DNA of 44,234 nt, taken from the NCBI GenBank assembly GCA_900128395.1, contig LT649294.1, positions 1 to 44,234 of the forward strand, given 5' to 3'. The notes below the pieces were generated by a model that had not been told where the DNA came from, did no database searches, and saw nothing but the letters and a program-made list of their open reading frames with translations. The position numbers and the translations under genes were made by a program. Source of the DNA: Stramenopiles sp. TOSAG23-2 (lineage: Eukaryota). Shown here one piece after another: positions 1-44,234 of the stretch (positions are counted from its first letter, which is position 1; each line of letters opens with the position of its first letter).

Positions 1-386
1 TAGTATACTAAATTAGTACTTAAATTAAACGTCGTTTTGAAATCCACTAATAATCTAAATCCTTCTCGTTTACACACAAGGAATGCCAGAATGCAGTTTG
101 GTGCTGTGTGCTGGAGTGGTGTGTGGTGCTGTATGCGTCCTATAGATTTACGATTTAACGATAGTTTTACGATATGATAGGCCTTGACCGGTATTGTGAG
201 TATACGCCTCGTAAGGTTTAAGTACAAATTAGTTTTCCTGTAGCCTGGAGCGCTCCTCGTAACTAAAACAAGGGCACAAGGATCCAACAACAAAAAAAAA
301 TATATTTCTTCTTCTAGAATATTATTTATTTTATAAATATAAATAAATTTAAATACTAGTCCAGCTAGTATCACTATAAGGTAGCT

Positions 387-1595
387 CTATCGTACGTATG
401 TATCTGGTACCATTCCACTTTTTCCATCTTTACGTTTTGCCATTATCCATCCTGGTCCGATAATTTCCAGTATTTCCAAACGGGTTCCTTTTTTAAACTC
501 TAATTCATCATCTTCTTCTGGTACAAAATCATGCGTTGCAGTAACAAATGAACCAACTTTTAACCCTTGTTCTTTATTTCCCTCACTAGGTTGTTTTTTT
601 GGTGGTGGGACGTTGTTATTATTATCATTTTTACTATTGTTGGAGGCTGATTTTTTTAAGAATGGGTTCGAGCTAGATGCTGATGATGTTGCCATAGACA
701 TTGCGCCAAATGCAGCCGCTGTTTTTGCAGTGTTCACAGCATTGTTTGCTTTATTCTTTGCATCTTGTGCTGCTTTGGATGCCTTATCTTTGCCAGCATT
801 AAATGCATTCGAAGCATTTTCCCTCATTTGTGCACTTTTACTTTTTGGTGCATTAATACTATATCCATTTGCTAATGCAGCAAAATATTCAGCAGCTAAT
901 TTATGTATAGCATGCAATTCATCTTGAAGATACGTACCACGTGTTTTCTCCAGTTGATCTAATTGACGCAATGCTTCCTCATGTTTTGCTGTGTAATTAT
1001 CACGTGCACGTTGCAATTTACCTTGCAATTTTTCCATATCTGCTTGTGTCTTCGCCGTGTTTTTTTCTGTATTTTTCGTTCTTGCTTTATCCAAACGTCG
1101 ATCATAAGATCCAACGTCTGTTTTTAAGTTATCTCTCTCCGTGACTGTCTTTTTGATAGATGCGAGTACAGCTAATTTCTCTTTAACCGATCCAGCACTT
1201 GCTTCAATCAAATCAATCAAGTTTTGTCCTTTGCTTGCATTTGCAAGTCCTAAGGTATCGAGACGATTTTTAGTAATTTGAAGCTCTTCCGACCCTTGTG
1301 CTGGTAATAATATTTCATCATCCGTTAAAGTTGTAATAGATGTTGATAATTTAGTAATAGCACTTTGCATATCCACTAAATGTTTACGTATTTTTGTGAC
1401 CGTCTGGTTGAATTCTTTGAACTTTTGCTTTTTGTCCATGAAATCTTGCTCCTCTGGTGTTACGCGCTCCTCATTTCCTCTTGTCACTAATCTTTGTACA
1501 CTTCTTCTTTTCGTGTTTTTCACAAACGATTTCATAGCACTCCATGATAAACGGCGTTGTCCAGGTTGTTGTTCATCTGATGCAAGCGATGCCAT
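387..1595 (-). CDS. BAR-domain + C-terminal SH3 protein (amphiphysin/endophilin-like)
   Basis: 402-aa ORF. The N-terminal helical coiled-coil region has a BAR-like pattern (EEQDFMDKKQKF...RDNLKTDVGSYDRRL...KLQRARDNY). A low-complexity linker is followed by a clear SH3 domain (ATHDFVPEEDDELEFKKG...GW...GKSGMVPDTYV). Confidence 0.85.
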   Translation of the reverse strand: MASLASDEQQPGQRRLSWSAMKSFVKNTKRRSVQRLVTRGNEERVTPEEQDFMDKKQKFKEFNQTVTKIRKHLVDMQSAITKLSTSITTLTDDEILLPAQGSEELQITKNRLDTLGLANASKGQNLIDLIEASAGSVKEKLAVLASIKKTVTERDNLKTDVGSYDRRLDKARTKNTEKNTAKTQADMEKLQGKLQRARDNYTAKHEEALRQLDQLEKTRGTYLQDELHAIHKLAAEYFAALANGYSINAPKSKSAQMRENASNAFNAGKDKASKAAQDAKNKANNAVNTAKTAAAFGAMSMATSSASSSNPFLKKSASNNSKNDNNNNVPPPKKQPSEGNKEQGLKVGSFVTATHDFVPEEDDELEFKKGTRLEILEIIGPGWIMAKRKDGKSGMVPDTYVR

Positions 1596-2283
1596 AATAA
1601 ATATCTTGTTCTACTTGTTTTTTTTATTACGAACTGTTTTTAATTCTTTGTCACTTCGATTCAATATAATCTTTGATTCAATATATAATCTATAGACGAC
1701 TATATTTTTAGTTTTGTTGTTTATGTTGTTTTGTAATAAAAATTATTATTGCTGCTATTACACAGTAATCCAAGCCTGGCAAGTCAATGGAGGAGGAGAG
1801 GGTTAAAAAAAAAGAAGAAGGTCTATACCGAATTTGCATATATCCGTCATTTGTGTTAGTGGCGGCAGTATCGACACAGCAGGTCTTACTTCAAAACAAA
1901 TTTCCGCTTTTGTCATTTCGATATTTTTTAATTTTACTTTATATTTCATTATTCACATCAGGTAATTTCACTTAAATATTAGCTATACTTTTGCATATTT
2001 ACCCTAATCCTAACCCTGCGTCACACTCAAACTTCGTGGGTATCTTTTTTTTTTTAAATATAGCGCTAATTTTACTACTCTTACTGGTATAGATTATTGC
2101 TCGATTGATATATTAAATTATAGTTATAGTTTTGTATCTATACAATTGTACGAAGTCAAAGCAATGAAGTCATTCGTCAGATAGAACCATATATATACAG
2201 AGAGAGGGAGAGAGAGAGATATTTATTGATCGCATTGAATAATAGATATTAAACCGCGTAGTAGAAAGGAGAAAAAAAATAAC

Positions 2284-4502
2284 ATGTCGAGTGATCAAAC
2301 CGGTGAACAAATCAAACAAAAGGCTTATGTATTTATATTGAGTATACCACACGTACCAAACCATTCCGCAGATGTGGATGTTAATTTAGGTTTACATGCG
2401 CATAAAGCAAGGTATAATCCAGTGTTGTCTCAAATTAAAAGTAAAACAAGCAACAGCAGTCCTAGCAGTGATAGCAGCAAACGTGCCACTGTTTTAAATG
2501 CGGTGAACGAAGGCCTAGCTCAAACAGAAGATACTGAAGGAGCAAGTCGAACGTTAGCAGAGGCTGTGCAAGATATTTTAGACCAAAATAAAAAATATAT
2601 CACAACGCCTATGTGGTTACCAAATTTACCACCTTCCGTGTTAAAAGGTATTGGAAACTTATCCAACCAAAGTAACGATGAAGTTAACGGTGAGAATGAT
2701 GATAGCAAGGAAACAGTAGAATCGAAAGACTCATTGTCTAATATTGACGAAAAATCTCAGAAGGAGGTACATGGAATGATTTTAATTTTTACTACACAAT
2801 ATGTTGAGTTAATTTTAAAACGCCTTAGCAAAATGGGATTAGGAAAAACGCCAAATGGATATGGAACTATTAGCATTTTTCCTACCAGTTTACATCGACA
2901 TGCAAAAGAAGGTGCGCCAAAAAGAAAAGATAGTCAAGGCAATGGTACTGCAAATTCCCCAACAGGTGTGACAACACGTAATATGAGTGAAGATGGTAAA
3001 AGTGGTGAGGAAGAGGAAGATGATAGCAATGCAGTGGATGAAAATTTTGTTAGAACATTTGTTGAGTCTATTAATTCACGTGTGATTGTAGAGGAAGTAA
3101 TTGAAAATGTTCATTCAGCAGCTAGTTTTACATTTGATTATTTATTGTTAGTATTAGTTGCATCCATGATAGCTGGTGTTGGCCTTGCAGTTGATAGTAC
3201 CGTTTCTGTTGTTGCTAGTATGCTTGTATCGCCTATCATGGGACCAATTCTTGCAATTACATTTGGAATGACAACAAATAAACCTGATTTAATTCGTGTC
3301 GGTATTCGATCTGAAATAATCAGTTTGTTGCTATGCATATTTATGGGATTCATCATTTCATTGGTATTTACTGCAATGGGTGGTCCGCGTATATACGAAT
3401 GGCCGACAGAGAACATGGCTGGTCGGGGTAAATCTTTAGCAATTTTAGAGAGCATTTTTATTGCTTTGCCTAGTGGGATTGGTGTAGCATTATCTGTGTT
3501 GGGAAACAATACAAGTAGTTTAGTTGGTGTTGCTATTTCTGCATCTTTGTTGCCACCAGCTGTGAACACTGGAATGTTGCTTGGATATGCATTGTTAGTA
3601 CATTTGGATCCATTATTGGAGACAAGTTTAGAATTGGGTATGATGGCAATGTGGAGTTTTTTATTAACGATGGTAAATATTTTTATCATTATAATAATGG
3701 CATTACTTTTCTTTTGGATCAAAGAAGTTGTTACTATTCCTGGCGAATCAATGCTGTGGTCAAATGATATACAAGTATATAAAAATACTGCTAATGTTTA
3801 CAAAAAGGGAGAGAAAGATGCGGAACAGATGGCAAAATTAGCAAAATTAATGGCAACAATGGGTGGGAAATCTGTGAAAAAACCAAGGAACTCGAACGCA
3901 AAGAAAAAGCCAACTCCAAAGAAAAGAAGGCAAAGTGCAATGGAAATTTTTGGCAATTTGAATCTTCCACCTACACCAGCGTCGGAAAAAGCAAATGCTG
4001 CATATAATGCGTTTACAGTTGCGCAAGCAAAAGGGCATAATCCACATCATGCGATGATTAATGCACACCAGCGTCGGAAAAAGCAAATGCTGCATATAAT
4101 GCGTTTACAGTTGCGCAAGCAAAAGGGCATAATCCACATCATGCGATGATTAATGCGCTAACAGTAGCCCATAGATCAGGAAATAAGAATTTAACGAAAA
4201 AACGTACTGCACAAGCTGGTTTATTTGCAAAAAATAGAAAAGGAGGCAGTATGTCTGAATCCAAGAATATGGCTCCAATGAAATCATTAGCGAATATACT
4301 AGATGCTCCACATGTTGAATTAGCTAACTTATTTGCTCCTCCGCCAAGTGAAGACGAAGTGGATGAAATCGAAGATATGGATCAGACGGAACGCGATGTT
4401 TTTAGTGGAAATGCCCATCAATCGACGAATAGTATCTTTGATCCAGTCACGCCATCTACACGCATCACTGATAAAACATCTGATTTTAATATAGACGATT
4501 AA
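2284..4502 (+). CDS. DUF389 (TIGR00341-like) multi-pass membrane protein; frame broken by a 92-bp tandem duplication
   Basis: DUF389-type motifs DYLLLVLVASMIAGVGL, VASMLVSPIMGPI and LVGVAISASLLPP. Removing one copy of 3973-4064/4065-4156 joins ORF 2284-4149 to ORF 4146-4502 in frame (HHAMINALTVAHRSG). Confidence 0.85.
3973..4156. repeat. Exact 92-bp tandem duplication
   Basis: acaccagcgtcggaaaaagc...gatgattaatgc occurs at 3973-4064 and 4065-4156. Confidence 0.95.
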
Positions 4503-4967
4503 ACGAACATATATATGCGCATATGTGATTATTATTACGAATATTAATGTGTTTCATATCATCGTTTTTGTTGATTACTGTTGGTTAAGGGGAGATATAA
4601 AATTTAAGAAGAAGAGAAAGTAGCTAGCTAGTAAGAAAGAGATATCCAATAGTAGTCTGTAGAAGTGTATACTATAATATTGATATATATATATATATAC
4701 ATTTGTAAATTAAAATTATAAACACTCACTATAGAGATTTTGACCGTAATATTACACCTTAAATTGGAATTTCACTATAGCTATAACAACAAACAAAATA
4801 ATCGTTATTTATACCAGGTATAATTTCTAAAAAAACTATAGATATATGTGCATATATATTATATATATAAACATGTGATCAAATATGAAAGGATGACACA
4901 TGAAAAATGCAAAACAAAAAACGTTTATATCTCCCTTTCAAAAAAAGCAAATCGTAAAAAATACGTT

Positions 4968-5857
4968 ATGGAAGAAGGAAAAACAACATCAAGTAAAACC
5001 ATGCCAAAAATGGAAATGGATGGATTGCCATCGGATATACAAGATAAATATACTATATTAAAATTAAATAAAGAAAATAAAATATTAAATGAAAAAAATG
5101 AAACATTAAAAATACAAATGAAACAAGCTAGAGAAACCATTATACAAAATATTATTGGTGATACACGTGCATCTGCTGATACAATGGCATTTCGTCATGT
5201 TGAATTATTTAAATTAATACAAGTTCTAATACGTCGTCCACAGCACGTATAGATAATGCTGGTGGGTTTAATTTAGATGATTCTGCAAACTTAAGCACAA
5301 TCTTTGCTTATGGCGATGGGGCAGATGGAAATTTAAATGGTGGTGGTGGCAATTATGCAGTAACTAATGATATAAATATTACCCAGAGCGCACCAGCTAC
5401 TACAAATAGGGATATAAACAAATCGTTTCGCGTATCACCACCGAAAAATAAGGAAAAAAAGAAAATATCAGCATCATGGTCACCTGAAAAAGTAAAAAAT
5501 ACAACATTTAAAGAGTTTAATGGCATCGCTACTTGGCGTTTACCGCCTAAAGTGTCTCCAAGAGAATTGCGAGGTATAGCAGCAAAACCACACGATTTAA
5601 ATGGTGTCTCGGGTCTTATACCACAGCAAGTCAAAGAACAAATTCGCCAATCAGGTATTGTACAAAAAAAATCAATGGATGGCGCGTTGCAACATTGTAA
5701 AACATTAGTAGGTCATACAAAAGGCTTACCTGGCGGAGAGAAATCATATGCAGTATTAGTTTTGCCTGGTAGCGATGCAGATAAAAAGCGTTTAAGATTG
5801 CAACGAAATCATAACAAATCTCCAGCAAGGAAACGAACAAATATGAAAGAGTTTTGA
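4968..5857 (+). CDS. Hypothetical coiled-coil protein with an apparent frameshift at about 5213-5250
   Basis: The ORF from ATG 4968 (MEEGKT...) stops at 5252. A second frame is open from 5213 (NTSSNTSSTARIDNAGG...) straight through ORF 5552-5857, with coding-like composition throughout. Confidence 0.55.
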
Positions 5858-6235
5858 ATATTGATATTTTTTGTTTGCACTATTAATAATATTATAATAA
5901 TCATATAAAATATAAAATGTACGCGTATTTTAATTTTTTATTTCCTACTCATGACAATTCCTTACTCTCAAAAGAATACTGTGACTGAGCCAAAATATTA
6001 GTTATATCTATCTCACACAAGATGTGTCAATAATTTCTGTAACAGAAATTACCCGATGAGGTAAATCAGATTGTTATCAACCTACTGTTGATGAAAAATT
6101 ATGAAGAGGGTGGGGAATAAATTGTACCCTGGTACAATTTAATTTAAATATATTTTTTATTTTTTGATCTATTTGATATCATACATCATAGTATATTATT
6201 AATTCTTTTTAAAAAGAGGGGTAAGAAAGGTTTTT

Positions 6236-8006
6236 TCAGCTTTCCGCTTCCTCAAATTTCAATGTATTTTCTGGTGGAACCCACTCATCATCATCTTCAT
6301 CCTCTGGAACGTTTGTATAATTACTTGTAAAATTTACTACACGAATAGTATTATTGCGAATAATATTCGTATAAGTTAATGGTGGAAACATGTCATCACC
6401 TTCATTACCAATTGGACCACGATGACCATCTTCATTGTCATATTCTGTTAAATTAGTTACACCGTCGATTGCAAATAATGCTTTCTCAACAACAGCAGCA
6501 TCATTTTTTTCCATTTCCATCTTCTCATCCTTATCTAATTTAGCAATGTTCATTTCAAGTTTACGTTTTTTATTAATATTAGGCATGTTTTTTAAATCAG
6601 GTGTTTGGTCCATTTTTCGTATATTTACATCTCGTGATTTATCTCCTTGTAAGCTACTAAACACCTTCTTTTTAGCATCTTTTTTCTCCAAATATTTTTT
6701 TAATTTTGCCTCTGCTTCTTTTTGCTCTTTGGGAACTTCGGGTATCATTTTTTTATATGGTCCACCTTTGGTATAAATAAAATATTCTTGATGGTCACAT
6801 GGTTTTAATCCCGGTGGACATTTTCGAGGCGGGGCATGAGGAGGTTCAACATTTTTTTCAACCACTTCATCACCATAGTCATCAATTTGTTCTTTATATG
6901 CTTTTGTATCTTGTTTTTCTCTTTCTTCTACCGTCTGTTTTATCTCATCTTCTGCGGCTTTCTTTTCTAATTCTTCTTCTTCTTTTTCTTCACTTTTTTC
7001 ATCTACTGCTTGCTCGTCTTTCACTTCTTTTTTCACGTCCTCTTTCTTTTTATTGTCGTCTTCCTCTTCGTCTTCCTCTTTATCTTTCTCCTTGTCTTTT
7101 TTATCCATTAATTTTTTATCTTCTGAAATAACTTTCGAAGGCTTTGACATTTTTGACCCTCTTGATGACATTCTACCTGCTCTAGCTTTTTTTTGAGCTT
7201 CTTCCTTCTTTTTACCTTCTTTTCCATTCTTCTTTTTTTTCGCCTCGTTCTTCGCTGCTGTATCGAAAATCTTTTTCATCTCATCACCCGCCTTTTTCGC
7301 TTTTAAAGCCGGTCCTAATGGGGCCATAATGCTTTTTTCGTTCTTTTTCAATTCCTCCTTATCTTTATTTCCATATGGCCCGGCACCACAAGGTTTAGGC
7401 GCTCCTGGGGTGCCATCACATGGAGCTAGCTGATCGCTTTTTTTCTTTTTAGACTCTTTAATTCCAGCCTCGCCGGTATTCGGTGGCTTTGCTCCTCCAC
7501 CTCCGCCCCCTCCACCACCACCACCTCCGCCTCCTCCGCCGCCGCCCCCAGGTGGTTTTGGTGGTCCAGGAAGCATACCTTTTTTACCCGGGCCTTCACT
7601 TGTTGGTCCGCCAGATAAACCTGGGCCATCTATTTTTGTCCCAAAAGCACCCATGCGATCCGGTCCTTTACTATAGGCCCATAACCTTTGAAGTGATTCT
7701 CTAAATCTATATCGTAAAAATGCTGCATTACACTCTGAGATTCTATTGTTACATATGATGACAAAGTATAAGAGACAAATTGTGAAGAAATTATAATAAA
7801 TATTTTTTCTGTTTTTTTTTTCGTCGTTGGAAAAATGTCATATTTATAAACCTTTGAAGTGATTCTCTAAATCTATATCGTAAAAATGCTGCATTACACT
7901 CTGAGATTCTATTGTTACATATGATGACAAAGTATAAGAGACAAATTGTGAAGAAATTATAATAAATATTTTTTCTGTTTTTTTTTCGTCGTTGGAAAAA
8001 TGTCAT
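6236..8006 (-). CDS. Putative secreted/anchored low-complexity protein (poly-Gly, K/E-rich); 5' end duplicated
   Basis: ORF 7791-8006 encodes a hydrophobic N-terminus (NFFTICLLYFVIICN). Collapsing the ~166-bp duplication gives ...RESLQRLWAYSKGPDRMGAFGTK, in frame with ORF 6236-7654. Confidence 0.7.
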
Positions 8007-8013
8007 ATTTATA
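7683..8013. repeat. ~166-bp tandem duplication, copies differing by one T in a homopolymer
   Basis: aacctttgaagtgattctc...tgtcatatttata at 7683-7848 (T10) and 7849-8013 (T9). Confidence 0.93.
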
Positions 8014-8916
8014 AAGTAGGGAAGACAAGGACGAATTTATATAAATCTGTAGAAACACAAAAACACTACAAAAACACTTTCAAGAATTAATACTCAAAAC
8101 TAAACCGCTTAAAAAAATATATACAATGCAGTTAAAAAAGGTAAAGTATTTTGCCTACGTTTACTTAAGTATTGTACTTTGATTGTTTTAAAATGCATAA
8201 TTTATGTTTTCTTTTCGTAACATTTATTAGTTTAGTTTAGTTATTATTACTATTATTGATTGTATTGTTATCAGACTATTTTATTAATAATAACGCTGAG
8301 GAGAGTGAAATAATAAATTATTCTACACTCTACACGACAATCGTCTCCCTCTTTTTGTTTTTGCCTAGCTCTAAGCAAATTAAAGTTTGGAAACCGAAAG
8401 ATATAGAGGTTTTTATTTTCTGCCTTTTTCCAATGCTATTTCTATGTCATTAGGTGTACAAGTTAATTGGGCTTTGCTCAGCTAGACTAATTAATAATAT
8501 TACTTGATTAAAATTATGATAGGACAACAGACTTTATAACTTTCTAAAGAAGATACAGTATTATTTGTCTGTTTAGTAATTTGCAGAAAAAAAAATGAAG
8601 TTAAAAGTAACAAAAAGATTATGATTGCAAAGTATTAATAGCTAAACACAGCATTATTAATAATATCAAAAAAAAAAAAAAGAATAGTGTGGACTACTGG
8701 TGCAATAATTATATTATAGACCATTATTATTATCATTATAATTATTATTATTTATTTGTTATGTTATATCCAAATATATATAAAGGTTTATATGAAAAGT
8801 AAATATCTTGCTAGTTGTGAATATTAATCTATATATACACGTTATCAGTCAAATAATAAATAACGTCAACGATTATATATACAAAACAAATAGACAGTAC
8901 TTATTGATTTTCAAAC

Positions 8917-11900
8917 ATGTCGTCGACATTTAAAATAAAAGGCCAAGGACGACGAAATACGGCAGATAGAATTGCGTTGTTAAAGTCACGGAAAAGAGCC
9001 AACTCTATGAATGCTACTTTCTTCCAGAAAGGTGTGCAAGTATGGATAGAAAATCCATATGAGGAAGGAACTGGTGCCTATCGTCATGGTTATTTAAGCA
9101 AAGAGAAAGCGACAAGACCAATGTACGTCCCAGCACGAGTCGCTGAAACTTTAGATCAATCTACAAACAAAATATTATGTGAAACAGAGTTAAGTCCAAA
9201 AATGAGAGTAGAACAACCTTTTGAAATGGTATGGCCAAGAAACGATATAACAGACTTGGATGACATGATCGATTATACACATCTACATGAACCTGCTGTT
9301 CTTCACAATATTGAACAGCGTTATTTAAGAAAACAGATTTATACAAAAGCAGGTGAAATTTTAATCGTAATGAATCCTTACAAACTTGTAATGGATGAAC
9401 ACCAAGTTGGAATTTATGACCAGCTATATATGAAAAAGTATCGCGAAAGTCCCCCACCATCAAAACTACGACTTTTAAGTGACAAAGAACGGAGGAGACT
9501 AAGCCTACCACCTCATATCTTTGAAACTGCAAATGATGTATATCAAACAATTATCCAACATAGTCAAAGTCAATCGATTATTATTAGTGGTGAAAGTGGG
9601 GCTGGTAAAACAGAAACGACAAAGCAAATTATGCAATACATTGCAAATTTAAGCTCCGTAAAATCAACTGGTAAAAATGTTCCTACAGATCTTGTATCTG
9701 CTAGAAGACGTTCCTTATCTTCAAGAGATAGTCTCAATGCCTACATTGGACAAAAAGATGAAAAAAACGTACCACTGATCGAGAAACAGTTGTTGCAGTC
9801 AAATCCGATTTTAGAAAGTTTTGGTAATGCAAAAACGTTACGTAATAATAATTCAAGTCGCTTTGGAAAGTATTTAAGAATTGTTTTCGGAGAGAAAGGT
9901 CATATTATTGGTGGAAGCATTAAACATTTTTTATTAGAAAAAAGTCGTTTAACAGATCAATTAGACGGTGAGCGATCATATCATTTCTTCTATCAATTAT
10001 GCTTAGGTGTGCCTGAGAACATGCAAAAAGAGTTATGGATTGATTCGCCAGACAAATTTAAGTTTTTATCAGACAGTAACAGCCATTTAATCAAACATGC
10101 ATATATGGGGGGAGCAAGCTCATCGGATGAAGCTGATTTCAAAGCTGTTGATGAAGCATTTAAAATTGTAGGTGTGGAGCAAGATATTGTCACTGAAATT
10201 TACAAAGTCGTATCAGCAGTACTACACCTTGGAAATATACGCTTTGTTGAAAAAGATGATTCTCATACAGCTACTGGAACGTCTATTTCCGGGGTTGAAT
10301 CTAGTTGCGAACGAAGTCTTCAAGCAATTTGCTCTTTGCTCGGCTTTCATAAAGAAGACTTTATGGAGTCTGTAACTACTAAATCAACTAATGCTGGTGG
10401 CAACACCATAATATCAAAAGTTAGCAAAGAAGCTGCGGAGCAATCTGTCATTTCCCTTGCAAAGGCGTTATATGCAAAATTGTTTGGTGTAATTGTACAG
10501 GCAATTAATGCTGGGATTAAAAAAACGGTTACAAAAGAGCTAGGCACAGCAGAAGACTTTGATACAAATCCAAAATATAAATTTTTAGGATTATTAGATA
10601 TATTTGGTTTTGAAGTATTTAAGGAAGGCAACGGATTTGAACAACTTTTAATCAATTATGCGAACGAGCGTTTGCATAATTTATTCATCAAACACGTCTT
10701 CCGCTTAGAGGAGAAAAAATATGAAGAAGAAAGGATTGATTATAGTGCCATTACATTTACTGATAACCAAAATGTAATAGATTTAATCAGTAAAAAACGT
10801 ACAGGAATCTTCCAACAAGTAAGTGATGCGTGTCTTTTTGGGCGTATGTCTGAGGAGGTAATGTTACAAAAAATGGCAGATAAAATGAAAAAAGCTAAAT
10901 CACGTGACGGTTCAAAACCTGCAGACTTATTTGCTTTAGCTCATATAAAACATAGAGGTTGTTTTATTGTAACACATAGTGCAAACGAGGTCATGTACAC
11001 CATCAAAGGGTTTAAAACTAAAAACAAAGACTTACTGCAACCACAAATAGAAGACATATTGATCAACGGAACCAAATTAAATATACTGCAAGCAATGTTC
11101 AAAACTCCAGAAGCATCCAGCACAGCTAACCGTAGTACGTTAGTCGGAGCAAATGTAATGCTTTCCTTGCGATTTGAAGAGAATATTAATAAATTGATAA
11201 AAACAATAGAACAAACCACGCCTAGATTTGTAAGATGCATCAAAAGTAATGAATTGAAAAAGCCATTTTATTTTGATACAACAAAGGTTTACAACCAATT
11301 GCAATATCTTGGTGTTTTAGACAGTGTGAGAATTAGACACGATGGCTACTCATACCAAAAAGTATATAGAGATTTTTTTGAGCACTTTGTGATAGTAATT
11401 TCAGCACCAAAAACACAGACGGAGTTTCAATTGATTCAACCTGCTGATGCTGATTATAGGAGTCTCAGTATGAAAGTAATGGCTTTATATTGGCGTTGGG
11501 GGGAACAAAGCGAAAAACACGGAGACCTGTTTGATAAAAAAACGAAAAAAGATAAAGTGCAATTTGGCACGACAAAATTGTTTATGAGAAAAGCGCTTTC
11601 GCAAGCATTAGAAACACTTCGTGAGGTAAGAATGCAAAAGATAGATGAGGCTAGTACAAAAATCCAAGCGACTTATCGTATGTATCAAACAAAAGCAAAT
11701 TTAGCTTTGTTTCACAGAAGTATAGGTCGCATTCAAGCAGCTTTTCGAGGAATACATTATAGAACAAAGTGGTGCAGTTATAGAAATGCGATAAATATAA
11801 TGCAATGGTTTTTTAAAGGATTTATAATTAAAAACCGGTATACAAAAAAAATGAGGGCGTTACGTAAACTTCAAAGATATTTTCGAAAATGTCACGGGCG

Positions 11901-14900
11901 TCTGCGCTTTATGAGAATCAGGCGTGGTTTGCGCGTTTTGCATGGTTTGTCGAGGGGATTTATTGTACGCAGGCATGTTTTAAGAATGTTAGAAGCAGTG
12001 AAAATTATTCAACGAGCCACTCGTAGGTTTTTACGGGTACGGCGTATTCATTGGTCCAAAGTTAGAGCTGCATTACTTGTTCAAGCTGTATTTCGTGGAT
12101 ATAAACTACGTCAAAAACGGGAAGATGTTGTAGAATATTTAGCTGTGAAAAGGGAAGAACGCGCAAAAGGAATAGCAATATGCCGTTTGCAAGCAGCATG
12201 GAAAGGTTGTTTAGTTCGACGTCGTTATCATCAAATTAAAGATGCTACTGCAACTATACAAATGTTTCATCGTGCTAACATTTTAAAATTGCATTTTAAT
12301 CGTTTATTACGCGCCGTACATGTAATACAACGTGTCATTCGAGGCATGAACCATAGGAAGAACGTACGGGAAATGAAAACTGCGATAATGGTAGCGGACG
12401 AATTATGGCGTTTAAAAACTGTTCGTGAACGAGAAGCGTTAGATTTGAAGAAATATAACATGGGTACAATTGAAGGTTTGCGTTTGAAAGACTTAAATCG
12501 TTTAGCTAATGATGGACAAGTCGTTGAAGGTCGATGTCTTGATATTGATACTCATATTGATAGCTCTGAAGTTTATACAAGAGGGTGGATGAAATCGTAT
12601 GAATATTTTATGAAAATGTTGACAGAAAATCGCAGAAGACCGCAAACATTGGCACTGGGTTCTCATCACAGCATTGGTTTAGATACAGTCGGCGATGTGT
12701 ATACATGGGGTTGGGGAGATCGTGGCCAATTGGGGCATGGAAGCTACAACAATAAATCTAAATCTACCAAGATAAATTCGCTTGGAAGATTAAATGATTT
12801 ACCAACGCAGCAAGGGCAAAAAATTAGCTTATATAGATCCATGGCAACCCAAGTTATGGTGAAGCAAATTGTTTGTGGGGAAGATCATTCCATGGCGTTG
12901 ACTAAAGAAGGTATTGTCTTTGCATGGGGGTTAAATAGCCGTGGACAATTGGGTCTTGGGGATAAAAATAATTGCGCTGTTCCTACACGTTTACATAGTA
13001 TTAAACCAAGGATCGGGGAAATCGCTGCTGGCGCTTATCACAGTGTTGCGTTGGCATTGTCAGGACACATTTATGTCTGGGGTCGAGGAAAAGAGCTTGG
13101 ATTAGGTGTTTTCGTAGACAATGGAGATAAAACGACGCCGCAATTGGTAAAGGCATTGAAGCGTTTCCGCATCCGCCATGTATCTTGTGGTTTGAATCAT
13201 ACAGTTGCGCAAACACATGATGGTAATTTGTACACTTGGGGCGATAATAAATATGGTCAATTAGGGCTTGGTGACTCGCGTAATCGGTTTGTTCCTTCGT
13301 TGATACAAGTTCAACGAGAAGACAGCCAACGCGTGGAAAGTTTCGCTGATGTATCCAGCGGTGGAAGACACTGTATTGCCGTGTCAAGAAGTGGAGCCGT
13401 ATATACGTGGGGTTGGAATGCGCATGGACAATTAGGTTTGGGCCATAAAGATGATGTAGATACTCCATCCCAAGTTGTATCGTTGGAGAAAGAACGTGTA
13501 ACACAAGTAGCTGCTGGATGGCGTCATACAATAGTACTTTCCAATAGTAGTGGTAACATGTACGCATGGGGTGTCTGCTCTTGTGTTAATCACCGACTTC
13601 GTAGGAAACAATCAAGTGGTAAAAAGGATGATACATTAATTGAAAATACGATACCTGTATCCATACCTTGGAATCAAAAAACATACAGGTTGCCAACTGC
13701 AATAAATGTTGTGTGGAGTCGTATGTCAAGTGTTACGCTTATTTCATATTTGCAAGGTCCTGTTCCCCCTGAAGAACTTGCATTGCCATTATTGGAGATT
13801 AGTCATGAAGAAGTTCAGACAGGTGGGCCACCAGGAAGTCCAAATCAACAACGTCGTTATTTAACAAATCAAGCAATAGTTAGTCAAACCGTCGGAATTT
13901 CATCTCCCGTTGGCTCCCCGTCAAAATCTACTACAATTGTTCCAATCAAAGATAAGCAAAGGGTCAAGCCAAATAAAGTTAGCTCTAAAGATTTAAAAGA
14001 CATGACGGAAGTTCAATTAAAAGAGTTAATTTTGGATATGCAAGATGCTATTCCACATCATTCTAAAATATTAAGTCAATCAACGATGAAAAGAACTGCT
14101 GTGAGACAACAAGCGAAAGCTCTGCCAATAAATAATCGGTTGCATTATATGACAGAATCGGAACATAAGCATGAATTTGGTTTACGCACCTCTGGTGGTA
14201 ATGGCTTCACAGAAGCACAAACAAATGAACAATTTTTATATCGTGGCCCAAGTAAATTTGCACTAGAACGTGCAAAAGAGCGTACGTGGAACAAATACGG
14301 CTCCAGTACTCAGAAAGCTAGAATGGCAAAGCAATTTTATGGATCCGAATCAAAATTACGTAGTGAACTTTTGCAATTTAAGAGTGGTAAGAATAAAGGC
14401 AGACGTCAAGATGATTTTGTTGCATTAATGTCTCCAATGAATACGAATAAAAACAAACAACGGTCTAGCACATCTTCACCAGAGCCGGATATGCATACTC
14501 CAAAATCAAAGAAATCGAGTGGATTAGATTCAGAGCAAATGTTACAATTGTTTTCTCCAGAGTTATTAGTTGCAACGTCAAATGATGAAATTAACGTCCA
14601 AGATGTCATCAAAAAACGTCTGGCAAGGGGTGTACCACCAACTTTGAAAAATCCGAAAAATAATAAAATGTATGTAAACAACAGTGCTACTCTATTTACT
14701 AGTGGCATATACAAATCAAAACCAGAGAATTATATTGATAATGATAGCAATGAACCTACCGTACGACGTCTTATTGGAAACGATGCATTGTCAAGAAGCC
14801 ATGGACGTTATGATGGCAGAAGAACGAAGAAACAACAAAAGGAAGATAAATATATTAAACGTGATGTGTTGCAAAGTTATCTTCGTGCTCAGCAAGGCAT

Positions 14901-15309
14901 ACGGGCAAGTAATAAAAAAGGAAATCAATGGTCAGGTCGTAGACAAAGTGATACTAGAAGGGCACGTAAGCAAATCGAAGCATCCATTTACAATGCACGT
15001 AATGAGGAAGATGATGGAGACCAAGAAGAACGTGATATAGTCCCAGAAATGCAATTTCAAAGTAATTCTATGTATAATAATGATAATAATAATAAAGGTA
15101 ACGATGATCAACGTTTACAGCAACCAAAACCTGTAAGCAAGTTGAATAAATTACGTACTAACTCATATGTTGCATTGGAAAACGAAGTTGAAGCATTGCG
15201 AGCGAAATTAGGGTCAAAGAAGCAAAATTCATCAGCATCGAACTACAATAGTAACAATTTTAAAAATAAAGCGGCAAATGATATTAAAAAAATTTTAGAG
15301 AGTGATTGA
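8917..15309 (+). CDS. Unconventional myosin with multiple IQ motifs and an RCC1-repeat tail
   Basis: 2130 aa. P-loop GESGAGKT, switch I NNNSSRFGK, switch II DIFGFE and RFVRCIK. Several IQ motifs (IQATYRMY, IQAAFRG, VQAVFRG, LQAAWKG, IQRVIRG). RCC1 repeats (VYTWGWGDRGQLGHG, FAWGLNSRGQLGLG, YTWGDNKYGQLGLG, YTWGWNAHGQLGLG). Confidence 0.96.
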   Translation: MSSTFKIKGQGRRNTADRIALLKSRKRANSMNATFFQKGVQVWIENPYEEGTGAYRHGYLSKEKATRPMYVPARVAETLDQSTNKILCETELSPKMRVEQPFEMVWPRNDITDLDDMIDYTHLHEPAVLHNIEQRYLRKQIYTKAGEILIVMNPYKLVMDEHQVGIYDQLYMKKYRESPPPSKLRLLSDKERRRLSLPPHIFETANDVYQTIIQHSQSQSIIISGESGAGKTETTKQIMQYIANLSSVKSTGKNVPTDLVSARRRSLSSRDSLNAYIGQKDEKNVPLIEKQLLQSNPILESFGNAKTLRNNNSSRFGKYLRIVFGEKGHIIGGSIKHFLLEKSRLTDQLDGERSYHFFYQLCLGVPENMQKELWIDSPDKFKFLSDSNSHLIKHAYMGGASSSDEADFKAVDEAFKIVGVEQDIVTEIYKVVSAVLHLGNIRFVEKDDSHTATGTSISGVESSCERSLQAICSLLGFHKEDFMESVTTKSTNAGGNTIISKVSKEAAEQSVISLAKALYAKLFGVIVQAINAGIKKTVTKELGTAEDFDTNPKYKFLGLLDIFGFEVFKEGNGFEQLLINYANERLHNLFIKHVFRLEEKKYEEERIDYSAITFTDNQNVIDLISKKRTGIFQQVSDACLFGRMSEEVMLQKMADKMKKAKSRDGSKPADLFALAHIKHRGCFIVTHSANEVMYTIKGFKTKNKDLLQPQIEDILINGTKLNILQAMFKTPEASSTANRSTLVGANVMLSLRFEENINKLIKTIEQTTPRFVRCIKSNELKKPFYFDTTKVYNQLQYLGVLDSVRIRHDGYSYQKVYRDFFEHFVIVISAPKTQTEFQLIQPADADYRSLSMKVMALYWRWGEQSEKHGDLFDKKTKKDKVQFGTTKLFMRKALSQALETLREVRMQKIDEASTKIQATYRMYQTKANLALFHRSIGRIQAAFRGIHYRTKWCSYRNAINIMQWFFKGFIIKNRYTKKMRALRKLQRYFRKCHGRLRFMRIRRGLRVLHGLSRGFIVRRHVLRMLEAVKIIQRATRRFLRVRRIHWSKVRAALLVQAVFRGYKLRQKREDVVEYLAVKREERAKGIAICRLQAAWKGCLVRRRYHQIKDATATIQMFHRANILKLHFNRLLRAVHVIQRVIRGMNHRKNVREMKTAIMVADELWRLKTVREREALDLKKYNMGTIEGLRLKDLNRLANDGQVVEGRCLDIDTHIDSSEVYTRGWMKSYEYFMKMLTENRRRPQTLALGSHHSIGLDTVGDVYTWGWGDRGQLGHGSYNNKSKSTKINSLGRLNDLPTQQGQKISLYRSMATQVMVKQIVCGEDHSMALTKEGIVFAWGLNSRGQLGLGDKNNCAVPTRLHSIKPRIGEIAAGAYHSVALALSGHIYVWGRGKELGLGVFVDNGDKTTPQLVKALKRFRIRHVSCGLNHTVAQTHDGNLYTWGDNKYGQLGLGDSRNRFVPSLIQVQREDSQRVESFADVSSGGRHCIAVSRSGAVYTWGWNAHGQLGLGHKDDVDTPSQVVSLEKERVTQVAAGWRHTIVLSNSSGNMYAWGVCSCVNHRLRRKQSSGKKDDTLIENTIPVSIPWNQKTYRLPTAINVVWSRMSSVTLISYLQGPVPPEELALPLLEISHEEVQTGGPPGSPNQQRRYLTNQAIVSQTVGISSPVGSPSKSTTIVPIKDKQRVKPNKVSSKDLKDMTEVQLKELILDMQDAIPHHSKILSQSTMKRTAVRQQAKALPINNRLHYMTESEHKHEFGLRTSGGNGFTEAQTNEQFLYRGPSKFALERAKERTWNKYGSSTQKARMAKQFYGSESKLRSELLQFKSGKNKGRRQDDFVALMSPMNTNKNKQRSSTSSPEPDMHTPKSKKSSGLDSEQMLQLFSPELLVATSNDEINVQDVIKKRLARGVPPTLKNPKNNKMYVNNSATLFTSGIYKSKPENYIDNDSNEPTVRRLIGNDALSRSHGRYDGRRTKKQQKEDKYIKRDVLQSYLRAQQGIRASNKKGNQWSGRRQSDTRRARKQIEASIYNARNEEDDGDQEERDIVPEMQFQSNSMYNNDNNNKGNDDQRLQQPKPVSKLNKLRTNSYVALENEVEALRAKLGSKKQNSSASNYNSNNFKNKAANDIKKILESD

Positions 15310-15454
15310 AAATGTAATTTATAAAAAATTTTATATCGACGCCCATAAATCTTTTTTTTTTGTACAAACGGGATTAAATATTATTAAATATCGTATAAAA
15401 ACTATGTTTAACATGAATATCTTTACTGTACACAATACACTTCTCTTTTGTGTT

Positions 15455-15587
15455 TCAATCATTTAAATCACCATTACCTTCTCCTACATCTCTACCATTT
15501 TCATCATAATAATTTGCTTTTCCACCTTTTGAACGTAAAAGTGCAATGATCTCTTGGCGAAGTGGACTATCATTATATCGATATGCC
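15455..15587 (-). pseudogene. Orphan variant copy of the ankyrin-cassette C-terminal tail
   Basis: Translates AYRYNDSPLRQEIIALLRSKGGKANYYDENGRDVGEGNGDLND*, a near-copy of 15630-15762, which reads AYARTDSPLCQ...GRRVGIGNGDLND*. Confidence 0.85.
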
Positions 15588-15629
15588 ACGTGTATTTAAT
15601 TATAATTAAAGTACGAAGTAAAGCGAGTT

Positions 15630-16810
15630 TTAATCATTTAAATCACCATTACCTATTCCTACACGTCTACCATTTTCATCATAATAATTTGCTTTTCCAC
15701 CTTTTGAACGTAAAAGTGCAATGATCTCTTGGCAAAGTGGACTATCAGTACGAGCATATGCCCAGTCCAGGGGAGTGCATCCCGCCAAGTTCTTCTTATT
15801 AATACTCTCAAGAGTCATATGAGTTAATAACAACTCAATCAACTCAGTATTCGTACTGTTAAACCATGCTGCATAATGTAATGCATTCCTTCCATGCCTA
15901 TTTGCAATATTAGGATCAGCTTCACCTTGTTCAATTAAATATTGAACTANNNNNNNNNTGCAATATTAGGATCAGCTTCACCTTGTTCAATCAAAAATTG
16001 AACTACTTGGAAATGTTCGTTCCTTGCAGCTATCATTAAAGGTGTCCATTCATAACCACTACTAGTTTTACCGACTTGATTCACCATATCTTTCAATGTC
16101 ATCTCATCTCTGTAGCCATTCACATCACAATTAGTAATATATTTGTGATAAGGATGAAGATTCATAAATAATTCTACATCATTCATACATCCGCGTTGAC
16201 ATGCACATACGATAGGTGTTGGTACTCGCTCTCTGTGTCTTGTACCACGTGGAAACTCTCTTTGATATCTTGCAATTAATAAATATAATCTTTTCGCTGG
16301 ATGTGTTAGTAGTATCTCATTGATACTTCTTCTACCTTCATAACTTAGACTCAATGCTATATCACGTACACGTTCAAAATCATCTGATCCAAATGCTTTT
16401 CTACATTGTTGTATTGCATCTTCTGGAAACTCTTGTTTATATCTTACAATTAATAAATAAAGTCTTCTCGCTGGATGTGTTAGTAGTATCTCATTTATAC
16501 TTCTTCTACCTTCATAATCAAGCCTCAATGCTATATCACGTACACGTTCAAAATCATCTGATCCAAATGCTTTTCTACATTGTTGTATCAAAGACGATCG
16601 TTTTACATTACATAATGATCCAATATTTAAATATTGCAATATATTTAATAAGATCCCGCAGGCAGACTCAAATCCAGCTGGTAAAACTAATATACCAATC
16701 TTAATAGGTGGTGGTGCCCTTTTTTGTTTTAACCCTTCAATCGTTGCTGGTTTTAACGTCGTACGACGTTGTCGTTTTGCATGTGGCGGTTTGGTAGTAA
16801 TCGACGCCAT
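15630..16810 (-). CDS. Ankyrin-cassette protein A with basic N-terminus, weak F-box-like segment and duplicated 58-aa unit; spans the N gap
   Basis: ORF 15947-16810 plus the segment left of the gap (VQYLIEQGEADPNIANRHGRNALHYAAWFNSTNTELIELLL...TPLDWAY). Ankyrin motifs TPIVCAC, TPLMIAA, NALHYAA and TPLD. Confidence 0.8.
15950..15958. other. Scaffold gap (9 N)
   Basis: N run. The flanks overlap by about 47 bp with 2 mismatches. Confidence 0.98.
16250..16588 (-). repeat. Diverged in-frame 174-bp (58-aa) tandem repeat
   Basis: IQQCRKAFGSDDFERVRDIAL(RLD/SLS)YEGRRSINEILLTHPA(R/K)RLYLLI(V/A)RY(KQ/QR)EFP occurs twice. Confidence 0.92.
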
Positions 16811-17216
16811 CTTGTATATCTTATATATATATCTTATATATATATATATATATATAGTCTCTCTCGCTCTTATATTTTCTACTATTTCTATTATTCATTT
16901 ATTCTTAGTTTGACGAATTCCAATCAATAAAATGCACTACTATAAATGAACAATGAAACTAGAATGCAAACCAGGCAAAGGGGGGAGGACGAAAATATAC
17001 ACGAGAGAGAGGAGTTTTGTGAAAATTAAAAAAAAAACTATCTACGATACGTAAAAAATAAAAAAACGACGCGTTATTTTCGAAAAAAATGATTATAATA
17101 GAAGTAGAAACATTTTATACGAGATACCTTTTTTACTTTTACACACACATCTTTATCCTAAATGGTCTCTCATATTATTAAAACATTCCTCCCCCCCATA
17201 AAATAATAATCAAAAT

Positions 17217-17735
17217 CTACTTTTTAACTTTTGTTTTTTGAATAATATGATTCAATGTATCTTTATTATATGCATCATCCCTATCTTTACCTTGTATAAC
17301 ATCAACGTATCCATCCGGATTTGGTTTATTACCCCATGACAATGTTGGTTTTTTATGAACACCATATTTTTGACGTATTGCATCACGTGATAAGATAAGT
17401 CCTTTCACTCTAAATTTCGATAAACTAGGTTGGTTATAATTCATAGTACCTTTCTCTGTTACATCGATTGGTACACGTACATATCGCCACGTTGGCATGC
17501 CTTCCGCATCAGTATGTTTGATTCTCACATCCAATGCACCGAATAAACGCGTTTTGCCGATAGGTGAAAACGTGGTGTTTAAAAATTTCGCTGGTCCTAA
17601 ACTATTTGTTTTTGTATTTGATACTAAATTTGATACTTTTTCTAATAAAGTCTTCGTTGCATATATATTATCCATGGATAATAATATGGTCGTAACAATG
17701 ATACATATGGTATATATATTATACGTGGCCACCAT
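17217..17735 (-). CDS. Hypothetical secreted protein
   Basis: 172-aa ORF with a hydrophobic N-terminus (IYTICIIVTTILLS). No family recognised. Confidence 0.65.
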   Translation of the reverse strand: MVATYNIYTICIIVTTILLSMDNIYATKTLLEKVSNLVSNTKTNSLGPAKFLNTTFSPIGKTRLFGALDVRIKHTDAEGMPTWRYVRVPIDVTEKGTMNYNQPSLSKFRVKGLILSRDAIRQKYGVHKKPTLSWGNKPNPDGYVDVIQGKDRDDAYNKDTLNHIIQKTKVKK

Positions 17736-19044
17736 CGTCGTTGTTATTCAATACAAGAGTATACACACAGGAAAAAGAGATGATTAGATAGATAAAACTA
17801 TAAATCAGATACACAAACAATACTCTTCTTGATCACTTTGCAAACATTACATTCACTCTCTATCTATACCTTTTGCACTTTACAATATAATGTTTTGTGA
17901 CCCCTGCCCTGAATTTATGTAAAATAAGTTTTCACTGATAATGCAATTTAAGGATTATTAAAATATTTGTAAAAATAGTTTATATTACACAACCAAAATA
18001 TATTTTATACAGAATAATAATATACTTAATATTACAAAATATTTAATTTTATACTTGATTAACATTGACACCCCTACACGAACACGGAGGAATTGGTTGT
18101 TTTTTTGCTTTTCCCCTTCTTTTTCCATCTCATTTTTTTTTGTTCCTCGCCCTCCTATCTCCTATCAAAATACAATATGTTAGACCTATCAAATCCTATT
18201 TTACACTATGAAGAGATATCGAATATAAAACTACACATCATATAAATAATTCTGTCAAATAGTACAGACGGAATTTGATCAGATCTAGATCATAGAATTA
18301 TATATAATACTCTACTACGGATATTTTAACAACAAATAGTATGATTGATCAAATAACTCAATCGATGAGATCCATGTAAAGAATACTCCCACTAATGCTA
18401 TTTATATGTTATTTGCAATGTTCTTTCTACCAATTAAACTTGATCGTTGCCATTCATTCATTGTTCTATATTTCATCATTTCTACATATTTCTTTGATCT
18501 CTAATTAATGCTATGTCCTGTTATTCGACCCTCATCCGATCGTAGTTCACATCTTTTTCAACAAGAAAATCCAAATAAAAAAACACATAGAAAATCGACC
18601 AAAAAATCAATAAAAAGATTTATATATATAGACATAGTTAATGAAGGGGGGGAGATAAGCATAAAGATAGTAAAAAAACAATAGAACTTGTTATAAGAAT
18701 ATTCAACCATTTACTAACAAGTGTTTTATATATATAGATATTCATTGTAATCATTGGAATAGATACATATATATATATATATATATTATATTTTTTTTTG
18801 GCCAATTTAATTTAATTACCTAAAAATTAAACAAAAATTACCGATTTAATAGGGGAAGATATAAATATATATAATAGGATATACGAATTATTCTTTTTTT
18901 ACTGTGAAAGAATTATATATATATATTAATATAAAATAGGAGTAATACACATCACAACAGATATATATATATACACTATATATATATATATAATATACAT
19001 ACACGTATTAGAATTTTATAACAGAAACCATCCATATTCAAACA

Positions 19045-21648
19045 ATGTCACGATGGTTTCGTTCCTCGGAAATGGAATATGTACAAATTATATGCCCACA
19101 AAGTGTTGTTTTTAAATGTGTACAATTATTAGGAGAACAAGGTTCGTTTCAATTTATTGATCAATACCCTAACAAAACAACGGTACAACGTGGCTCGCAG
19201 CATAGGCTATTTGCACATGCCATTAAAGAAATTAAACGTTGTGATAATATGGAACGTATTTTACGTTATTTAAACCAACAAGCACGTAAATCACAAGTTA
19301 TGCCGTCGAATAATAATGATTTAGAAGGTTTTAATAATGGGGAAAATGGTGGTTTTAATGATAAATTTAAATTTGATCAAGTATTAAAATTATTAAAAGA
19401 TGCAGAAGTGGAAGTACGCACACAAACAAAGTTAGTAGCTCAACATACACGTGATATGAATGTAGCGTTGGAATTGAATCGTGTATTGAAAGCTGCTAAG
19501 CAACGTTATGCAGAAGGTAATGCAGAAGCTGAACCAGATCGTGAAAGCTTATTGATGAATATGGATACTGGATCGGATGATGTACGTATTGAAATGATAG
19601 GTGGTGTAGTTGATCGTAAAGTGGAGCAAGGATTGTTGCGTCAAATTTTTCGTGCATCTAGATCCAATGCAATTACGTATTTCAGCCCTATCGATGATGT
19701 ACAATTGTTTGATCCAGATACGCAAGAACCAGCCAATCTAAGTGTTGTCTTGGTATTTTTTCAACGATCGGAGGAATTAAAGAAAAAAATTCAAAAATGT
19801 TGCGTTGCATACGGTGCACGTACATATCCATTACCAGATATACGTAAACGGGATGAAGTCGATGCTATGATTGGTCAGACAAATCAAGATTATTTAAATA
19901 CATTTAAAATACGCAATGCACATTTTCAAAATTTACAAAATATGTTACGTATACGTATTGTGAACAATTTAGAAAAATGGACCGTTGATGTAAGGCAAGA
20001 GAAAAGTGCACATCATAACATTACTAAATTTAAAGTACAAGGGGATATCAATTCACAAAATTTAATTGCATATGGATGGGTATTGAAAAGCAAATCAAAT
20101 GATTTAGCAATGGGATTGCAAAATTTAGGCGATATGGGCCAAACACCGATTATGACCAGGCAAAACAAGGATGATTGGCCAGGGGATCCACCAACACATT
20201 TTGATACCAATAAAGTCACCTCCGTATTCCAAGGCATTGTGAATACATATGGTATACCAAGGTACCAAGAAGCAAATCCTGCATTGTTTGAAGTGATTAT
20301 GTTTCCATTTTTATTTGGTGTGATGTATGGAGATATAGGACATGCAACTGTTTTATTGTTAGTATCCATTTATTTCATTCGTAATGAGAAAGAATTAGGT
20401 AAACCTGGTGCACTTGGTGATATGGCTGGGATGGCATTTGGTGGTAGGTACATGTTGCTTTTAATGAGTATCTTTGCCATTTACATGGGGTTCATTTATA
20501 ACGACATGTTTTCGTTGAATTTACCATTATTTGCAAGTACATGGGAACCATCAAATGTGAAACCAACGAAAAACAATACATTAGTACCAGCATATAAGTT
20601 GCCAACGACGACGTATCCATTTGGTATGGATCCGACATGGAGAATTGCTGGAAATCAATTATCCTTCGTGAATAGTTTTAAAATGAAAATGTCCGTCATA
20701 TTAGGTGTATCGCAAATGCTTTTCGGTGTTTTATTGAAATTTTCAAATGCAATACATTTTAAAAAACCACTAGATTTAATATTTGAATGTATACCGATGT
20801 TAGCATTTGGATTAGGAATCTTTGGTTACATGTTATTTTTAATCTTTTATAAATGGAGTATTGATTGGCATGGACCGGAAGGTATGGCAGGTGGATATGG
20901 ACCACCATCGTTAATAGTGAATATATTGAACATGGTCTTATCCCCTGGATCTGTTCAAGATGCAATGTATGGGCGCGTGCCGGAGAAATGGCCTGTACCA
21001 GGAAAAGTATCACGTGTGAATTTATGCACCGTTGCAAATGGATGTGGTCAAGCAAGGGTGCAAAACAATTTATTAATACTTAGTGGATTATGTATACCAT
21101 TGATATTATTACCAAAACCGTTGTTGTTATATTATTGCAAAAATCGTGATCATCGTAGAGAAAGTGAAGATTCATTGGAATTGCCATATATGGATCATGA
21201 TGAAAGAAAAGAACAAGAATCACCGGATGCCGATGATGATGATGCTGGGCATGATGCTGGTGGGCATGGTGAAGGTTTAGGTGATTTGATGATTCATCAA
21301 ATTATTGAGACAATTGAATTTGTGTTAGGTTTCGTTTCAAATACTGCATCGTATTTACGTTTATGGGCATTAAGTTTAGCGCATGGTCAATTATCTGAAG
21401 TATTTTGGGGTAAGGCAATGTTAGCAACAATTAATATGTCTAATTTCGCAGCAGTATTTTGCGGGTATTATATATGGGCAGCTGCATCTATTGGTGTATT
21501 ATGTTTAATGGATCCATTAGAATGCTTTTTACATGCATTGCGTTTACATTGGGTTGAATTTCAAGATAAATTTTTCTATGCGGATGGTTATTTATTTGAA
21601 CCATATGATTTGAAAAAAATTGATGGAAAGTTAACTGCAGAGACGTAG
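19045..21648 (+). CDS. VPH1: V-type proton ATPase V0 subunit a
   Basis: 867 aa. Motifs FRSSEM, PPTHF, YGIPRYQEANP, FPFLFGVMYGDIGH, NSFKMKMSVILG, SNTASYLRLWALSLAH and LHALRLHWVEF. Confidence 0.97.
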   Translation: MSRWFRSSEMEYVQIICPQSVVFKCVQLLGEQGSFQFIDQYPNKTTVQRGSQHRLFAHAIKEIKRCDNMERILRYLNQQARKSQVMPSNNNDLEGFNNGENGGFNDKFKFDQVLKLLKDAEVEVRTQTKLVAQHTRDMNVALELNRVLKAAKQRYAEGNAEAEPDRESLLMNMDTGSDDVRIEMIGGVVDRKVEQGLLRQIFRASRSNAITYFSPIDDVQLFDPDTQEPANLSVVLVFFQRSEELKKKIQKCCVAYGARTYPLPDIRKRDEVDAMIGQTNQDYLNTFKIRNAHFQNLQNMLRIRIVNNLEKWTVDVRQEKSAHHNITKFKVQGDINSQNLIAYGWVLKSKSNDLAMGLQNLGDMGQTPIMTRQNKDDWPGDPPTHFDTNKVTSVFQGIVNTYGIPRYQEANPALFEVIMFPFLFGVMYGDIGHATVLLLVSIYFIRNEKELGKPGALGDMAGMAFGGRYMLLLMSIFAIYMGFIYNDMFSLNLPLFASTWEPSNVKPTKNNTLVPAYKLPTTTYPFGMDPTWRIAGNQLSFVNSFKMKMSVILGVSQMLFGVLLKFSNAIHFKKPLDLIFECIPMLAFGLGIFGYMLFLIFYKWSIDWHGPEGMAGGYGPPSLIVNILNMVLSPGSVQDAMYGRVPEKWPVPGKVSRVNLCTVANGCGQARVQNNLLILSGLCIPLILLPKPLLLYYCKNRDHRRESEDSLELPYMDHDERKEQESPDADDDDAGHDAGGHGEGLGDLMIHQIIETIEFVLGFVSNTASYLRLWALSLAHGQLSEVFWGKAMLATINMSNFAAVFCGYYIWAAASIGVLCLMDPLECFLHALRLHWVEFQDKFFYADGYLFEPYDLKKIDGKLTAET

Positions 21649-21836
21649 AATATAAGAGTGGTGTGGTGGTATAGAGTGGTAGTGATAATAGTAATAAAGT
21701 ACACTCTGTTTTATTTCCATGTGTAGGGTATGTATAAAATATGATGGACGAACTGCGTACGAGAGTCGAGAGTAAACAAAAAATACGTGTGGTAAAAAAA
21801 ATTACGACGTAATTTGAGAAAAACATCATCTCTCTT

Positions 21837-22352
21837 TTAAATTATCTCAATAATACTCGCAAATTGTTCTGCATACTTAAATTTTTTCTTATCTTCTTCA
21901 CGTAATATTGCTTTATCGACACGTTCACGTATTTTCCGTTCTTTTGTTCGTATTGCACGTTTTGGTAATGATAAATCAATTTTATCTGTTAAATCATTTA
22001 TATTTTTAATATTTGTTGTTGGTGAATGAATATTAATTAAAATAAATACATCTTGAACTATTGTGCCATTCCGAGCAACACATTTAAAACTGCCATTTTC
22101 ACCAATTTGTTTATTTACACGCAAATCAAAATTTTCACTACTTTGCTTGGTACGTGATATACGAGCAGGATTACATTTTATTACATCATGATAATTATTA
22201 TTGACAAACGTTTTTAAGACATTAATTAAATTTGGACAATGTGTTGAATGAGTTGTAGTGATTTTTTTCATTACTTCTTTCGTCGTATAGTTTCGATGAT
22301 ATTTATTGAATATCGGTGATTTCAATGGTATTAAATGTTTGTGGATAAACAT
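21837..22352 (-). CDS. DUF2103-like protein with possible organellar targeting peptide
   Basis: HSTH...PARI...LRV...FKCVARNGTIVQDVFI resembles the DUF2103 signature (HST...GFKLIAR.G..VQEVF). The N-terminus is basic and poor in acidic residues. Confidence 0.65.
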   Translation of the reverse strand: MFIHKHLIPLKSPIFNKYHRNYTTKEVMKKITTTHSTHCPNLINVLKTFVNNNYHDVIKCNPARISRTKQSSENFDLRVNKQIGENGSFKCVARNGTIVQDVFILINIHSPTTNIKNINDLTDKIDLSLPKRAIRTKERKIRERVDKAILREEDKKKFKYAEQFASIIEII

Positions 22353-23181
22353 TTTTTGGTATTTTTATGATTTTTCGATACTTTCTATCTACAATGTTTT
22401 CTATATTGTTCCTTTCTCTTGTGTGCTGCTTTAGGAGGAAGGAGAGAAAGGGATATATATATATTTTGATCGATCGAATCCGAAAATATTATATAGGTAT
22501 TTTAAAGATATTAGTATACAAACAAATACAAACTTATAAAAATATTAACACCCCACAGTCGTCTATACTATCCTCTGATAAAATTTATAACCATTTGACG
22601 GAAATAACCAAAACAAATACATTTTTATCAATATAAATCTCCGATATTATCATCCTTATAGCATTATACTACAACAGAAACAGTGCTACAGTTTATCCTG
22701 ATTTCTAATATAGTAGGTACATAGCATTATAAATTTGCGAATTTACTTTTTCACTTCAATATTTTTTCTCCGAGAAAAATGACATTTCTTAGTTAAAAAT
22801 ACCTGGTAATAAAACACAACAAAATAACACTATTTATAATGGGAAATATATATACCATAGATGGTCAAAAGGAAAACCATTTACATGTATACATAGTTTG
22901 ATGAAAGACAATATATATATATTAGATGTACGTGAATATATAATTATTTATACAACAAGACGATATAATAAATATTATTATATAAATTATTTACAATTAT
23001 TACCATCTTGATTTTGGATATATATATATACATTTTGAAAAAAAGCGAATAATTAATAATATTAAATTTAAATTAAACGAAAATCACACAATATTTTTTT
23101 TGAAAAATATCTTATATAGTGAAATTGAAGTTATACGAAGAATTAATTTACGACAGTATACATTAAATTGAACATACTATT

Positions 23182-26100
23182 ATGGCATCGTTAGTAAATG
23201 CTGACGCCAGTGAAAATAATACGCCAAAAAATGATAATTTTCTCACTACTGTAACAACAGCGTACTCCAAATCATCATCAACAGCCTCTTCCACAAAAGA
23301 TAAATCAAATACAAATGATACGTCAAAGTCTGAAGAAACATTTTTAAAAATTGTTGATTATGCCACATTTATCAATGATTCATACGATAATAAACCAGTT
23401 ATACATGGGAGTGGAATTAAATGCAAATTTACAGAAGAGCATGCAGATAAAGAGTATACTCACGAGTGCGAGGGCTGGGAACTGCTGTTACATGAAGGCT
23501 ATACGGAAACACCTGATTCAACAGGCTTAATATCACCATCAATATCCGCCGTGAAAGTTTGGAAAGCAGGTACTAAATTATGTGTTGCATTTAAAGGTTC
23601 GAAAACTGCTATGGAATGGATAAGCAATGCTAATATTGGAGAAAACGATAAGATTGTGCCAAAATTACAAGAGAATGATTTATTTAGGGTTGAGGTTGAA
23701 CAACTAAATGAAAGTAAAATTGAAGATGAAACAGAAAATGATTCTAACAACAGTATTCAAAATGATGATGAAGATGATATAGGCCAAAGTGAATCTAAAG
23801 ATAATAATGAGGCACAAGATGAAACACAAAATGAGAATGCCCACCAAGAAGATGCAAGGATTGGCAATGAATCGAAACATAATGACGATGAATCTAAAAA
23901 CAATGACGATGAATCCAAGCAAGATGACGATGAATCAAAACATGATGACGATGAATCCAAAATTGCGGACAATGGCGATGAGGAAGATAATGAAGGCGCA
24001 AACAACAACAACAACGGTGAAAATAGTGAAAATACCACTACCACATGCGCAAAAGTACACCAGGGTTTTCTGGACGGATATCTATTTTTACGTGATAAAA
24101 TTATTCATGCAATCAAGGAGAATCTTAACGAAAACAATCAAGTCATTAACGATTTCAAAGAAATTTGGGTTTGCGGCCATTCACGTGGTGGTTCAATTGC
24201 ATCTATTGCAGCTGTTGATTTAGCAAATAGTTTTAATCTGGAAAAAGGCCAAGTAAAAAGTTTAACAATTGGATCTCCTGCAGTTGGGGATGAATTGTTT
24301 CGTAAATTATATGAAGAAAAAGTTGGATCTGAAAATACATATCGTATGATTAATTATTTTGATCCTGTCCCACGTTTATTTGATTTTGTTAATCCAGTAG
24401 CACGTGCAGTAGCAAAAAAAAATGTAGCAGTACATGTTTGTAAGCCATACATTCTTGATTTTGGGTTTTGGCATGCATACGCAAACCTTGCTATTGATGT
24501 TCATTCCGTCCCTGATAAAATAAAGAAACTTGTAGAAAATGCTTACAAACATCATTTTCGTGCCAATTATTTTAAAAACATGTATGAGTATCGATCGAAA
24601 TGGGATTTTTGGGTGCAAAATATCAAGAAGCTTGACTTCAAAACTATTAAGAATTGCGCATTATCGTTTGTGCGATGTGGTACAGATAAAAATGGTAAAA
24701 CGGTCGTATCTTATGTTAAACATACCGTGTCAACAGTAGCAGGGACTAGTAGTAAAAGTGCCAGTACAACAGTAACAAATGCAATTGTAAATGCAACACC
24801 ACTTGGTTGGATCAATCTTGCTGTTAATGTTGTAGGACATGCTGCAACGAATCTTCACATTCATAAAATGTGGAAAGATCAAACGAAACGATTTGATGCG
24901 CTAGAAACAATAATGACGGATGTGAGAAAAGCAGTTGAAAATGCAGAGGAACGCATGATTAATACGGTTAAAAGCGAAATTGATGGTTTGAAAGTGGAAA
25001 TGAATACAGCTGTTAAGAATTTATCCGATGTTGTCAAAGGTGAATTTGATAACCATCGAATAGAAGCTCTCTCTGCGTCTACAAAGCAACTTTTCAGTTA
25101 TTTAAATGGTAATTATGGAAACTGGGACGATATTAAATCGCAGTATCGAGTACTGGAAAACAATTTATCTTACATGACGGAACATGTGAATCTGAGAGAT
25201 GAACCAGAAGTTTTGACAAAACAATGTACAAAATACGAACTGTTCGCATGCCATGTTGCCTTTCAATGCTTCTTTGAATATAGTGAAAGGGAAATTGATG
25301 GAGGGACAAAAGAAGATATGATAAAGAAGAAGATGGAATCAATTGTACAAGTGACAACAGATACCAATCTTTTGGAAATTATACGCAGTCAATTTGAAAA
25401 AGATGTAAATTTGCATGTCAGTCGAAACAAATATGTTGAAGGCCGAAAGAATCATCTAATTCGCTCCGTAGCACCGCATGTCAGATGTTGTATACAAAAT
25501 CTAGAAAATATTGAAGAGGCAGTACAAATATCAAAATGTTTTGATAGTTTATGTTTACATCTAAATGTATTAAAAGACGATTGCCATGGGTCAATCTTGT
25601 TATCACGTAATTTTCATTTATTATGTAATGACAATAGTAATCGAAATTGCAATGACTCCACAGAAATTGTGTCCAGTGGAAATGTTCTAAGTAATAATAA
25701 ATGGATTTATCCTGTACGAGCGCGTGTTGATTACGATGTACAGGATGTAATTAATGTTGCTAAGTCGTTGTTACATGATGATATATTTATGAAAAAAAAA
25801 TCGATATTTTATAAATTATGTATGCTAGCTACAGTTCTCAAAGAAAACAACGATTTGAAAAACTATAAAAATGCATGTGAGGTTTTAAATGATTTTTTAG
25901 ATGGGTTGTATACCAATGCGTCATTTATATGTGCATGCGAGTCGGGTAATGAAGATCATGTTAAATGGTTTATTGAATTTTATACTATTAAAGGTAGTTT
26001 AGACCATATGATTGATGAAGAAGGGTTGTATAGTACAGGCAGAAGTAAATGGACCCCGTTGTCTGTCGCATGTTTAAATGGTAAATTGAATGTTGTTACA

Positions 26101-27287
26101 ATTTTACTTCAGCACGGTGTAAATGTAGATAAACCTCGTATTCGTGATGGAAAAACAGCTTTGATGTTTGCATGTAGTGAAGGTAATACTGAAATTGTTA
26201 AGCATTTATTAGACCATGGAGGGAAAGTAGGTTTGAAGGATCATGAGAATAAGTCAGCACTTGCATATGCTCTGATTGGAAATAAAGAAGACATTGTAAA
26301 GTCTTTATTAGAAAATGTCACATATGAAATTGCATTAAATGCAAAAGGCAATTTTGAAGAATCATGTCGTGAAATTACAACAAATGAAAAGGGTGCAATG
26401 AAATTATTGCTTAAATGGTTGTGCAAAAAATTAATAGCGAAATATAAGAAAGAATTTCCAAAAGGTACGCCATTAGTATTTGCATGTGAAAAAGGACGTT
26501 TTGAGGATGTGAAATTATTGATTACAGGGCATAATGATGTGAATGGTAGTAATGGTAATAATAATAATAATATGACATTGAAAGAATACGTGAATCAAGT
26601 CGGTAAAGATAGTTGTATGTGCATGTGAAAAAGGACGTTTGGAGGATGTGAAAGTATTGATTACAGGGCGTAATAATGATGTGAATGGTAGTAATGGTAA
26701 TAATAATAATAATATGACATTGAAAGAATACGTGAATCAAGAAGGTAAAGATAGTGGTGGTTTTGGGAATTTACACCTTTAATGGCAGCTGCAGGACACG
26801 AACATTTCCAAGTAGTTAAATATTTGATTGAACAATGTGAAGCTGATCCTAATATTGCTTATAGTGGTGGAAAGAATGCATTACATTATGCAGCACGTTA
26901 TAACAAAAAGGATACGAAGTTGATTGAGTTCTTATTAACTAATATGCCTCTTACTAGCATTAATAAGAAGGAGGACACGAACATTTCCAAGTAGTTAAAT
27001 ATTTGATTGAACAATGTGAAGCTGATCCTAATATTGCTTATAGTGGTGGAAAGAATGCATTACATTATGCAGCACGTTATAACAAAAAGGATACGAAGTT
27101 GATTGAGTTCTTATTAACTAATATGCCTCTTACTAGCATTAATAAGAAGGACAGGCCAAGGTACGGGGAATTGACTCCCCTGGACAGGGCATATCAATAT
27201 AATAATAGTCCAATTCAACAAAAGATCATTGATCTTATACGTTCAAAAGGTGGAAAACGTGCAAAAGAATTAACAACATGGTTTTAG
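23182..27287 (+). CDS. Class-3 lipase / coiled-coil / ankyrin-repeat fusion protein (cassette B); 3' end disrupted by duplications
   Basis: Lipase_3 motifs VAFKGS, VHQGF, GHSRGG (nucleophile elbow), TIGSPAVG and DPVP. Ankyrin repeats TPLSVAC, TALMFAC and SALAYA precede the shared cassette (EFPKGTPLVFACEKG...), which continues in ORFs 26782-26994 and 27003-27287. Confidence 0.85.
23881..23961 (+). repeat. 21-bp coding minisatellite, (N/D)DDESKx x4
   Basis: NDDESKN-NDDESKQ-DDDESKH-DDDESK within an acidic insertion in the lipase domain. Confidence 0.85.
26482..26754 (+). repeat. Imperfect tandem duplication (period 139 bp) of the first part of the ankyrin cassette
   Basis: gcatgtgaaaaaggacgttt...ggtaaagatagt at 26482 and 26621. 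The copies differ by F/L, L/V, H/RN and V/E. Confidence 0.9.
26793..27150 (+). repeat. Exact 179-bp tandem duplication inside the ankyrin cassette
   Basis: aggacacgaacatttcc...aataagaagg at 26793-26971 and 26972-27150. Confidence 0.93.
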
Positions 27288-28131
27288 TTAGTAGTAATAT
27301 ATAGTAATAATATTTTATATATATATTTAATATACTTTTATAATATATCATACACAAAATAAATTGTACCCTCGTAAAATAAATATTTTCTTTTATATAC
27401 TATATATCTGATATTTAATAAAACAATTGAATACAATGATAAAGCTATTATAACGTGTACGTAACCAATATTAAATGATCCATGAGATACTAATTCGATG
27501 CAATAAAGTTTCATAAACGCATTTTAGAAGATTAAAAATGAATAATGTATCACATTTCAACTAAATTCTCACTAGAAAAACGTTGAATTTTAAAAATATC
27601 ATTGTAAAATATATATATTACGATCGTTTATAATATGCAAACCAAATTACAGACACATCAATAAAGATGCACACTACCAAGCGATAATCTAATTATTCCT
27701 ACACGCTATAAATGTATAATAAACATATTTTAAAAAAAGTAACATAATGTATTATAATTATTCATTTTAAAGGTTAACTTTGAATTTTGAAACGCTAGCG
27801 TGAAAGAAACATTTTGCAAGAGATGTGAGGTGTGTATATGTTGTATTATATAAAGATAGAAAGAGAAGCTAGAAGTATACGGTTTGATTTGATAAAAAAA
27901 CAAGACATATGTTATGCACAAAGTTTTCGTAACTTTTTATCTTTTTCATAATGTTTCATGTTTTACAAAATGTGTGTGGAGTGATTCTAAATGTTTTTAG
28001 TAATTTGTAAAGAACGTATCATATATATCATTATCATACATTATTATAAATATTGATATTTATAAATATATATGTCTTTTAGTCCCTCTCTCTGGTCTCC
28101 CTCTCATGCGCACATTTGCCAGATTGATGCA

Positions 28132-28381
28132 TACATTTGATTTCAAAAACTATTGTGTTTGATGTGATATGTATCATATTGCAAACGGCAAACCTCTCCC
28201 CTCTATTTTTATCAAAAACACATTTTGATTTCAAAAAACTAATTTACAATATATTCTACATTTGATTTCAAAAACTATTGTGTTTGATGTGATATGTATC
28301 ATATTGCAAACGGCAAACCTCTCCCCTCTATTTTTATCAAAAACACATTTTGATTTCAAAAAACTAATTTACAATATATTC
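28132..28381. repeat. Exact 125-bp tandem duplication (non-coding)
   Basis: tacatttgatttcaaaaac...acaatatattc at 28132-28256 and 28257-28381. Confidence 0.92.
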
Positions 28382-28394
28382 GAATGTATCATTT

Positions 28395-29644
28395 TTACAA
28401 TCCTAAACTTTTTAACAAATCACTTGTACTTTGTGGTTGTGTTGCTTGTTGTTGTTGTTTTCCTTGTTTCTTGTTCTTTTTTTTATTATTCTTACTACTA
28501 CTACCTTTCTTTTTTTTCTTATTTGCCCCACCTGTCGTTGTCTTCGTATCCTCTTTGTCATCATCAATAACAATAGTAGTTGTTGAACTAGTTCCTTCAC
28601 CTAAATCATCCAATGTTTTATTTAATGTCATTGTAAATATTTGTTCTAATTTCTTATCACGTATATTTAAATGTTGTAAAATATTCAATGCTTGTAAACA
28701 ATGTTTCTTTGCATTACGCAATTCTCCTAATGCAAATTCAACACTTGCAGCCGTGCCAATGCACATCGCTTATATGGATATACATATATGATATATATAT
28801 ATAGTTTGTTGTTAGATATATAATATATATACATTTATATAATATTTACAATAAATAATGGAACAGAAGATATTATTAATAATAAGCGTGACTTACCTGC
28901 ATATTTACTCGTTGTTGTATTGACTAAATATTTAAATGCAATTTTTAAATGCAATAAACTTTTTGAAAAATCTTGTTTTTGTGCATAACTTTGTCCTTTT
29001 GAAAAATGTTCTTTAAATTTTGTAATACGTTCATCATCTTTCAATTGATTGATTTGTTTTTGCGCAGCACTATTGTTCACATCATTACTACTATTGTTGT
29101 TGTTGTTATTGCTTAAGAAATAATCATCAATATTATCAATGCTTGTATTTGTATTATTTAATTCAAATTCTTCTTTTAATAAATCTTCTGTACTAACGAT
29201 TGCTTCAATGCCTTGTGTAACTAATGCTTTTTTACGATTACGTTCTTTTAATATTGCATCTTCTTTCTTTTTCAATCTAGCATCGATTTTCAATTGTTGC
29301 GTTGCTGAAATAGTTTGCTCTTCCGCTTCATTTGCTGCTACAAAGACACCAACTTCTAATGCTTCTTTACGTTTTTCTGCTGCAATTTTACCTTTCGCAA
29401 ATGTTAATAATGAATTTAATTTTTCAGATTGATCTTCTTCATCTGAATCTGTTTCTGGTTCATCTTTATCTGCATTATGTAATATCGATGATACGGTAAT
29501 TTGACCTTTCTTTTTCTTCTTTTTCTTTGTTTTCTTTGCCGTACTATCATTAATCAATGCATCATCACGTCGTTTTTGTTCCTCTGCACTAATATATTTA
29601 CCTGGATTTAATGGGTCATCAAAAACTTCAGTAAATTCTGACAT
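28395..29644 (-). CDS. TPR-like protein, 2 exons (29644-28897, 28768-28395)
   Basis: A GTAAGT...CTAAC...AG intron at 28896-28769 joins the frames as SKYA-A-MCIGTAASVEFALGELRNAKKHCLQAL. Helix pattern is TPR-like. Confidence 0.75.
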
Positions 29645-30124
29645 TTTGTGTATTAATTATTAATTATTATTATTATTATACTAAAATATTCTATGTTTTT
29701 GTTAATATAACAAAAGATACTACAATACTGTAAATATGTATATATATATTGTGTATATATATTGTATATATGAATTGATAGTTATACAATCACGATTATA
29801 TTATGTATATATACAATATGTATATATGTCTGTATAATTTTTTATTTATTCAAATTTAAATTAAAATTATTCCAATTTATCAAATATATATTATAATATT
29901 AATATATTTAATTAGGGAACGAAGAATAAAAATTGTTGTTATAATTGTTTAAAAAAATAAAAAAGCCAAACACACAAGTATTGTTGTTGAATTTAACACC
30001 CCGTACTCTTTTTTATATATGTTTTATCTTTGTTCAAACGATGTGTTATATATATTCGTATGTTTCTATATATACCTGCGGTGTTGGTGTTTACTGGTTA
30101 GCCGATTGATGCATTTTCATTCTA

Positions 30125-30530
30125 TCCATACATGTTTAATATTGATAAATGTCATGTCAATCTATACACATACATAACTACACACTATTGAATACACAAA
30201 GATAGAATCAATGTCATTTTACATATATTAAATACTTCCATCCATACCTGTTTAATCTCGATAAATGTCATGTCAATCTATACAAATAGATAACGACACA
30301 ATATTGAAAACACAAAAATACAATCAATGTCATTTTACATATATAAATAAAATATGATTTTTTTTGCCTTTTCGTCGGTCTTCATTACAATTTATTTGTT
30401 GCTGAGGCATTAACGACACAATATTGAAAACACAAAAATACAATCAATGTCATTTTACATATATAAATAAAATATGATTTTTTTTGCCTTTTCGTCGGTC
30501 TTCATTACAATTTATTTGTTGCTGAGGCAT
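30125..30530. repeat. Diverged ~116-bp tandem repeat overlapping an exact 120-bp duplication
   Basis: tccatac.tgtttaat...gataaatgtcatgtcaatctatac...aatcaatgtcattttacatatat at about 30125 and 30241. 30291-30410 is identical to 30411-30530. Confidence 0.88.
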
Positions 30531-30846
30531 GAGGCATGAGGCAGCCAGCATACAGCAGCGAGCGAGCGAGTGGTATATATATATATATAAAAGTGAAAGA
30601 AATAATACCTACTTTTGTAAAATACGAGATAGAAAAGAAAAAACAGACCCAGTGTTTACAGTATTAGTTGCAACAATACATATACATTTTTTGTTTATAT
30701 ATATATAAATTGTAAATTATAACAACATTTTTACTCCCAATTATTATTAATATTAATTATTACTTAATAATTTGGAATTTCATAAAATATATATATACAT
30801 ATATTATTTTGGATATTGATACATACATCTCTAACGTATAGGAAAC

Positions 30847-32018
30847 ATGAAAATGAATAGACAAGGATCATTGTTGATGGTAGGAACATTAATAATAGCA
30901 ATTCTAATGAATGTATATATTGTATGTATTAATGGACAAGCGCAACAACAACAACAGCAACGACCACCAATGCCACCTCCATCACATGAAGGACATGCGC
31001 ATCAACAACAAGAGCAACAACATATGCCACCACAACAAGGTGGATATCGACCACCGCCACCACCACCTGGTTATGGTGCGCAACAGATGCATTATCAACA
31101 TCATCAACAGCAACAACAACAGGGTGAAGGGAATGTTCCACAATATGGACAACATATGCCCCCACCCCCAAAGTAAGTAAATTATATTATATAATCACGA
31201 CAGATAACACTTTTAATCTAACATAAAAATATTATATATATAGTTATTATCAACATGCACAACAACAACAATATCAACAACATCAACAACAACAACAACC
31301 GCAACATGGAATGCCGCCACCACATATGTATCAACAACAACAACAACATGGAGGATATCAACCACCACCACCACATGGTTATGGATATCCACCACATATG
31401 ATGCATCAACAACAACAACAACAACAACAATATGGACATCAACATCATATGCCACCACCAAAGTAAGTATATATGCAAAATGCAGTTACATTCATATACA
31501 TACATTTATATACAGACGTCTAACATCATATATATATATATATATATAGTTTCAATATGCATCAACAATATTTACAACAATTTATGCCTGGAATGCCACC
31601 GCCACAACAACAACAACACCATCAACATGGTATGCCACCACCACCTCCACCACATCAACAACAACAACAATATGCAAATTGGCAACAAGGTGCTGGTGGT
31701 AATTCAATGCCAAATCCACAACATTTTCAACATCAAGAACATATGCATAATATACCAGGTGCAACACCAAATAGTCAATATCAAAAACAACCGGAAACAT
31801 TTGGTGGACATGGTGGAAAATATGTACCACCACCACCACCACCACCAATCTTACCACGTTTATGGCCAAAACAAGGTGGAGAGAAAGGAGGAAAAGGCGA
31901 TGATGCAGCGACAACCAATAATAATAATAATGATGATCAAAGTGGTAAAGCATCATTGGAAGATAAAATAGCAAAAATTAAAAATGCATTGAAAGAATTT
32001 CAAAAAGATGAGTTGTAA
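30847..32018 (+). CDS. Q/P/H-rich secretory-pathway protein with C-terminal KDEL, 3 exons (30847-31172, 31244-31462, 31550-32018)
   Basis: Signal peptide (LLMVGTLIIAILMNVYIVCING). Two phase-2 GTAAGT...CTAAC...TAG introns keep the frame. Ends EFQKDEL*. Confidence 0.85.
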
Positions 32019-32898
32019 AAATATTTCGTGTTGGATATTTTGTATTCAAAATATTTGAAGGAGAATAATGGTTGAAAATCCACGAGAGATTAAATAAAGC
32101 GTGTCTCGATTTACGAGGGAAGTGTATTTAAAAAAGAATTTGTATTGTGTGTGTAATTTAATTTGAAAATCTGAATTTAATAACTACGTAAATCTTTTTT
32201 ATTTATATACACCTGTCACATTAAATTTACTTTTAACTTTATTAATTTTTAAACTCTACGGCCGTATTTTTTTCCCGTTTGTCTTCCTAATATTCCATGT
32301 AGTGAATGGTGCCACGACCATTTGCAATCAACAATATTGTGAGCAATACCTAATATTATGATGCGTTGTATTTCTATGGAATATGACCAATTAAATTGAT
32401 ATGATATAATAATAAATTATGTTTTTGTTTGTAACGACATTTACCAGGAAAAGAAATAGAAAAAACACATAATTTCAACGTTTGAATTCAATAATTTAAA
32501 CGATAAAATAAAATTGTATCAAGACTTGATTGCGTATACATCATTGTTTATAATATCTCCATAGATAATAAATTGTGATAAAATTGTGTTGTATTGTTGA
32601 TATTAAAAATAATAAGAGAAGACGTTTTAACTTTCATTAGATTGTCGTTATTAATTTCTATTTTTTTTACCATAATTATTTTAATTCAGTGTAAACAATG
32701 AAGTAAAACGAAAGACTGGAATAATCAGGAGAGTGTTCTTTTGTCTTGTGTGTGTGTCGTCTGTCATGTACGAATGGTGTGTTGGCGGTCTACGATGTAT
32801 ACATATATCTGAAAAAAGTTTAATAGAGGGTATTTTTTAGATTGTGTATTTCATTAATTTACTTCAATATTTATTTAATTTTTTATGTTTAAATTTTT

Positions 32899-34740
32899 TT
32901 ATAATTCCCTCCATTTTTTTCCACCTTTTGAACGTATAAGATCAATGATCTTTTGTTTAATTGGACTTTTATTATATTCATATGCCCAGTCCAGGGGAGT
33001 GTCCCCCCCGCCCTTCTTATTAATGCTAGTAAGAGACATATTAGTTAATAACAACTCAATTAACTTCGTATCCTTTTTGTTCCAACGTGCTGCTAAATGT
33101 AATGCATTCGATCCATAACTAATTGCAATATTAGGATCAGCTTCACCTTGTTCAATCAAATATTTAACTATTTGGAAATGTTCGTCTCTTGCAGCTATCA
33201 TTAAAGGTGTATTTTCACCACCACGAGTATCTTTACCGACTTGATTCACGTATTCTTTCAATGTCATACCACTTTCATTCGCATCATGGGTTTCTACTAA
33301 AACTTTAACAACATCCAACATACCTTTCTCGCTTGCAATAATTATACCTATATGCTTCCAATAACTTTTCATCACTGCTTGATGCCCCGTATCCAACCAT
33401 TTCTTTACTTGTTCATCGGTTAAATTACCCCAATCCGTATTAAATTCTTTTATTGATTTATTTTTTTTCATGACATTACATATTTCATCAATAACATCAT
33501 TGGTTAAATCATAATATGTCACGGATTCAATTTTATTTAAACGTATAGCATCTAAATTTAATCCACCACCTACTTCAAATAAATGTTGAATATATTGACG
33601 AATACTTATACCCATCGCTCGCGTTGCAATGTATACTTCTAATAACGTACGTGTTATTGATATTGCAGATAATATTAATGACAATCCTAACGTTTGTTCT
33701 GTATTTAATTTAAAAAAATATAAATCTAATGTTTCGTTTGGATTAAAACCACATGTTTTATCATCAGTGCATGTGAAATATAATATTAATTGCAATATTG
33801 TTTGTGGAAATGATTCACATAATACTTCAATTAATACACGTAATGCTTCATATTGTATCATGAAGATTGATAATTTAGTTGGTGTACATCGATTCAATGG
33901 ACGATAAAAGATAATGTATATATCTAATATTGGTACAAGTGGTATGGATAATGGTAATAATATACAACGTTTGATGTTGTTTTGTCGTATTTGTTTGGTT
34001 TTCTGTTCGAGAGATTTATCATAATCTTTAAATGATTTGCTTGGGTTGACTTTTGTGGCTGACTTATTACCGCTACCATCGCTGTATTTCCAATTAAGAT
34101 CATACGTATTATCATCATTCACTTTTGTAATCTTTCCTTTACCATACTCGTATCCATCCTCCCATTTATATTTATACTCCACCTCATCACCAACTTGCAA
34201 ACGTTTCCTTGGATTTTTAAATAAATCGGTTTTAAAATATACATTTATACCAAACCATCCTAATCCAAATTGTAATGTTAAAAAACTCAACATGAAATAA
34301 TACATCATTTGTACATATCCATTGGTTGATTTTGATAAATTAACTAATAATGCAATATCGGATGACATATCTAACCAATAACATAATATTTTAAAGAAAA
34401 TATTTAATGCCAAAAGTAATGATATAAATCTTGGATATTTTTCTTGTATTTTATTTAAACATCTTCCACATGATTTTACTTTCTTATTTTTATATGAACG
34501 TATTCTTGAACGGATACGTCGTGGACGTTGTTTTTTCTCTTTTTTCTTTCCATTTGTTTCACTTGGATGTATTTTAGTTGATAATTTCTTCTTTGCTTGA
34601 TCATCCAGTATCGACCCAGCAACGACTGTACCACCAACTAATGCAAGACCACCCGCTTCCATCATCGTTTCCGTTGTCCCTACATTGGCATTATCCAACA
34701 ATTCACCACTTTGCGTAATGGCATCAATTACTTGTGACAT
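32899..34740 (-). CDS. XK-related (scramblase-like) membrane domain + Tudor/SH3-like insert + ankyrin cassette C
   Basis: XK-like motifs WLDMSSDIALL and EVLCESFPQTILQL with several TM segments. Insert LQVGDEVE...GKITKVNDDNTYDL. C-terminal cassette MTLKEYVNQVGKD...IRSKGGK. Confidence 0.85.
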   Translation of the reverse strand: MSQVIDAITQSGELLDNANVGTTETMMEAGGLALVGGTVVAGSILDDQAKKKLSTKIHPSETNGKKKEKKQRPRRIRSRIRSYKNKKVKSCGRCLNKIQEKYPRFISLLLALNIFFKILCYWLDMSSDIALLVNLSKSTNGYVQMMYYFMLSFLTLQFGLGWFGINVYFKTDLFKNPRKRLQVGDEVEYKYKWEDGYEYGKGKITKVNDDNTYDLNWKYSDGSGNKSATKVNPSKSFKDYDKSLEQKTKQIRQNNIKRCILLPLSIPLVPILDIYIIFYRPLNRCTPTKLSIFMIQYEALRVLIEVLCESFPQTILQLILYFTCTDDKTCGFNPNETLDLYFFKLNTEQTLGLSLILSAISITRTLLEVYIATRAMGISIRQYIQHLFEVGGGLNLDAIRLNKIESVTYYDLTNDVIDEICNVMKKNKSIKEFNTDWGNLTDEQVKKWLDTGHQAVMKSYWKHIGIIIASEKGMLDVVKVLVETHDANESGMTLKEYVNQVGKDTRGGENTPLMIAARDEHFQIVKYLIEQGEADPNIAISYGSNALHLAARWNKKDTKLIELLLTNMSLTSINKKGGGDTPLDWAYEYNKSPIKQKIIDLIRSKGGKKWREL

Positions 34741-35405
34741 CTTTCTTTTTTTCTTCTTCTTTGTGCTATAATATATTATTATTATTACTACTATTATTAG
34801 TTACTATTTCAAATATTTGTTTGTTTGTTTCTTTCTTCACTCTCCATCTATCTATCTATCTATCCATCTATCCATCTATCTATCCATGCAGGAATGTGTA
34901 CAATCATATAAATATATTAACATGTAAATACTATAGGAAATAACCCATTTGTTTTCTTCATTTTAACAATTTGTAACGAAAGTCCGAAAGTGGAATTTAG
35001 TATCATAAAAACTAATATGAAAAATACAGATAATAATATATAAATAGAATCACATTTAACAACAGAAAAGAAGATGAAATAATCGGATATTTTATTTAAT
35101 ATTTTAAATTTTCACCTGTCAAGGCACACGATTTTAGCCATGTTCGAGCGAGCGTTTCTAACACAATGCTGTGTAATGTAAATAATCGATTAAATATCGA
35201 CATATAAAAATAGTTTTGAGGTGTTTTATAAAGTTAAATTACTAAAATATCAAAAATATTTACACCCCCCGCCCCTTTCTTTTTTTGGTTTTCCTCTCCG
35301 CCGCGAGAGTTTTTTTTCTTTTCTTTTCTCTTTACGTTTTTACCACTTTATATACCCGCTTAACCAAGCACCTCTGCATCTCTTGCATACAGTACATACC
35401 GTTTA

Positions 35406-35678
35406 CTACTTAATGATTCTATGATGATATCCTAACCGATGTTCAATTCGTTCATGTTTATATAAGTTACGTGTTAATGTACATTTGTAATTACAGAAGT
35501 TGCAATATTTCCATACAACAATTGGACGATTTGTATTATTATCATCGTTGCTACTAGTAATAGTACAATTATTAATTTTATTGGTTGTTTTCCATGTTGT
35601 TTTTTTAATATCATTCCGATACATTGAATATATTAATTTCGGCATATTTTTAATATATGTAATATTGATGTGTGGCAA
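35406..35678 (-). CDS. Possible small protein or terminal exon with a C2H2-like zinc finger
   Basis: CNFCNYKCTLTRNLYKHERIEH fits C-x2-C-x12-H-x4-H. Upstream structure unresolved. Confidence 0.4.
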   Translation of the reverse strand: MPHINITYIKNMPKLIYSMYRNDIKKTTWKTTNKINNCTITSSNDDNNTNRPIVVWKYCNFCNYKCTLTRNLYKHERIEHRLGYHHRIIK

Positions 35679-36794
35679 TAATATATATATGTATCCTTGA
35701 TGTCAAATGTAAAAACGGTGTGATGTGTTGTAATTATTATTAGTACTATTACTTTGTTTATATGTATGTATCTTTATTGATCGATGTCAAACAGATGGCA
35801 ATGTGTTGTAATTATTATTATTATTATTATTATACTATTTTGTTGAATATCCTAAAATAATATACTGTATATATCTATATTGTTCAATATCAACACTATA
35901 AAATAGATATATGTATATTGCAATGATACTTATTATTATTCGTATACGTATGTTGTTAATGAATATATTTTTAAAAATTTGTTGTAGGGTTTTTGTTTCG
36001 TTTCAATCTCTCTTGCTCGTATCTCTTATGTATCTATACCCATTCTTCCATCTATCCATCTTTCTATATATCTATAATGTGTAATGTGTACAAATGTGTG
36101 TGTGTCAATCAATGTGGATCCATATTTATTGGATATCATCACATTATTATTTAATGTTATTTTATATGTTGTTTGGTTATAAATGTCGAGATCACTTTCG
36201 TATATTTTTATGGATGTTGGATCCTTTGTTGACTTCTTTTTTGGCATTTTGGTCGATTTGCTCTATTAAGGTATAATTAAGATAGCATACGAATAGCTTT
36301 TATATTGCATAATATCTGTAATCTGTAAGTAAAGTTTAAAATGAAAGTATAGCGAGGACATATCATTAAAGATGCCCAAGAAAGAAATGACTGTGTTTGA
36401 GAGGTTAAGGTTTTTATAAGGTGGATGGCAAAAAATATCTTTTTCTGTCTTATTATATATAGAGAGGACCCGCGGATCCACTCTATACTATATAGTGTTA
36501 TATCCGGTATATTTTATATTTTTTTGCCCATATGGCTAATAATATATATATATGACACACACGTGCACACATGTGAAACAATATATGACATTCGGTATAT
36601 ATAATACATTTCTTATCTATATATATATATTTATTTAAAATAGTAAAGTGAATTTATTGTGAGAATATATATAAATATACACATTTACGTATATTATTAT
36701 ATATAATAAGAACTATAAAAGAATATAAATATAGTTATACACAACCATAAAAATATTATATACGCGTAAATATATATATAGTATAATATATACC

Positions 36795-37217
36795 ATGCAA
36801 TTTGTACGTCAATGTCCTGATGGATTAACTAAAGCAGATGTAACGATGATGAAGTCTCTTTTAAAGCCACCAAGAGCTATTCAACTTTGTATTATGGGAT
36901 TATGCATGTTAACTTCAAACCCTGCTGCTGCAAAAATTAAAACAGATGCGGAAGCGAAAAAAAAACTACGGAATGCATCTTTTTTAAAACAAATATTAAC
37001 TCTGGATCTTAGTCAAATTCCATATGAAAATTGGGAAAGATTGACAAGCATACTTAAACCGTTTAAAAAAGAGCCTACATCTAAGACACTTATAGGGCGT
37101 GTCCATGGATTCTTAGTAAGTGTATTGCGAAACAGACCAGTTTCGTCACAAAATAAACAAACAAAAAAAAAGGCAAAACAAACGAAGAAAAACGAGCAAT
37201 TAAAAAATGAAGAGTGA
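36795..37217 (+). CDS. Stand-alone dynein microtubule-binding-domain-like protein
   Basis: LTKADVTMMKSLLKPPRAIQLCIMGLCML...AKKKLRNASFLKQILTLDLSQIP matches the dynein stalk-head pattern L.K.DI.E.KS...PP..V..V...VC.L...AKK.L....FL..L..FD...IP. The ATG follows AT-rich intergenic DNA. Confidence 0.65.
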   Translation: MQFVRQCPDGLTKADVTMMKSLLKPPRAIQLCIMGLCMLTSNPAAAKIKTDAEAKKKLRNASFLKQILTLDLSQIPYENWERLTSILKPFKKEPTSKTLIGRVHGFLVSVLRNRPVSSQNKQTKKKAKQTKKNEQLKNEE

Positions 37218-37450
37218 TTCCCACCTGCATTAGTATTAGCACCAGTAACCATCCCAACCACATTGGCAGATGAAATTTGGCCACTAACTACCGTTTGTAC
37301 CTTTCCTGACGTAAACGCTATATACGGAGTTGCTGATGTAGTAGTGCTACCACCATCGCCAACGTTCATAGTATGTAGAGAGACCACAGAACCTGCAGCT
37401 TTATTTTCATCAATTTGGAATAGATAGTTATGTGAAGGTACAAATGGCAA
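37218..37450 (-). pseudogene. Inverted fragment of a cadherin-like surface protein
   Basis: The minus strand reads PFVPSHNYLFQIDENKAAGSVV (cadherin start P.F....Y.F.I.EN...G.VV) followed by S/T/G-rich sequence. No plausible start or end. Confidence 0.5.
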
Positions 37451-37959
37451 AACTGGACGCTATGTTATTATTCGCTCTCCAGATGCATTTACTAATGGCA
37501 TTTGGTTCCAGTACAACGGTTAGTCTTTCTGCCGTAGGACATTTTGTAGTTAATGTAGCAGATGCCAATGAACCACCTGTGGCATATGATAAATCCCATA
37601 TACGATCCGAAAATGCACCAATTGGTTCGTTCATTGATTATTATATAGCAACGGATGAAGATACAGCAGATGTGTTGACATACACGATTGTAAATGGGAA
37701 CGAAGATGGCGTTTTCAGTGTTGATACGGCCGATCCATGTTTTATTTGGTTAGCAAAATCATTAGATTATGAAACAAAACCAAAACATGTATTGGAAGTG
37801 GAAATATCAGATCGTACATGTACTTGCACAAAAATAAAGCCCTGTTTTGATACAACAACGGGCGTTTGTTACGGTACTGGGTACGATGGTACTTGCCAAA
37901 GCAGATGCCATGATGCCAAAATTAATAAATATAATCAAAAAGAATTCTCTTTGATATAA
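37451..37959 (+). pseudogene. Cadherin-domain gene fragment with Cys-rich tail
   Basis: VNVADANEPP, SENAPIGS, ATDED, LTYTIVNGNEDGVF, LDYE and VEISD make up one cadherin repeat, followed by a Cys-rich stretch and an abrupt stop. Confidence 0.75.
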
Positions 37960-38654
37960 CGCAAAATGCGAAAAGGTTAAAAATGGATGAAAAATTTCGG
38001 ATGGATGGATTTTATATTCAAGGGTCAAGGGCAGGTAAAGCGAGATGCGGAGAAGCAAGAAGCAAAAGGAGATGAAAGGATGAAAGATGAAAGGAAATGC
38101 ACAAGATGCAAAGGAGAAAGGAGAAAGGAGGTAAAGAAGCGTATATAAGCATGTAAATAGAATATTAGCAATCTTATTTTTCATGCTATGTCGCTATTAA
38201 TAATTATGATAGACACAGCATTACCACTTTAACCCTATTATCTAACACACACACGAAAAATCTCTAGCAGGCAGATAGCAGGTGATTTGATGATGGTTTC
38301 GTATTTTTCAAAATATATATATATATATATTGATTGATTGATGCACAAGAAGTTAATAGTGAAAAGCGATCGAAGTAGAACAGACGTAGACGACTATGTT
38401 GATAGTTTATATAATTATTGTATGTAGAAAATCATTGTGACGGTATAATATAGTATATAGAAATAGTTAGACGCATCGATTCCTTCTTGATACGTTTTTT
38501 TTTTTTTGCGAATAATTGCACATTTTTTTTGGAAATTAATTAAATTATTAAATTTCGTACATTTTTAATTAAAAATAAAAGTTTATGCTGTTCTATATAC
38601 CCATTTTACATTCTCGTGTGCTTAACTAATAAACAAATAGAATATATAAATATA

Positions 38655-40351
38655 ATGCATCGTAATGCAATATTATGTAATATATGTGGTAGATCCTTCT
38701 TTCCACAATCATTAAAATTTCATACACCAGGTAAGTAGTTTATATATATATATCTAATCAAAATTAAAAAATAATAAAACTAACTGTATATATATATCAA
38801 TACAACCACCACCATCATCAACAAACAACAACAAATAATATAGCATGCATTAAAAAACATGAAAATATACCAATACCATGTCAATATTGCGATGTAGAAT
38901 ATAAACAAAAAGATATGCCAAATCATTTACGTAAATGTAAAAAAGCAAAACGTATGATGAAACAAAATAAACGTAATAAAGCAACAAATTCATTTCATAT
39001 GCATAAACAAACTCTTGTTGATAATTCAAAAATGAAATTAAATAAAAAATATGAAAATTATACACAATTAGCAAAACGTGCTAAAGATGAAAGTGCATCA
39101 TTGACAAAGATATTTCATACTAGTAAAGAAGAAGAAGAGGAACATTTAAAACAACGTAATAGTAAAAGTATTACTACTAGTAGTAGTAGTAGTGGAACTA
39201 TGATGTCACGTATACCATGTGCTATATGTGGACGTAAATTTTCTGCTGATCGAATTGGTAAACATCAAAAAATATGTCGTAAAAATAATGCATCAAAAAG
39301 ACGTGTATTTGATTCAACGAAACAACGTATTGAAGGTACAGAGATGGCAACGCATTATAATCATCAACATAATAATAGACGACGTAGAAAAATAAAAAAA
39401 GGATTAGGAGGCCGTAAAGCAAATCGTCCATCTAATAATAATAATACTAAAAAACAATATGGATCATTACCATCATCACCACGTAAATTAAAATTAAAAG
39501 CAATGAATAATAATAATACAAAAACAAACAAGAAAAAATCATCAAATTGGAAAGAACAATCAAATATGTTACGACAAGCCATTCAACAATCAAAATTAGT
39601 ATCAAATGCAATTAAAAATGGTACTGATTTATCATTATTACCACCACCAATACCAACGAAAGAACCAGAGCAATGGGTAAAATGCCCAACATGCCATCGT
39701 ACATTTAATCCACAAAGTGGTGCTAGACATATTTCAAAATGTAAATCGATTTTAAATAAACCAAAAACATTATTAAAAGGTAGTGGTGGTGGTGCTGGTA
39801 TGTATAATGGTAGAACACCAAATATTATATCACCAGAATCAACAAGACGTTTAAAGCGTATCTCACCAATCAAAGAATTTGGACAATCAAATGGTAATAT
39901 CATCAATAGAAATAGAAAACATACAACCTTTGGTGCTGGACGTGATATTGAACAAGTACGTCCTACTATATATGGTAATGGTGGTAATAATAATGGTATG
40001 TTTCATCGTGAAAATATACGTCGTCCAGCACATCATCATCAGAAGCAGCAGCAGCAACAACAACAACAATCATCATCGTCATCAACTCGTCATCGCCATC
40101 GTCGTCGTATTCAATCAAAAGCACCAAGCTTTAATGGTGGCCCAAATACATTTGGTAGTCCATCTAGTAGTAGTAGTAGTCGTTTTGGACGTGGTAGTGG
40201 TAGTAGTGGACGTGGTGGTATGAATAATGCAAGTGGTGGTGTCATTACAAGTAATGCAACTAGTAGAAACAATCCAATGTTAACAAATCATTTACAAGCA
40301 AGTCCACATCCATTTGGTACAAATGCTTCGAAATATGTGTCACGTGGGTAG
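38655..40351 (+). CDS. C2HC zinc-finger protein (zf-C2HC_2/ZC2HC1-like), 2 exons (38655-38730, 38844-40351)
   Basis: Splicing the GTAAGT...CTAAC...TAG intron completes CNICGRSFFPQSLKFHTPAC. Further fingers: CQYC...HLRKC, CAICGRKF...HQKIC and CPTCHRTF...HISKC. Also contains RRVFDSTKQR and SNWKEQS motifs. Confidence 0.88.
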
Positions 40352-40922
40352 GAAAGTATATATATATATATATGTACACTTCATTTTTGTAATTATATAT
40401 ATGCCCATATTGCATCAATAGAAAGGGTACTTTAAGAATGTATGTACATGAATTTCAAGAGACATAAAAAATTAAAATATATGAATATATCATTAATTAA
40501 AAATTACAGTACTTCTCGTATCATAACATGTTTTTGGCGTCGTGCGTGTATCATACGAGTATTTAAATTTTACATAATATCTGATCTGCCATCTGCCATC
40601 TGGGCAATCTGACTCTAAATGATCTATTTTACCAGCAGAGAGTAGAGAGCGGTATATTGTTCTATTCTTGCTCTATCTTTTTAGTGTCTCGCAAAAGAAG
40701 TGTGGAGAAGATCGCGTGGAGAAGAAGGGTGAAAAGGTTTTCCTAGAGTTAACTTGTTGACTTTTCATTTGGCACTCATGCTGGCATAAAAAAAGAAGAT
40801 TTATAATATCATCATAAAAACCATGAAAATAACACTACACAGCATAATAAAAAAGATGTAAAAGTTCAATTAGAAATATTAATTAAGTGAGGAAGGGAGA
40901 CGGGGAGGGATTGTGATAATAT

Positions 40923-40958
<36 letters not shown>

Positions 40959-41207
40959 ATAAATATTCATAGAGAAACATATTATACATAGATTTTATAG
41001 ATATATAATATACCATCAGCACATATATATATTTTTGTATATTTAATTTTTTTTTTTTTTGATTAGAAGAATAATTAAATTTAAGTAAATATTAAAATTT
41101 TGGCCATTTTCTTATCAGATATATTAAATAATAGAAACATATAAACGGGATTTTTATTTGTTTTTGCTTCTCTTCATCATCATATATTATTAATTTTCCG
41201 AATACAT

Positions 41208-41243
<36 letters not shown>

Positions 41244-41285
41244 TAATCCCACGATCATCAATTATAGTAAGAATCAAAGAAAATC

Positions 41286-42015
41286 ATGTCCAATGAAACA
41301 ACTGCTATGGAACGTTTTTTAGCAGCTGGTATTGGTGCTGCAGTTGCTGAATCTACTACCTTGCCAGTTGATATTGCAAAAGTACGTTTACAAACACAAA
41401 CACCACGTGCAGATGGTAGTATGTTATATCGTAATATGATACAAAGTATGTTTGTAGTTGGTAAAAATGAAGGGCCAACTGCATTATGGAAAGGTTTATC
41501 ACCAGCATTAATGAGACAAGTTAGTTATACAGGATTATCATTTGTTTTATATACACCTATACGTAATTTTATTGCTGGTGAAAATGTGGAAAAAAAAGAT
41601 ATACCATTTTTTAAACGTGTATTAAGTGGTGGACTTGCTGGTGGCACAGCAATTATATGTATGAATCCAACCGATGTGATTAAAACACAAATGCAAACAC
41701 ACACAGGGAAACCAAAGATGGTACCAATATTTAAAGATATTTTAAAAAATGAAGGTATAAAAGGTTTTTGGCGTGGTGTACATCCAAATGTTGCAAGATG
41801 TTTTGTTGGTAATGCATGTGAAATTGGATGTTATGATCAATTTAAAACTTGGATAGTTGAAAGTGGTGCTGTACCGGATGGTCCAATGGCACATTTATCT
41901 GCAAGTGGTGGTGCTGGTATTGTCAGTGCTATTTTTAGTACACCTGTGTAAGTTTTGTTATTTCTTGCATCTCTCTCTCATTCTCTCTCTCTTAGTTCAC
42001 ATCACATCATACTAA

Positions 42016-42058
<43 letters not shown>

Positions 42059-42290
42059 CAGAGATGTGGTGAAAACACGTTTAATGAATCAAGCAGGTAG
42101 TGGTGGTGAAGGTGGATTAACACGTTATAAAGGTGTTATTGATTGTTTTGTACAAATACCAAAACAAGAAGGTTTTAGTGCATTTTATAAAGGTTTTACA
42201 CCATTAGCAGTTAGAAAAGTAACATGGACAATGTTTTACTTTTTAGCATATGAAAAAGCATTATTTATGGTTAGTGGTAAATATTCGTAA
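41286..42290 (+). CDS. Mitochondrial carrier (SLC25; UCP/dicarboxylate-oxoglutarate carrier-like), 2 exons (41286-41947, 42062-42290)
   Basis: Three Px[DE]xxKxR-type motifs: PVDIAKVR, PTDVIKTQ and PVDVVKTR, the last restored by removing intron 41948-42061. Confidence 0.93.
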
Positions 42291-43001
42291 AAGGAGGTTG
42301 TATAGATGTATAGATGTGTAATTTATTATTATTAATAAATAAAGTTTGATGCACGCTGATAGTTGATCTAGATGAAGTTTTAAATAATATTATTAGATTT
42401 TAGTGGTATAAAAATTAACAGAATGTACCACATTAAATACAATATAGATGTTTAACATCTTGTACATAAGATTTTGTTGTAAATGTTTAGGAAAAAAAAA
42501 AGGAGAATAGGTATATAATATATTTTTGTAAATATGAATGTAAAATACGGTGTTTGTGTTGAGTGTAATTTAAATATTTGGAGTTTTTATTAGTTTTTGT
42601 AAAGAAATTAAGACGGAAAAATTTTAAAAAGGATGATAACAAACCAACACGAGTTACGAGTTACGAGAGTTTTGGGAGTTTGGTTTTAGTGTGTTGGTGT
42701 GTTGGTAATTTGCCATATATATATTTTGATTATATAATACGAATAATTTAAAACACTCTCTCTAGAATCTAGAAATTTTTAGACTTTTCCTACTTCCCCC
42801 TTTCCGTGGCTTCCGGCTTCCGTCAAAACATTAAAATAGTTTTTTATAATCAATACTAATCTATGAATACAATCTATAAATTTTGTATTCGTCTTGTTTC
42901 TTCATTTTGTATTTTTCTTTTTTTTTTAAATAAATGCCGACATCATTAGTATTTTATATCGAACAATTAATTTTCACAAACAATATTCATTTTCCCCTGC
43001 A

Positions 43002-43773
43002 TTAATTCAATTTCAATGCATTCATTGCTAAATTTTCCCTGGTACGTTGTTGTTGTGCATTTTTACTATATCCTTGTGCACGTCTTAAATGCATTTGTAA
43101 TGTTTCCATTTTTGCCATACCTAAACCAAATGGTTCATCTTTACCACTCGCTTGATATAATGCTCTAATTTTACCTATCATAACATCACGTTTTTTTTGT
43201 AATGCCATATCTTTCTTTTTCTCATCGGAAATGTTTCTTGCGCCAAATTTATTGGAATTATTACGTTTTTCTGCTGCACGTAACATAGCTTCACGTCGTT
43301 CAGCTGCAGTTAATACTTTCGGTGGTGTTTTATTTTCACTATTTTCTTCATCAACATTTCCATCACTCGTTTTACTACCACTTGTACCACCTAATGTACC
43401 GACATATGATAAATTTCGTGGTTGTCCACTATATGTACTACTACCTTTTTTACTTGGTGGTGTTACAGGCCGATCATTATTTAATTTATACGCTATGGCA
43501 GCTTGTTCTCTTAATTTAATCATTTCTGGATCTTGTTCACGTTTTTTTCTTGTCCATTCTAACATATATTTTAATACATTTTCTGGCTTATCAACAACAA
43601 TATCAGTTAATAATTCAGATATAATTGGATCAACATGTTCTTTCATGTATTCTTTGGTTTCTTCAACGTTTACCTGGTTTGTAAAATATCTTGTTAGTAT
43701 TAAGTTTTGAGAAAGAGGAACTTCAGGTTTGTATATAACTTACAATTTTTTTGGAGTTAACGTTTGATGTCAT
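43002..43773 (-). CDS. Dpy-30/RIIa-like dimerisation-docking domain protein, 2 exons (43773-43744, 43673-43002)
   Basis: A 70-bp GTAAGT...TACTAAC...CAG intron gives MTSNVNSKKI-VNVEETKEYMKEHVDPIISELLTDIVVDKPENVLKYM, the D/D pattern Y....V.P.L..LL......KP.N...Y. Confidence 0.75.
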
Positions 43774-44063
43774 TATTACTATATATATATATTTTTGTTT
43801 ATTACTGGTTATAGGCAATTTATTCAAAAATATTCAAAATGATTAAATATTTTGTTTTTTAAAAGGGAGAGATGGATCGTGCTTCAATTTAGAAAAACGG
43901 TGGATATATATATATATATATATATACGAATTGAATGTTGTTAGTGATGATGGTGGTTGATAATCTGTGATCTATTATACTTTGACCAAGTTTTGTCTAC
44001 ACACTTCTCCATGTGTATAAAGTCTATAGTCTATAGTTATATATGTTAATTATTATTTTGCTG

Positions 44064-44234
44064 ATGAAAGTTAACGGCCGGCAGCGAGGTGGAACCCTAA
44101 TTGGAACACGGATGATGGCCGCAAATTGGAACCCTAATTGGAACACGGATGATTTGTGGAACCCTAATTGGAACATGAATGAAGAGGCTTCGCGTATTCT
44201 AATATCCACTCTAAGTATAATTTATGTGTCATTT
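44064..44234 (+). CDS. Possible ORF running off the window end, with WNPNWN repeats
   Basis: Frame open from ATG 44064 to the end: ...MMAANWNPNWNTDDLWNPNWNMNEEASRILISTLSIIYVSF. Confidence 0.35.
   Translation, partial: MKVNGRQRGGTLIGTRMMAANWNPNWNTDDLWNPNWNMNEEASRILISTLSIIYVSF
44090..44183. repeat. Three ~27-bp direct repeats (tggaaccctaattggaacacggatgat)
   Basis: Copies start at 44090, 44127 and 44157, with spacers of 10 and 3 bp. The third copy is slightly diverged. Confidence 0.9.

Follow-up and report, generated by a model that had tools for sequence, protein, structure and literature searches.

A unit of four ankyrin repeats (~160-190 aa) forms the C-terminal end of three genes, here called A, B and C, whose N-termini are unrelated, within the window analyzed (the 44,234-nt contig LT649294.1 of Stramenopiles sp. 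TOSAG23-2). This cassette probably defines a multigene family specific to the lineage of this uncultured marine eukaryote, in which it would serve as a protein-binding adaptor of variable specificity. Named matches of the V-ATPase a subunit indicate a stramenopile affinity for the organism. As the original prediction had it, one cassette stands on unrelated N-termini: cassette DNA is 79-95% identical among the three genes, while the best BLASTP match between their N-terminal parts has E = 0.46. A repeat search of the window gave B/C arms of 205 nt (89%), 182 nt (90%) and 84 nt (95%), A/B arms of 158-161 nt (84%), 92 nt (89%) and 61 nt (95%), and A/C arms of 144-158 nt (84-88%). The 40-mer quoted in that prediction has exact matches at 26572-26611 (+) and 33228-33267 (-) and another with 2 mismatches at 26714-26753; the expectation from 100 shuffles is none. 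By tblastn of the gene C cassette, the window contains matches in genes A, B and C only, plus one orphan tail at 15518-15586. The order is R1, an Asn-rich spacer with MTLKEYVNQVGK, R2, R3, R4 and the ending LIRSKGGK. The full cassette is longer than the ~150 aa first described, starting ~40-60 aa further upstream with the first ankyrin repeat (EFPxGTPLVCACEKGR).

The main open frame of gene B (23182-26628, +, 1148 aa) encodes a class-3 lipase, a long helical middle, a divergent ankyrin block of its own and the start of the cassette. The lipase proposed for it is genuine: as in other class-3 lipases, a Lipase_3 domain (PF01764) is present, at aa 280-400 (24019-24381, +; E = 5e-25, 88 bits vs. 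a cut-off of 22) with a GHSRGG nucleophile motif. The motif is kept in P0098, a homologue of 1118 aa and 38-43% identity that carries the lipase, the middle part and one cassette in a single frame. Gene B as originally delimited (23182-27287, +) is not a single open frame, with a stop at 26628, and tblastn, repeats and frame analysis place its beta-type cassette region (26440-27287, +) in three frames. This cassette is 86-94% identical at the nucleotide level to units of L001, L002, L003, L005 and L011. It holds a 142-nt repeat (26476-26755, +; 2.0 copies, 94%), where, relative to L001, ~146 nt of half-unit/linker are missing, as well as a frame change by 1 nt and, at 26793-27151 (+), a tandem duplication of 179 nt whose copies are identical. 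If one 179-nt copy is skipped, R2-R4 and the tail fall in one frame.

Besides its beta-type cassette, gene C (32899-34740, -), an intact 613-aa frame, encodes a multi-pass XK-related-like membrane domain, an inserted beta-rich segment and an LRR-like linker. Its scramblase-like identity holds only in part: the membrane region (~aa 100-380, limits inferred; 33601-34443, -) reaches 14.9 bits (E = 0.013) against PF09815, below the cut-off of 24.8 bits, but P0038, to which gene C is homologous (BLASTP E = 1e-18), clears that cut-off at 27.5 bits. The ESM Atlas lead for this region scores 0.75. Gene C is thus homologous to a protein above the XK-related cut-off, its scramblase activity being putative. 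The linker (~aa 406-448; 33397-33525, -) is of the ribonuclease-inhibitor type, as judged by a PDB search with a profile built from gene C, P0015 and P0038, which matched ribonuclease inhibitor at E = 1.7e-4. The cassette (32902-33375, -) was delimited by tblastn and by blastn against 13 loci. Its DNA resembles other family members only at 32917-33286 (MTLKEY to SKGGK), and the similarity begins abruptly at MTLKEY; upstream of 33286, blastn gave no match of at least 150 nt in any of the 13 loci, and the first repeat is private to gene C. To our knowledge, a C-terminal ankyrin module is not normal in XK-related scramblases or class-3 lipases.

Gene A (15630-16810, -), delimited from its ORF and sequence and interrupted by an assembly gap, joins an N-terminal domain of class FBL1 to an alpha-type cassette; its Pfam matches are ANK only. 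The N-terminal domain contains a 174-nt tandem duplication (16236-16583, -; 90-92%). The cassette (R1-R4; 15693-16213, -) lies in two tblastn pieces (16213-15959 and 15947-15693) around a 9-N run at 15950-15958, whose two flanks are mismatched repeats of one stretch of ~45 nt; two contig ends were therefore butted together here. Beyond gene A, ~40 nt past its stop codon, is the orphan cassette tail (SPLRQEIIALLRSKGGKANYYDENG to GNGDLND and a stop; 15455-15590, -), found by tblastn and as a 136-nt repeat at 91%; the start originally given for the region, 15455, falls on this tail, outside gene A. L009 lies within a tandem array, and its upstream end is similar to the stretch at 15394-15591; the tail could be what is left of a tandem paralogue or else the product of a collapsed assembly. 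An F-box had been suggested for gene A, whose N-terminus is F-box-like by eye only. The suggestion was not confirmed: Pfam gave no F-box match at E ≤ 10, a profile of this type of N-terminus found no match in the PDB, the AlphaFold model (pLDDT 46) is too low for use, and an ESM Atlas score of 0.85 is the sole lead.

Five exact two-copy tandem duplications (92-179 nt) occur in the window, one of which breaks a DUF389 frame that is otherwise continuous. Local garbling of genes A and B is probably an assembly effect. Such duplications, together with the 9-N join and the three frames of the gene B cassette, would also be expected if the fusions were chimeras in which repeated ankyrin sequence had joined unrelated contigs. 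That explanation is very improbable and already largely refuted, given that gene C is uninterrupted and that the architectures recur on independent contigs of other origin: gene B in P0098, gene C in P0015 (N-terminal part 88.7% identical, cassette 76.1%), and gene A in L009 (85-88% at the nucleotide level), a minus-strand gene of L007, P0023, P0025 and P0026. The fusions are also old. Lipase and XKR-like proteins with the cassette occur in relatives whose N-terminal parts are 38-43% and 29% identical, respectively, and two assemblies (represented by L001 and L011) have a gene of the F-box-like class in synteny. Old fusions on independent contigs argue against a recent graft as well as against chimeric assembly, and the recently mobile module of the original prediction is rejected.

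Across databases, 97 proteins match the cassette at E ≤ 1e-5, at least two of four signature motifs are present in 50 of 247 stored database proteins, and 13 metagenome loci were recovered. Proteins carry from one to four cassette copies, and the catalogue of fused N-termini includes several partner classes. Those above the Pfam cut-off are Lipase_3 (gene B, P0098), kinase (P0032, P0064), U-box with SAP (P0112), zf-MYND (P0028) and XK-related (P0038). Three disrupted units were seen among those examined (gene B, L008 with an in-frame stop, L011 with a frame shift), and some of the family may be in decay. Giant viruses and intracellular bacteria often have ankyrin families (PMC4986451, in part), and a giant virus or bacterial symbiont could have donated the cassette genes. 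We regard a foreign origin as highly unlikely. Of two viral-contig scans, one yielded no relatives, and in the other all 12 loci were generic ankyrin matches at 27-40% identity; 57 prokaryote loci were likewise generic, mostly at 26-40% identity, with 46-55% reached in five segments that are short or partial. The cassette genes share the base composition of the window and, as had been described, are interspersed on both strands among ordinary eukaryotic genes (myosin head with IQ and RCC1, V-ATPase subunit a, DUF389, mitochondrial carrier).

Gene conversion had been proposed between copies, and the data fit. The cassette frameworks of genes B and C differ by a pS of 0.043, though their N-termini are unalignable; between gene A and L009, N-terminal dS is 0.19, framework pS 0.064 and surface pN 0.44. 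The abrupt onset of the gene C similarity at MTLKEY fits as well. The framework is thus likely to be kept near-identical by gene conversion or concerted evolution between copies. Cassette subtype mostly tracks N-terminal class (FBL1 8/8 alpha, FBL2 6/6 beta, FBL4 3/3 alpha, with FBL3 the sole class of mixed subtypes), indicating that exchange between classes is limited.

The predicted binding face varies most. Entropy across 46 units peaks just before TPL/NAL and two residues after AA, in each of R2, R3 and R4. Designed ankyrin protein (DARPin) libraries are randomized at positions 2, 3, 5, 13, 14 and 33, which we take to be the ankyrin binding face; these positions of R2-R4, fixed in advance, gave a surface set of 18 codons, and the variable positions of R2-R4 coincide with them. 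Unlike DARPins, the cassette belongs to a natural family, has a long R1-R2 insertion and is fused to effector-type domains. Nei-Gojobori counts over 16 DNA units, pooled over 120 non-independent pairs and therefore short of formal site testing, gave pN = 0.479, pS = 0.236 and dN/dS = 2.7 for the surface, compared with dS = 0.114 and dN/dS = 1.0 for the framework. Surface dN exceeded overall dS in 120/120 pairs, none of 5000 random 18-codon sets reached the observed surface pN (random mean 0.168), and dN/dS was 2.55 in a subset of 10 surface codons that avoids the loops of variable length in R2 and R4. In the N-terminal domains of the same genes, dN/dS was 0.26-0.37 and dS 0.14-0.26. Synonymous differences are more frequent on the surface (pS 0.24) than in the framework (pS 0.11), so mutation or alignment heterogeneity may contribute. 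The framework dN/dS of ~1, odd for a constrained scaffold, counts variable positions 1, 10 and 16 as framework.

An ordinary lineage-specific expansion of housekeeping ankyrin adaptors, such as ligase substrate receptors or localization tags, would account for these patterns if the surface varied for want of constraint and low synonymous divergence reflected recent duplication. The framework dN/dS, the disrupted copies and the tracking of N-terminal class by subtype, as simple duplication predicts, agree with this, and ankyrin families are expanded in many protists. We nevertheless think such an expansion improbable. Surface dN/dS of 2.5-2.7 is above 1, the value expected under neutrality; L006a and L006b, tandem paralogues of one N-terminal class, differ in cassette subtype; and the fusions are old yet their cassettes synonymously close, for which recent duplication alone is insufficient.

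Variable ankyrin target binding is also combined with a small ubiquitin-ligase adaptor motif in the multigene families of poxvirus ankyrin + F-box/PRANC proteins and Legionella AnkB. Ankyrins are predicted to be the variable target-binding part here as well, but the cassette genes are host chromosomal genes, the F-box is unconfirmed, and one cassette serves enzymes and a membrane protein too. Among stramenopiles, the brown alga Ectocarpus has a fast-evolving family of LRR/TPR candidate receptors with NB-ARC, proposed for recognition and exon-shuffled (PMC3341825, in part); the cassette, by contrast, lies in continuous frames, and border introns are absent.

In fungal NLRs, the ANK/TPR/WD repeats are highly conserved, their concave face is under positive selection, and concerted evolution is inferred (Dyrka et al., 2014; PMC4986451, in part), and effector types include lipase/esterase and protein kinase (PMC4986451, in part). 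The cassette resembles them in its near-identical scaffold, its variable concave face with signs of positive selection, its probable inter-copy exchange and its many N-terminal partners. This shared regime, the overlap of partners with NLR effectors, and the LRR-like element of gene C, of ribonuclease-inhibitor/NLRP type, would suit a dedicated innate-immune or cell-death repertoire, in which the cassette senses viruses, parasites or prey and binding releases an execution domain (lipase, scramblase-like protein, kinase, ubiquitin ligase) with no NOD switch. Such a repertoire is a possibility, albeit an unlikely one. As predicted, NACHT and NB-ARC are absent from the window genes and the Pfam lists of the 97 proteins, as are TIR, death-fold and other signaling hubs; in many members the cassette's only partners are small parts, F-box-like in appearance, coiled-coil or zf-MYND, which are not execution domains; and gene C falls below the threshold for XKR identity. 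In further contrast to fungal NLRs, where a single 33-aa repeat is iterated within one gene, four different repeats here form a fixed block common to several genes, the host is a marine stramenopile-like protist, and partners include an XK-related-like membrane protein and a U-box.

We favor the variable-specificity adaptor, a reading that follows from a conserved framework with a fast-replaced binding face. The framework is near-identical between genes even at synonymous sites, which DNA exchange between copies would explain. At canonical binding-face positions, residue replacement outpaces synonymous change. Each copy would then tether its own partner, whether lipase, XK-related-like membrane protein, kinase, zf-MYND, or U-box or possibly F-box-type ligase parts, to a different target. 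From sequence, both binding and rapid change of targets are predicted; the targets may be non-self proteins, from prey, viruses or parasites, or else self proteins that evolve fast. With its near-constant scaffold and fast-changing predicted binding face, the cassette looks like a variable target-recognition domain.

The three window genes that end in the ankyrin cassette, gene A (15630-16810, minus strand), gene B (23182-27287, plus strand), and gene C (32899-34740, minus strand), share a C-terminal module that repeat finding and tblastn locate elsewhere in the window only as an orphan tail at 15455-15590. By repeat finding, the cassette copies have 79-95% DNA identity across arms of 57-205 nt, and a 40-mer that the original prediction quoted as shared occurs exactly in both gene B and gene C, where chance would give none. 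Pfam ANK models detect ankyrin repeats in all three genes (Ank_2, cut-off 27.3: 108.9 bits in gene C, 91.7 in gene B, and 32.4 in the 5′ part of gene A), and 70 of 70 family members match. The module is present as described, but its extent had been drawn too short, since family members carry one more repeat at the front (..EFPxGTPLVCACEKGRFEDVKLLITG..). Between this repeat and the other three, which run to ..LIRSKGGK, come an Asn-rich spacer and MTLKEYVNQVGK. The N-termini had been called unrelated, and the best BLASTP match among the N-terminal parts of genes A, B, and C is indeed no better than E = 0.46.

The window is AT-rich (G+C 26-41% in 2-kb steps), and both of its strands carry long eukaryotic genes without interruption. 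Among its genes are an intron-free myosin of 2130 aa (8917-15309, plus strand; Pfam Myosin_head 623 bits, RCC1 232 bits) with motor head, IQ motifs, and RCC1-like propeller tail, a V-ATPase a subunit (19045-21648), a DUF389 membrane protein (2284-4149 plus 4146-4502), an SH3 protein, and a mitochondrial carrier. A Gln/Pro/His-rich low-complexity gene lies in two frames at 30847-32018 (plus strand), between which a GTAAGT..TAG stretch at about 31465-31550 resembles a short intron. A cadherin domain (Pfam 45 bits) lies in a short ORF (37432-37959, plus strand) that is probably a fragment of a larger gene. One environmental copy of the V-ATPase a subunit is 99% identical, and the named matches among the 120 listed are stramenopiles (diatoms, oomycetes, and one Rhizochromulina) at only 36-38% identity. 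The source is therefore taken to be an uncultured marine eukaryote with stramenopile affinity, far from named genomes. The window matched 22 sequencing runs, 20 of them with part of 23100-33000 (12 studies), and the shares matched are not evidence of habitat or of assembly correctness. Six of these runs are RNA, with shares of 0.18-0.27 that are not evidence of expression.

As judged from the recurrence of each architecture on independent contigs, the fusions are real and old, and are neither chimeras nor recent grafts. The gene A architecture is also found in two metagenome loci (L009 and the minus-strand gene of L007) and in the database proteins P0023, P0025, and P0026. For gene B, P0098 (1118 aa, on a 28-kb contig) contains the lipase, the long middle part, and one cassette at 38-43% identity. 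P0015 matches gene C from end to end, with 88.7% identity in the N-terminal part and 76.1% in the cassette, and P0038 has the gene C membrane domain (29% identity) with a cassette at its end. Moreover, loci L001 and L011, from two assemblies, are syntenic, with the same family gene and the same flanking neighbours; L001 has three additional ORFs downstream of the family gene. Chimeric mis-assembly, one of the outcomes named beforehand as fatal to the prediction, is contradicted by this recurrence for all three genes. The recency of the graft, which the prediction had proposed, does not hold either, given that the lipase and XKR-like fusions recur in relatives only 38-43% and 29% identical.

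The window copies themselves vary in state. Gene C is a single clean frame of 613 aa. Gene A is broken by 9 N, with about 45 nt repeated with mismatches on both flanks, and contains an internal duplication of 174 nt. The gene B frame ends at 26628, and its cassette region has three faults: a 142-nt repeat (L001 is longer by about 146 nt at this place), a frame change of one base, and an exact tandem duplication of 179 nt. Two-copy tandem duplications of 92-179 nt with 99-100% identity occur at five places in the window (3973-4156, 7683-8015, 26793-27151, 28132-28381, and 30291-30530), and these near-exact copies look like a systematic assembly artefact. The 92-nt duplication breaks the DUF389 gene into two frames, and skipping one copy gives 708 codons vs 621. 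Because such duplications are window-wide and the DUF389 frame is restored in this way, we lean, with modest confidence, toward the frame faults in the window genes being mostly assembly artefacts. Two metagenome cassettes are also disrupted, one by an in-frame stop (L008, 1310-1795) and the other by a frame shift ahead of the last repeat (L011, 5971-6493); each is a pseudogene or an assembly error.

The N-terminal domains differ in how well their proposed identities held up. The lipase of gene B was confirmed, with Pfam PF01764 scoring 88.3 bits vs a cut-off of 22. P0098 retains its GHSRGG (a GxSxG nucleophile elbow) and also stretches of FDPVP and KHH; which residues are the catalytic Asp and His was judged by eye only. 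The XKR-like identity of the gene C membrane domain is partly supported by sequence comparison: gene C itself falls below the PF09815 cut-off of 24.8 (14.9 bits, E = 0.013), as does P0015 (11.2 bits), but its homologue P0038 passes (27.5 bits), and the alignment of P0038 with gene C spans 199 aa at 29% identity (E = 1e-18). A match of gene C to an XK-related cluster in the ESM Atlas (0.75) is under the level that counts and serves as a lead only. A PDB profile search for gene C found no XKR chain, and the AlphaFold2 model of this N-terminus (pLDDT 39) is too poor for use. A linker between membrane domain and cassette (33397-33525, minus strand) resembles leucine-rich repeats of the ribonuclease-inhibitor/NLRP type (PDB profile E = 1.7e-4); by eye, the start of the database protein P0022 seems similar to it. 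Also in gene C, a beta-rich insert (..GDEVEYKYKWEDGYEYGKGKITKVNDDNTYDL..) lies within the membrane domain at about aa 183-231 (window region 34150-34200). It is missing from P0038, looks by eye like a small Tudor/SH3-like barrel, and has a weak STK_08120-like Pfam match (E = 0.003). The F-box-like character proposed for the gene A N-terminus was not recovered, either as a Pfam F-box (PF00646, PF12937) at E <= 10 or as a PDB profile match. A profile of nine N-termini found only H2B and INO80 in the PDB, at E 0.26-3.5. The first ESM Atlas match of gene A is an F-box cluster (0.85, 70 of 256 features shared), again a lead under the counting level, and AlphaFold2 on the nine-sequence alignment gave a mean pLDDT of 46, too poor for a fold search.

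The cassette defines a sizeable family. With the gene C cassette as query, 97 proteins were found at E <= 1e-5, and at least two of four signature motifs are present in 50 of 247 proteins, 37 of them from the cassette search and 13, chosen by motif, from a protein-representative search. The latter returned 47312 matches at E <= 0.001, of which 329 reach E <= 1e-30; its best 150 are mostly giant generic ankyrin proteins, and it provides no family count. A pattern scan of metagenome contigs added 13 loci (59-78% identity), and in some of them two or three family genes adjoin. Many family proteins contain two to four units or half-units. Partner domains above the Pfam cut-off are Lipase_3 (gene B and P0098), protein kinase (P0032, P0064), U-box plus SAP (P0112), zf-MYND (P0028), and XK-related (P0038); P0150 has a RING finger that falls below it. 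Most members have small N-terminal parts without a Pfam match, in at least four classes that are F-box-like by eye. PF10787 (YfmQ, Bacillus), found in five of 70 members (P0109, P0112, and three more) at up to E = 2e-13, falls on a repeated half-unit and probably matches a repeated motif spuriously. The system had been predicted to lack a NACHT/NB-ARC switch, and Pfam found none in genes A, B, and C at E <= 0.01 or E <= 10, nor is one among the precomputed Pfam assignments of the 97 cassette matches; the Pfam survey of 70 members covers the 25 commonest of 49 families, and a single carrier is possible. Two scans of viral contigs gave only generic ankyrin matches and none at family level. Among prokaryotes, at one genome per species, 57 loci were likewise generic ankyrin only, mostly at 26-40% identity, with five short or partial segments reaching 46-55%. 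Our literature searches found no description of the cassette family, which supplements might list; 'ankyrin' with 'MAST-4' occurs in one paper, as a single mention.

Across 46 units the scaffold is nearly invariant, and entropy peaks in R2-R4 (the second to fourth repeats) at the residues that directly precede TPL/NAL and at the pair that follows AA. A surface set was fixed beforehand as positions 2, 3, 5, 13, 14, and 33 of R2-R4 (18 codons), which are those randomised in designed ankyrin proteins. One report (PMC4986451) gives the concave face as the ankyrin binding interface. Substitutions were counted over 16 DNA units (120 non-independent pairs) from several fragmentary assemblies in which some copies are disrupted, by counting methods without a recombination model or formal site model. 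The 18 surface codons have pN 0.479, pS 0.236, dS 0.283, and dN/dS 2.7, vs pN 0.106, pS 0.105, dS 0.114, and dN/dS 1.0 for the framework. None of 5000 random 18-codon sets reaches the surface pN (mean 0.168, maximum 0.377), and the ten surface codons off the variable-length loops of R2 and R4 have dN/dS 2.55. The N-terminal domains of these genes serve as a control, with dN/dS 0.26-0.37 and dS 0.14-0.26. Between gene A and L009, N-terminal dS is 0.19 and dN 0.05, vs a cassette framework pS of 0.064 and surface pN of 0.44. Genes B and C differ by 2.0 at 47 framework synonymous sites, their N-termini being unalignable. The DNA of gene C resembles that of every locus only from MTLKEY on, with a sharp border, and its first repeat is unique to it. 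Together, the entropy, the substitution contrasts, and the sharp border form the pattern expected from DNA exchange between copies together with retained diversity of the binding face.

Frequent cassette swapping is counted against, because cassette subtype (alpha or beta) follows N-terminal class. Alpha cassettes are found in 8/8 genes of FBL1 (the gene A type) and 3/3 of FBL4, and beta cassettes in 6/6 of FBL2, 2/2 XKR-like, and 3/3 coiled-coil genes, the FBL classes being F-box-like by eye only. FBL3, a tandem pair in locus L006, has one alpha and one beta. These tandem paralogues (278-1075 and 1533-2282) share one N-terminal class (dS 0.22) and carry alpha vs beta cassettes, and they show cassette exchange more clearly than any other single case.

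The best-supported reading, from sequence comparison, is that the family consists of variable-specificity ankyrin adaptors shaped by concerted evolution and binding-face diversification, in which each cassette would tether its own partner domain to a different target. Measured against NLRs, a conserved scaffold with variable, positively selected binding-face residues was found by counting methods rather than a formal site model, and the central NACHT/NB-ARC domain is lacking in genes A, B, and C. The evolutionary regime matches the one described for the repeat domains of fungal NLRs (PMC4986451), from which the cassette family differs in being without a NOD domain and in having a four-repeat block common to its genes. 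An immune or cell-death role of the family is possible. We think it unlikely, though worth stating, that the family amounts to NOD-less combinatorial recognition in uncultured marine stramenopile-like predators, with a converted module, a diversified face, and lipase, XK-related-like scramblase, kinase, U-box, and F-box-like outputs. Under such recognition, a four-ankyrin module homogenised by gene conversion and diversified at its binding face would be wired directly to membrane-attacking and signalling domains. Once it bound a protein from a virus, a parasite, or prey, lipolysis, scrambling of lipids, or targeted degradation would follow.

Repeat scaffolds that stay frozen while their binding face changes fast are a hallmark of recognition systems such as fungal NLRs, and also occur in plant NLRs and lamprey VLRs. 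If the family is only an expansion of adaptors, it is still clear concerted evolution across genes with unrelated N-termini. If the regime holds in an ankyrin block of abundant uncultured marine protists, the cassette family would be a natural counterpart of designed ankyrin binders and a clue to how grazers distinguish prey, viruses, and kin.

Follow-up and report, generated by a model that had tools for sequence, protein, structure and literature searches.

The closest known counterparts of the ankyrin (ANK) modules described here are the fungal NLR repeat domains, which combine concerted evolution with positive selection; in the Podospora het-d, het-e and nwd NLR/NWD proteins, repeats of the ANK, TPR and WD types show high internal conservation (portions of Dyrka et al. 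2014, PMC4986451). Concentration of variation at such surface positions is a general property of ANK repeats: according to portions of Magliery & Regan 2005 (PMC1261162), the most variable positions among 15,497 repeats are 2, 3, 5, 13, 14, 17, 32 and 33, and the positions varied in DARPins were selected from contact residues. In the family described here, the unusual feature is the contrast between this variable surface and a framework that is almost frozen at the DNA level.

Results

Three genes with a common C-terminal module

The window (the whole stretch of DNA analysed, 44,234 nt) belongs to an uncultured, marine, AT-rich, stramenopile-like eukaryote; diatoms, oomycetes and Rhizochromulina, all of them stramenopiles, made up the named best matches examined for its V-ATPase subunit a (36-38% identity). 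It carries three C-terminal ANK modules, copies A, B and C, on three genes unrelated to one another, and these copies belong to a large family of paralogues. A metagenome scan gave 296 pattern matches, of which 164 were confirmed; the best 80 of these 164 loci contained 100 full modules, copy C among them, and together with the window they provided the 102 full modules analysed. The family occurs in tandem gene arrays in related loci, and no relative was found in the viral and prokaryotic genome collections searched. All sources are draft short-read assemblies, and it is in these very modules that artefacts are evident.

Each module is a DARPin-sized ankyrin domain comprising a cap-like repeat 0, an inserted helix and three full repeats; its length is fixed, and no variation in repeat number was seen. 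AlphaFold modelled most of the ANK part with a block-mean pLDDT of ~80-97, and the best Foldseek matches of the model were DARPins and designed ANK proteins. Within the window, the module is attached in one gene to a lipase_3 protein, in another to a membrane protein and in the third to a small protein that may carry an F-box-like domain, and database relatives additionally carry kinase, RING and zf-MYND domains; no NOD (NACHT or NB-ARC) domain was found in the 72 family ORFs searched.

Copy C (32902..33264, minus strand), which consists of the helix MTLKEYVNQVGK and three ANK repeats, is intact (Pfam Ank_2, E = 1.9e-31; 194.5 bits against the family HMM across positions 1-118). It forms the C-terminus of a 613-aa membrane protein with an N-terminal transmembrane region (32899..34740, minus strand) and a weak XK-related Pfam match (E = 0.008). 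The repeats within copy C share only 3-7 of 21 framework positions. A full-length relative, P0008, is 84% identical to the whole protein (518/615 aligned columns), and in the alignment, read by eye, 15 of the 17 comparable hypervariable residues differ.

Copy A was matched to a syntenic metagenome locus, L034, and lies on the minus strand at 16102..15959 and 15902..15633 (span 15633..16102), interrupted by a 9-N scaffold gap (15950-15958) whose ends are duplicated; L034 has the same module uninterrupted, with one codon difference in 118. The gene (15630..16810, minus strand) joins a possible F-box-like N-terminus to ANK repeat 0 and the module. This architecture is the commonest in the family, and its N-terminal type is common to at least 30 loci. 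The N-terminus of this commonest type may be F-box-like, to judge from matches below threshold in a part that AlphaFold folded with low confidence (pLDDT ~45). An extra partial copy of the module A tail (15452..15587, minus strand; a 91% tandem duplicate of 15627-15762) is missing from L034.

Copy B (26714..27287 as assembled, plus strand; collapsed reading 26714-26764, 26767-26970 and 27150-27284) contains a 1-nt frame shift near 26765 and a 179-nt unit present twice, both of which break it. Self-comparison of the window revealed the two units to be 100% identical and in tandem (26793-26971 and 26972-27150, plus strand); the duplication disrupts the reading frame, and position 26979, given in the original prediction as the start of the varying region, falls inside the second unit. 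The ORF leading into copy B (23182..26628, plus strand) encodes a Lipase_3 and ANK protein (Pfam Lipase_3, E = 5.4e-25; Ank_2, E = 4.5e-26), in the middle 550 aa of which a search found no NOD domain, and terminates within a 142-nt near-duplicate (26531-26616 versus 26673-26758, 97%). The syntenic locus L059 has a single 179-nt unit and an open frame. Because the duplications in copies A and B are missing from L034 and L059, which come from other assemblies, the perfect tandem duplications are probably assembly artefacts; the window contains at least four further 100% identical duplications of 92-138 nt.

Differences among copies A, B and C concentrate on the presumed binding surface

Over the 57 codons from EHFQ to INKK (columns 29-85), the predicted counts for copies B and C were reproduced exactly, with two synonymous differences (GCT/GCA and TTG/TTA), nine non-synonymous differences and, among these, five double-nucleotide changes (TAT/ATT, GGT/TAT, AAG/TCG, TAT/TTA and TAT/TGG), all at ANK positions 1, 3, 5, 10 and 14 of repeat 2. 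This repeat reads NRH-G-R-NALH-Y-AA-WF in copy A, YSG-G-K-NALH-Y-AA-RY in copy B and ISY-G-S-NALH-L-AA-RW in copy C, and the A/B/C variants claimed for the other repeats (RN/GH/RD; NLAGC/DRPRYGEL/GGGD; W/R/W; AR/QY/EY) were likewise present.

Clustering at binding-surface positions, as had been proposed, exceeded chance in all three pairs of copies (Fisher tests). Between copies B and C, amino acids differed at 16/23 codons of the surface class (ANK positions 33, 1, 2, 3, 5, 10, 13 and 14) versus 8/94 outside it (p = 5e-9), and at 10/17 versus 14/100 when only the a-priori DARPin set (2, 3, 5, 13, 14 and 33) was used (p = 1.7e-4); for the A-C and A-B pairs, p was between 1e-6 and 1e-4. Framework dN between B and C was 0.039 and framework dS 0.045, although the N-termini of the two genes are unrelated, which we counted as evidence for exchange among genes. 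Surface dN reached 0.59 with the DARPin positions and 0.73 with the extended set, about 13-16 times dS.

Near-random surface codons in a nearly fixed framework

The same pattern extended across the family. The framework hardly varied, synonymous sites included (median pS 0.12, 5151 pairs), whereas ~18-24 surface codons at ANK positions 1, 3, 5, 10, 13 and 14, and also at position 2 in repeat 3, were close to random and nearly independent of each other, the 102 modules yielding 98 distinct 18-residue surface strings. The correlation between repeats was near zero, although this value (r ~0.02) may be partly artificial, since the conserved 60-70 nt stretches between repeats could let the assembler join paralogues. 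Surface pN was ~0.48 regardless of framework pS and was still 0.42 when framework pS was below 0.03 (128 pairs).

The equation of these sites with the positions randomised in DARPins held for most of them. In a set of 54 non-redundant protein modules, DARPin positions 2, 3, 5, 13 and 14 accounted for 12 of the 18 most variable columns, and 16 of the 18 were covered once positions 1 and 10 were added; mean per-column entropy was 2.73 bits at the 18 DARPin-class columns versus 1.03 at the remaining 100 columns (Mann-Whitney p = 3e-8). The equation failed at position 33, conserved though exposed (H = 0.99-1.75), and at position 2 in repeats 1-2, also conserved, while positions 1 and 10 were variable instead. 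On the AlphaFold model, the variable positions mapped to the first helix of each repeat and to the loops preceding it.

By parsimony counting over 96 DNA modules, on a tree that ignores recombination, global dN/dS was 1.31, and 19 columns, all at ANK positions 1, 2, 3, 5, 10, 13 and 14, had dN of at least 3 times global dS (3.05-5.62), most framework columns being well under 1; these ratios would be inflated if exchange or nucleotide-level constraint lowered framework dS. When each column was compared with its own synonymous counts, only six passed Bonferroni correction (17, 24, 51, 61, 78 and 98), of which 78 is a non-surface column. Substitutions were thus not spread evenly, dN/dS exceeded 1 at the variable sites, and these sites lay on the predicted binding surface, so that the diversifying selection offered in the original prediction is supported.

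Surface composition departed from neutral drift. W, D, G, Y, N and R were over-represented at surface sites, with W at 9.5 times the neutral expectation, D and G at 3.6 times and R at 1.9 times, whereas I, L, K and V stood at 0.1-0.4 times (I at 0.1).

Discussion

Probable selection and possible exchange behind the surface diversity

Diversifying selection on the binding surface is the best reading of this variation. We consider it likely that the genes form a large paralogous family with C-terminal recognition modules whose surface is kept diverse by such selection. The ANK module would be the target-recognition part of each protein, in which ~18-24 residues in the pre-helix loop (ANK 1, 3 and 5, with 2 added in repeat 3) and on the first helix (10, 13 and 14) would set what is bound, and the N-terminal domain would set what happens to the bound target. 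Selection on binding specificity would both keep and drive the surface variation, and ectopic recombination would move modules among genes; the family may be young, or its uniformity may be kept by exchange among paralogues.

A possible but less probable alternative is that the surface variants are ancient, that gene conversion keeps the framework uniform and that selection only stops the overwriting of surface codons, so that differences at one locus come from exchange of modules or short patches with the paralogue pool rather than from new mutation. It overlaps with the preferred reading because selection for diversity is still needed, and same-locus comparisons bear on both. Copy B and L059, whose flanks are 85-92% identical, differ at 17/17 surface residues versus 7/81 elsewhere (framework pS 0.04), which counts for the preferred reading. 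Among 21 positionally matched module pairs, some of them ambiguous in tandem arrays, the distribution was bimodal: 6 pairs had at most one surface difference, 13 differed at no fewer than 12 of the 16-18 surface residues and had diverged by 2-11% in framework nucleotide sequence, and only 2 lay between. The loci L005 and L043 differ at 17/18 surface residues and by 7.9% in the framework despite 98.2% identical flanks. In the six syntenic pairs with framework divergence of at most 4%, differing surface codons had one, two or three changed bases in the ratio 25:35:10, as if randomly re-drawn; unrelated pairs gave 244:315:129 (odds ratio 1.0), and replacement therefore fits better than stepwise substitution. 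In the four closest non-identical pairs (at least 97% nucleotide identity), the surface share of differing codons was 2/16, about chance; nothing at this shortest time scale thus points to change that is steady and continuing, which counts against the preferred reading. Exchange is further favoured by a contiguous block swap at columns 64-72 between L063 and L043, by association of adjacent surface codons (z = 2.6-4.7) that is lost at greater distance, and by the tandem gene arrays of related loci; the family also has two framework subtypes with recombinant combinations.

Several observations argue against exchange of ancient variants as the whole account. The third base of the variable codons is column-specific (T in 92/96 modules at column 51; C in 71/96 at column 28 and 72/96 at column 90), even where it is C, which is rare in the genome and occupies only 9% of framework third positions; this suggests a recent common origin of the variable codons, and ancient divergence should have erased it. 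Several re-drawn pairs have framework divergence of only 2-3.5%, under typical paralogue divergence. Surface codons 2-5 codons apart were unassociated (mean z = -0.22 at 3-6 codons), such that tracts only a few bases long would be needed. Finally, a PHI-type recombination test found no distance signal (p = 0.9), with ~40% of site pairs incompatible at all distances, so exchange among paralogues is not formally shown.

It is improbable that the pattern reflects only the ordinary variability that relaxed constraint permits at exposed ANK positions in a family that expanded recently. The general variability of ANK repeats at the eight positions listed above (PMC1261162, in part) and the family's youth by synonymous divergence (median pS 0.12) would agree with it. 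However, relaxed constraint should bring dN/dS to at most ~1, not to 3-5.6 (parsimony) or about 13-16 (B versus C), the surface composition is far from the AT-rich neutral expectation, and other exposed positions, such as 33, are conserved.

The targeted or templated mutagenesis raised beside selection in the original prediction did not hold in its diversity-generating retroelement (DGR) form, with a template repeat and an adenine-specific reverse transcriptase (RT), and a dedicated mutator of this or of a deaminase type is very unlikely. Many variable codons do hold the third base while positions 1-2 vary, AAT/AAC is commonest at some columns (34/96 at column 49, 38/96 at 62 and 40/96 at 28), and the residues favour Y, N, D, S and G, a bias also present in the variable regions of DGRs. 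Nevertheless, positions 1-2 of surface codons vary equally whichever base is the consensus (A 0.42, n=15; G 0.53, n=12; T 0.47, n=9), framework adenines vary as little as the other bases (0.073), 15 of 23 consensus-A positions between surface codons vary in fewer than 5% of modules, transitions make up a fraction of 0.39 at surface codons and of 0.61 at framework third positions, the reverse of what a deaminase would leave, and in the four closest pairs surface codons have not changed more than other codons. The predicted lack of an RT held for the 19 of 20 window ORFs of at least 150 aa that were scanned, and none occurred in the 25 most frequent of 144 families among 108 neighbouring ORFs of related loci; a DGR-like adenine mutator was rejected on these grounds. 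We know of no mutator that hits codon positions 1-2 of 18 scattered codons.

Comparison with known systems

DGRs, exemplified by Mtd of Bordetella phage BPP-1, likewise confine hypervariability to ligand-contacting codons and often keep the third base; the ANK modules differ in having no adenine specificity, no RT in the 19/20 window ORFs scanned and no template repeat seen, in their eukaryotic host and in comprising ~100 dispersed targets rather than one. F-box and other cullin-adaptor proteins with substrate-binding ANK domains, together with expanded adaptor families under positive selection, which include Legionella AnkB, poxvirus ANK/PRANC proteins, ASB proteins, nematode and plant F-box proteins and chlamydial expansions, offer a second parallel. 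Shared features are the possible pairing of an F-box-like domain with ANK repeats, the large family size and rapid change limited to the presumed substrate-binding part. Here, by contrast, the F-box assignment is below threshold on an N-terminus of pLDDT ~45, Skp1 binding is only putative, and many family members carry other N-terminal domains.

Fungal NLR/NWD genes resemble this family in repeat frameworks nearly identical at the DNA level, in exchange within and between family members and in varied N-terminal effector domains, including lipase-like ones (PMC4986451, in part). They differ in that no NOD was found here in the 72 family ORFs or in the lipase protein, whole three-repeat modules are conserved between genes rather than repeats within one gene, module length is fixed, and the modules occur in a stramenopile-like protist instead of a fungus.

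DARPin structures match the module in size and fold, and DARPin libraries (Binz et al. 2003/2004, as covered in part of PMC1261162) share its fixed consensus framework, its diversified beta-turn and first helix and the randomised positions 2, 3, 5, 13 and 14 at 12/18 of its most variable columns. Unlike those libraries, the repertoire described here is natural and germline-encoded, its three repeats have differing frameworks, and position 33, together with position 2 in repeats 1-2, is conserved while 1 and 10 vary instead. Tryptophan and glycine are common at the variable sites and cysteine is present, whereas the Binz libraries reportedly exclude C, G and P. With about 100 near-identical modules that vary almost only at the residues expected to contact a partner, the family resembles a man-made binder library and points to a recognition repertoire of natural origin.

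Variation among the three window copies

Copies A, B and C, three C-terminal ankyrin (ANK) modules carried by three different genes of the window, were aligned over 118 columns after the duplications had been collapsed by coordinate. Between copies B and C, the 2 synonymous and 9 non-synonymous codon differences reported in the original prediction for the stretch EHFQ..INKK, including the five double-nucleotide changes that it named, were all reproduced exactly, and the residue strings that it cited for the three copies were confirmed in the alignment. Its central claim, that variation among the copies concentrates at the ankyrin binding surface, held over the whole module: copies B and C differ at 16 of 23 surface codons versus 8 of 94 elsewhere (p = 5e-9), and at 10 of 17 DARPin positions chosen a priori (positions 2, 3, 5, 13, 14 and 33 of the repeat) versus 14 of 100 elsewhere (p = 1.7e-4). 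For the framework of this pair, dS was 0.045 and dN 0.039; at the surface, dN rose to 0.59 over the DARPin positions and to 0.73 over an extended set.

Copy C (33264..32902, minus strand) is intact and forms the C-terminal end of a 613-aa protein whose N-terminal part is transmembrane, and this membrane part gave a weak XK-related match (E = 0.008; 32899-34740, minus strand). P0039, another protein of the family, appears with the same XK-related Pfam family in a precomputed list. Copy B (26714-27284, plus strand) lies after an ORF with lipase_3 and ANK domains. In the assembly it is disrupted in three ways: a 142-nt stretch is nearly duplicated, the frame shifts by 1 nt near 26765, and a 179-nt unit is repeated perfectly in tandem (26793-26971 equals 26972-27150). 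Copy A (16102..15633, minus strand) ends a small protein and is split by an N gap, both sides of which repeat each other. The related metagenome locus L034, a contig of another assembly, matches window positions 13784-16910 at 99%, and copy A is uninterrupted there, with neither the gap nor two roughly 175-nt tandem duplications; a second such contig, L059, shows synteny over copy B and the gene downstream of it, and in L059 the 179-nt unit occurs once and the frame is open. Because these loci are free of them, the disruptions in copies A and B look like assembly artefacts. In every copy examined (27170-27181; 15775-15786, minus strand; and the related modules), the TPLD of repeat 3 is encoded by ACTCCCCTGGAC; these codons are GC-rich, which is unusual in an AT-rich genome, and the TPL codons of repeat 1 are AT-rich.

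The window and its assembly

The window assembly is a draft with one 9-N gap. Exact duplications (100% identity, 92-179 nt) occur at five places (3973-4156, 7683-7986, 28132-28381, 30291-30530 and 26793-27150), four of them head to tail and one with 28 nt between the units, in both coding and non-coding DNA, and further tandem pairs are 90-97% identical (15452-15762, 16236-16583 and 26531-26758). Syntenic contigs are without two of the ~90% tandem pairs and without the perfect 179-nt duplication of copy B, and the window duplications look like an assembler or gap-closing artefact.

The DNA of the window is nuclear and eukaryotic. It is AT-rich (about 25-43% GC per kb), and its genes, which mostly appear as single long ORFs, include a myosin-RCC1 fusion, V-ATPase subunit a, a mitochondrial carrier and an SH3 protein; a giant-virus origin was dropped, the genes (V-ATPase, myosin, mitochondrial carrier) being ordinary eukaryotic ones. 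Metagenome relatives of the V-ATPase had 58-99% identity, and the named best matches examined, at 36-38%, were all stramenopiles (diatoms, oomycetes and Rhizochromulina); judged by this one gene, the organism is probably an uncultured marine stramenopile. Two small DNA runs contained 0.81-0.89 of the words sampled from 32100-34800, and marine metagenomes and RNA runs contained 0.12-0.33, which gives no evidence for expression or habitat.

Other genes of the window were noted in passing. The myosin-RCC1 fusion is a single 2130-aa ORF (8917-15309, plus strand) with a myosin head (Myosin_head, E = 8.7e-187), IQ motifs and an RCC1-like propeller (RCC1, E = 6.2e-70). A Q/P/H-rich protein with a weak SARAF match (E = 5e-5) is split over two ORFs (30847-32018, plus strand), which are apparently joined across an AT-rich stretch starting with GTAAGT (31462-31556), suggesting an intron; a cadherin domain lies in the ORF at 37432-37959 (plus strand; E = 1.1e-11).

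A large family of related modules

The C-terminal 174 aa served as query in a word-indexed search, which found 154 proteins; the best few dozen of these were 49-80% identical and came from marine metagenomes and EukProt. From 273 fetched proteins, 61 full modules in 50 proteins were obtained; together with the three window copies, and after dropping those at least 95% identical, these gave a set of 54 modules. A representative search of the whole library returned mostly long multi-ANK proteins with 28-39% identity and about two dozen true relatives. A metagenome scan gave 296 pattern matches and 164 confirmed relatives, of which the best 80 loci (L001-L080) were retained; these yielded 100 full modules, copy C included, and the addition of copies A and B brought the number to 102. 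Among the 102 modules there are 98 distinct 18-residue surface strings, and DNA-level identity reaches 97% or more in only 6 module pairs. No module relatives were found in a scan of viral and prokaryotic genome collections, and no description of the family was found in the literature searched.

The family ORFs are mostly about 300-350 aa long. At L039, L025, L064, L049, L061, L046 and L034, two or three family genes of ~320 aa lie head to tail with a spacing of about 250-300 nt, and such tandem arrays could be drivers of unequal exchange. At least three types of N-terminus occur, with the motif LP...I..IL.YL common to them. Neighbouring ORFs in the flanks of the 80 loci matched TPR_12 (E = 1.9e-154, 3 members) and TPR_10 (E = 1.4e-103, 2 members), and these TPR proteins may be a second expanded repeat family of the same genomes.

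Probable selection on the binding surface

The variation is best explained, and in our view likely caused, by diversifying selection that acts on the binding surface in a large family of ANK modules, one that is young or evolving in concert. Column entropy in the 54 modules averaged 2.73 bits for the 18 DARPin-class columns versus 1.03 bits for the other 100 (p = 3e-8). DARPin positions account for 12 of the 18 most variable columns, or for 16 once positions 1 and 10 are counted with them, and both position 33 and, in repeats 1 and 2, position 2 are conserved. Codon changes were then counted by parsimony along a tree that FastTree built from 96 modules (the 102 minus six near-duplicates), which gave totals of 493 synonymous and 2633 non-synonymous changes and a global dN/dS of 1.31. 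In 19 columns, all of them ANK positions 1, 2, 3, 5, 10, 13 or 14 in one of the three repeats, dN was 3.05-5.62 times the global dS, and framework columns lay mostly far below 1 on the same scale. With each site set against its own synonymous count, 6 columns passed Bonferroni correction, one of which, column 78, is off the surface.

A tree-free comparison of all 5151 pairs gave a median framework pS of 0.12 (0.11-0.155 within single assemblies) and a surface pN of 0.42-0.53 at all binned levels of framework pS, even among the 128 pairs in which it fell below 0.03. Because surface pN is flat across these bins, the surface codons are saturated, with synonymous sites hardly moved. The observation that variable codons keep their third base extended to the 96 modules, in which this base is column specific (T in 92/96 at column 51, C in 71/96 at column 28 and C in 72/96 at column 90); C makes up only 9% of framework third positions. 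NNC and NNT are indistinguishable to selection acting on the protein, and the column-specific third base therefore indicates shared ancestry of each column's codon. The same pattern argues for a surface diversity that would be young.

The surface also has a distinctive composition. Relative to neutral expectation, W is enriched 9.5 times, D and G 3.6 times and R 1.9 times, and I, L, K and V stand at 0.1-0.4 times the expectation for this AT-rich genome. Surface residues are almost mutually independent, with a match correlation between repeats of about 0.02; mutual information rose above the level of shuffles for immediately neighbouring codons alone (z = 2.6-4.7) and was near zero at distances of at least 3 codons. 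Whole surface 'words' were shared by 21, 6 and 2 pairs versus chance means of 7.4, 1.7 and 0.07. The case for selection is independent of how new surface variants arise.

Source of new surface variants

Comparisons of the same locus showed how the surface changes. Between copy B and the syntenic L059, whose flanks are 85-92% identical, 17 of 17 comparable surface residues differ versus 7 of 81 other codons, at a framework pS of 0.04; between the copy C protein and the full-length related protein P0008, which are 84% identical overall, 15 of 17 comparable surface residues differ when their alignment is read by eye. From 20 pairs of loci whose flanks are similar, 21 module pairs could be matched by position, some of the matches within tandem arrays being ambiguous. 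Thirteen of these pairs differ at 12 or more surface residues and 2 at 6-9; the remaining 6, in one of which a single contig is compared with itself, differ at no more than one, as do copy A and L034. In 6 pairs with a framework difference of at most 4%, the 70 differing surface codons had one, two or three changed bases in the ratio 25:35:10, the same as in unrelated pairs, and in the four closest non-identical pairs surface codons made up only 2 of the 16 differing codons. Because of these matched-pair and changed-base patterns, change at a locus looks episodic and wholesale rather than stepwise.

Exchange with paralogues is one possible route by which new surface variants may arise: it agrees with this episodic, wholesale change, with a contiguous block swap at columns 64-72 and with the presence of recombinant framework subtypes, although a PHI-type recombination test gave no signal and several re-drawn pairs retain very similar frameworks. 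Paralogues could also be joined by short-read assemblers, across the conserved inter-repeat stretches of 60-70 nt.

The original prediction had offered diversifying selection or a targeted diversification process; the former is upheld by the 19 high-dN surface columns, and the latter, in the form of a DGR-like process, was rejected. The hallmarks of a DGR are an RT gene near the variable region and variation at the adenines of a template repeat. In the modules, variation at positions 1-2 of the variable codons was equal at consensus A, G or T; framework adenines are fixed to the same degree as other bases, and between surface codons 15 of 23 consensus-A positions vary in fewer than 5% of modules. 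No invariant template copy was seen within the window and, in line with the prediction, no RT was found in the 19 scanned of its 20 ORFs of at least 150 aa; the neighbours of the related loci are ordinary eukaryotic genes, with no RT among the 25 most frequent of their 144 Pfam families. A deaminase is not suggested either, because the transition share is lower at surface codons (0.39) than at framework third positions (0.61). Sequencing error was rejected as a source, since the variation is in frame, codon-structured and seen again in independent contigs.

Fold and associated domains

The module, an inserted helix with three repeats, is an ankyrin repeat domain by both profile match and fold. 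In Pfam, the copy C gene matched Ank_2 at E = 1.9e-31, the copy B gene matched it at E = 4.5e-26 and copy A matched Ank at E = 3e-9; ANK profiles matched 72/72 family ORFs. An AlphaFold model of an intact A-type protein, built with a 36-sequence alignment, has helices for repeat 0, the inserted helix and the three repeats, and its pLDDT, averaged by block, is about 80-97 across most of the ANK part; the N-terminal 110 residues were poorly predicted (pLDDT about 45). The best Foldseek matches were DARPins and designed ANK proteins, with a probability of 1.00.

F-box proteins are the substrate receptors of SCF complexes, and F-box-like was the commonest Pfam match of the N-terminal domains (16/38, best E = 0.0016), with F-box in 11/38. 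For the one member displayed, the score was 14.4 bits versus a Pfam gathering cut-off of 24.3, and only 2 of 72 whole family ORFs matched at E ≤ 0.01. In the Atlas, the best named clusters for the N-terminal domain were all F-box, scoring 0.80-0.88 where the tool's line is 0.9; a search of the N-terminal domain profile against PDB sequences found no F-box and only a chance annexin match (E = 0.78). An F-box-like adaptor role for the family N-termini is about an even bet.

Comparison with known repeat repertoires

In Magliery & Regan (2005, PMC1261162), ANK variability is described as concentrating at positions 2, 3, 5, 13 and 14 together with 17, 32 and 33, and DARPins as randomised at positions 2, 3, 5, 13, 14 and 33. 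Because general ANK variability concentrates there, the 'DARPin pattern' per se is expected of any ANK family; the unusual feature here is the sharpness of the variation against a framework frozen at synonymous sites.

Repertoires of repeat proteins that combine a frozen framework with a selected hypervariable surface have been described in fungal and plant NLRs and in lamprey VLRs, and they are a mark of recognition systems in arms races. A bolder reading, to which we would give only a small chance, is that at least 100 DARPin-like binders form a germline repertoire in a unicellular marine stramenopile, their paratope-like surfaces being continually re-drawn by short-patch exchange between paralogues while selection maintains their diversity, with ubiquitin-ligase (F-box-like and RING), lipase, kinase and membrane outputs. 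If this were true, it would amount to innate antibody-like recognition built on ankyrin repeats without the NLR NOD domain, directed at viruses, parasites, prey or non-self. Apart from this bolder reading, a repertoire of the frozen-framework kind in an uncultured, heterotroph-like marine stramenopile would mean that recognition in ocean protists has a layer so far unstudied, with virus or parasite defence, prey handling and self/non-self discrimination as the roles in view; its basis here would be a fixed ANK module common to many gene types. The family would also be a natural experiment on the ANK positions and residues suited to binding, of direct use in scaffold design, where the hint from nature is to use positions 1 and 10 and to favour W, Y, N, D, G and R.

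Fungal NLR repeat domains are the nearest described phenomenon. In Dyrka et al. (2014, PMC4986451), the ANK, TPR and WD repeats are described as highly conserved, shuffled within and between genes, and under positive selection at the concave face. Unlike fungal NLRs, the ANK-module family is without a NOD, the central NTPase: 72 family ORFs matched 12 Pfam families at E ≤ 0.01, with neither NACHT nor NB-ARC among them, and neither was found in residues 401-950 of the lipase protein. The fungal type is also defined by repeats at least 85% identical, whereas the repeats of copy C share only 3/21, 6/21 and 7/21 framework positions, and the length of the module, unlike that of its fungal counterparts, is fixed. 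What the ANK-module family has in common with fungal NLRs is the evolutionary regime, in which selected concave-face positions are set in uniform frameworks.
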